Made by a program: the position numbers and the translations under genes. The notes under the pieces are model-generated. The model searched no databases. It was not told where the DNA came from and saw only the letters and a list, made by a program, of their open reading frames with translations. 64,000 nt of DNA from Vairimorpha necatrix (lineage: Eukaryota), in assembly GCA_036630325.1 (NCBI GenBank), contig CP142727.1, positions 868,001-932,000 on the forward strand. Reading direction: 5' to 3'. Positions 1 to 64,000 of the stretch are shown piece after piece. Positions within the stretch are counted from its first letter, which is position 1. Each line of letters starts with the position of its first letter.

Positions 1-22
1 AAATTCACAAATAAAATATGTC

Positions 23-328
23 ATGGATAAAATAAATAATAGAAAAATTAGAACATATACTAGATTGAGGTGTAATCTAGTAAGGTGGTCCTCAGCAATA
101 GCAAATTCAAAAAGAATACCAATGAGTTATAAAAGCAAATGCTTTCTGTGTGATGGACCACAAGAAAATTTAGAACATTTTCTGTTAGAGTGCGTCTGTT
201 TAACTGACATTAGAACATCTTTTGAAAATAAACTGCCTCTACTGACTTGTTCAAAAACAAATAACCAAGAAAAAACCAAACAACTCCTTGGTAATAAAAT
301 CGGACTAAAAATAACCCAGATAAGATAA
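23..328 (+). pseudogene. C-terminal remnant of a non-LTR retrotransposon RT ORF (zinc-binding CxxC..E..EH...C region)
   Basis: Translation contains CFLCDGPQENLEHFLLECVCL, typical of the Cys/His motif after RT in LINE ORF2. The upstream part lies outside the window. Confidence 0.6.
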
Positions 329-799
329 AAGAACTTTGTTGCACTATAGAGTTCTTAGATAAAATGGTTGTCTCTAGAAGAATTATATTTGAAAAGAAAC
401 TTAAAGAGATAACAAAACAGGATAATTAATATGAATAATTAGAAACAATAAAATCTAGAAATAGAAGAAAGAGATGTTATTTTACTAACAAGAAAACTTT
501 TATAATGAGTATATTTGACCCGGGAGAGGCCGGGCATGATACTGATGCTGTATTGTTCCGCTGAACTGAGTCGTTTTCTTAAATGGTGTATTATGCCAGG
601 CGCTTTCGTTTTTCATCAGACTCATGAAATTGGGTCTCTAGTCAATTATGACTAAGGATGTATCCTATGGGAACAAACTTTTCTCCTACAAGCGAGGCCG
701 TTAAGGTATGCTGGTGTGTAAACGCAATTATTGATGATTTATCTTTATTGGTGAGATTTTGGTGGCTTTTCTTCGTTTTGTTGATATTGTATTTTTTTC

Positions 800-1148
800 T
801 GTGGTATAATGGACCATACCACATGATTTCTAAAAACCAATAAATACTAAAACGCTGATGCTTCTTCGGAACGAACAGCTATGGTCGACTATTATTGGTC
901 AGCCAAATCTTATTTCTTTCTATTGGTTACTATGTAATATAAATAGAGAAATTCCATGAACAACATGGTACAACATCAGAACGCAAACCAACACTCTTCC
1001 TTCTACAAATCAGATAAACAAAACTCTTTTCATAACAATAAACAATCCTTTCCCTTTAACTCCTTTAACTCCGGTCTTCTTGGCACCTCAACCCGTAGCA
1101 TCATTGAATGCTTCCTTGCCACAGGCAAGCTTCCCGGTAAACACGCCA
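800..1148 (+). repeat. 5' LTR of element A
   Basis: TGTGGTAT...ACACGCCA, near-identical to 7483-7831. Contains several CCAAT/ATTGG motifs and the gag ATG at 956. Confidence 0.92.
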
Positions 1149-1222
1149 ATTTGAGCTCAAATGGCATTAAAGGTAAAAAACCAGTTACAGCTGATAAAAA
1201 ACATCATTCCGCGGAATTTTAA
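956..1222 (+). pseudogene. N-terminal gag fragment of element A, starting inside the LTR
   Basis: ORF MNNMVQHQ... runs across the LTR 3' boundary into the internal region. The rest of gag resumes after the nested element at 5393. Confidence 0.55.
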
Positions 1223-1570
1223 ATAATAGTTGAAGGAACAGACGTACCCATCATCGAACATATACTCAAAATATTTAATATTAAAACCGACCCAACAACT
1301 GCGGGTCTCAAAGAGTTCGAAACTCCTTCTGAGTATAATAAGTGGAATGACACATAAGCCGGTCAAATCTACCTGTGGTATCCACCACTTAGGAAAGTAT
1401 GTAAAATATTTTTATTATTAATATTAGATCTTCTTTCCATTACTCCGTACCCCTCTCCGGATAAAATTATTTAATAAATGTTGGAGGGAAAACTGGAAGA
1501 ATTTGGCGGGAAATATTTATAAATTATTTTTATGATATTTGGGATATCATAATCTGCCTCTCCTTAGATT

Positions 1571-3235
1571 TTATTGTTTAGTATCCGCAATGTGAACCCA
1601 TTCATATATTCCCTTGACTTTGATCCATCTGTTATTTTTGCTAACTAATTCTACTACGTATGGCCCTTTAAATGCCTTTTCCCATTTCTTGCCTTGAAAG
1701 TTTTTCACGTATACTTTATCTCCGATTTTCAGTTCGATGATACTTTTCTTAGCTGTATACGGTTTCTTACTGCTTGATATTTTCTTCAGCTGGATTCTGT
1801 CTTCAGGATCATATTGATTGGTACCTGATACCAATTCTTCAGGTGCACATCCTATTGATCTTCTATAGTTCTTATTAAGCCTAATCTCTATATTTTCTAT
1901 TATGTTTTCCAAAGATTTTTTCTTATATAATCTGATTATTTCAGAGATAGTGCTATTTGTTCTCTCACAGATACCATTGCTCTGTGGATGGTATTTCGGA
2001 ACATGTATAAGATTTATGTTATTCTTATCAGTAAATTCTTTTACTAAATTACTAGTATACTGTGTTCCGTTATCAGTAATTATTGTTTTTGGATGGTGAA
2101 ATTCATTACACCATTTTACAAAACACTCTACCACTCTTTTATCTGTAATTTCTCTTAATTTATATACCTTTGTGTATCTTGTGTAAACATCAATTATGGT
2201 CATTATATACAGTTTTTTATTATTTATTTTTGTTGGACCATATATGTCTGAACAAATTTTATCAAACGGCGCTCTTGCTTTAATTTCTAGTTTATTATCA
2301 AATCTGTGATAGCTAAATTTTTTATTAAATTTACAGTTCTGACAACTGTTAACTACTTTTCTTATGATTTCTTTTATGTTATTTATATAATAATAATCTT
2401 TCAAATTGTTATATAGTACAAACATCCCTGCATGCTTGCTTTTTAGGTGCATATTTTTGACTAAATTTTCACTTTCATTGGGCTTAATATAAAGTTTACC
2501 GTTCTTCTTAATTTTTGTAACTGCCGGCGTCTCTTTTAGTAATATATTATCTTCCCTTTCATTATTACTCTTTACTTGCAGTACTTCATCTGATGGTATT
2601 CGCGATAAATAGTCTGCGATTACGTTTTTCTTTCCTTCGATGCTTTCTAATGTAAAATTATATTCATTAAGCATTAATTTCCATCTTATCATTCTACTAT
2701 TATTATTTTGTGTTTCGAATAAGCAATTTCTGTTATCACACATAAATTTTACTTGATATCCCAGAATGATTCCTTTAAAAAACATTAAACTCTGTAAGAT
2801 TGCGAACATCTCCTTTTCAACAATCGTGTAGTTTATCTCAGTTTCTGTAAACTTCTTACTATAATATCCTATGCATCCATGTTTTTGAAATAATACTGCT
2901 CCCATGGCTTTATCAGATGCATCAGTCTGTAACCAGAATTCTTCGTCATATTTAGGGGACACTAATTTTCCGTTTTCTTCAATTTCTGTGATCAAATCTT
3001 TTATATCTTGCTTGTCTTTCTCTGTTAGGTCTATCTTTTGCTCTACTCCTTTTAATTTATCCGTTAAGTTCAATACTTTAGCACTTAAATTTTGTACAAA
3101 TTCTCGGTACCAATTCAATACCCCTAAAATTTTCTGTAATTCTCGGCGTTTTGATATATTTAGTTTTACTAGCAACTTATCAATACTAGCAACATTGGGT
3201 CTGATTTCTTTTTCGTTTATTATCAGTCCCAACAT
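1571..3235 (-). CDS. pol: pol 3' part of element B (RT thumb, RNase H, integrase, GPY/F)
   Basis: LQTDASDKAMGAVL (RNase H), H..H/C..C zinc finger, DIYGP...IIDVYTRY...ITDNGTQY...ERTN (DDE), KGPY. Separated from the upstream ORF by a frameshift in the A-run near 3275. Confidence 0.9.
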   Translation of the reverse strand: MLGLIINEKEIRPNVASIDKLLVKLNISKRRELQKILGVLNWYREFVQNLSAKVLNLTDKLKGVEQKIDLTEKDKQDIKDLITEIEENGKLVSPKYDEEFWLQTDASDKAMGAVLFQKHGCIGYYSKKFTETEINYTIVEKEMFAILQSLMFFKGIILGYQVKFMCDNRNCLFETQNNNSRMIRWKLMLNEYNFTLESIEGKKNVIADYLSRIPSDEVLQVKSNNEREDNILLKETPAVTKIKKNGKLYIKPNESENLVKNMHLKSKHAGMFVLYNNLKDYYYINNIKEIIRKVVNSCQNCKFNKKFSYHRFDNKLEIKARAPFDKICSDIYGPTKINNKKLYIMTIIDVYTRYTKVYKLREITDKRVVECFVKWCNEFHHPKTIITDNGTQYTSNLVKEFTDKNNINLIHVPKYHPQSNGICERTNSTISEIIRLYKKKSLENIIENIEIRLNKNYRRSIGCAPEELVSGTNQYDPEDRIQLKKISSSKKPYTAKKSIIELKIGDKVYVKNFQGKKWEKAFKGPYVVELVSKNNRWIKVKGIYEWVHIADTKQ

Positions 3236-3272
3236 TTCAACTTCTTTAACACCGAATATGCTTTTTTCAAAG

Positions 3273-4598
3273 TTAATTTTTTACTTTGTAACTAGCCAAC
3301 CCATCTAATACTTTGTATAAAACCTCATTATGCTCTTCTTTGGTTGTGGTATATATTAAAATATCATCAATGTATACTACCACATTCGGTATTTCAGCTA
3401 TTATTTTGTTGATAGTCCTTTGGAATAATTTTGGACCCGATTTAATACCAAATGGGATTCTGGTATATTTGTATATGTTTCCTAAAATTTTAAAACTTGT
3501 TAAATTCATAGAATTTTCTTCTATGGGTACTTGATTAAATCCATTTTTTAAATCAATTTTAGTAAAATATTTTGCCCCTTTGACCTCGTTAACCAAATCT
3601 TTAATTTTGGGCAATACATCTAATTCATCAATTATATTTTTGTTTAATTCTCTGTAGTCTACTACTAATCTTATCTCGTCATTTTTCTTAGCAATAACAA
3701 ACGCTGGACTGCTATACTTACTTTCACTATATTTAATAATTTTCTCTTTCAGCAATCTTTGTATCTCTTGTTTAGTCGCTTCAAGGAATTTATGTGGAAT
3801 AGTGTATTTCTTATTTATCAACTTTAAATCCTCTTTTGTGTTGATATCAAATGAAACTTTTTTAATTTTCATCTCTTTATACAAATCATTATTTTTTATG
3901 TATTGTATTATTTTTGAAGTATTTTTCATGCTGACGTTTTCCTCATTTATTGAAAAGCATTTTTGCATTAATAGATCTTTGTTTTCCTCGAATGGTTGAG
4001 GCAATCCGTTAACCATGTTAATAACATTCTTGTTATGATGTATTGTTTGGGTTATAAAATTTAGAATAATTTGATTCTCACTTAAAAACTCTACTCCTAA
4101 GATTATATCTGTTGATAATTCTTTTATCACGTGCAATTTTACTTCATTGTTTATATTTAAATTTTTTATACTAATCTTCTCTTCTATTATCTCATCTGAT
4201 TTTTCCTGATAACCGTTTCCAAATATAAATCCAACCACTCTGTCTTTTCTTGCTATGGTACCCAATTTCTTAACCTTTTCTGATCTTATTAAATTTTTGG
4301 TACATCCTGTATCTAAAATAGCGATTACAGTGTGGCCATTAATTGATACTGGAAGTTTTACTGTTAAATATTCGGACTTCTCTTTTAAAACTACTTTACA
4401 AAGAGAAAACTTAAGATCTTTATTTGTTTTTAATTCATCTGTTTTAATCGTTTTATTCTTATTCTCAATTCGTTTGCTTTTAGTGAAACACTCACTGGTG
4501 TTATGCGTTCTTGATCTATGCAAGCTACACCATCGATTCATCTCATTTCTCTGTCTTGGTTCATTGACCTCGACGGGGGCATTTCTAGATAACTCCAA
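3273..4598 (-). CDS. pol: gag C-terminus/protease/RT of element B
   Basis: WCSLHRSRTHNTSEC knuckle, AILDTGC protease motif, RLVVDYRELN, KIDLKNGF, YIDD. Confidence 0.9.
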   Translation of the reverse strand: MELSRNAPVEVNEPRQRNEMNRWCSLHRSRTHNTSECFTKSKRIENKNKTIKTDELKTNKDLKFSLCKVVLKEKSEYLTVKLPVSINGHTVIAILDTGCTKNLIRSEKVKKLGTIARKDRVVGFIFGNGYQEKSDEIIEEKISIKNLNINNEVKLHVIKELSTDIILGVEFLSENQIILNFITQTIHHNKNVINMVNGLPQPFEENKDLLMQKCFSINEENVSMKNTSKIIQYIKNNDLYKEMKIKKVSFDINTKEDLKLINKKYTIPHKFLEATKQEIQRLLKEKIIKYSESKYSSPAFVIAKKNDEIRLVVDYRELNKNIIDELDVLPKIKDLVNEVKGAKYFTKIDLKNGFNQVPIEENSMNLTSFKILGNIYKYTRIPFGIKSGPKLFQRTINKIIAEIPNVVVYIDDILIYTTTKEEHNEVLYKVLDGLASYKVKN

Positions 4599-4604
4599 GT
4601 CATT

Positions 4605-5276
4605 CTAAATTCTGACTACTAATTCTTTCTCCAAGTTTACCAAAAGGTTTATAATATCCTTGACATTCTTGGTACTTGATTTCATCACATAATCTTTGGT
4701 AGCGTTAGATAAGGCATTCAAACAAATTTCATTAAATCTTCGCTCATACTCACTCTTGGTATATTTTTCTAAAAATGCTGCTACTTCAAGCTTGGCATGG
4801 ATATCGACAAACATATCTTCTATCAAATCATAATTTTCTTGTTTAATCTCTAACAATTTAATTCCCGAATTTGAAAACAAGTGATGTGGATATGCGGCAC
4901 TTAATATTTCTTCTTTACTTTTTAAATAATTTTTAGAACTATCTTTTCCTTTCCATTCTTTAATTTCGATTAAATTTTGTAATACTAGGAGAGTCTCTTC
5001 CTCGTCCCATTCAAGTTTATTACGTAGTTCTTCGAACTTTCGAAACCATTCTAGCATATTGGTTTTCTCGATGTTGTTTACAATCTCTAATTGTTTGATA
5101 ATAGGCTGCTTTAGGCCTTTAACATTGATCTCGAAGCTGATCATGTTTCTCTGTTCTTTAATCTCTATCCTTTTGGTTAGTTTAGGATACGTCTTTGTTA
5201 AATTTAACTTGTGGTATCCACCACTTAGGAAAGTATGTAAAATATTTTTATTATTAATATTAGATCTTCTTTCCAT
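4605..5276 (-). CDS. gag: gag of element B
   Basis: ATG at 5276 lies inside the 5' LTR. In frame with the 3273-4598 ORF, separated only by one TAG at 4605-4607. Confidence 0.75.
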   Translation of the reverse strand: MERRSNINNKNILHTFLSGGYHKLNLTKTYPKLTKRIEIKEQRNMISFEINVKGLKQPIIKQLEIVNNIEKTNMLEWFRKFEELRNKLEWDEEETLLVLQNLIEIKEWKGKDSSKNYLKSKEEILSAAYPHHLFSNSGIKLLEIKQENYDLIEDMFVDIHAKLEVAAFLEKYTKSEYERRFNEICLNALSNATKDYVMKSSTKNVKDIINLLVNLEKELVVRI

Positions 5277-5622
5277 TACTCCGTACCCCTCTCCGGATAA
5301 AATTATCAAATAAATGTTGGAGGGAAAACTGGAAGAATTTGGCGGGAAATATTTATAAATTATTTTTATGATATTTGGGATATCATACTACCATATTCTA
5401 ATCTATGATTCCACTTATAAATCAAAATTAACAAATAAAAGTTATAAAGCATTAAGAAAAGAACTTCTTAATATACTATACCCCAAAACATAACACCGAA
5501 TAATCTCTCAAAAACTTGATTATATTAAACAGTGAAATTACTTTACCATAAATGAATACATGGATAAAACTACTTAAGAATTAGAAGTATACACTCATAT
5601 TGACGAACTTTCTCGGAAAGAA

Positions 5623-7467
5623 TTGGAGCAAAAACAAGAAGAAATATTCTTTAGAGTATTGGACAAATACACAACAATTAAAATAGCCGACCAAAAACTT
5701 AAATCGGCATTATTTGAAGAAATTATACAGTTCCTAGTAGACCTTGAAGAAAATATTTTAGCACAGTCAACAGAGACAAGTCAACGTGCTGTAAAAGACA
5801 TAGGATTTACCAAAACTACAAATAACTTCACAAGCAAGAAATGGTGCAAGTATCATAACTCCAAATTCTATAACACCAAAGATTGTTCGCTTCATAAGAA
5901 CACCCCATCTAATAATAATAAAAATCTTATTATATTGGAACAAAAAACTGATAGTCATGAAGGCATTAAAATCAATGGGGAAATTAATGACACTATGTTA
6001 CAGTTATTCGTGGACACAGGGGCTACATGCAATTATATACATGAGAACATTGTCAATATATTAAAACTGCCAATATTTGAAACAAACCCCCTTACTATGG
6101 TATTCGGCAATGGCACAAAAGAAACAACTAATAAGATAGTCGAATCAAGATTAGATATCAGTGGTAGAACATTCTTGATAAAGTTTTATGTATTACACAA
6201 AATTCCAGAGGATATAATTGTAGGTTATGAATTCCTCGCGGCAAACTCGCAGTTGTTAAACATTAAAAAGAAAATTATTATTGTGGACAAAGGAACGATA
6301 ATTCCATTCATTGGCTCGAAAAATCATCAGAAGAGATGCTAGATGAAGTATTAGCAGAAAATACTTGTCTAACCATTATTAACAAAATTTTTCATATTAA
6401 GGGGGCAGATAATATTGCTGCGGACTCCCTATCGCGATGCCTCATATCTCAGGCAACATCGCTAAAAGTAAAGTATGATAATGCTGTAAGAAGAGCTTGC
6501 GCGTCAAACAACGACGCGTTACAAATAAATGACAAAGGTAAACTAATAGTTAAATATGACAAGATCAAGTTCGTTGCTTAAGACTATACACAAAATATCA
6601 GGACACCGAGGGGGTTCAACGCTCTATAACAATATAAAAAATTATATTTACGTTAAAGATGCTCTGAAGAACATAACAAAAACAGTCCACAAATGTAACA
6701 TCTGCAGAAACTATAAGATTATTAATAACAAGAATCAACAAGAAATAAGAATGAACTCCGGCAAGCTATACGAACGAATCTCAACGGATATTTTTGGGCC
6801 TTTCTAATATTATACACCCATTCCTAATTCCGAAAAGAGGACAGGATATATCTTAACAATAACAGATATATATTCAAGAGAAACACACTTAGTTTTTTAC
6901 AAGCAATTAAGACACAAGAACTTATAGACGCCGTAGAATATTGGATTTCTAGTAGAGCAAAACCAAAGCATTTGATCTCAGATAACGGACGGCAATACAC
7001 CTCAACCGACTTCACTAATTACCTTACGGACATGGATATAAACCATATTCTTATACCAACATATACACCAAGATCCAATGGTATATCAGAGAGAATCAAT
7101 CAAACCATTACTTTTATCATATCTATTAATAAATATAGAAATATTTACGACACCGTCAAAGAAGCAGAGAACACTTTAAATAACAATTATAATCGAGGTA
7201 TTGAACTTCACTTATCTCTTAACGCACAAAAAGGATTTCTTCGATATCGAAAATAAGCTTCAAAACTTTAGAATAAATACAAAGAATTTATCATACACCC
7301 CAAAGTTTAAAGTGGGAGATATAGTATATAAGCGAAATCTAAAGGCAGGAAAGCTCGATCGTAAGTATGGACATAAACAAAGCATAGAAGAAGTTGGAAG
7401 TAAAGGGAATTGGGTTCGCCTAAAGAATGAAGAATCTTGGACGCACGTCCGAAACCTAAAGTGCTAG
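5623..7467 (+). pseudogene. Degenerate gag-PR / integrase of element A
   Basis: WCKYHNSKFYNTKDC and LFVDTGAT, then directly HIKGADNIAADSLSR (end of RNase H region), DIFGP, ISDNGRQY, SERIN. Several frameshifts, and RT is absent. Confidence 0.88.
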
Positions 7468-7482
7468 TCGAAGGTGGCAGTA

Positions 7483-7831
7483 TGTGGTATAATGGATCAT
7501 ACCACATGATTTCTAAAAACCAATAAATACTAAAACGCTGATGCTTCTTCGGAACGATCAGCTATGGTCGACTATTATTGGTCAGCCAAATCTTATTTCT
7601 TTCTATTGGTTACTATGTGACATAAATAGAGAAATTCCATGAACAACATGGTACAACATCAGAACGCAAACCAACACTCTTCCTTCTACAAATCAGATAA
7701 ACAAAACTCTTTTCATAACAATAAACAATCCTTTCCCTTTAACTCTTTTAACTCCGGTCTTCACGGCACCCCAAACCGTAGCATCATTGAATGCTTCCTT
7801 GCCACAGGCAAGCTATCCGTAAAACACGCCA
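7483..7831 (+). repeat. 3' LTR of element A
   Basis: Direct repeat of 800-1148, followed by TSD TTTTC. Confidence 0.92.
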
Positions 7832-8131
7832 TTTTCAATAAACAATTTTATTTTTTTTAATATCACAGATTCGATTTTTTTTCCTTTTGTGAGTGTTTCC
7901 GGTCCAATTAAATCTGTCGATGTGTAGAGACATGATTTGATAGAAAAAAGGGGCTAAAAGAATGCAAATAAAATTCAATTAAAAAGTAAAATTTGAATCA
8001 ATTTCATAATATAATTCGATCACATGTTTGACGTATAAATTAAATCTGTTTTAACTTAAATTATTTTGTGATTAAAAAATTTGTTAAATAAAGTGGGGGT
8101 TCAATATATTTTCAAGTTTTCATCCTTTAAT

Positions 8132-9751
8132 ATGAATGAATCTGATGAAGAAGATTTACTAGAAAAGGACAAAATTAAAAAGATATCATTAGCAACGCTA
8201 GATGATGAATTTAGTGAAAATAAAGAGACGAAGTTGTATAAAATACGAAATAAATCTTATGATATTTTACAAAAACTTGATTCCATTACACCTTCCAAAA
8301 TAGAATCAGCACTTCAACATGTTAAGTTACTCAAAAAAGAGATGGGCTTAAAATATCCAGCTTTGTTTGATGCAGACCCCATGATCATATTTTGTCATGT
8401 AGATCTTGATTCATTTTACGCTAGTGTGGAATCATTGGAAAATCCCGAATATAAGACAATACCTTTAGGCGTTGGTAATATGAACATGCTCGCTACTTGT
8501 AATTATGTAGCAAGAAAATATGGTATAAGGGCTGGTATGCCTGGATATATGGCAAAACAATTATGTCCAACTCTTAAGATAGTTAAATGTGATTTTCAAA
8601 AATATAATTTTTTCAGTGAACAAGTTATGAGTGTATTGTCAATTTTTGATGAAGAAATTGAAATTTATGGAATTGATGAGGCATGTTTGACATTTGATGT
8701 ATTGAAATTTAAAAATTCGGTATCAAAAATGAACATGATAGGGTTTAATATTTCATTATTAAACAAAGAAGATAAAAACAAATTTCAATTTAAAGAATAC
8801 TTTCATGATCGTTCTGTTTATGTGCCAATGACATCTACGAAGTTTAATTTTATAAACATTAAAAAATTAATAGACAATATTAGGCATTTAGTATTTTTAC
8901 GTACTGGTCTTACAATATCGGGGGGAATTTCTGTGACAAGGGGATTGAGTAAATATGCATGTGGAATAAATAAGCCCAATGGATCTTTTGTAATTGATAA
9001 AGATTTTGATGGTCATATTTTGGATTTAGAAACTGATAAAATTAATGGTATCGGTTCTGCCACTAAAGAATTTCTTGCAAAGTCTTATAAAATTAGAACT
9101 ATAAGGGAACTTAGAGATAACCTACATTTTCTATATCTAACTATGCCTTATAAATCATTTAAAAATTTGTTTTATTTATCATATGGTCTTTCTATATTTG
9201 ATTTTAGTGATAGAACAAATAAGTCAAGACAATCTGTCGGCAAAAATGTGACATTTAGATCCACTATTGATCATTCTGAAATCTGTACAATTCTATGGCG
9301 TTGTTGCACTTCGTTAAGTGATAAACTCAAAATGAAAAATATAAAATGTAATATAATAACACTAAATTATAAAACGTCTAATTTTAGTAGTAAAACTAAA
9401 CAGATTAAATTAAACAAGAAGATCAATGAAGATATTGAAATTTTTAATGTTGGTTACGATTTATTAATGGACAGTAAGCTTTTAACAACTAATAAAAATA
9501 TTCTTAATCCTATTAGACTCTTGGGCATAACTCGTAGTGGTTTTTCAAATGATGATAGCAACGGACTGTCTAAGTTCCTCGGATCTGTATATGAGAAGAA
9601 AATTTGTCCAGTCTGCAAAAAAGCATCCTTACATTTAAATAATTTTTTATTTGAGAGCCATGTCAACAGTTGTATAAATGCTCAGCAAACTGAAGAGACC
9701 AAGCGTAAAAGCACACTTGACGCATATATAAAGAAAAAAAATCGAGAATAA
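8132..9751 (+). CDS. POLK: Y-family DNA polymerase kappa / DinB homologue
   Basis: HVDLDSFYASVE, ATCNYVARKYGIRAGMP, GIDEA, NKPNG, INGIG (HhH), IRLLGI, C-terminal UBZ-like CPVC...HVNSC and PIP-like TLDAYI. ATG 8132 is preferred over the TTG at 8081. Confidence 0.92.
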   Translation: MNESDEEDLLEKDKIKKISLATLDDEFSENKETKLYKIRNKSYDILQKLDSITPSKIESALQHVKLLKKEMGLKYPALFDADPMIIFCHVDLDSFYASVESLENPEYKTIPLGVGNMNMLATCNYVARKYGIRAGMPGYMAKQLCPTLKIVKCDFQKYNFFSEQVMSVLSIFDEEIEIYGIDEACLTFDVLKFKNSVSKMNMIGFNISLLNKEDKNKFQFKEYFHDRSVYVPMTSTKFNFINIKKLIDNIRHLVFLRTGLTISGGISVTRGLSKYACGINKPNGSFVIDKDFDGHILDLETDKINGIGSATKEFLAKSYKIRTIRELRDNLHFLYLTMPYKSFKNLFYLSYGLSIFDFSDRTNKSRQSVGKNVTFRSTIDHSEICTILWRCCTSLSDKLKMKNIKCNIITLNYKTSNFSSKTKQIKLNKKINEDIEIFNVGYDLLMDSKLLTTNKNILNPIRLLGITRSGFSNDDSNGLSKFLGSVYEKKICPVCKKASLHLNNFLFESHVNSCINAQQTEETKRKSTLDAYIKKKNRE

Positions 9752-11194
9752 CTAACCAAAAATAACCTATATCGTTTAACGTAGTTCTAATAGGGCACAA
9801 TCCAATCGGAAAATATTTATTTTTTTCAAAAATTGTAAGAGCAGATAATTACAAACATAAAATAAAATAAAATTTATTCTTTAAAGTTACCTTATTTATA
9901 TGATTATTTCGATTACTTGGGCTCTTATAACTTATTTTACAGTTCTGAATTTTAATTTGTTTGTTGTACTCCGAAATTACACTCCAGTATTTAGGGGATT
10001 TGTATTATGGGATTATCTATTTCTAGCACTATTAACACAGCATTTGGTTACAGAAATAGCAAAAATGCATGTTTATAAAAAACTGCAAATCAAATGTATA
10101 TAAGAATTGAGGAACACAATAACTTGGTAAATCGGAGAATACACACTGTAAAAATGTATTTAATGTATTTTTAAACCCTTATCTTACCATTGGGCTGTTT
10201 TATTATACTTCCCCGTAGGAAGCATGTTCAAAAAAATTCACATAATTTAGATATAAAGGAATGAAGAAAACTGATTTTTATGGATGAGTATAAAGTAAAT
10301 AAATTGATTTTATTTCACTTTTCCTAAAACTAAGGCTGTAATATAGATATACCATTGTAATTATTTTTGTAGTGTGATTATAGATAAACTTAGTTTCTTT
10401 CGAATTGATAAAAAAGAAATATATGAAATAAAAGGCCCAAAAATAATGGCTATGACGAATTTGACGTATACATTCCAGTTAAACCACATGATGGCCTAGG
10501 ATGCACAGTATATTTACGTTCTTATACTTTATTTAAAAGATGTAGCTGGTTTCAGTTTACATATACTTATTATAACGCCGATACTATTTATAATTCAATA
10601 TAATACACTGTGATATACAATATTTACATACAGTTTTAGGAATCATTATTATGATTGAATAATTTAAGAATTATGATTTTTTTTGGTATATAATAATTCT
10701 TGCTTACTTATTTGATGTCTTGATAATCTCACAATTTATTGATTATGACTAATTAGAAAAGAAAAAATCCTGATCGACGACAAAACAAAAAACTCCTTTA
10801 GCGCCAAAAACTAAGATGGATACATCCTTAAGGGCTACTAATATATCCCTTTCCCAAAGCAGCCACGATTTTAATATATAAAATATAAATAGATTTAAAT
10901 TGTATTGAGTAAAAGGTATCCCACTAAGCTATTTCGCATGTTATATAAAATTCGTTGGGTTCTAATTATTCATAGTTCGTTTAAATATACCATATAATAT
11001 GTATATTTTAATATTTACATGAATATTAATAATTCAAAAATCGCCCATTTTATAAAGTGTTTACTATACTATGCTTTAATTACTATGTTTCCATAATTCT
11101 TTCCATTTCTAATAATAGTATGATGGCTTCTTGATACTTACTTCGATATTAGTAATTCTAACAAGATTTGTTTTATTCACGATATTTTAAAAAT

Positions 11195-11765
11195 AAAATT
11201 ATTTTATTTGGGTATAATATAATATCTGAAAAAAAATTACTTTTCACAAGCTATAATCACAATTTTTTTTTTGACAGTTCTCGGAGTTCCTCCTGAAATC
11301 CACATATAGGGTCTTCGAATACCTCTTCCTGTTCAGTATCAAGCCCATGTCTAATTGACATAGTTAGGCTTTCTAAAGTCATCTTAAGGAGTCTTGTCTG
11401 TATATATGCTTCCATTCTTGGTTCTAATCGGAGCTCTTTGATATGCAAGCGGCGGAAATTAATTACTATTCCATTCCAAGTAAAAACATAAAGAATAAAT
11501 TTCGCCTATTATTTAAAGAGAGAAGCCACATGATTTGCAAACAAGTCGTATTATGTTTCTTTCTGTTTCTACTGCATGAAGGTGTTAAAGCTTGTGATTC
11601 CAACTTTAACAACGATTACTTCTTTCCCCAACCTGTCCACAATTAGTATATCGGGCTTGTTTATTTTATTTTGATATTTGAATGTAACCTAGTGTCAGCT
11701 CTTATCTCAACATACTCATCAGTTACACGTTCATGAACGAGATAAATTTATAACTTTACTTATGT
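11195..11765 (-). mobile_element. 5'-truncated, degenerate copy of the R4/Dong-like non-LTR element (REL end and 3' UTR)
   Basis: LRLEPRMEAYIQTRLLKMTLESLTMS...HGLDT matches 26500-26680. The 3' UTR motif CTTGTGAAAAGTAAT...TACCCAAATAAA is shared. Confidence 0.85.
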
Positions 11766-13467
11766 AAGTGTGATAAGAATTGTAATTACAAATGTTTTGT
11801 GTAAACTTTCAATTAGGCTGTTCACTTCATGCTATGAGTTATTTTTCCCAAAAATTACAATATCTTGTTTTTTTGTTGATCTATTTTTGTATTTTAAATA
11901 CTCTTTAATAGTTTTTAGAGCATCGAAGTCTAAGAAATTGACGGCTATTCTCAATATTGAATTTAAAGGGAAAAAAATTTTGTATCAATATAATAACAGA
12001 ACGTTATTTTTTTAATTGAAATTTTATATTTTAACAGAAAAATAAGTAATAAACAACTAAACATTTAAATCAATGAGAATTTTGACTTTATTAATATATA
12101 TATGTGTCTTGAAATTTTTATGCATAAATTATTGACTTTTTAGAGTAAGAGTATTTACTCTTTGCATTAACGAATATAAAAAATTATATTGTAGATTAAA
12201 ACTAGTATATTTACATCCTTGCGCACAAACCCCTTAATACAATTTTCGGATTACGGTACCTGATTTTTGACTTGTAGTTTAAATTGTAATATCTTCTTTC
12301 TTTCTTTCGATCTTTTTAATGGGGAATAGAAACTTATAGACATATGTCCAAAAATCATTTTGTATGAGTTTATGGCTTCAACATGAACCTTCGATGTATA
12401 TTATAATATGCTTTAACGACGTGGTTGTGAAAAATCTTTTAGAAAACAAAACTCCATGTTGTTTCAAATATAGAAAAAATGCAAAAATTATAAGATGTTA
12501 CAATTGTAAAACAATAGTATATTATAATATGTCATGTTTTATAAATAATAGTAACTTTGATATGTTTGTATTATATATAATACCCTTAAAATTTACATAT
12601 TAACAATTTAGAAACTAACTGAGGAATCTATATTGTGCCTTTCCGTGAATTTTAGACAATATCGATGATTTTTTTGATTGCGATATATACAACATGCTGG
12701 TATAAATTTCATACAAATCTTAAAATTTGCAAAAAAATATATTAGAAGTTTGAATAATGGTTTTGAGACAAATGTTCATTTCGTCAAATTTTAACAAAAA
12801 AATATAAACAACTTTAGAAATATGCATTAAAAAGATTCAAATATCTATGTAATAAAATATCTGTTTATGTAAAAAAATAAGTTTCTGTGTTGTTTTCAAA
12901 TAATTTGAAACGATCGAAATACAAAATTGAATATATCATTGTCTTAAGTTTTATTAAAAGTTAAAAACTATTTTTTTTTTAATATATTTAAAACCCAATC
13001 TCGTTTGTACTGCCATGAAAAAAAACAAAGTCATGAATACAAACGGTTTTTATAAAACCTACATGATGCAATATGTCAATTGCTCCTATTATAGACAAAT
13101 TATTTCATAAGTTCGTGTAATTTAATGCTAGCGACGCAAAGGAAGATGTCATAAACACAACTTGTCGAATTCTTGATAATTAAATGACTATACGCTATCA
13201 AAGAAAATATTTTCTTTAATATATTTTCAAACATAAGACATAAGCGTGTAGCAAATTTGTTTAGTAAGTAGTTAAATAAAAAAAATATAAATGAATTTTT
13301 TCGAAAAAAGCTATGAACTCTAAAGAAACGAAAAACCATTTTAAATTATCACAGAAAGGCTTATAATAACGTTTAAAGCTATAAAAGATACCTTTAATTT
13401 ATAGTAAAGTTTCAATCATACAGAACACTCTTAATACAGAATAAGCTTTTTTTATTTTCATTTATAT

Positions 13468-13802
13468 TGTGGTATAATGGATCATATTACATGATTTATA
13501 AACAACCAATAGAAAACTAAAGCGCTGATGCTTCTTCGGAACGATCAGTCATAGCCAGGCCAATCTAATTTTCTTCTATTGGTTACTATGTTATAAAAAT
13601 AAAGAAATTCCATGAACAACATTGTACATCACTCGAACACTTAAAAACATTATTCCTTCTATAATTCAGATAATTCAAACTCTATTTTACAATAAACAAT
13701 ATATTTCTTCCATCTATATAAACTCCAGTTTTCACGGAACTTCAAACCGCAGCATTATTGAATGCTTTCTTGCTACTGGCAAGCTCTCCGGCAAACACGC
13801 CA
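13468..13802 (+). repeat. Solo LTR, A family
   Basis: Homologous to 800-1148. TSD TATAT on both sides. Confidence 0.9.
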
Positions 13803-14677
13803 TATATATTTAGGAATTTGCTTTCCTTTCATAAAATAGTTGGCAAGATTTTTTATTGATCTAAATAAATGTTTTTTTTTTACTATGCCTTTTAATAAAG
13901 TATTTATTTTGTTTTTGAGAGCAAATAATTGATACTGACATATCGAAGTTTGGTTATTTCTAATTGTCTTGTGCGTTCTTTTTCTAGTATTTAGGTTTTG
14001 TTACACAGCATGTTTTGATTTATTTAGCAAGAACATCGGACTACGTATTGTATTTATGTGTTTTTATATATAAGTCGGTGTTAGATATATGTATTTCTTT
14101 TATATTCATCTAATTTTTTATAAGTCTAGGATTGTAGAGACTTTGTTGTATAATTCAAATATTTCAAGTATTTGAAATGTGTTCTTTCTGAGATACAAAA
14201 CATTACAATGTTCCTGAAATGGGTGTTGTAAAAAACAAAAGTTTAAGTATGTTTTTTATTTATACATTAATTTATATTTCTAATTTGAATTATATCTTTT
14301 AATGTATAAACATAAAAATCCAAACCATAAATAAAATAGAAATTAAAAGACGCTTTTAACTATTTCATTTCTAATGGTTTTTCGTAGACGGGGCTGTTAT
14401 GGTTTTTAACCTTAGTTTAAATGTATTTTATTGATTAGTATTAATATTGAATAAGTTAATCATCCGACTTACGATTATGTTTGCGTGGCAGAGAATATGG
14501 TCAAGAAAAAAATAAAATCGATAAAAAATTATCTAAAGAAAGCGGCGAATAATAAAAAATAATATCAGAAAAATAAAAACCATTTGTTGTTAGTTTCATT
14601 TTGTTGTACTATTGACTACATAAAAATAAAGGATGTCATATTGTTTTCTGTCAAATAAAAACAATGATGTTTTAATC

Positions 14678-15010
14678 TGGCGTATTTACTCGAGATTGTG
14701 CCAGTGGCACGAAAACATTCAATAATGCTACGGTTATGTAACCCGTGAATTCACAGGGTAAGTGTAAATGTAGATGAATAATGATTAATGTTAGAGACGT
14801 CATAGACATGAGCTGGATGCGGCTGTCATTACTTTTAGGCATCGTGTTTGGCGATGAATTATGTTATTTATATTTGTGGGCAACCAATAGAAGTTGGTGT
14901 TACAGAATTGTCCACTAACTGAGAGAGCTGCTTGACGCGTATGAGATTAGATCAGAGTTTCATTATTTATTGGTCTCCATAAAACATGTGGTATTAAATA
15001 TTAGAACACA
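14678..15010 (-). repeat. Divergent solo LTR related to the A family
   Basis: TGGCGTATTTAC...CATTCAATAATGCTACGGTT matches the reverse complement of the A-LTR end. TSD TAATC on both sides. Confidence 0.8.
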
Positions 15011-15259
15011 TAATCTTAATTAAATAAAATTATACTTCAGAAATATTTTTATAAATAGGCTTTATTTATAGTAAAGTTACTAAACTTATTCTAAATAAAA
15101 AGTTAAATAAATAAATAAGTTTTTTTTTTAAAGTTACGATGATATCGGAGAAAACATGTGAAAGAATAGCGGCAAAGAGACCAATAGGTATAAAATTAAA
15201 ATAAATATATTAACATTAAAAAACTGAAAACTTATTCTAAAAATAAATAAGTCTCAACG

Positions 15260-15714
15260 TCACAGGGCCATTCATAACAAATATACATATTAAACGTTAA
15301 TTTGGTTTTTATTGGGGAAATGTTTGTTGACTAGCATATTACAAATACCGGCAGACATGTAAAACCAACACAAAAAAAACACAAATGAGGAGGAAAGATC
15401 AATGTGTAAACAGAAGTGACGTAATATATAGGAGCAACTTCTGGATAAAAAAGTTCGACTGATTTTATATTTTTTTTGTGATTTTATATGCACATTGGTC
15501 TTCACGCTTGAGAGCCTGGTTCTTGGCTTGGTAGCCCTTCCTTGTTCGTATGTTACAAATAGATTTATCATCTTGTCTTCTCATGATATTGTTGGATAAG
15601 GGCCGAAAAAGAATAAATAAATAATTTTTGAAATAGATCGATCGATCGGTTTATTTAAAAAAAGGAAAATTGATAAAATGAAAACAAATATTTTATGGTC
15701 GTTGTTATGTCTCA
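15260..15714 (-). repeat. Dispersed ~400-450 bp repeat, copy 1 (probable solo LTR)
   Basis: Reverse complement shares blocks with 27013-27440 and 53450-53770 (TCAATTTTCCTTTT..AAATA hairpin, CAAGGAAGGGC, ATCCAGA.GT.GCTCCT..TACGTCA). Ends approximate. Confidence 0.55.
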
Positions 15715-17692
15715 ATGTCTTAAATTAGAATAAAAAGTTCTTTGTATATAGGAAACAACTTATATTTATAATTTAAATATCGCCCATACTATATGATTTA
15801 GTTTTTTAATATATTTTTAACTAATATATATATATATAAGATCCCTTTGTATCTTGTATTCGTGCATGCAATATTACGAGTTTAATAAAACTTTTCATTG
15901 TACAAGTCATTACTAAGGCCTACTATATAAATTAATCATATTTATTTCCATTTCACTTGTTTATTAAAAATCCAGATATAAAAATTATCATACTAAAAAA
16001 TACTCTTGCATCTTATTTCATTTTTTTATAATTGATCGAATTAAAATATAGTTAATATTTATGCAAAACAATGTAAACTCTTTTTCTCAATCGTAAATCA
16101 TCTCGTTATAGGGGGAAACATACCATATAAGAGACATATATGATGTTATGTTCCAAATCCATAATTAGATTTTAAATAGCCTAGCATAACCAACAGTCTA
16201 CTAACAAACAAGGGCCCATCAACCCCTTCATATAAATATGATGTACGTATAATTACCTTGGTGAACTAAACCACCCACGCCAAAATTTAGTACTTTAATA
16301 GCATGATAGCGCTCTTTAATATGTGTATTCAGATGTAATGCACCTACATAATGTCTCCGATAAAAACCTTAAATTGTTTTAGCACACCGAAAAATGACTT
16401 TGCTGACAAAAAGAGTATACCCTTACAATTGTACGAAAATTTATGACTAAAAATTGGCGTCAATATGTCTCATGAAACAACAAAAACAATATAGCACCAT
16501 TAACCGATAGATAAATCAAGACTTTGTAAAAAAAAAAAGAAAGATGCTGTCGGGGTTCAAAGCCTTGAGGTAAAAAAAAATTGTTACAACTGGACAACTA
16601 TCAAGCACAGTCTATGTCTTTAAAAAAATAAGTATACAAAAATTATGTTCTTATGAAGTTGCTTTTTTTTGCAATAAAATGTTCATAATCTTAACAATAA
16701 CAAAAAAAAATCATCACATTTTCCACACGTCTATTATTATGTAGTTTTGTATCATTATTTCCAAATGTAATTTATTAAAGTGCAACCTCTTTTCAAAGCT
16801 GTTTAGTTTAGTGAATGTGTCAATTTATTGAAAACAGTAATCGACGAAAAGTTTTTAAGAACACACTTACCATAGATTTGTTTATGTCTTATATTCAACA
16901 AATTTTATGTTATAAATATCGTTTTGAAAATTATTTTTTATATTGGAAATAGCATTTATTAAAAAAATAAATTATGAGATTTCATTTTTAGAATTTTAGG
17001 GAGAATATCTAAAAAAGAATTAACATACTATTTTATAATATGGCTTGAAAAAAATATCACATCAAAAATATATTAGTAAATTGAATATTTTCTATTATTG
17101 TGTGGTTTTTACATATTTATATTAAGTATATTCGATATAACAATAAAATGCAATAAACCAAAATTTATTTTTGAAATTTTTTTTTAGTATTATGCTTAAG
17201 TTATATCTATCGTCGTTCTGGTCAAATTAAATCAATGCAATTTAAAAACATAGCTAATATATAGAAACTAAGCACAGACAAAAAAAGACATTACAATATC
17301 TCTTCATAAAAAAAGTAATTTACTAAATACCCCAAATAAAATAGCAACTTTATTTTTTGATCAAATAAAAAATGCTCAAATCGATCACTTATTAAAAAAT
17401 ATAATGTGTTTCACGATATAGCTCCGAAAAGAGGCCTTTATTATTGCTAATTATGCGAAAAATAATTCAATAAAACAAAATTTATGGTGTAAAGTTACAA
17501 TTATATAATGCATTCTAAAAACCCACGTAACTCTTTATCCAAAAATGAACACGACTAGATAAAATGGCATTATAGCTATAATACAGATCTTGAATCTAAA
17601 CACATACTGTAGGAATATATGTCTTTGTCAAATATATAATCGAGTTGATATATTTGACACCAAGATTTTTAAATAATTTTTAAAATAAACCC

Positions 17693-20600
17693 ATGTTTTG
17701 TTCCAACAATTTAGCGACAAGCGACAAAAATATTTCTTTCATCTTCAGAAATGAAGAGAAAGACGACCCAGGCAGTTAATAGAGGACTTGATGGAAGTGG
17801 GCAGGTTGAATGAACACAGCGAGGGTATGCTGTTACTTACATTCAAGATGTCTCGTAGGAAGGAGGCAAAAAATTGGATAATGGCCCAACCAGAGGGCTA
17901 GACTTGGGTGAACTAATAGATTTGTTTAGAAAGAGATTTGTTAGTAGTATGATATTGAAGATCAGTTTGGGTAAACTAGCAGCATTGAAGAATACAGGTG
18001 GATCTATCCTGAATTATCTCGACAGAATGGGGGCCATGGCGAGGAAAGGAAATGTTCCAGAACAAGTCCTGGTAGCGTTTACATTGAATGGTCTGCCGAA
18101 TAATCTTGCTAACATCGTGCTTATTAACTACAAAGAAGGCCTTACGTGGAAATACATCTATGATTCTTTAAAGAATATTAAGGATACGAGACAGACTGAG
18201 CGAAACCAGATAGCATCTCCATACTGCCCAGAAGTTACAGTCGAAGCAATAAGAAACAAAGTTAATAATAAAAAAATCAAGCTATCCAAAAATTAGATGT
18301 TTGATCTGTAGCGAGCCAGGACATGTGGTCTTTCAATGTCGTTTCAACAGTTTAAAGAAAAGCTCTAAGGTGCAGAAACAAGTCAGAGAGGTTAGTATAC
18401 CACAAGGGAATGATGAGATAGATGTGGAAGAAGAGGACTTAAATAAATTCATTTTTAATTATAGGTTATTAAATAGCAGAAGTCCCCGATCCACTGTTAA
18501 GTTGGCTACACTTGAGGACGTTAAACGGCCGTTTAAGGTATTATTAGATACAGGTGCAGAAGTTAATTTGCTCAGGCCGGAACACTCAAAGACAAACAAG
18601 ATTGACTAGAGAGAATCTATAATTACGCGCGGCCAACGGGTCAGATAAGAATCATAGGAAAAACGATGCTGAAAATAAAGATAGAAGGATACGTTTTTGA
18701 AGACAAATTTATTGTAACACGAGACATCACCATGCCGTGTATAGTAGGATGTATATTATTGGACAAGTATGAAGTTGACCTAAGATTTGGAAATGGAAAG
18801 GTTAACATGGAATCAGGACAAATCCTTAAAAGAAACGCAATTGGATATCATAGGATTAACACAGGAGATAGCGAACCAGACATGGCTCAGCTATATAAAT
18901 TAGGCGGAACGAAAGAAAAAGAGGCATCTAAAATAATAAAAGAATACCTTGAGCTGGGAGCGATACAGCCAAGTGAGAGTGCTTGGCGAAGTCCAGCGTC
19001 GTAGTAACAAAAAAAGATGGAGGTTACAGATTGTGTATAGATTACAGTCGTCTTAATGATATTACGATTCGGAATGCATACCCCATGCCATGAGTGGATG
19101 AGTTTTTTGATGCACTAGAGGGTGCAAGTTATTTTACTAAAATGGATGCCGAATCGGGATATCACCAGATCAATATGGCACCAAAGAATATTGGGAAGAC
19201 GGCCTTTGCATGCAGAAAAGGATCTTTTCAATTTGTAAAGATGCCTTTCGGTCTAGTAAACAGACTAGCCACATTTCAGAGAGCAATGAATAACATACTG
19301 AGAGATTTTTTATACAAATTCGTGGTAGTTTATATGGATGATATCCTGGTCTATAGTAGAACGTTCGAGGAACATCAAGCGCATGTTAAGCTGGTTATGG
19401 AGAAGTTAGTAAATGCAAGAGTAAAGCTGAATGAGAAAAAGCGTGAATTTAAAAAGAAAGAACTGAAAATCTTAAGGCATATAATCTCAAAAAAAGGATT
19501 GGGGATTGACACTGAAAGAATAAAGAGTTGTAAGGAATTGCCGATACTAAGAAACAAAAAGAAATTAAAATCATTGTTGGGGCTACATAATTACTGTTCG
19601 AAATTTATAAAAGACAGTCATAAGATAGTAAGCCCATTGTATAGAATTATTAAGTTGAAAAGAAAGAGGAAATCAAATTTTGGAAAAAGGAACCAGAAAA
19701 CAGGCAATTTATCGAAGCCATAGAAGCGTTGAAGGCAGCTGTCAATAAAGCGACGTTTCTGACAATCCCAAATACGAGAGGTGAATTCATTTTGATGATG
19801 GGCGCGTCAAATGAAGGAATTGGAGCCATGCTATCCCAGGTAATAGAAGAAAAGGAAAAAATGGTAGTATATTTAAGTTTTTTATGCATGAAAGCGAAAA
19901 AAAATTATTCTACAATAGAACAGGAGCTTTTGGCAGTAGTCAAAGCATTTCAACACTTCAGAGAATATCTAATGTTAGGGGAAATCCCATTCCACACGAA
20001 CTATCAAGCTTTAAAATATCTTTTAAAGTCAAGGAATATTAAGGCAAGGTTAGCGAGATGGTCGCTTCTTCTTCAGGAATATGATTTTACAATTGAGTAT
20101 ATTACTGGACCCTCGAACTATGTAGACCATCTAAGTAGAGACTTCAAAATAGAAATGAAGAACATTGAAACGGTAAGCCCCGCTGAAGAAAGGAAAGTTA
20201 TAAAAAGGGAAAGGGGGGGATAGAATTGGTCAGATTTTACCACGATATGTTGGGTCATGGCTTAAAGCAAAATATGAAATATAACATGAGACTAAATATG
20301 AATGGAAGGAAATTAACAAAGATATAGATCAGTTTGTAGAAAACTGCGAAATCTGTCAACAGAAAAGAGAACAAAAACAATTTAAAGATTTTGCACCGTT
20401 GGTGGCAAACAACATTGGAGAGATTTGGAAATTGACATAGTAGGACCATTTAAGTAGAGTGAGGACGGGTACAGGTATCTTCTGACAACAATAGAACATT
20501 TCCTAAAACCTGGGGAGATAATCCCGATCCATACAAAAGACATGAATTCAATAATGTATATAGTGGACAGATACATCATAAAGAAATATGGAATTTTGAA

Positions 20601-21189
20601 GGCAATTTTAACAGATAACGGACGACAGTTTAAAAATCGAATCTGCGAGGATTATGCGAAAGAGAACAGTTTACCTGGAAAATCCGATTACCGTACATCC
20701 CGACCACAACAGGATTAATGAAAAAATTTAACAGAACGATAGGAATTAAACTAAGGAAGATACGGAATTTGGCAAGTTTGTTTGGGCAAATGTGCAAAAA
20801 AAAAGTAAATAAAGCCTATGTGCAGCCCCATCGCCGCGCCATAGGCTTTGCGTTCATAGAATTGCACAAAGGATTAGTTCTTTGTCATATGTTTATGCAG
20901 GAAAAAATTAAAATAAGAATGGATAGAACAGATTTTAGGACTAGAGCGAAGGAGAATTTAGAACGATACAGAGTGAAGTATGCAACACATGAGAAAACGG
21001 GTGCGCCTAAATCGGAAGAAATAAAGATAGGTGGCAGGGTATGTACAAACTAATTTTGCCCCAAGGAGGGAAACTGGAACCAAAATGGCAAGATAAAGGA
21101 ACAGTCTTGTATAAAGGGTTTAATCGTATAATGTTTTACTTGACGACGGAAGAACGATTACGGCGAATCGAAATAATGTAAAACTTTTA
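17693..21189 (+). pseudogene. Fragmented gag-pol of element C
   Basis: ORF pieces 17874-18296, 18301-18609 (CSEPGHVVFQC, LLDTGAE), 18666-19004, 19094-19723 (KMDAESGY, MPFG, YMDD), 19729-20223 and 20718-21053. Confidence 0.88.
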
Positions 21190-21215
21190 AAGGGGAGTAG
21201 TGTAGGAATATATGT

Positions 21216-22478
21216 TGTTGGTGTGTTTATAATATTTAATAAATAAACCCCTTATGAATGTAAACTCCTTCAACATGGCACCCGGTACGACTCTAAAAAT
21301 GGAAGGATTAACATTCAGACTTGCTAAGGCCAAAGCAGACTTGGAATATTTGGAGCTACAGTTTACAGCCCATAATATTGTTCGAGACAAGTAGAAGATT
21401 TTAATTTTCCTCATGATCCTTGACAGGGAGGCTCAAATTCTTTTTGTACAAAACAAGGAAAAATTTACAAATGTTACATGGAGACAAATTAAGGGGCGAC
21501 TAAAAAATATGACAGAGAAAATAACACTATTTAAACTATTAGAAGCCAGACAAAGATTAAATGAACCGGTGGGGGAATGGTTATGTCGTAACCTCGGGTA
21601 AGGTGTCCGAAACGAAGCTTTTGTTTTATGAATGAACAAATAAATGGTTTTGTTTTTCTTAAGTGTTTATTTTTATGATCTCGCTGTGGAGTCATGTTTG
21701 TTTGTTGTCTGTCTGAGCTATTATATCTTTTCATCTTTTTGTGTGCCCTTCTTTTCATATTTTTTATTTATAGAAAATGTTTTCTTAAAATTCACTTTTT
21801 CTAAAAAAGGAAAAAGGAAGAAAAATTTAGGGAAATAATTGTGGTGGATACCACAGGTTAGTAAGAATCATAACTATTGCTTATGATTCGGGCATGGATG
21901 AAGAATACGCCAAACAAATAATTTCTAGGACATTTCTAAATATAGAAGGATTCATAACATTTAGAGACTACTTTTCTAACCAGTCTCTATACGAAAATTA
22001 CTTAAACAAGTTAGAATTTTTAAGGAGAAGAGAATATCTATTGAAAAAAAAACAACTCAAAAAATTATAATCCCAAAGTAGAACATTATGCAGAAAAGAA
22101 TCAACAAACAGCCTTCGAAAGAAGAACGGGAAATTTTTTCGAAAAATCTATAATTTAAAATCTACAAACACCACTAGGAGAAGTCAAGACAATGGAAGTA
22201 TATATTGCGGGAGATAAAATAAATGCAGCGGTAGATACGAGAAGTAACTTAAACTTAATTAGTAGAAAACTGGCTGAAGAAAGGGGATTTCTAAACATAA
22301 AGACAAAAAGGATCACAGTAAATAATAACTTGAACAAGAAAATGAATAGGAAAAATAAAAGGAAAGAGGAATCTTGCAAAGTGAAGGAAGTTAACCGATA
22401 AGATGCTTTTGAGGGGGATGTTGGTGTCTTTATAATATTTAATAGATACCTCCCTTATGCTTGTTAACTCCTTCAACA
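21216..22478 (+). mobile_element. Small non-autonomous LTR element D (gag/protease remnants only)
   Basis: 60-bp LTRs at 21216-21275 and 22419-22478 (TGTTG...CAACA). PBS-like TGGCACCCGG, PPT GAGGGGGA, TSD TATGT/TATTT. AAVDTRSNLNLI is a protease-like remnant. Confidence 0.85.
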
Positions 22479-22808
22479 TATTTCAATTGCAAATATATAA
22501 TCTAGTTGATATATTTGACATCAAAACTTTTAAATAATTATATTAAAATAAACCCATATTTTGTTCCAACACATACAAACATTATTTGAAGTTCAAGGTC
22601 TTTTAAGAGGTAAATACATGAAAAATATATGCAAATAGCATGAGGTTGTTAAAAAAAGAGACAACAACAGATAGAATGTCATAAGTAGTTTTAAACCCAT
22701 GCGAGTTGATAAAAATTTTAGATGGTTGTTTAGTAAAGGATTTTTATAATCTTATAATACTATCTACAGCATTAAATTTGAAGTGGGATACAGAGGTATA
22801 TTTACTGT

Positions 22809-23137
22809 TGTGGTATAATATCTATCACATGGATCATAAGTAACCAATAGAGCAACAACACGCCAACAATGTTTCTTACACATCTTGAAACACGACGTCT
22901 ATTGGTCTATCATAAAACGATATATTCTTAATAGGTACTAACAAATATAAAAAAAGAAAAAATGATATGAATATGATGAACAGGAAATCTCACAAGCTCA
23001 CTTATCCTTCACAACAGAGCAACGACGCCTTAAATAAAACTATTAATACTAAACAAAACTCTACCTTGAGAATCAACGGCTCCAATAACCGTAACCTCTT
23101 AGAATGCTTTTGAGGGGTTACCACCAGGGAGGCGGCC
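22809..23137 (+). repeat. Divergent solo LTR related to the A family
   Basis: Starts TGTGGTATAAT..TATCACA, has AACCAATAG/CTATTGGT boxes and AACCGTA..GAATGCTT. The 3' end and TSD are unclear. Confidence 0.6.
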
Positions 23138-23139
23138 TG

Positions 23140-26100
23140 TTTGTAAATAGCAATGATGGTGCTCCTCCCTGCAATATATTTTTGATTATTATTGTCCTGT
23201 ATCACAGGAAGTTTCTTGAATTTAAAATAATTGTTTAAAATACTTTTATATGAAGGGTAAAAATGAAGAAGAAGGAGCTGAACTAAAAATAGCTGAAACA
23301 ACACCAGCAGCACCAAACAACCAAAAAACATACGATATAAACTCAGTATCATTAAGTACAGAACCGGGAGGACCCAAGAGGTCTAACAAGTTGGATTCTC
23401 TAATGGCCGTTCTCAGAGAAGTTGAGGGTGCCAAGTATGATTGGCCTAGGAAGTCTTTTCAAGCCATTATAAGTAGATGGAATCAGATGCCAAAGGGAGG
23501 ATGGAACAAAGTACTAGAGTTCTATTGTGCAAAATTTAAGGAAAAAATATCTATCGTTAGAATAAAGAAAATGGCGCAAAAAGCACATGAAAATGAAGCA
23601 GGGACGCTTACAAGAGTAAGAGAGTTTAAAGAGGAGAATACAACTAAAAGAAGAAAGACTTTGGACGAGATTGCAAGAGTATGCACCATAAAAGATGTAG
23701 AGCGACAAAATGAAATAGATAAAAGATTTAAAGAGATGTGGACTAAAATTAAAGATGCAGACGTTTGCTCTGTACAAAAAACAAGAAAGATATCTTCTTT
23801 AAAAGCTAATTATGAAATTATAGAATCTTTAAATTTAGTGGCTGGAAATTTTTTACTAAAGAATAAAGTCAATAATATGAATGATATTGTCAAAATTATC
23901 TAAACAACAATGGGTGTATCAAGAGATAACATGTAAAGGAATCAAGAAAAGTGTTTGGAAAGAAAGTATTGAAGATAAAATAAACGCAATGGAACAAAAG
24001 AAAACGCTTTTTGATAAATGTAAGTTTGAGAAAGATAAGATAACTGAGGAAGAGAAAAAAGCCCTAAGAAAATGCATGAGGGAAAGAAACTTAATACTTT
24101 CAAAAGCAAATGATGTTATTAAAATGGAATTATACCTTAAGGAGAGGATCTTGGTATACAAGAAGAAGATAGAAGTTTACGAGAAGAGAAAAGCATATAG
24201 AAATGAAAATACAAAATTTGAACTTTACCGTGGAAGATACTACCGAGACCTAAATGCAGAGGAGAAGAATAATCATAAAGTTGGGAAAAAAGAGATTGAA
24301 GATTTCTGGTCGAAAATGTGGGAAAATGCAAAACAAGAAACACTGGAGAATGAAGAAGAATACCTATGGAAATACAAAATAGAACAGCCCAGCATCAATG
24401 CTTTCCCGACAGAAGAAGAGTTTAAAAATATAATAGGATGGCTGCCCAACTGGAAAGCAGCAGGTCCAGATAGAGTCTATAATTTCTTTATAAAGAAAAT
24501 GTCTTGCCTACATGGATCTCTTTACAAAGTAATTAAGAAAATATGCCCGGAGAGTTATACGGAAGAAGAATGGTTTTACAGAGGAATTACTTATCTGATA
24601 CCTAAAGGGCAACCAGTGGAAGGAAAAGACTTTAGACCCATTACATGTATGTCTAACTTGTACAAACTTACAACAAAATGTATTACATACGTACTCCAGG
24701 AACTAGTGGAAAATAAACTCTCTTTTAGCAGATAACCAGATGGGAACAAAGAGGAAAGTCCGGGGAGCTAAAGAACAGGCAATGACAAATAACATGCTGA
24801 ATAGAGAATTTAATTATAAAATCAAAACGGCCTGGATAAATGTTAAGAAGGCGTACGACTCAGTAAGACATGACTATTTAATATAATGCATTAAAGCTCT
24901 GGGACTACCAGAGTGGATATGTAAGACAATAGAAATACTGCCCAGCAAGTGGAATCTAGAAATATTTGAAGGAAATGAGAAGATCATGGAAAAGAAGGCC
25001 AGAAGAGGAATATTACAAGGAGATAGTTTGTCCCCGTTATTGTTTGTGCTGTGTATAGACCCGTTAAGTCGTAAATTGAATAGTATATACCCCAAGTTAA
25101 GCATCCCGCTGGGAGAACAAGCATTTGTAACTAACCATTTGTTGTTTATTGACGATCTAAAAATACTTGCGGAAAATGAGGAAGTATTGAAAGAGATGAT
25201 AGATGAGACAAGAAAATTCTTTAATACTGTAGGTCTAGAAATCAACGCGGAAAAATCGGCTACAAATAGTATAAGGTGTAAAGATGAAGGCAAGTTGCTA
25301 GAGGGGCATGAGGGGTATAAATATCTGGGCATTACAGAAAGCCACGAAGGTAAGATAATGAAGGAAACAAAGGAAAAAATATTGAAGGCCATCTTATTAA
25401 GAATCGAAAAGTTATGTAAGACTAAGCTGAATGCGAAACATTTGTTTAAAGCAATCAATGAACATGGAATAAGCCCAATAAAATACTATATAGGAATAAT
25501 AGATGCTGAACCAGAAGAATACAAGATCATAGACGACAACATCGGAAAATTATTGATTAAATATCACGTCCATCAACAACCTGCAACCAAAGAAAGATTA
25601 TATCTCTCCAGAGCCGAACTTGGATTAGGGCTCCAATGCGTAGAACATAAAGTGAAAGAATGCTTTTACAACTAGCCAAAGAATTTGAAAGCACGAAAGA
25701 ATCTGTTCTAAGACGCAAAGCGATTTTCCACTCCGAGAAAACTGGCTACACATATCTATCCATTATAGAAGGATATATAAAAGAGAAATATAAACTTAAG
25801 GAAAACGTAACAGCTAAAATATTAATAGAGGCACAAACCGAATCTCTTTATAGCGATATAAAAATAAAAACAAACCATTCAAAGCTATTTAGACCAAGAG
25901 ACGATCCACTTATTGATATAAAACAGGCTGCCACATGGCTCACAAAAGGAAATATGAGCCCGAGAGAGAATCGCAATTTATTTGCATTACAGGACCGAAA
26001 TATTTTCTTAGAGAAACGGATAAAATGCCCACACTGCCATGAATATGCAAAGACAGTAGATCATATGGCCACCCAATGTGATCGTATGCTTTCACATTAT

Positions 26101-26730
26101 TACATGAGGCGGCACAATGAGGCACTGCGATGCATCCACCTGCAGTTGTGTAGGACGTATGGTCTATCCCATGCCAAAAGAATTAGAAATCATTCAGTCC
26201 AGGAATGTATAGCTAATGAGTATGTTGAGATACGAGCCGACAGTAGGATACATTCAAGTATTGAAATAAAGTATAACGAGCCTGATATACTAATTGTAGA
26301 CAAGTTGAGGAAAGAAGTGATCGTTGTAGAAGTTGGAATCACAAGTTTTAACAACCTCCATGCAAAAGAAACAGAAAAGAAGCATAAATACGACTTGCTC
26401 GCAAATCATGTGGCTTCTCTTTACAAATACAAGCCGAAAATTATTCCTTATGTGATGACGTGGGATGGGATAGTAACTAATTTTCACCGTACGCATATTA
26501 AAGTGCTCAGATTAGAACCCAGAACGATAGCATATATATAGTCAAGAGTCCTTAAAATGACTATAGAAAGCCTAACTATGTCAGCCAGACATGGGCTTGA
26601 TACAGATCAGGAAGGGGTCTTCGAGAGCCCAATGAGTGAATCTCAGAAGGAAGTCCTAGATCTGCCAGATGAGATGTAAGCGTATCTTGTGAAAAGTAAT
26701 TAATAAGCCGAATATATACCCAAATAAATT
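23140..26730 (+). mobile_element. Non-LTR retrotransposon with RT, CCHC and restriction-like endonuclease (R4/Dong/NeSL type), disrupted
   Basis: WKAAGPD, FRPITC, GILQGDSLSPLLF, LFIDDLK, YKYLG, CPHC..TVDHMATQC, RHN, PDILIVD..EVGIT..K..KYD. Ends approximate. Confidence 0.9.
23250..26679 (+). pseudogene. Single RT-REL ORF broken by frameshifts and a nonsense codon
   Basis: Pieces 23250-23903, 23881-24735, 24986-25675, 25660-26541. The TAG at 26539-26541 corresponds to Q in the 11.4-kb copy, and the frame continues to TAA at 26679. Confidence 0.88.
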
Positions 26731-27012
26731 TTATATATTGGTAATCTTGGTTGCAGTAATGTTATGTCTTCACTGAATAATCTTTTTTCAAAGAAGCCCC
26801 AATTTTTTCAAGGCTATCATTATAAAACGAAAAATAATATTGAAAAAAGGTTTTGTTTAAGCATAGATTATATTATTTTAAGTTGCATATACAAAACAAA
26901 GAATAGTCTGTTTGTTTTATTATATTCAATTTGCCTTGTCTACTATACCATAAAATATCTCTAACAGTTGTTAATAAGAAAATGGACCAATGAAGTAGAA
27001 TGATGTGAAATA

Positions 27013-27440
27013 TGAAGTTATAAATACTACAAATCATTAATTTTTATTTTATCAATTTTTCCTTTTGGAAAATAGACCATTCGAGCAGTCTATTCCAAAA
27101 ATCGAATATTTATTTCTTTTTTGCCCTGACCCCCACACCAGATTATGAAACTAACAAGCGATCAGTGCCCTTGGAAAAATAGACCAAGGAAGGGCCATTA
27201 AGCCAGGGATCAGTATCCCATTATAGATGCCCAACGAGGGTTATCTAATATTAATAAATCATTAACTATATTGAATTATACTTATCCAGAGGTAGCTCCT
27301 CTGGGCTACGTCATGAAACACTCAGAATCTGCTTCAACAATCAATTTGATGTCCCTGGCATAAATATCTATAAAGATGATTATTAAACATTTCACGCCTC
27401 CTGCTTATTGCACGATTACTTTATGATAACTCGTGAAACA
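27013..27440 (+). repeat. Dispersed ~400-450 bp repeat, copy 2 (probable solo LTR)
   Basis: Shares conserved blocks and hairpins with 53450-53770 and 15260-15714. TG...CA ends with an imperfect AAATA/AATTA flank. Confidence 0.6.
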
Positions 27441-30400
27441 AATTAAATATCTTTAATTTTTTTAACTTAACCATCTAAAATATGCCTAACTTTTATTAAG
27501 CTTCATTGCGCCAGACAAATTTGGATTTTATTAAAAGCATATTATGCTTTGTTACAAGTTTGGACCAAAATAAATGTTTTAGAACTGAAAAGTAGAGTTG
27601 TTATAAAGTAGCGTTTCTAGAAATGAAAAATACATCTCCAATATTTGATTCGAAGTAAATGAAAACAGTAAACAATTGTATACGAAATCGTAGCTGTAGG
27701 AAAACTTGTTTATATACGCCTTCATTTAGCTTTTCCTTCAAGATATTTATAGTATGGGGCATATTAAAGATTAGTACATAAATTCTATGATATTTATGTA
27801 TTAGTGCTTTAAAATTTTATGAGAGTAAAAGTTACTATCTTAAATCTTAGTGTCTAAGAAACTAATCTAAAAGTAGCATGAAGTAACAACTAAACATACA
27901 TACAATGTATATTCTAAAAATCCTTTGCTAATACAAATTATTAAAATATATGCAAATGTCATATTTTGCTAAAATTTATATCTATTATATTGATTTCAAA
28001 CAATTGAAGCTACTTTTTGTTATAGGCTTTGTTAATTCTGTATTGTTTGCATATTCTTTATTATTGTTTGAACCATTAACATGATATTTTATGCATATGA
28101 CGCCAATAAACAGCCGTGCGTACTTAAGTTATAATAGAGAAGAAACGCAATAAAACTATAAAGAAGGTAAATTTAACACAAAATATTTAATAAAAGCAAT
28201 TTTACATGATAAGACATATTTGGAACAAATTAACATTTATCGATAGAGATACTTGTGTTAAATGATATAAACAGATTACTTAGACTTTATGTTTTAATTG
28301 AGAAAAGAATATAAATTGCGTAGTAAAATCGTGATAACATCAAAAATTGCTTAAAAATCGAAACAGAAAGTTTAGGAAATATTGCTAGTTGTAAATGAAC
28401 TATTCTTAATGTATAAGTATGAAATAATCGTTAGCCCTATCTAATGATAAGAGGTTGATATCAAATACAAAATAACTCGATCAAAAAATAAACATAGTTA
28501 ACATAATCAGGGTCATTTTTAATACGTAATCTTAAATAGGATGCTGGAAAAAAATAGTCAAACTAGAATAGACTTTTATGTTAAGAAAGTTTAACTGTAG
28601 AATACTATAAAATATAAGTCAAAAAATTTTAAAAATAATAATATTTCGTCAAAAAAGATACTTAACAATTAGATAGTTTATGATTTACTTGATAAGTCGA
28701 ATGACCTTGAGGTAAAAAAAATTCAATCTTCCATATATACTTCTAATGTATTCGATACATCAAGTGAAAGGGTTATAAATAATGTTGTACAGAATAAATA
28801 ATGTTCAACATATAGTTAAGGTAGGCACATTTATAATAGTTAGCCCCCCTAGTTTAGACAATCCTATCATAAACATAAAATAAATGCGCACATGACCTTA
28901 TTACGTGCTGTTTTGCAATTAGATTATATAGTTTTTGGTTAATATAAGTATCTAAATCTCCCTTTTTGTAAAAAGCACTCATCGGTTACTATGATAAGGC
29001 TATTTGATGTCATATAAAAATTATAGATTAGATCCATGCGTCAATTCATCTATATTTCTTTTACATATTTATAGAATTATAATGGTTTGTTTGCTATTTG
29101 TATAAAAACTTGAGCACATGTTATGATACATTAAAAATGAATGATTTGATTGGCTACTTAAATATTCAAACACTTGCATATAATGTAAAAGAAGACTCGA
29201 ATCATATATTGACAGTTACAAAACAATTTAAAGAACTTGTAAATTCGTAAATAAATTAATTTGATAAGATAGATTATGATATTATAATTACTGTTTTCGA
29301 GCATAGATTCTATAACTAAAGTATTATTAATGCCCGGCGATTATAGTTTGGTAAAATATAGATCAAACTTCAAATTTAACGAATTTCAATGTACAATAAT
29401 TATCATATTGTACATTAGCATAAACCTATGATGACACCTAATAATAGGAAGCAAAAAATTAGAAATAATGAGAATAGGAAAAAATCTTTTAAACTAGAAT
29501 TTAATTACCATATAATTTACATTCATAAATCGAACACTTTTTTAATAAAAAATAACCATCTATTTTTAATTCACTATTATGTCTCATACTACATATTGTC
29601 ATTAAAAATTATTTAAAAATATAACTATCACTATATCTTAGTAGAGCGAGTGTTTTGTCCAAATTTACGACGCTCAAGCTCATATAATAGCCTCTTGTTT
29701 TTATTTACATTTAATTAACATGTCTAAATTCGCATTTGGCTACTACATATTGAAGGAGCTGCATTTTTATAGACTTAAAAGGAATGTTTGCTTTTATTGT
29801 AATTTGATTAAATTCATACATCTAGCTGATGATTTTTTAAGAAAAAATGTTAGGTAAATTGTTTTAAATTCTTTACTATGTTGTATTCCTCTTCTTGGAA
29901 AACCTGCTATGATTTTGTTTACAATCGTCAATCATCTTGGCATTGACTGCGTAAAATTAAAAGTTTTACACGGTGGCTCGGCCCATTGAATCAAAAAATG
30001 ATATAAAATGAAATACTCTATTCTATGCCGAAAAAATTAGCATATATCATATTTTTACATTTATTATTATGTTTCCAAAAAAATCGAAAAATAAACTACT
30101 TTTGACTTTTTTAAATTTTGGTTCGCGGGGAGAACAGAGCTCGTTTTTTTCAAAACATTTTTAACCTCTTATAGGGCGCACTATATCGCGATAGATTTAT
30201 AATTCCTCAAAGAGACCCCAAACCAAAATGATATATAAATATTATTGTTAATTTATTATAGCTTAGTTTGACATTATAAAAGAAAAGACAAATACCACCC
30301 ATATAGTTGTATTATACAAGATTTAATTTATGGTAATTTTACTATACTTTTAAAAAGACAAAAAAATGGCGTATAGTATAGTACTCTTTATATATTTCCT

Positions 30401-31353
30401 CGAAACAAAATACACATATACGCAATAACAAAAAAAATGGTCAATTTAGACAAAAACTTGTTGTACAAAACTATCAGGAACATGTATAAAAATGCCAAAA
30501 GAGCGGCGGAAATAAGCAAGAGAGAAGATATACTTGAGAAATTGTTTAATTTGTTATATTTTATCAAAAAAAGATTAAATTGTTATATTATAAGTAGAAA
30601 CAACAACATTGTACATACAGCGTAACTTTACGTTGAAGATAAATACTTGAACCAAATTATAAAATATGTAAAACGAATCATAAGTATAAATTGCTAGTAT
30701 TTTTATGTCATGGAATCGTAACATTTTGTTTGCCAAAATGATTCGGGAACTCTGCGGAAGTTGGATGCAAGATAGAGGCATAAAAGACCTAATGTTGTAT
30801 CAAAGTTTAATATATAAAAGAACGAGGTACAGCCCGTTTGAACCCCGTTTTGAAAAAATGAACCCGCTATAAAAATTTGAAAGGAGTCCTTAAAAAATTA
30901 CACAAAAGGTAAGCACAAATTAGTTAAAAATAGGGCGTTTTTGAACATGAAAAATAAAAGTCTATTATAAAAAATTTGGTCAATGCATAACATGAGTGTG
31001 CCTTACTTGTCCTGTTTCGAGTAGAAATGCGGCTATTCTTCATGAGGATACAATATGTATCACCATTTCTATTGTGATCATTATCAATGGTAGCATATGA
31101 TGCCGCATTAAAAAAATCACTGGGATGGAAATTTTAAGTTTAAATCACGTCATCAATTTCGTAAACTTTAACGATCCCGAGTCACAGTACCATACAAATT
31201 GAGAGTTTGGGGGTTATTTCCAAGAAAATATGCGGCCTAGACATGGAATAAACCAGGATAACACAATAAGTACCCTTTATTGTTCCTCTGTAAACATATT
31301 TATTCTAAAATTAAGGGTATAAAATATAATTTTTAAATCTCAACATCCCCCTC

Positions 31354-33312
31354 TTAAAAACATTCGTCTATTATCAATTTCAGCTGAGAAGAATGTCGCT
31401 TAATAGTTTTGTTTCCTGTCCTCACCAGATATGTGTTGTTTTCTAAAACTTTATAAATTAAACCTCTAACCTTAAATTTGGGTTCTCCCTTTTTGACACC
31501 TGTTTCCGTTTTTATAATAACGCTATCCCCCTCTGAAAATTGTGGTTCGGTTTCTCGATTTTTATTTCTTTCATTGAATTTTAGTATCTCCTCATATTGT
31601 TTTTCTTTCACCTTTTGGAAATTGGTCGGGTTTAAAGCATCATTCGGAGACATACCTAACTTACTATGATATATATTGTTATATACATCTAAAACCTTTA
31701 AAAGTTTAATTTTAAGATTTTCTTTTCCCTCTTGTTTGTATATTCCTTCTTGTATTGTCCTATTAAATCTTTCCACTCTTCCATTGGACTGGTGGTGAAA
31801 TGGTGAGGTATAATGTAATTCGACATTATTACTTGCTGCCCAACATCTTACTTTTTTACTTAGGTTTTCTTTCGATTGATCTAAAATTAGTTTATGTATC
31901 TTAATTTTTTGATTTATCATATCTAAAAATCTTACAATTTTCTTACTCTCCCTGGAACTTAGTACCTTTCCAAATCCGAATCGACTAAAGTAATCAATCC
32001 CAGACACGATATATTGGTTGTTGATTGGACCAATAATATCTATTGCTACTTTCTCACCAATTGCATGTGACTTTACAAATAAAATTTTTTCCCCTCTTTT
32101 AGGATTATACATTTTACACCGAATACACCTCTTTAACTCGTTTTTAGTCAATTTTTCCATATCTTTCCAATCGTATTTCTTTTTAAGTTCATTTTGAACT
32201 GCTTTATAACCTCTATGGACAAGTTCTAGGTGTTTATCACGGATAATTTTTCTTTTGTCTTCCTCAGTCATTTCTAATTCTAGATTTTTAATCTCTAATA
32301 TTTCTTGTCTTGGTGATCTGGATAAGCAATCCACATGTGGAATGTTTGTTCTTTTTCTATATACAACACAATAATTATATTCACTAAGTTTGTCTAACCA
32401 TCGTTGGATCCGCAAAGATTTTATCTCTCCCCTATTAAGTGCTTCTAGGGCCTTATGATCAGTGACTGCAGTAAATTCATTTCCATAGAGGAAATATCTG
32501 AAATGTTCCATCCCCCATAACATCGCTAAACATTCCTTTTCGCTGATTCCATAGTTTATCTCAGCAGGTAACAATCTTCTTGAAGCATAAGCAATTGGTA
32601 CTGGACCACTTCCATGATCCTGTAAGGGGATAGCTCCTATTCCTGACTGGCATGCATCTGTTTCCAAAATATAAGGTTTTTTGTAATCGGGTTGGGATAG
32701 AACCACGCGTGATCTCAATATACTTTTTAATTTCTTAAAAGCTTTTTCTTCTTCATCTTCCCACTTAAATACAACATCCTTTTTAAGTAAATCATACAAT
32801 GGCCCGGCAATGATTAAACATTGTGGAATAAATTTACGATAGTAATTAATCAATCCTAAAAATTCCTCACAAGATTTTCTATTATTTGTTCTTTCTATAT
32901 TTTCAATTCCTTGTTCAGCCGAAAATTTCGGCTTTATCTTGTTATATTCAATAACATGGCTTAAAAATTCTATGTTCTCTTTTTTATGTATAGTCTTTAA
33001 CTCGTTAATTCGTAGCTCATATTTTTGTAGCTTGTTAATAACCTTTGTATAGCTTGTATCATGTTCTTCTTCATTTCTACCAAAAATAAGGATGTCATCA
33101 ACATAGACAAAGCAATTTTTCCCTATTTCTTCTTCAAGGACGTTGTCCATAAACCTTTGAAAAACGGCTGGTGCATTTTTAAACTTCATGGGCATTACGT
33201 TCCATTCGTATAATAAATGATTAAATCTGAAAGCAGTTTTGTGTTTGTCTTTTTCAGCCAATTTAATTTGAAAAAAACCATCTTTTAAATCAATTTTTGA
33301 AAAATATTTCAT
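31354..33312 (-). CDS. pol: pol (RT, RNase H, integrase) of the short-LTR gypsy; upstream part frameshifted
   Basis: KIDLKDGF, YVDD, LETDAC, EKECLA, TDHKAL, DIIGP, IDYFSR, VERFNRT. Confidence 0.9.
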   Translation of the reverse strand: MKYFSKIDLKDGFFQIKLAEKDKHKTAFRFNHLLYEWNVMPMKFKNAPAVFQRFMDNVLEEEIGKNCFVYVDDILIFGRNEEEHDTSYTKVINKLQKYELRINELKTIHKKENIEFLSHVIEYNKIKPKFSAEQGIENIERTNNRKSCEEFLGLINYYRKFIPQCLIIAGPLYDLLKKDVVFKWEDEEEKAFKKLKSILRSRVVLSQPDYKKPYILETDACQSGIGAIPLQDHGSGPVPIAYASRRLLPAEINYGISEKECLAMLWGMEHFRYFLYGNEFTAVTDHKALEALNRGEIKSLRIQRWLDKLSEYNYCVVYRKRTNIPHVDCLSRSPRQEILEIKNLELEMTEEDKRKIIRDKHLELVHRGYKAVQNELKKKYDWKDMEKLTKNELKRCIRCKMYNPKRGEKILFVKSHAIGEKVAIDIIGPINNQYIVSGIDYFSRFGFGKVLSSRESKKIVRFLDMINQKIKIHKLILDQSKENLSKKVRCWAASNNVELHYTSPFHHQSNGRVERFNRTIQEGIYKQEGKENLKIKLLKVLDVYNNIYHSKLGMSPNDALNPTNFQKVKEKQYEEILKFNERNKNRETEPQFSEGDSVIIKTETGVKKGEPKFKVRGLIYKVLENNTYLVRTGNKTIKRHSSQLKLIIDECF

Positions 33313-34571
33313 GTCTCTAGGACTGAATATAAGTCTTTCAATATTGGGGAGGGATAATTATCTAGATCTACCAATCTGTTGAGCGCTATCAAATTCGTAG
33401 TAACTCTTATGAATCCATCCGGTTTGATCACTGGCCTAAGGTTATTTAGCCATGTTGAATTTGATTTCTTATATACCCGTTTTTTAATAACTCATTTATT
33501 GAGTTTTGTATTCCTTCCTCTAATTTCTTTGGTAAACTATAAAAGTGTTCTATTACCTTCTCTCCTGGTTTTGTATTGATCTCACAAATTCTATTGCTGG
33601 TTGTCGAAAAACTTTACAAATATCATTTTTTCCTATTAACATTTTAAAATTTTTAACTTTAGGTAAAACATACATTCTGCTTTTAAATATTCTATTACCA
33701 TATTTGTATTCCACAATAACATGGTTTTCAACTAGAAATTCTTCTTCAAGACATGTGAAAAATTTTAAAACATTCATATTCTTATTGAGTTTCAATTTTA
33801 AATCATAGACAGCTTGAAGAGAGATAAAGTTGTAGGCCGCACCCGAATCAAAAACCACGGGGACTTTTTTAGTCCCAACATAAATAAAATTATTTTTATT
33901 CGTAATAAAGCTTTGATCTACTTCCTGACTATCCTTTTCAATCTCATTAATATTCCTTCGATCATCATTAGCCTGTTTATTATTTCGATTCACCCTACAA
34001 TCCTTAGCTAAATGTCCTGGCTTTCTGCATCTAAAGCATGTATTTGGTTGTTCTGTTTAGTAAGTCTTAAACCAGCCAACTTGATATTCAATAATGCTTC
34101 GTTCTCCATCTCATTTAATATTTCGTAAAATTCTTTGTTGATCTCATATTGGGTCGTAAGAAAAATTTTAATCATTTTTAACTTTTTATCTACTCCTGAT
34201 CTAATAATTTTTCTTCTGTCAAAATTGGAAATTTCATTTTCATTACATTTAGAAACTACATCTTTGATAAAATCAACATCTTTTGTTCTTCCTTTTGCTT
34301 CATATTGTAAATGTCAAAAAGCAATGTTTTATTCTCAAATTCTTGTTCCACTTCTTTTTTCCAGATTTCAAACGTTAAAGCAGCTTTCCTTTTTATCTTT
34401 AAAAGTCCTACAATGCCAATCTAAAATATGAGAGTTAAGTCTGCTTATAAAAAAATCTAACTTCTCCTCATTGGTCATTTTTGCCCAACTACTCAGAGCC
34501 TCTGCTCTTCTAATTTCTACTATTATATTGTCTTTGTTTATTTCGTTTTTTATATTCTCCACCATAAACAT
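33313..34571 (-). pseudogene. Fragmented gag/protease/RT N-terminus
   Basis: MFMVENIK starts in the LTR. CFRCRKPGHLAKDC knuckle near 34000-34040. VFDSGAA protease motif in 33553-33993. Confidence 0.85.
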
Positions 34572-35963
34572 ATTTATTCTAAAATTAAGGGTATAAAATA
34601 TAATTTTTTAAATCTCAACACTCTGAATTATCAAATACCATTTAATCGACTTTTAAATCATCATCTTTTATCATCTTAAATAAAATTCCAAGTCTTTATT
34701 TAATTTTTTTTATTTTTCCCTTTTTAAATTTTCAAAGCGGGTTCATTTTTCAAAAGGCTTCAAAACGGTCATGTACCAAGAACGAAGGTTTGTGTCTATT
34801 TATATATGTTTGAACTAAATAGAAATACTATACAAAAAAAAGTATAATTTCTTATATTGATGTCAAGAAACTAGAATAAATAGGAACATCCCGCTTGTGT
34901 AATTCATCATTATATGAAAGCGCATACTAATTCTGTTTTTTTGTGTTAATCTATGTTAAATATTAGTTTTTGTTTTAGTCTTTATAATGTAACAATATAT
35001 ATAATCATTTATTTTTTTATAGAAGATGTTGATATTTAAATATATAGTGTATTTAGTAAGTATTTTATCAATTCCAAATAATCATATTGGTTTTGAGTTT
35101 TTCACAAAATATCGTTCAGTTTACATAAAATATAATTGTCTATCCCTTTTAAAATTTTTTAGTAATAAGTTTTTATGGCTTCTATTTTATCATATACTAG
35201 TTCAATAAATCATAATTTAGCTACAACCTCTAAAATTTGTAGTATTTGTTTTGTATGTCAATCATCATAGCCCCAAACAAAACTTATGAAAACTTTTTAT
35301 TAATTATATCTATAATATACTTTTTTAAGAAAATTTATAGCCACTGTGTTACGCCTTTGTAAACTTAGATTATTTATTTGCATTAATTAATTACAAAATA
35401 TAAATCTATGGAAAAGCAACGAGTGTCATATCAACGGTCTTTTTATATGTAAGTTCTTCATTGACTTTGATATTGAAGCAATTACAAAATAGTTGTTATT
35501 GTATAAAACAAAACAAGATTCAAACATAATTTATTAGCATTAAATGTATCATCTTAACATTATGTCATTGTCTGTGGATTATATCTTAAAAACTGTTTTG
35601 TGCTTTTAAATATATAAATTAATTTAATAGAAAAGAGCATTATGTTCATAAATTAATGATAATGAAACGTCTTAGCAGTATTAGTCATAAAAAATATACA
35701 CGGAGTTGAATGTTTGCGATTTAAAATAATCCCACTTTATATTGGCTATGAAATGCCAATTTATTAAGTTTTAGATATTTTTATAAGTGTGGTGTGCAGA
35801 GATAAACAATTGACTATCTCACAAATCATAATGTAAACAGAATTCCAACCTTTTCTAATTTATATATTACTATTAGCAATTGTCTTTAGAATACGCTTTT
35901 AGCTAGTTTGAAAAAAACATATTTTTTCCCCACCTGTTGGCAGTTTATATATATATATGTATA

Positions 35964-36141
35964 TATGGAGCATTCACAACTGAGGAAAGTAAGTAGAAAG
36001 TTTTTATTATTAATTTTATCTTCTTTCCATTCCTCCGTACTCCTCTCTGGGTAAAATACTTAAATAAATGTTGGAGGGAAAACTTGGCGAATTTGGAGGG
36101 AAAGATTATAGAAAAATTTTTATGATATTTAGTATATCATT
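35964..36141 (-). repeat. Diverged solo LTR, B family
   Basis: TCTTCTTTCCATT.CTCCGTAC..CTCT..GG.TAAAAT...TAAATGTTGGAGGGAAAACT...TATGATATTT..TATCAT aligns to 1374-1551. Confidence 0.85.
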
Positions 36142-39100
36142 ATAAATTAAGGAATTTTTTTGTTTTATTATTGTCAATTGATCTCACAATTTTCCCGATA
36201 TCTATTTAGCAAAGACATCCTCATTATCTTGGTCATTATGAAAATTAAATACATATTATTTTGTAATTTTTTAAAAAAGTATGCCTCCATAAAGTATTTT
36301 TGCATCATTGTAATAAATCTTACCCCAAATATTTTAATAAGTTATAACGTCGAATAGTTTCAAGTTTTACTCCATCTACTAATTTCATCTTAATCACTAT
36401 TTTATGCAATAATTAAGTCTATTTTATGTAAACTACATAGATGTCATATAAAATACTCTAATCTTTCTGGTTATAATATTGATTACTACAGTACAATAGA
36501 CAATATAAAATCTCTTTAATTCCTTTTACCATAAATTCATTTAAAAATATTTCTTGTTCCAGATTGAGCATTTGAAATGTTATATTTAGCCCTTCAAATG
36601 ATGTTAAAGTCATATGCGTTTTTAACATATTTATATAGCTCCGAATATTTATAATAACCAATTCTTTTGAAGCAAATGCCTATATTATCTCAATTAATGC
36701 TAACAAAAACAAGTGTTATTATTTAAGTAAAGCATTATTCGAAGGAAAAAAAACATTTAAAGGATTATAGAAATATACATGTTGCAGAAAAATAAAACAT
36801 TTATAAAATGTACATTTTTATACTTTGTGTTGCAAGCATATGTCTGCGATAAAAATTCCAACATTTGGATTTTTGTTTATATGTTGTCACAAGAAAGCGT
36901 ATATGAAAATAAAATACTGTAAATCGTTGAACCCCTCAAAAAAAAGTAATGTGAATATAGTTTAAATGATTAGTATCAGAATCGAACATCTTTGTAATTG
37001 CGGAAAATGTTAATAAAACTTATACTTTTCTCTTCATTTTTTATAAAAAATGAAAATTAAATGTTGTTTTTTACATCCTATTTCGACATATAGACCTTGG
37101 AGCAAAACAATCAGTAAATAAATTTGTTTTATAAATCAGCTAAGGAACATTGGCTAACTTTGCACACAATATAGATTTAAACTATTTTATTCTTTTTGTT
37201 CGATTATTAATGCTATTTAATACAAGCCTAGTGATGTAGTAAGTAACTTTTTAACGTAAGATTAAACGATGTTTGTAAATTTATAACATCATTTGTTTAT
37301 TCGAGAGACTTTCTGTCTGTTTTTCCGTTCTAAAACACTTATTCAACAATAAATAATTTTTATTCCAAATAAAAGTTTATACGCAGAAATCCACTGACAT
37401 TATTAAATATGTTATGATACAAAAGTTCCATTTGTCTCCATTTAAACCCCTAAATAAGCATCTTTACGCCATGAAATTTCCATTTTCATTTATTTTTGTA
37501 AATGTTACAATTAATTACTACTATTTTATTTAGTACAATTATTATTTATTACATTGTTAAAACACATGTATACTAACGTTCATATGTTTCGCCAATGTTT
37601 ATTTATATTATTGTCAGAAATGTAATTTTTTCAGATTTCACATTATAATCAATTTCATGGATATGTATTGAAATTTCGTGTTTATTTACATAAGAGAAAA
37701 TTTTGTTGTAAACGCCCCTAATTTTTCTTGATTTCTCAAGTAATTCAAATCTGATGGTATCGTAACATCTAAAATGAAAAATCCCTAGCAAAAAGATATT
37801 AATGGTCAATACAATTTTAAATACAATATTATTACGAAAACCACCAACAATATTGGTAAAAAAATTGAAAAATATTAATATTAGTATTAAACATCTATAT
37901 AAGATACTTAAGACTCTACAAATAAATGCCCAAAATACTAGTTTTCTATCAAAATGTTGATAAATAATTATAAAAATTGGAATTTAACACGCGAAAACAA
38001 TCAATGAAATAGCCACAGAAATATAAATTGGTAGAAATGTATAACTTAATAGAACATATGCACTAATTATGTTTATAATTGTAACCGAAACAAATATAAT
38101 CTTTGATATAGAAAAGGAAGGAATGTACATATTTTTTATAGTATTGTATTTTTAATTCTATCCTTTTAATTAAATGATGATAAAAAACAAATGAACATCA
38201 AAAAAATATATAAAACGATCAAACAACTATTAAGATCAAAAATTATTTTGCTAGAAAATTTGGACTGATGGTTTTTAATGATAGAAGAAATTTTTTTGTA
38301 AAATATTTTATATTTTCTTTGTACTTTTCATAGTATGATATTCGTTCATATTTGTAAGATTGAAATAGTCATACCTTTTATATGAAAATATAACTACTTA
38401 AATATAAAAGTACTTCCGTGAGTATTTTCTGTTTTCCATAGTAACCTTATTGGTATTCAATGTATGTTCTTAAAAGATAACATTATTACTGGACAAATCG
38501 TTAGATTTACAATTTAATTTGTTCTTGTTCTGATTTTTAATTGCTTATTGGTTTACTTCATATTTTATACACTAGAATAGAAATTATATTTTAATACATT
38601 TAAAAATAATTCTTCGGTACATTAAGTATTTTTAATAAATGTTGAACAGAAACATGGTGTTTATCATCAAAAATTAAGGCTTCATTATGTTTCTTTTTTT
38701 TTTCAAATAAAATTGAAAGTAATAAAATATTTTTTATGTAGTTATTTGCACCTATTGTGATGCTCACAAGAACGTAGATGGGAAAATTAACATTACGTTA
38801 TATCATTTCTTATGCTTCTCATATACATCATTACCAGATTATAATTAGAGGCCTCGTCGTCTTATTTAAAACATGAGTCACATAATTGATCATAATAATA
38901 AATATAATAAGCATGTAATAAATACATAATGTAATAAATAACAAAAAAATTATGTAGAAAGCATATTTTTTCTGAAAACATACAACCCTTAAAACTTTAA
39001 ATTTCAAACAACGTTACTAAAGCTTTAAACTAATTTAAGGCTAGTGTACTAACGTGAATAATAAACTATTTAGAAATTGTACGTAGTCGTCAAATTACAA

Positions 39101-39160
39101 CTATAAATATGTCATACACGATCGGGGGAAAAACTAGCGTTACATTATTAATGTACATAT

Positions 39161-39335
39161 TGTGGTATACACCACTAAGGAGAACATTTAAAATATTTTT
39201 TTAGCAATTTTATTCTTTCTTTCCACTACTCCGTACCCCTCTTTGGGTGAGATATTCAAACCAATGTTGGAGAAAATTTGGATAAATGCGGATGGAAAGC
39301 TTTTAAATATATTTTATTATATCTTGTTTATTATA
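39161..39335 (-). repeat. Diverged solo LTR, B family
   Basis: TGTGGTAT..ACCACT.AGG...TACTCCGTACCCCTCT...AATGTTGGAG. Flanks CATAT/TATAT. Confidence 0.8.
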
Positions 39336-40330
39336 TATATATTTTTGCAAATTAATTTTCCAAACTAACATGTGTTATTTGATTAAAAACATTTTAACAA
39401 CAAAAACTGCATGTATAATTCATTTGAAACGGGGTTCAAATAAATAAGTCATTTAAATTACGAAATAAAAACCACAATATTGAGTATGAGGACAAGAATA
39501 CAAATTTATTTTCTAGATTAACAACTATAGACACACAATATAGATGTTCAAAATGGCATGTAAACACGTGTAATATGTTATTTAAAAAAAGGTTGTAAAT
39601 AACAATTCTTGATAACTTACAGCATATTAAATAATTTAATCTAAGATAACTAAGGCATTATCGAATAAATTTGGTCATTTTATAAATCTGATACAATTAT
39701 ACAAAACGTCATATCTAGTGAACGGCATGATGATTATAAAATTTCTGAAAGAATAGATAATATTTATTGTTGAAAAAATAAACACGTACATATAATCTTT
39801 TGATCTCAATAAGAATAAAAACATCATTTTTTGGTTCTTTAAAGTACATAATAATAAGAATTAGAAAGTTAGAAAGGAAAGCAAAACTACAATTATCCGA
39901 ATAAAAAAATACCCAAAGAAATATCAAAACCAAAACGATTTTGTATCAATTACTTTTATATAAAAAACTACTTTAAAAGTAAATACATGTTTCCAATTAT
40001 TGAGTTAAACAAAGCAACATTATGCATTTATTTGTTATTTTCCAGAATTTTGTCTATTAAATATTATAATGCAAGATTTTATTATCAAATTAAAAAATTG
40101 CAAATATTTAACACAAGACATAATTGTTCAAACATTGCGCGTTGAATTTAATAACAATAAAATTGATGAATAATATTTTGTATATAGTGAATATTCACCA
40201 ATATATTCATGTATGCTTAAAATTGTGGATCTATTTTTGTTTACTTTATAAAACTATCTGTTACATTGGAAACTTGTTATGCCCGATGGTAGAATTTATA
40301 TAAAAAAATTAAAAAGATTTATTTTTATTG

Positions 40331-43300
40331 TTAAACATATCCAAGTTAAGGAGTATTTATTTATAAAATATATCTTTGGATATTTAATCCACAACATCCC
40401 CGCGACTAGTTATTTGTACCTTCTTCCCCTCTCCAAAGATAGAACCTCTCTTTTTTAATTTTACGTAACTGAGTTATGTGTCTTTTACTGACTTTACCTT
40501 ATTATTAAACAGATATGTGTCGTAAGCTAGTAATCCTACAACTTCGCCCATAGCTGAAAATTTTGGCTGTCCTTTATATTTATGTATGTGATCAACTATT
40601 AAAACAAAATCACGTAGATAAAATTTTAGATATTCAATTTGTTTAGACATTTCCTTATACTTCTCAATTCTATTTTCAAAATGTCCATTTTTTAATAGTT
40701 TTAGGTTTTCCAGATTCAAAGCCTCTTTAGGTGTTAAGTTTTTAGCTGAATGGCGAATCTTGTTGTAACTAACAGGTACATTTTCAACTAGTTGTGATAA
40801 TATTATCGTTTCTCTTGTTTGTTTACGCCTTCGTCCATCGTTCTATTAAAATGTTTTATTCTACCGTTTGAGCAATGATGGTATGGAGAAGTTATGTGTT
40901 GAGTAATCTTGTTTCTATCATCCAATTTCTTATATAGTAGCTACTATTTTCTTTAGCTGCATCGAAACTAAATGTCTCAATATTAAAATTCTTATTAACT
41001 ATTTCCAAGAATATTAATAAATTTCTGCTTGTTAATTTTTAAATACTTTTTCTACAGCGTATCTCGAAAGAAATCTATTGCTGTAAAAATGTAAGAGCTT
41101 TCTATTATATCTATAATGTCGAAAGCCACTTTTTCTCTAGGTTCAAAAGCTTCAATGTGTCTATATCCTGTTATTCTTACAAGGTTATATTCTTTGCACT
41201 TTAGACATTCTTAAATAATTTCTTTTGCTTTACTAAGCTAATGTTTTTATCTGGCTCACTTTCACATAAGTACTCGTAAGTGGCTTTGGCTTCTCTATGA
41301 ACCAATTTTTCATGAGCTTTTACTATGCTCTCTTCATTACTAGTTCTATTGATATTATTTATCACTTTGTATTGACGTGATAACCCATAAACGTGTGCCA
41401 ATTCAATTGGTTTTTTATATTATATCTCACAGTCATACATCTGGATACTTTCTATCCATCTAATGATTCGAGATTATTTAATTTCTCCTTATTGGTCGAG
41501 GGCTTCTAGCGCTTGTGATCTGTAAAAATCGTAAATTTCCTACCAAATAACCAATACTTAAAGTGTTCCATCGCTCGAGACGAAGCAAGCATTTCTTTCT
41601 AGGTATTAGTATAATTTATTCAGCATCTCTCAGTTGTCTTGATGCAAATGCTATTGGCCGTTCTATTACATCACGAATTTGACTAAGTATTGCACCTAGT
41701 CCAGTGTTTGACGCATCTGTCGTTAAAATAAAATTAGATGATAAGTTCGGTTGGTATATACATAATTCTATATTCAATATTTTTTTAGTTCATGAATGCC
41801 AATTCTTGGCTTTCTCCCCACACAAAATAGTGATTTTTCTTGAACAATATTACCAGCGGATTACAGATGTCAGCACAATTTCTGATATTTTTTCTATAGT
41901 AATTAACAACTCCTAAAAATTTCTTAACATCGTCTGCATTCTTTGGCGTTTTGTACTTGCCAATTCCTTCAGTTTTATCTATTATTGGTCTTAATTTATG
42001 TTGTGAAATTTTATGACCTAAAAATTAAACTTCTTCTTTTAGAATTGATATTTTATCTTTATTTGCAGAAAATCCTGTTTTTTAAGCAAATAGCATACTT
42101 TGGCTAAAGCTTTGTTATGTTCTTCGATAGTTTCTGTAAAAACCAAAACATCATCGACATATGCCAAGCATGTCTTACCAATTTCTTCGTTTAAAACTTT
42201 ATCGATGACTGTTTGAAACATTGTCGGCGAATTCTTACAACTCATTGGCATTCCTAAATATTCGTATGTTTCATTTTTAATTCTAAATGCTGTTTTTTCT
42301 CTGTAAGCTTCACGTAGGTTTGCCTGAAAAAAGCTTCTTTAAGATCGATTTTAGAAAAGTATTTGCTTTTACCTAAGCAATAAATCAATTCTTCTATTCT
42401 AGGTAACGTATAACTATCTAGTTCCACTATGTTATTAAGTTTAATTAAATTAATAGTTAATCTGACGCTTCCATCTTTTTTCTCCATGGTCTCACGTTAT
42501 TCAACCACGTCGATTTAGATGCTCTAATATAGTTGTTTATTAACAACCTTTCTATTTCCACTTTTACTTTCTTTCCCAAGCTTGTGAAATTCTATATGTA
42601 CTTACGAGAACCTTTTTTCCTTTTTTAGTCATAATTTTACATTCGAAATCCTTTATACCTTCTGGTTTTTATGCCCACAGCATTTTAATTTCTTCCTTAT
42701 AGTTACCAATATCTGATTTTTCAACCTTTTATTGTCTCTGAGACATCCAATTTCTTCCTATGATGACTGTTGCGTCTGTTTTTAAGCAATATATAAAATT
42801 TTTCTCTGTACAAATTTCGTTTGTAGTTGAAATCTAACAATACATATCTTTTATTTTAAATTCTTCTAATAAGCAGGTATATAGACTGATTGGTTCTTTT
42901 AGTTTATTTATCCTCTCTTTTACTTTTTTTAAAATTGTAAGTGTAATAAAACTTAACTCTAGAGTAGTAACAAAATAGTTCTAAATTTATTATTTTTGAT
43001 ATATACGGAATTATCTTTTATTACTTCGTCAACATTTTCAATATTATTCACTCTTTTTTTTGAATTTTCCTTCTTTCAAAAATTTTTTTAAATTCTTTCC
43101 ATATACGGCTGCATTTCTTATTTCCTCTAGCCTCTTTACTATTTTAAACAAGTCAAGATTACTAACCGAAAAGCTTACGGTTGCTTTTCCAATTTATTCG
43201 CGCATCTTACGTAATCCAAGAAAACTGATCATAAAGATAAATTCCTGATCTTCAATTATCGTATCGCCTAATTTTTTCATTCTTCTGAAAAATTCAAAAT

Positions 43301-43685
43301 ATTTTTCATCCTTATTTTGGTGCTCTTTGAAAAATTCTCTTTTTAATATTTTGTTTTCAAATTTTGTAAACATAAGATCTTTTCAGTCACTAAATACTAT
43401 TTTCTTGATTTTTTTTGTTTTTCGTTTTGCATCGTGCCGCGAAAGTTTCATAATCTGCCCTGTCAAGAATTTTTTCAATTTTGTCTTCATCAGACAAGGA
43501 CTTAAAATTGGTTTTCTTTCTAAACGCTCCATTTTAGCTTTAATGTCTTTGACCAAGATTTGTAGGGTAAGCTTAGCTAACAACTTTATGATGTCTTCAT
43601 TTTCCATAATCTTCACCATATTTAACATATCCAAGTAAAATGTATTTATTTATAAAGCATATCTTTGGATATTCAATCCACAACA
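40331..43685 (-). mobile_element. Heavily degenerate Ty3/gypsy element E with ~65-bp LTRs
   Basis: Direct repeats 40331-40396 and 43621-43685. PBS-like TGGTGAAG. Remnants KIDLKEAF, AYVDD, TTDAS, HEKLVHR. TSD not clean. Confidence 0.85.
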
Positions 43686-43696
43686 TTTGAATAAAG

Positions 43697-43925
43697 TGTC
43701 AAGGGACAGTTTTCCAGTGGTCCTACGCCTACCCCGGAGGCCAGAGAGTACTAGCATATAGAGAATTTTTCTTTTATTGTAATTATGTTTTTAGAGGGAA
43801 AATGTACCACATTTTCCCGCCCATAAACATAAAAGAAAATCATCCCTAGAAGGGCATGAAGAAATTTAATAAACCATTTAATAGTAAAGATTCTTCGAGG
43901 ACTGTTGGACATACAACAGCACACA
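43697..43925. repeat. Solo LTR, 229 bp, separate family
   Basis: TGTCAAGG...CAGCACACA with TSD TAAAG on both sides. Second copy at 51797-53238. Confidence 0.8.
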
Positions 43926-45492
43926 TAAAGAATTTAATAAAATGTTAACATTAAAATTTTAAAACTAACTTATTTCTTTTAAATATTTTTTTGTCTGTTA
44001 TATATTGTTTCGTATTTTATTGGGTAAAATGGAACAAATAAAATGACTGTAAACTGTTTAAAAATCATTTGTCAAAATCAAATATAATAAAACGATAAAT
44101 TTTTTGTCAGTTATTGTATATAAAATAACAAGCAAGTTATTTTTTTGAAAATAAAAATTTAAAATCTAAAAAAACCATATTAGATAGTAGAGTAAATCTT
44201 TCATTAAAATATATATATTTAAAAAATAATATTATTGTTTTATATTGCCCAGCTGGAGCATCGGTGGGATCAAACAAATGTATGTTACAACTTACAATAG
44301 AATAAAATATAAGGGAGGCCGATTGACTAGACCTCCAAAACATTGATACTAAAGAGATCTCAAACTTAGAGATACGGCTATGAATTTCTTAGGCTCATTT
44401 AAAAAGATGAAATAATATTGGAAATAGATAAAAGCAATAATAAAGACATTATCAGGGTAAAAAGTATTTTGCGCCTATTTCCAAGTGTTGTAAAAAATAA
44501 GCACGCCTTAATAATATTCAATTGTTTGGATGGGTATATTGCACAAATTAACGGAAACATTACATAATGACAACACCTTATTTTAATATTTTAGGTGGTG
44601 GAGTGCATTCGGGAAATAAGTTCTCAATTCAAAAAAAATTGATAACATTCAATATTGAACATAATAAAAAAACTTAGAATATGGTAATGCATAATAAAAA
44701 ATTAAAAATTTCATTATAAAAATAAATTTTAGTGTATGCAAAAGTTTGAGTGATACAGGGGGGTTGCCTTACCTTAAAAATATGGACGGAGCTTTTTATC
44801 TTTTGAAGATACTGGGAACTTATGTGACATAACTGAGCATAAAATAGCAATAACGGTAACAGAATAATTTTTAAAGATAATTTTATGATTTAAACGAATA
44901 AAAATGAAATCTGATGATATTATTTGTATTTGACACAAAAACAATTAATATATACTGAATTGAAGATCTTTTGCGATGATAATATTGCAGGCTGGAAAAA
45001 GCGGAGATTTAGTACACAAACTAACTATAGTGGTGGAAGACCTTCAGTTATAAAAATTAAACTAGTAAAGCAAGCCGGCAAAATTGTAAAATGTGTTGTA
45101 GTAAGGCTAAACCAGATAGGGTCCGTACTATAGTCGCTAATACTGCTAATATGGCTAAAAAATTTCGTGATGAAAGCCACGGTATTTCATAGATGCTTTA
45201 AAACAGAAGACACTTTGATCGGCCATAACAGTAGGTATCAGAGCAGATACAAAAAAATCTGCCTCCGGGTAGAGGAAAGCGAGGTTCTAAATATAATAAA
45301 TTCATTAGGATTAATGAATATCTGCAGAAATATATTGTATGTTTTTTGGAAGGGGAGGGGGGGGGTAACATTAGGCCTATGTATTTTTTTACAAATCTTA
45401 TAAATTTAAAATATTATAAAACTACAAATATTTTTAATATCACGCATATTAAACCCGCAAAATTTTTATGAAGTGTCTAAATCGTTCATATG

Positions 45493-45840
45493 TGGCGTGT
45501 TTACCGGGAAGATTGCCTGTAGCAAGAAAGCATTCAATGATGCTACGATTTGGGAGCCGTGAAAACCGGAGTTAAAAGAGTTAGAGTGAATGGATTGTTT
45601 ATTGTTATGAAAAGAGTTTTGTTTATCTGATTTGTAGAAGGAAGAGTGTTTGTTTGCGTTCTGATGTTGTACCATGTTGTTCATGGAATTTCTTTAATTA
45701 TATACATGGTAACCAATAGAAAAGAAATAAGATTTGGCTGACCAATAATAGTCGACCATATTTGATCGTTTCGAAAAAGCATCGGCGTTTTAGTATTTAT
45801 TGGTTTTTATAAATCATGTGGTACGATCCATTATACCACA
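45493..45840 (-). repeat. Solo LTR, A family
   Basis: Reverse complement of 800-1148. TSD ATATG. Confidence 0.92.
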
Positions 45841-48572
45841 ATATGATATCTAATAATGCATATTATTATACTTTATATCGACACTACAAACCCATAGTTC
45901 ATAAATTTTTCGATTTATATAAATTGCCAATTTGTTTAAGGTCCATATTTTATGTACATTTCTCATATAATAGTAGTCTTGTTTTCAATAAAAATTGCAG
46001 TTAAAACATATATATCAACCTAGTTATAATCATTTTTTCCAAAGTTTTGTTAATATTTTACAATAACAAGAATTGTACCAAATAGTTTTTGATGGTAAGT
46101 ATTCCCCTTGAACTTCTCGTATTATATCTGCATAGCATTACATCGAACACTATAAATTTGTTTTTGGGCATCCCTTAAATCACTGAAAAGTTTTATGTTT
46201 ACCATTTACAAAACACCACAGCAGCCCGCCAGGATAGCATATTTCATTACAGACAATGCTTATCTAATTGTAGACGATGTTTACTTTATACCCATTCACA
46301 TCCGAACATTTCGTTGTATTTTTCTTCGATTATAATTTGTAATACGTCACTAGGATGATCTGAATCTAAATTTGTTTAGCAGTTGAAACATCATCAAATA
46401 CAAACTAGTGTTATACTTAATCTAGATGATGCTAGATTTTTTACATTTACTTTTGATTCTAGGACTTTTTATGAAAAACTTGTTTTAATATGCTTTAGCC
46501 GATCGCAAAAAAATTATAATATCAACTAAATTTATTTATATTTCAAAAGATCAAAACACTGCAAGCAAAAATTTCGAGTTCTGCGGGCCAATATATAATA
46601 TTCACGTTTTCTTAGAAAATATTTCTCTTGTGTATAACTTGAATATAAAGTTTTAGAATCATTATTAGTTTGTAATCGTTCAAATATTCTCCAACAAAAG
46701 GCGTCATTAGCGTTAAAAAAAATCCCGGGAAATATTTTCTATTCATAAAATATCGCACGACAATCACGTCCCGACAACGACCCCATACATGGCGTCCCAA
46801 TCTCACTTAATACCTAAATATTTAGCACACAGTTGTTGAAAATTTATGTTTTTATTCCTTGAGATTAAAAAAAATCCATCACATTCGATTTTTTTGCCAA
46901 GAATATTAATTTTATAAAGATTGTTATTTTTTTAGTTTTAATGACCCCAAAATGAAACAAACATCATTAAAAGAAGTTAATGTAGCTTCAATACTTTTAT
47001 ATTATCTGGTAAGAAGCCAAAACAGATTTAATTGTTACATTAAAAGACTGTCTTTTATATTTAAAACAGTAGTTTTGAAACAGTTAAAACAATGACAAGA
47101 ATCTTGAGCATATCGACGCTCTGTTGATTCTTTCAAAAGATTCATCAGATTATATTTTTTACACATTATGGTCAAATATTTTTCTTTAATTCTAGCCCAT
47201 TATGGTACCGTAACCCCGGTTAGTATATACTGTCCTATGGGTATATTATTAAATTGTAAAATTTTTGTTATTGATAAATTCTTATCAGTTCCAATCTTTC
47301 TTTCTCATAATTTCCTATTGTGTACTTCTTTATAAAATGCATAATATTTTGTAATAGAAATGAGGAGATTAGCATGTTGTTTAAACACAAGACAATACAT
47401 ACATGCCTTCTAACAAAAAGGTAAACTCAAAAAAACAATCGGAATCATCGGATCCGTTGGTACCAGTCTATAATTCTTTTTTTCCTTAGATTATGGCAGA
47501 TGATCGTAACCCGTTAGTATTAGAGATTTTTAAAAGATGACTGTATGAAAGACGTACTAGTATGATTTTCCTCTATAAATTTTTTAATCTCATGAAGGGA
47601 TCTAGTGATAAAAAAACTCTTTATTCCATAAACACCTAGTACAAAATGCTTACACATGTTCTAATGAATAACAATACATTAGTCAGGAACTAAATGATAA
47701 TATATTAAATCATTATTTATTTCGATTTTATGTTTTTTATTAACTCTTGCATTAGAGAGACCATAAAATTCGGTCTATTTGGGGGTTTCTTGGCTCACCA
47801 ATATATATTGTCGTAGGTGCCCAAAAGCTGCTACACGTTTGATGTTTTTTATTAATTTAATATTTTAAACTTTTATATTTTACCCCTAAGCAAGATGGAA
47901 GGAAGAGATGAAAAATCTAATAAACAATTAAATATCGACATATATATATATATCATTTTTTTGTCGAATATTCTTGTGTGTATTTAAAATAGTACTAAGA
48001 GGAGAGATGACGATGAACATTGCCGAGTAAAACGAAAAATTATTTGATTTAACTTCTAAACAATATTGCTTAATGATACATGTATCAATACCACGAATTC
48101 TGCGACATGTTTCCATTATATAAAATACAAAGAAAAACGAAATACAAGAAAACATATGTAAATTCCTTATAATAAACAAATTAAAGCAATAAAAAAAATG
48201 AATGAAGGTCTTTTTACTTTTACAGAAATACTTTTAACATGACATTTAAGATGAGGTCTGATCTTAACATAATGGTTTATAAGCGCACTATTGAGCTTGA
48301 GTAAAACTGTTGCATGTGGTTTTAAACAAATTAAAGTATAAAAAAAAGAATTTTAAAATTCAAAGGAAAATATAACAAAACAATATTACCCAATTAATAA
48401 ACTTTTTTAATTGAATTTTGAGTAATTCTAGCTTCGTCTTTTTTAGTTAATGAAATAGAAGACTTCGTTGCTAAAGGAATGAAAGCATGAGCTTCTTTAT
48501 TATAAACTATTTATTATATCATGTTAAATATCTTAGAATGAACATTGGAATATTTTACACGTATCACACTTC

Positions 48573-49546
48573 GGTACATGATCGTTTGGAACCCGCTTTG
48601 AAAAATTCAAAAAAGGGAAAATAAAAAAAAATTTAAAAAAGAGACTTTATGATTCATTAATAATAATGAAAGAAGAAATTTACCGTTGATTAATGGAAAT
48701 TTGGAAAGCCCTGAGAAACTGTAAAAGGTATTTGGCGTGTTTACCGGGGAGCTTGCCTGTGGCAAGGAAGCATTCAATGATGCTACGGTTTTGATTGCCG
48801 TGAAAACCTGAGTTTAGATAGTTGGAAGGGAAAGATTGTTTATTGTTATAAAAAGAGTTTTGTTTATCTTATTTGTAGAAGGAAGAGTGTTTGTTATTGT
48901 TCGGATGTTGTACCATGTTGTTCATGGAATTTCTCTATTTATATTACATAGTACCCAATAGAAAGAAATAAGATTTGGCTGACCAATAATAGTCGACCAA
49001 AACTGATCGTTTCGAAGAAGCATCGGCGTTTTAGTATTTGTTGGTTTTTATAAATCATATGGTATGATCCATTATACCACAGTACTCATAATGTTCGTCC
49101 TGGTTTATTCGATGTCTAGGCCGAATATCTACTTTAGAATTGAGCCAAAATCAACTAAATTATTTGATATTGTGTCTAAGAATCGCTAGGGGTTACAGCA
49201 TTGATGGAGTGATTCGCAGTCCTGTGCTACATCCCATTGCTTGTCTAATGTGGCTTCATATGCTACCCATCAATCAGAGATTATAATAGAAACAAGTTAT
49301 ACATTATCTTGTATTGCCCTAAAGAAATAACAGTATTTCTACTAGTTACAGAAACTAGCAAAGCGCACGCTGATTCAACATCAGATGTTTCCAAAATAAA
49401 CTTTTTTGTGTTTCATTTTTAAATTCATTTCTTTACTATAAAGCTCATCTGCCTCAACAAACATTGTTTTTGCCAATTTTGAAAGGGTCCGTTAAACTTC
49501 AAAGCGGGGGTATTTTCCCAAAGCGGGTTCCAAATGGTCATGTCCC
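48573..49546. mobile_element. Degenerate Merlin-like TIR element, same family as 30826-34777
   Basis: TIRs GGTACATGATCGTTTGGAACCCGCTTTG / CAAAGCGGGTTCCAAATGGTCATGTCCC. Internal block TCCTGGTTTATTC.ATGTCTAGGCCG is shared. No TSD seen. Confidence 0.72.
48733..49081 (-). repeat. Solo LTR, A family, nested in the TIR element
   Basis: Reverse complement of 800-1148. TSD GTATT/GTACT. Confidence 0.9.
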
Positions 49547-50330
49547 AAAAAATACCATGGGGAAGATTTATTAATAGTTTTGGCGTTTCGTATGGCGAAA
49601 ATAAATGAAGAAAAAGTTATTTTTTTTGTGATTATAGAAAAAGATACATTGATTCTGTTTATTTAAGCAGGTAAATTTTAGATATTTATTTATTCTGATA
49701 TGTAGAGGGCATGCACCCTTGAAAGACTATTATAGGGACCATAAATTGTGAATCATGATCAAATTTTTATATAATAAAACATGTGTTCATAAAGCATCAT
49801 TATAGGTAATTGGCGGGCATTAAAACTATCTATATCCATTATGTGTAGTACATATGAATGAATAGATATATTTGACTCTCTATATGATTTTTAGAAATGA
49901 GAGTCGAATACCTTCGAAGCATTTTTAAAATCATGTTTTAAATGTTTTTTATTTATTTAAATCTCAATTTAATAACATTTTAATGTATTTATCTTGCTTA
50001 ATATTGGTTCGGAAAATCCCTTCCTTTCCTTTTTCTAAAAAGAGGCAATTTTTTTCATACTAATGCCGACTTTAGCTAGATATCCCATCAAATAAGGGCG
50101 TAACATTTTCATACTAAAGCTCAACGTTGCCCATAATCGGATAAAAATGAGATAAAGTATTAAAAGAGCATTTCTATTTTATGTGCCCCCTGCCATTTGT
50201 CAGTGGGAAGCAGGTATTTTTAAGAAAATAGCTAAGAGTACGAGCGGTCAAGCCCTTAGTTTGCACTACGAGATCTATAGAGAAGCCAAGATGTATCCGT
50301 GACACATCTTACTTTTTTGATAGAGATTTC

Positions 50331-51414
50331 GGCGCTCCTTAAATTCAAAATCACAGGGGTCAAAAAAATTTACGAACATGTATTGTAAACATTATACAAA
50401 AAAATTACAAACGCCCTTATGATTTTGAATTTAAGGAAAGCGATTTTTGAATTTTAATTTTTTACCCATAATGAAAGTTTTAAATCTCTACAGCATAATA
50501 TTTGTTATAGAGAAAGCAACCATAAAATACTTAACGGCTTTAAACTTCTACAGTAATACTATGAAGTGTTACTGTGATCGTTTTATGAACCAAGTAAAAT
50601 CTAAAAACTACTTGTAAGGAAACTGTTTTTATAGTACAAATGGCTGCAAAAAGCGAAAGAGCATTAAAAATGGTACTTTCCTACAGAAGTTCAGGATGTC
50701 TACACACATACAACTGAGAATGTTGTATTGTTGGGCGATGAAAATGACCAGCACAAAATCTCAATATCATGTGAGGTTTTCGTGCCCCCTAAATGTCTTT
50801 CAAGGGCTTTATCCTAGAAAAAATAAAAAATGAAATAAATACCTTTTTTGTAAGAATAGGTGGGACGGGAATTACTATTCAAGTCGACGAGACAGCAATA
50901 TGTAGTGATCGTATAATTACGAATCCTCGACAGAAGAAGACGATATTCCTGGGACGACTTGGCTAGTCGGAGGTATAAAAAATGAAAGCAACAATTGCTT
51001 CTTAAAAATAGTTCCTAAAGAGCTGTCCCTATAATGCTAGATCTATTTAGGGAGTATGTAGTATAAGGAACTACATAAGATTGATGGTTTTGCTTCGTAC
51101 CGTTCTGCTGTACTCGATTTCAAATCTGTTCATGAAGTCGTTAATCGTAGTGTTAGTTTACCAATGACAATGGACAACATACTAACAAAATAGAGAATCT
51201 GTGGAATCATTTAAAGACCGAATTGAGAACAAGAAGAGAATAATGAAGGGAAATATGGAAGATTTTATATACGAGTCTAATTTAGATCTAAATTTTAAAA
51301 GAGAAGAATTCTGATACATATGCTGAAACTTTTACCAGAATACTCTTGTTAGAATAAATGTTTCTTTTTTTTTTTAATTTTTTAACCCCTGTGATTTTGA
51401 ACTTAAGAAGCGTC
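50331..51414 (+). mobile_element. Merlin (IS1016-like) DNA transposon, degenerate transposase
   Basis: TIRs GGCGCTCCTTAAATTCAAAATCACAGGGG / CCCCTGTGATTTTGAACTTAAGAAGCGTC. 8-bp TSD GAGATTTC. Remnants IGGDGITIQVDETAI, WLVGG, HTNKIENLWNHLK. Confidence 0.9.
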
Positions 51415-51857
51415 GAGATTTCATATTCAACAAGTTGGCATGCAAAAAGAGTATATTTTTTTAGTGATGTTTTGTAACTAATAAACAAAGTCGATTGGTA
51501 TGACCAAAGCAATGGATACAATAAATAGTTTACTATATTTGTCATCGGATTAATTTAATTATTTATTTTATCATTCGTCAATGTTCTTAATGAAGGATGA
51601 TTACATCTCCTTCTGAAGTAAAATTCGCTATAAAAAATTTTTAAACTTAAGGATTATTCTTTTTTATTCCATTCCTAAAGATATGGGCATTCTTTCATTA
51701 TTTTATTGTTTGTTTACAATTAAATAAATCAACAAAAAGCTAAGGTTTCGGTTTGATGTACAAGATATTACGTCATGCTGGTCTTATATAATATATCGTC
51801 AAGGAGCGGATTTCCAATTTATATATTTTTCTACCGAGACCAGAGAATATTTTTCTA

Positions 51858-53078
51858 GGTTAAGTTCTCGACTTACCCCCCCACCCCTAAAAAAAATAAA
51901 AAAAAATAAAAAAGGGGGGAAAAATAAAAAAAAATAAAAAAACGTTTAATTCTCGACTTAACCCCCCTTACCCCCCAAAAAAAACAAAAAAAATTATTCC
52001 ACAATTGTAAAGTCTATTTCAGGAATAATATCATAAGCTACAATACTAAAATTACCTATTTGAAAAAATTCTAACATTTTATCCAATAGATTTTCACGAT
52101 ATATTAATTTGAATCTGTTAATGTAAATCTTTCTTACAAGATTCATAATAGTACCATGACTAGTTCCTCCTTTTCTTAGTTCTCTTTTAATAACCGACCA
52201 CATTCCCTCTATAGTCTGAGTATGCGCACCAGTTATATTATCAACAAAATTTTGGCTGTGATTCACAGTCAAATGTAGATACTCATATTCTACACAGATT
52301 GTTTGAATATCACAATATCCACGCCAACAATCTGTCACAATTGTGGTCCCCGGAGCAATTTTTCTTGTAATTAATTCAACAAGAGTAGCTCTTGTTCTAT
52401 TTTCTACGATCTCAAAGAAAAAAGAATTTGCATCCCCTCTCACAACGCCTCCAACTGCCCATACTTGATATTGAAGAACCCTTCCCGCATGGTTTTTACT
52501 TTTTACAAGTAAAGTTTCATCAATTTCAACAATACAACCGACGCCGCCAATCGTTTGATTGTTTATATATGTTGAATAAGAGACGTACACGGCGTTATTA
52601 AAACGCGTAAACCATCTTGATACCGTACATTTACCTATATCAAGTTCTAACGTGGCGGCCAAATTACTTGAACCCTTTACCCATTCGCAAAGCAATATTA
52701 AAAGATCCTCAATAGGCAATTTTGAGTTCTTAAAAACGCTTTGTTTCATTATGGTTCCTTTGTTAGAACATTTTTTACCATCACGCCTTGAATAACAACG
52801 ATAGTTTTCAGTGTTGGTCCGATTTTGAGTCATTGGTATATTGCATTTATTGCACATAGGGACCCTCAAAATGTTTTTTGCAATTAAAAATTGCATTAAC
52901 TCATTTTTTTTATAGATGAGTTTTCTAAATTCTTTAATTCTCATTATGGGTCAAATTTTTTATTTCTTTTATTTTTTCCCCTTTTTTTATTTTTTCCCCT
53001 TTTTTTTATTTTTCCCCCCTTTTTTATTTTTTTTTATTTTTTTTAGGGGTGGGGGGGGGGTAAGTCGAGAACTTAACC
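51858..53078 (-). mobile_element. Merlin DNA transposon, apparently intact
   Basis: TIRs GGTTAAGTTCTCGACTTACCCCCC extending into mirrored A/G-run subtermini. Perfect 8-bp TSD TTTTTCTA. Uninterrupted transposase. Confidence 0.95.
51994..52944 (-). CDS. Merlin / IS1016-IS1595 family DDE transposase, 316 aa
   Basis: N-terminal CxxC..C..C, IGG.G.IVEIDET, WAVGG, VTDCWRGY, VNHSQNFVD..TGAHTQTIEGMWS. CCC-ATA-ATG start context. Confidence 0.93.
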   Translation of the reverse strand: MRIKEFRKLIYKKNELMQFLIAKNILRVPMCNKCNIPMTQNRTNTENYRCYSRRDGKKCSNKGTIMKQSVFKNSKLPIEDLLILLCEWVKGSSNLAATLELDIGKCTVSRWFTRFNNAVYVSYSTYINNQTIGGVGCIVEIDETLLVKSKNHAGRVLQYQVWAVGGVVRGDANSFFFEIVENRTRATLVELITRKIAPGTTIVTDCWRGYCDIQTICVEYEYLHLTVNHSQNFVDNITGAHTQTIEGMWSVIKRELRKGGTSHGTIMNLVRKIYINRFKLIYRENLLDKMLEFFQIGNFSIVAYDIIPEIDFTIVE

Positions 53079-53449
53079 TTTTTCTATAAGTATTCTCTTT
53101 CAATGATGTTTTTAGAGGGGAAATGTAATATTTTCCCTTTATACAAACATAAAAAATTCAAACCAGGAGTGTATGAAGGATGATAAATAGGCAGGCTTAA
53201 AACGTTCTTCTCGGCCTGGTGAGAAATCAACAGCCACATATACAACAGAAGTCAATATATCGGAAGAGGTAACTATTTTAATAGCCTATATTCGGACATA
53301 TATAAAACTTTTTTTTAAATTGTACCCCATTATTCGTCTAGTTGTAGTCTTCAAAGTATATATTTATGACTAATTATTACAATGTACCTCCAAAATATAA
53401 GCTAAATGATTCAAGAAGAAGGACGTGCATACGATGCTTAATATGGTAT

Positions 53450-53770
53450 TGTAATTATACAAGAAAATCATTTTTATTTTATTAATTTCCCCTTTTTGGA
53501 AAATAGGCCATTCGACCGGTCTATTCCAAAAATTAATTATTTATTTAAATTTTACCCCACCCCACAATTTCAGAGGATAAAAGAAACACTAAAACACTAG
53601 AACGATTAATCTTGAGGTACTATACCAAGGAAGAGAGATTACGCCAGGGGTAATCGAAATTTCTTGCCCATGGCCAACGGAGCCATCTAAAAATTAATTT
53701 AAATTATTTTAAAATAATTATGCTATATTGTCTCAGAGTTAGCTCTCTGGGCTTAGTCACTTAAAGCTAG
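53450..53770 (+). repeat. Dispersed ~400-450 bp repeat, copy 3 (alignable part)
   Basis: TTTTGGAAAATAGGCCATTCGACCGGTCTATTCCAAAAAT, ACCAAGGAAG..GCCAGGG, CAGAGTTAGCTCTCTGGGCT match 27060-27315. Confidence 0.65.
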
Positions 53771-54193
53771 GAAAACTTTCATCAAATTTTGAATTTGCGA
53801 TTATAGTTGTAAAATATGGTCAAAATTGTTTTTTATTTTTTTTTCCCCCACAAAAAAACTGTAAAAACATAAAAAATCTATAAATGCAAAAATAGAGCTA
53901 TCTGTTGCTTTAAAACGTTTAAAAATATTATCATCGATGCCAATCTTATGTTTAAGACAAATTTTGATGATTTGTCACATAAAGAGTGTTTTAAAAAACA
54001 CAGTTTATGATTTCCCCTTTTAGAATATAAAAATTTAAAATATATTTGTTAGGAAATTGTTTTATATAACTTTTTTCTTTTTCTCGTTGCATAGATGAGG
54101 TTTAAAATATATAAAAATTTTTGGCTAAAGTAAACATTAGCTACAAAAAATCGATATGGGGGGTTTGTTATTTTTTGCCCCTTTATTTCAAAA

Positions 54194-54960
54194 ATGAAGG
54201 AAAGAATTCGATCAAGAGAAGAATGAGAGATCAAATGTAATTATCTTGTAATTGAGAAACGAATAAAAAATTTAGCGTATGTATGGCAAAAATGAAACGA
54301 AGAAGTCTTATATCGTTTCCATGGAGCTCATGTAAAAACATAATTTCAATTTGGAATGGAACAAACTTTCGGGATTCTAGGCCAAATCACGTTAAAATAT
54401 TGCAAATGCTAAATATGTGGATTTTAGGTTATCCGCGTAAGTCAATTTCTCAAGTTTTAGGTTGTATAAAATTAGTATAACTAACGTGCTAAATGGGTAA
54501 AAGAAATGAATATTTATGATAAGTATTTATCTATTATAGAAATATTGGAGGCGATAATATTATATTGGCAATTGATTAGAAAGATCGGGAAGAATATAAC
54601 ACTAGGGGAAGTTTGTAAGAAGTTTTTGTTATTTTCGAATTATGAACGTATTATTTAACGTAAAATTATGCTAGGCTATATTAAGAAAAGAGGTAAAAGA
54701 ACATTTACTGAACTTCTACCAAAATATGTAGGTAGAAGCAGCATAATATATAGCGATGACATAGAGCGGATCATTTCGCAAATACAATATTTGACCAGCA
54801 TCATATGATTACCCACACATTACATTTTAGAGATCCAGATGCAGGACTACATACCAATACTACAGAAGAAAATTGGAGATCTCTAAATAATTCTAACCCA
54901 AATAGAAACAGATCATCTTTAAACCTAAATTTTATTTTTTGTATATATGATTTAAATAAA
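54194..54960 (+). pseudogene. Highly degenerate Merlin transposase
   Basis: Remnants IGGDNIILAID, SIIYSD, H.TH..HFRDPDAGLHTNTTEENWRSL. TIRs not identified. Confidence 0.65.
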
Positions 54961-56426
54961 TTTTAAAATGTTGTATGTACCTTTCTGTAACATTTATTCC
55001 TTATTATTTGTACCCCTCAATTTAAAATAAATGTTTACAGACAATAATTTGGCGGCAACGAATGAAAAATTGTTTGGGATAACGTCTAATGAGAGGACAG
55101 AAGATGATCCTGATACTTTTTTGAAGACTTTAAGATGTTATGCAGGAGTATATAATAGAGGAGTCAACTCTTATTTGTATTTTTAGAACTGCCTAAGAGG
55201 GGAAGCGAAACTATGAGTTGAGACAGTGCCATTTATGTGTGGATCTGAGGAGCTGTCTAGTTTAGTTTTGGTGATATTTGAAGGGTAAACGTCGTGCGTG
55301 AGATTAATTAAGGAAATGGCTGGGACAAAATTTCAAGGAGGTCTATTATGAGCTATTTGGACAAAATAAATGGTTGTCGCAACGTGCCAGAACATTAGAG
55401 GATGTTCTGATGGCGTTTGTGATCAACGGATTACCAGAAAATATAGGAAGTACGATCATGTTAAATTTTCCGGTAAAGTTGTCGTGGTCGTACATATATA
55501 ATATTTGTAGTGGGCTGCAGTGGCGGAAGATATCAGCTGAGGGTACTTACCCCAATGTACTTGAAGTTGATGCAGTTAAGAATACAGAATTTGCGTCTAA
55601 ATTAGGTAATATAGGGACACCAGAGACAAGCAAGGTAAGATGTTTTTATTGCGGTAAGTTAGGTCATATCAAGAGACAATGTTTCAAATTTTAGAAGAAA
55701 ATTGCATCCATTATGGAATCTGGCACGAAGAAGAACGGGGAAAAGGAAGTGGAAGATAGATTTAATAAAAGCAATTTAATTTAATTTAGAGCTATGGAAG
55801 CTGATGTGTGTGCATTAGACGCGTTCCCGATAGTTCATATAAACGATGAGAAAATTGGTTATAAAGCGTTGTTAGATTCGGGTTCTGCGGTAAATGTAAT
55901 TTGTAGAAAATAAAACCGGAAAGGTTAACTTTATGGGTACTGATGTGGTTTTAAATTCGGCAGGAGAAGATAAACTGGGTGTTTAAGAAAAGTTTAGGTT
56001 GTCCTTCTGGTAAAATGATACATAGTTTACTGAAGAATTTATTGTTGTTACTAAAATGGGTTATGAAATAATTTTGGGAAGACCGTTTTGGAAAAAGAAC
56101 AAACTGACATTATCATGGAAGGAGGGATTTAAGGTCTATAGTATTGATGTGTGTATAAATAAGTTGGGAGAACATATAATTAACACAGGAAATGCTGCTC
56201 CAGTTGTGACGACGATATATAGGAATGGTATGTCATTAAAGACTGAAATTAAGAAGAAAATTAAAGAGTATTTAAAACAGGGAATTATTAAACCCTCTAA
56301 GCGTTCATGGCGGAGTCCGGTGGTAATGATTGTGGCGCGCGAGCGTTGACCCCCCAGCAAAAAAAAAAAAACATAAAAAAATAAGATATAAAAAGAACAC
56401 AAAAAAATTTTAAAATTGAATTTTAA

Positions 56427-57726
56427 TTAAAGTTTTTTAAGTCTCGACATAGAGAAAATTTGAGTTCCTTCTTCAGTTTTACATTTCACTCTGTTGTTTG
56501 AGAGAATTTCTATAATCTTAACTTCTTTAGAAAAAAATGAAGATAATTTTAGTTTTTTTGTTTTGATATTATTATCAAAGTCTTTAGCTACAATGACTTT
56601 GTCACCAATTTCAAAAGTATATTTTGAGATATGAACTAATGAATGACGATCCATTCTTGCAAGGTAATTTGGATCAACTGAACCAGTTTCAGTTTGCTCA
56701 TTAAAAACACTATTCGACAAATCTCTTTTATTTTTTGTCTTGAGTATCATTTCAATTTCTTTTAAGCTATCATCTGAAGACTCGTTCTCATCTTGCGTAT
56801 AGACAGAATTGAATCCTGGTATTCTTAAGAATAAATTAAACGGGACCTGCTTTGTCGCACTATGTTTGGCCAAATTGTAGTTGTAAACTACTTTATCTAG
56901 ATGTTTCAGCCATTCCTTTTCTTCTTCAGTTTTAGAATTGTCAACAGCTAACAAATTTCTTCAAATACATGTTTTTGTATTGTTCGCGTTAAAGTTTGGT
57001 TAAACCTTTCTATTTGCCCGTTTGATTGTGGGTGACGGAGCCTACTATGTTTTTGAACAATAAAAAGGTCGGAACAAAGGTTATTTATATGGGAATTGCA
57101 GAATTCCTTTCCATTATCGCTTTGAAGGATCTTGGGCGGACCAGTCATATTGTAAAATAAAAATTTAAGGTTTTTTGTAACCTCATCACCTGTTTTACTT
57201 TTCAATGGAAAGGCCCGGGCAAACTTAGAATACACATCTATTATTGCTAAAATCCAACAATATCCATCGTTAAACCTTTTATAGCGTGTCATATCGATTA
57301 AATCGATCATAATTCGTTCCATAGGTTTAGAGGCCGTAATATGTACTTGGCGCTCTTTATTTTTTAACGGTTGTGATTGTCCACATGTGATGCATTCGGA
57401 AACGATTTTTCTTATAATGTCCCTAGGAATTTTAAAAAAAACCTTATTGCATGATGCTTCGAATCGGTTAACGCCCCTGTGATGAAGCTGGGGGAAAGCT
57501 CTACATTCCACTTCCATGGCCTCAAGCTGTTCACTATGAAAACCCTTGAGGTGGTTCCCATTAGCCTCGTCCCTTAAATATAGCGCCCCATCTATAAGAA
57601 GGTAATTACCAGCTTTTTGTTTCAACCGTTTTTTTGTTGCTTTTCTAAAACAACTTCATTGTCCCTGCCTAGTAAAACTAATTTTAAATTACTGTATTCA
57701 CTAGCATTTCTGGGAGGAAGAATCAT
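56427..57726 (-). pseudogene. Integrase-like transposase of G (two frameshifts)
   Basis: Start CCCCTTAAAA-ATG at 57726. HHRG...CITC, IDLID, IIDVYSKF, LQSDNGKEF, NGQIERFNQT, YN...HS, IGDKV tail. Confidence 0.88.
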
Positions 57727-57809
57727 TTTTAAGGGGATAACAAAAATCTTTTTATTTATCAATTGTTATTATGTAAGTATTTTCTTATTTTTTATTTCGT
57801 TTTATCAAG

Positions 57810-57881
57810 TATGCCATGGTCGAGTGGTATGCTGTTTGTTTCTTTCACATGATCCGCGGGTTCGAATCCAAACAAGTGCGT
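57810..57881 (+). promoter_or_regulatory. Degenerate tRNA-derived sequence retaining Pol III A and B boxes, inside transposon G
   Basis: A box TGGTCGAGTGG at 57817-57827 and B box GGTTCGAATCC at 57859-57869, at tRNA-like spacing. Stems do not pair into a full cloverleaf. Confidence 0.7.
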
Positions 57882-57928
57882 TTATTTATTTAAAAAAGAT
57901 TTAACTTAGACACTGCTTTCTGAAAGGA

Positions 57929-58114
57929 GGGGTCAACGCCCGCACGGGATGTAAATCCTAGCGGTCAACGCCTGCACGGTGTTGCATTTACTAGGGGTCA
58001 ATGCTTGCACGGGATGCAAATCCTAAGGGTCAACTCCTGCACGGTGTTGCATTTACTAGGGGTCAATGCTTGCACAAGCTGGAAATCCTAGGGGGTCAAC
58101 GCTCGCGCGCCACA
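57929..58114 (+). repeat. Subterminal tandem array of six 32-33-bp units, each starting with the TIR core GGGTCAA
   Basis: Alternating unit types (..GGGATG.AAATCCTA / ..GGTGTTGCATTTACTA) form a 65-bp higher-order repeat, ending in the TIR. Confidence 0.9.
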
Positions 58115-58228
58115 ATGATTAAGAAGAAAGAAGAGGGTTGGAGAATGTGTATAGATTATAGGAGATTAAATAATGTTACAGTGTCAGGCACTTATCCCAT
58201 GCCAAGGATTTATGAGTCGATAGATCGG

Positions 58229-59333
58229 CGCTATAGGGCCTATTCCCGGGCAATGAACGTAAAAAAGACGGCATTTCCCGGGAATAGGCCCTAAACTGGG
58301 AAATTTTTACAACCCCTAAAAAATGAATAATTTTGAAGAAGAACCAAGAAATTCGAGATCTGACATTTTTTTCAAATGAAGCAGCCATGGCCTTTATTCA
58401 AAGGCATGGCTTACTTAAAGAATTTAAAACATGCACGAAATGTTATGAGAGCATGGTTTTGAAACATGATATTTCTTATTCGAACGGTTTTCGATTCAGA
58501 TGTATAAATTATTGTGTAGAAAATCCAAATCAGTTTTTGAGGGGCTAAAAATTTCAAGTCCAAAGATAGACACAAGCGAATACTTATTTATAATATATTC
58601 ATGGTTCAAAAAAAATTATGAATATAATATTAATAAAAATACTTCGGTTTTCTTTAAATACTATAAAAAGAATTAAAAGGAATATTATAGAAGTAATAAC
58701 TGAAGATAATAAGAATATATGGAAGAAATTGGGGCCAGAGCACCTAATACAAGTCGATGAGAGTGTTATAATAAAAGGAAAACTTATTAAGTCACCATCT
58801 GAAATGTATGATTCAATTAGTAAAGCTACTTGGATAATTGGCGCAGTAGAAGAAAAAACTAGAAAACTAGTTCTTAAAGTTTTACCAAATAGAAAAAAGG
58901 AAACATTCTTCGACTTTTTCTCTACAAATATTAGTCCCATGTCTGTAATAAAAACAGATGGGCACAGATCCTACCCATACGCTGTTGATGGGATTGGCGG
59001 AGTACATAAAATCGTGAACCATGAGGAAGGATTCACCAATGCTGATGGAGACCACACTAATTTAATAGTATGTGAGTGGTCTCATTTCAAATCGGACATC
59101 AAAACGAGGAAAAGAATACCAGGTTAAGCAATGCCAGAGTATATAGAAGAATATGTTTGGAGGAGAAGAAATTTAAAAACTCATGATTCCAAAGCCTATA
59201 AAGACGCCCTTTTAACTCTCTTAAAACTTTTGGTTCGAAATAAATAATTGGGGTTTCCTTTTTTTTTTATAATTTTTTTGTTTAAAGGGGGGACCTTTAA
59301 ACAAAAAAATGCCCGGGAATAGGCCCTAGAGCC
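58229..59333 (+). mobile_element. Merlin DNA transposon, disrupted transposase
   Basis: TIRs (C)GCTATAGGGCCTATTCCCGGGCA / TGCCCGGGAATAGGCCCTAGAGCC. Motifs IQVDES, WIIGAVE, KTDGHRSY, VNHEEGF..GDHTNLI..EWSHFK. No TSD. Confidence 0.88.
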
Positions 59334-59541
59334 AAATAAAGAAATTCCATGAATAACATGGTACAACATCAGAACGCAAACCAACACTCTTACTTCTACA
59401 AATCAGATAAACCAAACTCTTTTCATAACAACAAACAATTCTTTCCCTCTAACTCTTTTAACTACGGTTTTCACGGCAATCCAACCCGTAGCATCATTGA
59501 ATGCTTCCTTGCTACAGGCAAGCTCCCCGGTAAACACGTCA
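59334..59541 (+). repeat. 5'-truncated A-family LTR abutting the Merlin end
   Basis: AGAAATTCCATGAATAACATGG...GGTAAACACGTCA aligns to 947-1148. Confidence 0.88.
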
Positions 59542-60092
59542 CTATGGATCATAGTCTGGAGGACGGTTGATACTATGTATATAGAATGAATTACTAGATC
59601 AACTGGTCCAACAACCGAAAGCATAAGAGGAATCGCGTAGAGTGCGACTTCCTTTATAAATTAAAACATACTCGTCAATAAGTACATAATAGCTAAAAAT
59701 TGTGAAAAACAATTCTTAATCTCCAACCAAAACGTCTGTACTAATTACATCGAAAATAATGTACAAATTACAATATTTTCCTATTGTTTTTTACTCTTTA
59801 CATTTTTTCCTTCCCCCGTTTGTTTGATCTAAACTCCTATTTACTATTTGTTTAAACACACAAAAAAAGAAAATCTTAGATACTATTTACACAATATATT
59901 CTATTTTAGAAAATTAAAGTCTTTTAAAATGTATATAGACAATAAAATAGGATTACTTTTGCTGTTAATGAATTAATATGCTATATATAGATCAGATGTT
60001 CCATGTGACTTGCATTTGAAATAAGACATGCTTTGATTACTTTTTTTCTGTTTGTCTATAAAAAAATAGTTTTTTTCTGTAAAGGAAAAATC

Positions 60093-61056
60093 GGATCAGG
60101 TACCCTACGTCCCCCGTAAAAAAAATAAAAAAAAACCCTAATAATTTAATAAAAGCTAAGAATTTATTTCCAATAATGCGTTCCCCAAACATAAACTCAT
60201 TTAGAAAGACTCTTCTTTGTTCTAATGTCAATCCCTTTCGAGATTTTATTTCCATTTTTAGTTTTTTGTTATAAGATTCCACATGTTGAATATGCACCCC
60301 GTAATAGGATCAACAAAATTGTTTTTATGACACACCGTTTTATGTTCATATATATTGGAGTGCACTAAGGCACAATAGGCCTTCCACTCATCTGAATGTA
60401 TGATACTGCCAGATCGTACTACATTATAAATTATAGGAATTAAAGAAGCAGAAGCTCTAGATTCTACAATTGTTACAAATCCTAATGCAGGCCTAAAAGA
60501 AGTGTCTACAATACATACACACCAACAAGGGGGAACTGATCTACCTCTATGACTTTTTACATTAAAATTTAATTTTGTTTCGTCAATTTGAACGATTACA
60601 TTTGGACCTTCAAGTTTGATTAAATTTAATACAAAATAATTATTTTCTGTATTTTAATCAGCGGTTTTTTACCGATCCCAAAATAGTCCATAATTTTATT
60701 TAATTTCTCATTTTTGGAAAAGAAATAAATAGCTTTTAAGATAGTTTTGAAATTAATTTTAAAAGCTGAAAACAACGACTTGTGTCGTATTGTCAAGGTT
60801 GTTTGATAGTGTTCGCATTTATAATTAAAACATCTGCACTTTTAATACTTTTTGTGATACGCATATTAAATAAGCAATATAAACAGGGTTGTTCATCTTT
60901 AATGAGCTTCCACTCTAATAAAAATTGTAAGATACAATTTTTATCTGCATTAAATATTTCTTCCAAATCCATTATACGCATAAAAATGGGGGTATTTTTT
61001 TATAGAATAAACAGGTACCCTACGTCCCCCGGCGGGGGACGTAGGGTACCTGATCC
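60093..61056 (-). mobile_element. Merlin DNA transposon, degenerate transposase
   Basis: Perfect TIRs GGATCAGGTACCCTACGTCCCCC. 8-bp TSD GAAAAATC. Remnants GPNVIVQIDETK, IIHSDEWKAY, GVHIQHVESYN. Confidence 0.92.
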
Positions 61057-61136
61057 GAAAAATCTAAGCATATATTGTCACAGTTAGTTGGTGGAACCAG
61101 TTAGTAGAGGGAACCCTAAAAAAATTTATAAAAAAA

Positions 61137-61172
61137 GACCCCCGTGGGAATCGAACTTGGGACTTCTCGAAG
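61137..61172 (-). promoter_or_regulatory. tRNA 3'-half-like B-box segment in the left TIR of H
   Basis: Reverse complement CTTCGAGAAGTCCCAAGTTCGATTCCCACGGGGGTC followed by a T-run. Confidence 0.6.
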
Positions 61173-61311
61173 GAATACAATCACAATGAACGACTTTTTT
61201 GAACGGTTCTAAATTTGTCCTAATTATATTATGGGGTATATTTCGAGTAATTTTATATAAATTTGGAGGGAAAAGAAATAAAAAAATAAAATAAACAACT
61301 TTTTTAAAAAT

Positions 61312-62691
61312 TTATTCGTTATCAAGCAATCTTAGATCTCTAGTGTAAATTTCTTCTATAATAAGCAATGGATCAGCCTCTTTAGATAATTTTACTTTAT
61401 TAAATTGAAGTATATCCATTACAATATATACATCGACATCCAAATGTTCGTATAGAGGAAGCCTTCTAGTACTTTGATTATTGTCTAAATATGGTCTTAT
61501 AAGAACCCTATCTCCCAATTTATATTCATAAAAGTCATTTCTCCACATACTTCTTTCAATCATTCTATTAGCAGCATTTTGAGTATTAAACCGTGCAGAT
61601 TCGTAGTAAATTTCATTTAAAAAAAGATTTTCATTGTTTAAAGCATATAGTTCTTCGTAATTTACGACGTTATTTTCTTCAAAAACAAATTCTTCTCTTC
61701 GTTCTTCTTCCTCATTTTCAACTTCGTTGTTATTTGCAACCGAATCTATTATATCAGTGATTCTAGATTCTTGCATTATGTCTTTAATGGGCTTACCAAA
61801 CATTAAACTGAATGGAGTTTGTTTAGTTGTTATTTGCCTTAAGTTGTTATATGCCCAGGTAACTTCTTGGCGTACTATGGACCATTGCCCTAAGATATTC
61901 TTCGACCTCAGAGAAGATGCAATCATCCATTTTATTGTTTGATTGCATCGTTCTATCTGTCCTTGTATCTAAGGACATCTAGCTCTTCCTCTTACATGTC
62001 TTATTTCATACTTTACACATAAATTCACGATATATTGATTAACAAATTCTCTACCGTTGTCGGTATGAAGTATAAAACAAGATCCAAACGTATTGAATAG
62101 TGTTTCAAAGGCATCACGCACACTAATGCCAGTTTTGTCACGCAATGGAACCGTCCAACAGAACTTGGTAAATGAATCCACTACGTTAAGTAACCATTTA
62201 TACCCATCATTGAGTTCGTGATACAATCGAAGATCAATCAAATCAGCAATATACCTTTCTCTAGGATATTTTGAAATGATTGGTCTAATAACTGGTCTAG
62301 TTATTAGGTTTCTTCTTGCTTGACAAATATCACAACTTTTCAAAACTCTCAGTACTTCGTTTTGAGTAACGTCGTATACTTTTGATTGTAACAATGGATA
62401 CAATCTGTCACGCCCAGGATGTCCATTAAAAACATGAATCAGTTTGATGAAATCCGGTTTGAAACGCTGCTCATTGGTTGTAAAGAATCTCAATGATCTA
62501 TATTGATCTACTTTAAACCTCACAATTAGTTCAAAACTTCCATTGTTATTTTCTTCAAACAACATGAAACGTTCAGCTTTTCTTTTAAAATTTTTACGAT
62601 CAACTTTGTCCAACAACGTTGGTGGCAGCTGACCATATAATAAAAAATTATAAACTTCTTGTCTTTTATCATTGTCCATTTTTATTCTCAT
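61312..62691 (-). pseudogene. Integrase-like transposase of H (one in-frame TAG at 61969-61971)
   Basis: H..GHPGRD...CDIC, ADLID, VVDSFTKF, LHTDNGREF, P*IQGQIERCNQT, YNN, LGDRV tail. The two ORFs are in frame. Confidence 0.9.
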
Positions 62692-62791
62692 AACCCCACA
62701 AAACAAAAAATTATTTACTAAAAATTGAAGGATAATGTTACTGTATTTTCTTAATAATATTTTTTTTCCTTTTTTAGTAAATTTTGTTTTT

Positions 62792-62832
62792 CTTCGAGAG
62801 GTCCTGGGTTCGATCCCCACAGAGCTCTTTTT
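62792..62832 (+). promoter_or_regulatory. tRNA 3'-half-like B-box segment in the right TIR of H
   Basis: CGAGAGGTCCTGGGTTCGATCCCCACAGAGCTC-TTTTT. T-arm TGGG-TTCGATC-CCCA pairs. B box at 62807-62817. Confidence 0.7.
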
Positions 62833-64000
62833 AGGGTTCCCTCTACTAACTGGTTCCCTCTACTAACTGCGACATATATTATCCAAATTGAAATGTGTAT
62901 GTCAATTTTGTCTTAAACACTTAAAAATTGAAAAAAACATGTCTATAGATATCTGAAATACTATACTGTTAACAGGAACCAAAAATAACGCAAATATAAT
63001 AAACTTATAATTTAAATTTTACTAAAAGATACTGTTAAGACATCAATTCGGCATATACGACATACTTTCAAATATATTTCGGCTTCTAAATTGACAGTTC
63101 TTTTATTACGACAATGTTTTTTTTATTTAATGTATACTGTTTTTTATATCAAAGATATAACCAATAAAGTCTTTTCAAATATATGAATGACGACAATTCT
63201 CAGTTTGTTGCTCATACAAATAATTTAAAATAATATTTACCACGGGACGTCAATGTAATTACTGAGATTAACCCATGATCACTTCTTGTAGATACTTACT
63301 TAAATTTTTTCTCTTTAAATATTTACTGTAGCTAATTCTAAATATTTTACATATTTAAAACTATGATAAATAACGAGGAGCTAAATTATGTAACAATATG
63401 TATTAAAAACATGATTTGAGCAAAAATAAAGGAGCTAATTTATATGTTGGTTCTTAGACTCTGCAAACAATAACTAATGTAAATCTTATTTTTTAACATC
63501 TTATTAAACTATCAAAAATAAAGAATTCGCTTCTTTTGCATGTATAATTAAAGTACAATAGGCGGAGATACTCTCAAATAAAACGTGCGATGGTTACAAA
63601 GCTTGAGATTTATTTATTTGCTATTAGTTTTCACTTTTTGTTTATATTGTCTAAGCATTGCCCCATTTATTGTTTTGAAGTTTGTACACTAACAACACTA
63701 AGTTTTATGAAGAAAATCAATTGGAACTGAGTCTTATGTCCCAATGAAAAAATATAATGATCCAAAGAAAACGATATGCAACAAATTTATATCAAGAATG
63801 CGGATATTGTATTTTTGTCCCTTTTACAAAACAGAGGAGAAAAACAATGATATAGCATTGGTTTAAAATTCAATTTAAGTATATTTAAAGCAATGATAGA
63901 ACAACATAGCTTAAGTAACATTGTTTTTATGTTTTCTTGGTATTATAGATGTTGTTGTTTTATGTAATTCTATCTAATATTAGTAAAATATGAACTTTGA

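Follow-up and report, generated by a model that had tools for sequence, protein, structure and literature searches.

tRNA-gene-like modules in a microsporidian Ginger2/Tdd-type transposon and in a distantly related neighbouring element

Ginger2/Tdd transposons are described as elements with a gypsy-integrase-like transposase and no reverse transcriptase, with TGTNR termini, terminal inverted repeats (TIRs) of ~50-180 bp and target-site duplications (TSDs) of 4-5 bp, those of TDD-4/5 being 5 bp (PMC2836005). For Ginger1, the same source gives a 4-bp CCGG or CCGT duplication and a size of 2.6-7 kb. GingerRoot is described as an integrase-related TIR element carrying a host gene piece, with a TSD of 6 bp (PMC6839031). 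Microsporidian Ginger2 was counted in PMC5751038 by protein domain only, and PMC4202319 holds no mention of Ginger. In the window, which is the whole 64-kb stretch of DNA analyzed here, positions 61076-62874 were found to be a cut-and-paste DNA transposon of a microsporidian host (element H), assigned to the Ginger2/Tdd type by the published description and structural criteria. It shared with Ginger2/Tdd the kind of transposase, the termini, the TIRs, the 5-bp TSD and the lack of a reverse transcriptase, and differed in its size of only 1.8 kb, its microsporidian host and a module in the TIR that appears to derive from a tRNA gene. Its size and its 5-bp TATAT duplication did not agree with Ginger1. 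Unlike in GingerRoot, the captured piece resembled a tRNA-gene half, lay within the TIR and recurred in a second family, represented in the window by element G.

Similar motifs are known outside DNA transposons. Yeasts have orphan B boxes, also called extra-TFIIIC (ETC) sites, that act as chromatin boundaries; H likewise had a B box with neither an A box nor a transcribed tRNA, but its motif, a candidate binding site, sat in a mobile element. The heads of tRNA-derived SINEs retain their A and B boxes even as their cloverleaf decays, and element G showed the same. However, the carrier in H and G is a cut-and-paste DNA transposon and not a retroposon, therefore transposition there would not proceed through a Pol III transcript.

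The coordinates of all features are collected in the table. The TSD of H was AT-only, and a duplication of 4 bp or 6 bp fitted neither H nor G. The termini, both read inward, were TGTCA (left) and TGTCG (right), which fitted TGTNR. The outer arms (61076-61122 vs 62828-62874) were 47 nt long and 91% complementary, and in an end-to-end alignment with one indel of 14 nt placed within the A/T run, the likeness of the TIRs ended at about column 105. The end repeat of H was ~100 nt long, with the tRNA-like segment as its inner third. The 18-mer CAGTTAGTAGAGGGAACC occurred four times in the window, always at the H ends, vs 0 expected. Two 18-bp units per end, as proposed in an earlier sequence-only reading of this DNA, were indeed present: both were exact on the right (62835-62852 and 62852-62869) and one on the left (61098-61115), whereas the outer left unit (61081-61098) had three mismatches and the spacing was 17 nt with an overlap of one base. 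A descent of the terminal 17-nt units from decayed T-arms was considered and rejected, since local alignment was no better than that of shuffles (p 0.27).

The H family was multi-copy in two public runs, and in run X1 three further contigs exited H at 61073-61076, each into a different flank; stretches lacking contig cover and differences in contig depth were left out of the evidence. All four insertion flanks were AT-rich and none had a visible tRNA gene in the 30 nt shown. Besides the integrase frame, no ORF longer than 71 aa was found inside H, and Pfam, applied to the integrase frame only, returned just rve (3.3e-12) and Integrase_H2C2 (6.2e-6). At 1.8 kb, the element had no room for a reverse transcriptase. 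The start ATG was placed, probably correctly, at 62691 by N-terminal alignment. In this copy the gene was disrupted by one change, TGG>TAG, which left an in-frame TAG at 61969-61971; tryptophan stood in that column in 13/13 aligned homologues covering it, and intact TGG (61970 T>C) was present in other H copies in both runs. A ciliate genetic code for this TAG was ruled out by the same two observations, and the ORF lists made with table 6 were uninformative in the AT-rich DNA of the window. The transposon identity of H, claimed in the sequence-only reading as a Ginger-type integrase transposon, was borne out by the TIRs, the TGTNR termini, the 5-bp TSD, the single ORF with H2C2 and rve matches, the three further flanks and the intact TGG copies, in which its anatomy and mobility were directly observed.

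Coordinates of the features of elements H and G in the window
Feature	Position	Strand	Evidence or detail
Left TSD of H, TATAT	61071..61075	.	read directly
Left TIR of H, outer part: TGTCA terminus and two 18-nt units	61076..61122	+	arm and motif comparison
Left tRNA-like segment of H (61137-61169) with T run (61130-61136)	61130..61169	-	B-box core 61148-61156
Integrase/transposase gene of H, H2C2 zinc finger and rve DDE core	61312..62691	-	Pfam and homologue alignment
Right tRNA-like segment of H (62795-62827) with TTTTT (62828-62832)	62795..62832	+	B box 62807-62817
Right TIR of H, outer part: terminus TGTCG read outside in, two 18-nt units	62828..62874	-	arm and motif comparison
Right TSD of H, TATAT	62875..62879	.	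read directly
Element G, integrase-only transposon inside a gypsy RT gene	56331..58114	-	TIR, TSD, integrase frames
tRNA-like piece of G	57810..57880	+	A box 57817-57827, exact GGTTCGAATCC 57859-57869, then T-rich stretch
Tandem subterminal repeats of G, 33 nt x 5.4	57928..58102	+	between tRNA-like piece and right terminus

In an integrase phylogeny, H and G were split from the gypsy integrases of the window and joined integrase-only, TIR-flanked metagenome elements (support 90/91). The H integrase grouped with proteins auto-named KRBA2/SCAND3-like, and PMC3575427 reports a GINGER2 origin for the KRBA2/SCAND3 integrase. Relatives were absent from the viral contigs searched and were recovered at 80 metagenome loci with 25-38% identity, eight of them TIR-flanked. 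ARAGORN called 0 tRNAs on the 80 loci, no module of a T-arm followed by a T run was found in them, and the eight TIR-flanked relatives had no tRNA-like module of the kind seen in H. The motif GGTTCGANNCC occurred three times in the 258 kb of these loci, vs ~2 estimated by chance. At one locus (L057) a single tRNA-half-like string was seen outside any recognisable TIR. The element at another (L007) shared the terminal TGT..CAGTTAAT repeat pattern with H and had no tRNA-like part, so the module is something added to the sites of the transposase.

Each tRNA-like segment of H was 33 nt long, resembled the variable loop, T-arm and acceptor of a tRNA-gene 3' half and was followed directly by an oligo-T run, of seven T on the left. 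Both segments pointed outward from the element, and the right one lay 104 nt upstream of the integrase ATG in a divergent orientation. The two were identical at 25/33 positions. As read from the sequence, 4/5 T-stem pairs were left in the right copy and 1/5 in the left; the integrase-side module was the better preserved of the two. The B box was GTTCGATCC in the right copy and GTTCGATTC in the left one, and both fitted the consensus GWTCRANNC given for microsporidia in PMC5499648. As a correction to the earlier reading, the strict motif GGTTCGANTCC was matched exactly at neither end of H, each having one mismatch. Two G just 5' of GTTCGA were replaced by A (62806-62807 GG>AA) in the left copy and in one diverged right-end contig; in the latter, three events were counted in the 33 nt of the segment vs 15 in 210 nt (table 8 of the analysis; 40/196 variant rows). 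An A box was sought as TRGYNNANNNG at 30-60 nt upstream of a B box. None was found in H, in agreement with the sequence-only reading, and the only A-to-B pair of the window sat in element G.

A B box by itself was not above chance in the window, since three matches to GGTTCGANTCC with at most one mismatch were found vs 1.2 expected and 16/100 shuffles reached three; GWTCRANNC was likewise at chance level (17 vs 18.65 expected). Further loose B-box matches, at 1315, 21380 and 36979, had no tRNA context. The composite of a strict B box with TTTT 9-16 nt downstream was found once vs 0.01 expected. A 20-mer of the right segment, searched with three positions two-fold degenerate in a viral contig collection, matched 119 loci, vs a chance expectation of ~1 estimated from the size of the collection. 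ARAGORN called 150 tRNAs there, and the 101 that carried the pattern had it starting 29-32 nt from the 3' end; in H it started 28 nt before the T run. Over the 33 nt, the best identities were to Met(CAT) with 29/33, Thr(TGT) with 28/33 and Gln(TTG) with 27/33. All four real tRNAs with the 5-nt CGAGA context were Pro, and the H segment may weakly be called Pro-like. The earlier guess of Pro or Ala was thus only weakly sustained, by this context and not by the best matches. The likeness of the inner part of both TIRs to a tRNA 3' half with an outward B box and T run was confirmed, with the quoted strings correct and the composite above chance, and it suggests descent from a tRNA gene's 3' half.

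No role as an RNA was indicated. ARAGORN found 0 tRNA genes in the 64-kb window, and its relaxed mode made 24 calls, presumed to be noise, none of them at the three tRNA-like segments. Rfam gave 0 tRNA matches at the gathering score on the whole window and no tRNA on 57-64 kb and the half-segments, where the only match was a 3.7-bit tmRNA T-arm (E 2.2). When folded as RNA, the three tRNA-like stretches did no better than shuffles (z-scores 0.11, -0.49 and 1.10). An RNA function is argued against by the missing cloverleaf, the shuffle-like folds and the lost T-stem pairs, together with a B-box consensus that is still fitted.

Element G lay ~3 kb from H and had TGTGG termini, a 27-nt TIR and a 5-bp TSD, ATGAT; its arms, 34 nt at 94% complementary, included seven flanking bases with the TSD. 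As read by eye, the right flank of the surrounding gypsy RT gene, KKKEEGWRMCIDYRR, continued the ..SPVVMI of the left flank. The integrase of G, in the frames 57655..56951 and 56960..56430, was 35% identical to that of H. A tRNA-like piece with both an A and a B box was thus observed in a second, distantly related transposon, which is new here. The A-to-B spacing of 42 nt was tRNA-like, and an A box with a strict B box at tRNA spacing was found in 0/1000 simulated windows. The piece was located upstream of the integrase, divergent from it and pointing to the near end, in the same place and orientation as the module of H. It was present at one end only, which ties it to the integrase side and weakens the earlier idea that B boxes at both ends serve end pairing. 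No cloverleaf was called and no intact stems were found in it by ARAGORN, Rfam or folds; boxes intact without stems are the pattern expected if promoter boxes and not RNA are kept. The spacers between ATG and module of H and G aligned with a score of 21, whereas 942 segments taken at random from the window scored 12.0 +/- 2.4 and 0.2% of them reached 21; the similarity tests were post hoc and on AT-rich sequence. It was proposed that the recurrence in H and G may reflect a control element that has been used again, and so be more than debris.

We tentatively preferred, at somewhat less than even confidence, to read the module as a DNA-level site for Pol III factors beside the integrase promoter. 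Judging from its family, the transposase of H would most probably recognise and bind those terminal units that contain CAGTTAGT, cut at the TGT...ACA ends and insert with a 5-bp staggered cut. Between these units and the integrase promoter, the putatively tRNA-gene-derived module, with its B box, acceptor strand and oligo-T terminator, would face outward. It would have been copied to the other end as the TIR was extended to ~100 nt, the left copy being a by-product. The module would act as DNA and not as RNA, as a portable binding site of TFIIIC/TFIIIB type that keeps the divergent integrase promoter open or insulated wherever H lands. The binding of Pol III factors and an effect on expression are predicted from sequence patterns. 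The repeated place and orientation of the module in a second family and the aligning spacers support this reading. Against it stand the lack of an A box in H and the GG>AA change in some copies, the 25/33 identity of the segments vs 91% for the outer TIR, the diverged contig in which the segment changed about as much as its surroundings, and the eight TIR-flanked metagenome relatives without the module. In addition, of the TFIIIC subunits only Tfc1 and Tfc4 are reported in PMC1540719 as detectably conserved in microsporidia, so a B-box-binding TFIIIC subunit is not documented there for microsporidia.

Nearly as likely is that the module is a neutral passenger, a host tRNA-gene fragment captured into a non-essential stretch that separates the terminal repeats from the integrase promoter, copied to the other end as the TIR was extended and decaying without function. 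The lower conservation of the segment between the ends, the GG>AA copies, the missing A box and the relatives lacking the module all fit such a fragment, as do the T-stem pairs lost on the left and the gene fragments often carried by related GingerRoot transposons, as described in PMC6839031. It does not account well for a second family at 35% integrase identity that has its piece in the same place and orientation, with intact A and B boxes and all stems gone, nor for H and G spacers whose alignment outscores 99.8% of random segments of the window, which is unexpected for neutral DNA so diverged. In some retrotransposons, targeting by gypsy-type integrases makes use of Pol III factors. By analogy, and in a reversal of Ty3-like tethering, the B boxes in the two TIRs might be bound by a Pol III factor of the host that helps the integrase to find or pair the ends or to target insertion. 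The module does lie inside both TIRs of H, with TIR similarity running through it, but we considered this improbable in view of the single-ended piece of G, of the distant relative L007, which shares the outer units and not the module, of the four AT-rich flanks, whose nearest 30 nt held no visible tRNA gene, and of the absence of tRNA genes called by ARAGORN in the window.

Two further origins were given very little credence. The primer-binding sites of LTR retrotransposons start with TGG, span up to ~18 nt complementary to a tRNA 3' end and lie beside a TG...CA direct LTR. Read inward, H likewise has a strand that would pair with a tRNA 3' end, immediately within a terminal repeat of the TG...CA type, and a fossil tRNA primer from an LTR-retroelement ancestor had been among the earlier suggestions. 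This suggestion was not upheld: the TGG, complementary to CCA, is missing, and the complementarity, at 33 nt, reaches beyond the T loop and enters the anticodon stem. The segment is present at both ends, in repeats that are inverted rather than direct. The segment also adjoins an A run, the complement of the oligo-T terminator of a gene, which points to a tRNA gene or an unprocessed transcript as the source and, with the length and the missing TGG, argues against a mature tRNA primer. An accidental likeness, arising where the TIR is richer in G+C, would agree with the chance-level B-box matches and with the lack of a significant Rfam tRNA match on the half-segments. It is very hard to reconcile with the composite of B box and T run (1 vs 0.01 expected) or with a 20-mer found at 119 loci vs ~1 estimated and in register in 101/150 tRNAs called there.

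No print precedent for a tRNA-gene module in such transposon ends was found in the literature searched, although supplementary repeat libraries could hold such elements. The sequence-only reading had mentioned tRNA-derived TIRs in some animal Ginger1 elements, a precedent that found no backing in the main text of PMC2836005, PMC6839031 or PMC3575427, where "tRNA" occurs 0 times. Elements H and G document complete, recently active Ginger2-type elements in microsporidia, for which earlier only domain counts were found in the literature searched. More broadly, and rather doubtfully, microsporidian Ginger2 elements might carry a portable Pol III promoter piece that recruits TFIIIC/TFIIIB-type factors beside the transposase promoter and so equips each insertion with a site of open chromatin, an insulator or a divergent promoter, with selection keeping the boxes as the tRNA structure decays. 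Were the module a neutral passenger, it would be a modest curiosity. Retrotransposons seek tRNA genes as safe landing sites; if the preferred reading is true, a DNA transposon carrying pieces of tRNA-gene promoters in its own ends would follow the reverse strategy. It would then also offer a simple system in which to study how Pol III-factor sites affect nearby Pol II genes, within the pared-down transcription apparatus that microsporidia have.

The inverted repeats of element H, an integrase transposon, were 47 nt long and 91% complementary, with termini reading inward as TGTCA (left) and TGTCG (right) and TATAT flanking each side. In an inward alignment of the two ends the likeness resumed beyond a 14-nt A/T-run indel and ended at about column 105, therefore the TIR was taken to be ~100 nt long with the tRNA-like segment as its inner third. 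Each end carried two copies of an 18-nt unit, as the sequence-only reading had stated (four in the window against none expected; the outer left copy had three mismatches). In the public sequencing run X1, three contigs left H at 61073-61076 into three distinct AT-rich flanks; with the window copy, the family occupied at least four insertion sites with an identical left terminus. The summed X1 contig depth was ~3000 at 61295-61432 against 335 across the remainder of H, and this piece, near the integrase 3' end, may be common to a far more abundant repeat.

The sole long frame of H was on the minus strand and matched rve (3.3e-12) and Integrase_H2C2 (6.2e-6) in Pfam. Its start ATG was placed at 62691, with GGGG 2 nt upstream, because the N-terminal MRIKMDND aligned with MKIKLDNN of its relatives. 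The frame was broken by a single TAG (61969-61971), in a column occupied by tryptophan in all 13 aligned homologues covering it. At this codon the other copies had TGG (61970 T>C), both in X1 (depth 416/416, 6 contigs) and in a second public run, X2 (65.1/68.4, 4 contigs), thus the nonsense change was private to the window copy and the H family was otherwise intact.

Features of the window and of the two integrase transposons (window positions)
Feature	Position	Description
Element H	61076-62874	integrase transposon
H left tRNA-like segment	61130-61169	
H right tRNA-like segment	62795-62832	variable loop, T stem (4/5 pairs), T loop TTCGATC, 7-nt acceptor strand, one base, TTTTT
Element G	56331-58114	sister Ginger2-like integrase-only transposon, 3 kb from H; TGTGG termini, 27-nt TIR, 5-bp ATGAT duplication
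G tRNA-like piece		71-nt stretch upstream of the integrase, divergent from it, toward the near end
DNA polymerase kappa	8081-9751	host gene, intact
Merlin/IS1595-type (DDE_Tnp_IS1595) transposase frames	51994-52950, 58594-59127, 60258-60653	two of three are fragments
Ty3/gypsy pol genes (protease, RT, RNase H, integrase)	1571-6342, 19094-20223, 24887-25675, 31354-34056	mostly broken
Palindrome	58234-58293	22-nt arms, 95%; 120 nt beyond the right end of G
Palindrome	61012-61052	20-nt arms, 100%; 24 nt beyond the left end of H

Much of the window was transposon-derived. Every named relative of its polymerase kappa from 54% (Vairimorpha bombi, the closest) to 36% identity was microsporidian, other eukaryotes coming only after these. 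The two palindromes, the only G+C-rich perfect or near-perfect ones in the 64 kb, flanked a stretch with Merlin-type transposase fragments.

The description of H as a Ginger-like integrase transposon was upheld by its domains, TGTNR ends, TIRs and 5-bp TSD. An integrase-like transposase, TGTNR ends and TIRs of 50-180 bp are reported for Ginger2/Tdd (Bao et al., PMC2836005) and a 5-bp TSD for TDD-4/5 (PMC2836005), all of which H fitted; it did not fit Ginger1, reported with CCGG/CCGT 4-bp TSDs and a length of 2.6-7 kb (PMC2836005). The best named relatives of the integrase came from Dictyocoela, Vairimorpha and Nosema (50-60% identity); relatives carried the automatic names KRBA2-like or SCAND3-like, and the KRBA2/SCAND3 integrase domain is reported as GINGER2-derived (PMC3575427). 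A tree of 32 rows comprised 18 translated stretches (H, G, two window gypsy integrases and 14 chosen metagenome loci) and 14 whole database proteins. H grouped with microsporidian proteins (100/99), and a single group (90/91) took in both H and G together with the metagenome elements flanked by TIRs. The proposed phylogeny thus separated H and G from the two gypsy integrases, which formed long branches, in rows without named Ginger1 or Ginger2/TDD references. Two proteins labelled Octopus sinensis 'KRBA2-like' (P0009, P0013), ~40% identical to the H transposase, fell within the microsporidian group beside a Dictyocoela protein, which could reflect horizontal transfer or parasite DNA in an animal assembly.

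TIRs surrounded the integrase in 8 of 80 metagenome loci with integrase relatives. In one of them (L007) the integrase was only ~31% identical to that of H, and the terminus, where TGTTG precedes two repeats that contain CAGTTAAT and are spaced 18 nt apart, had the same design as TGTCA and two CAGTTAGT units 17 nt apart in H. Given this common design, the outer units are the likely transposase sites. The L007 element (2124-5079) had a 4-bp TATA duplication and 150-nt TIRs built of repeated CAGTTAAT/AACTAG units. Another locus, L057, carried a tRNA 3'-half-like string at 300-340 on the opposite strand, ~1.3 kb upstream of the integrase relative, with no TIR recognised around it.

The inner TIR segments of H had been read as tRNA 3' halves with a B box and a T run. 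The B box alone was at chance level and was not evidence for tRNA derivation: GGTTCGANTCC with one mismatch occurred 3 times in the window against 1.2 expected (16 of 100 shuffles reached 3), and GWTCRANNC 17 times against 18.65. The composite, however, exceeded chance, since a strict B box with TTTT downstream at the right-segment spacing was found once against 0.01 expected. ARAGORN and Rfam gave no tRNA call for the H segments. A 20-mer across the variable loop and T arm, with three degenerate positions, matched 119 loci in a viral-contig collection, in which ARAGORN found 150 tRNAs, 101 of them bearing the pattern. Its start invariably lay 29-32 nt before the 3' end of the tRNA, which agrees with the 28 nt plus discriminator in H. 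The pattern-bearing tRNAs were Pro(TGG) (36), Thr(TGT) (20), Lys(TTT) (11), Met (9) and others. The Pro/Ala-like guess was weakly favoured for Pro by the CGAGA directly upstream, present in only 4 tRNAs of this set, all Pro, but not by the best full 33-nt identities, which were to Met (29/33), Thr (28/33) and Gln (27/33). The left segment was identical to the right at 25 of 33 positions, with transitions as 7 of the 8 differences; it retained GTTCGATTC and only 1 of 5 T-stem pairs.

A second case was provided by G, whose 27-nt TIR lay within 34-nt arms (94% complementary) and whose integrase, in two frames split near 56955, was 35% identical to that of H over 168 residues. G cleanly interrupted a gypsy RT gene, the right flank KKKEEGWRMCIDYRR continuing ..SPVVMI of the left flank as read by eye. 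Its tRNA-like piece matched the reported microsporidian A-box consensus TRGYNNANNNG (PMC5499648), with an exact GGTTCGAATCC 42 nt downstream of the A box; an A box and strict B box at tRNA spacing occurred in none of 1000 simulated windows. A T-rich stretch followed, then 5.4 tandem 33-nt repeats reaching the terminus. Neither tRNA finding nor folding gave a tRNA-like fold for the piece, and the opposite end of G lacked one. All three near-strict B-box matches in the window lay within H and G.

Between H and G, the spacers from ATG to module aligned with a score of 21 against 12.0 +/- 2.4 for 942 random window segments (0.2% reached 21), and the module 3' parts with 11 against 6.6 +/- 1.4 (0.9% reached 11); as post hoc tests on AT-rich DNA, these are only suggestive. 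Both elements had the same order of terminus, transposase-site repeats, T run, outward tRNA-like piece, ~80-100 nt spacer and divergent integrase start. This order, common to two diverged families, links the module with the integrase side, and the left module of H, more decayed than the right, appears to have arisen as a by-product when the TIR was extended.

It had also been suggested that the segments were fossils of a tRNA primer-binding site from an LTR ancestor. The inward strand was complementary to a tRNA 3' end yet lacked TGG, ran for 33 nt, reaching the anticodon stem, and adjoined a terminator complement. The segments therefore came from a tRNA gene or from a transcript still unprocessed rather than from a mature primer, and a primer fossil is unlikely.

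The retention of box motifs while stems decayed suggests that the module acts at the DNA level. It was tentatively proposed, at somewhat under even probability, that a putative Pol III-factor binding site would keep the adjoining integrase promoter accessible or insulated. Against this stood the absence of an A box from H, correctly recorded before, and of the module from all 8 TIR-flanked metagenome relatives; moreover, the only TFIIIC subunits whose conservation is reported as detectable across eukaryotes, Encephalitozoon among them, are Tfc1 and Tfc4 (PMC1540719). It had been proposed to ask whether the B box is better conserved than the adjacent TIR: among the variants listed (40 of 196 rows), one diverged right-end contig was changed about as often in the segment (3 events in 33 nt) as around it (15 in 210 nt), and read GG>AA (62806-62807) just 5' of GTTCGA. 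The 8 differences between left and right and the 4 variant sites listed all missed the specified B-box positions, which has a ~7% chance and was not counted as evidence. A neutral captured fragment, only slightly less probable than the Pol III-factor site, was a serious rival to it; gene fragments are reported within GingerRoot relatives (PMC6839031).

A full-text literature search on these features and on Ginger in microsporidia, with subscription journals outside its coverage, returned no report of a cut-and-paste transposon having tRNA-derived TIRs or B boxes. The suggested Ginger1 precedent was not recovered; neither the Ginger-family papers (PMC2836005, PMC3575427, PMC6839031) nor the microsporidian TE survey uses the word 'tRNA' in its main text. 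The interest of the finding lies mostly in the recurrence of the module in G.
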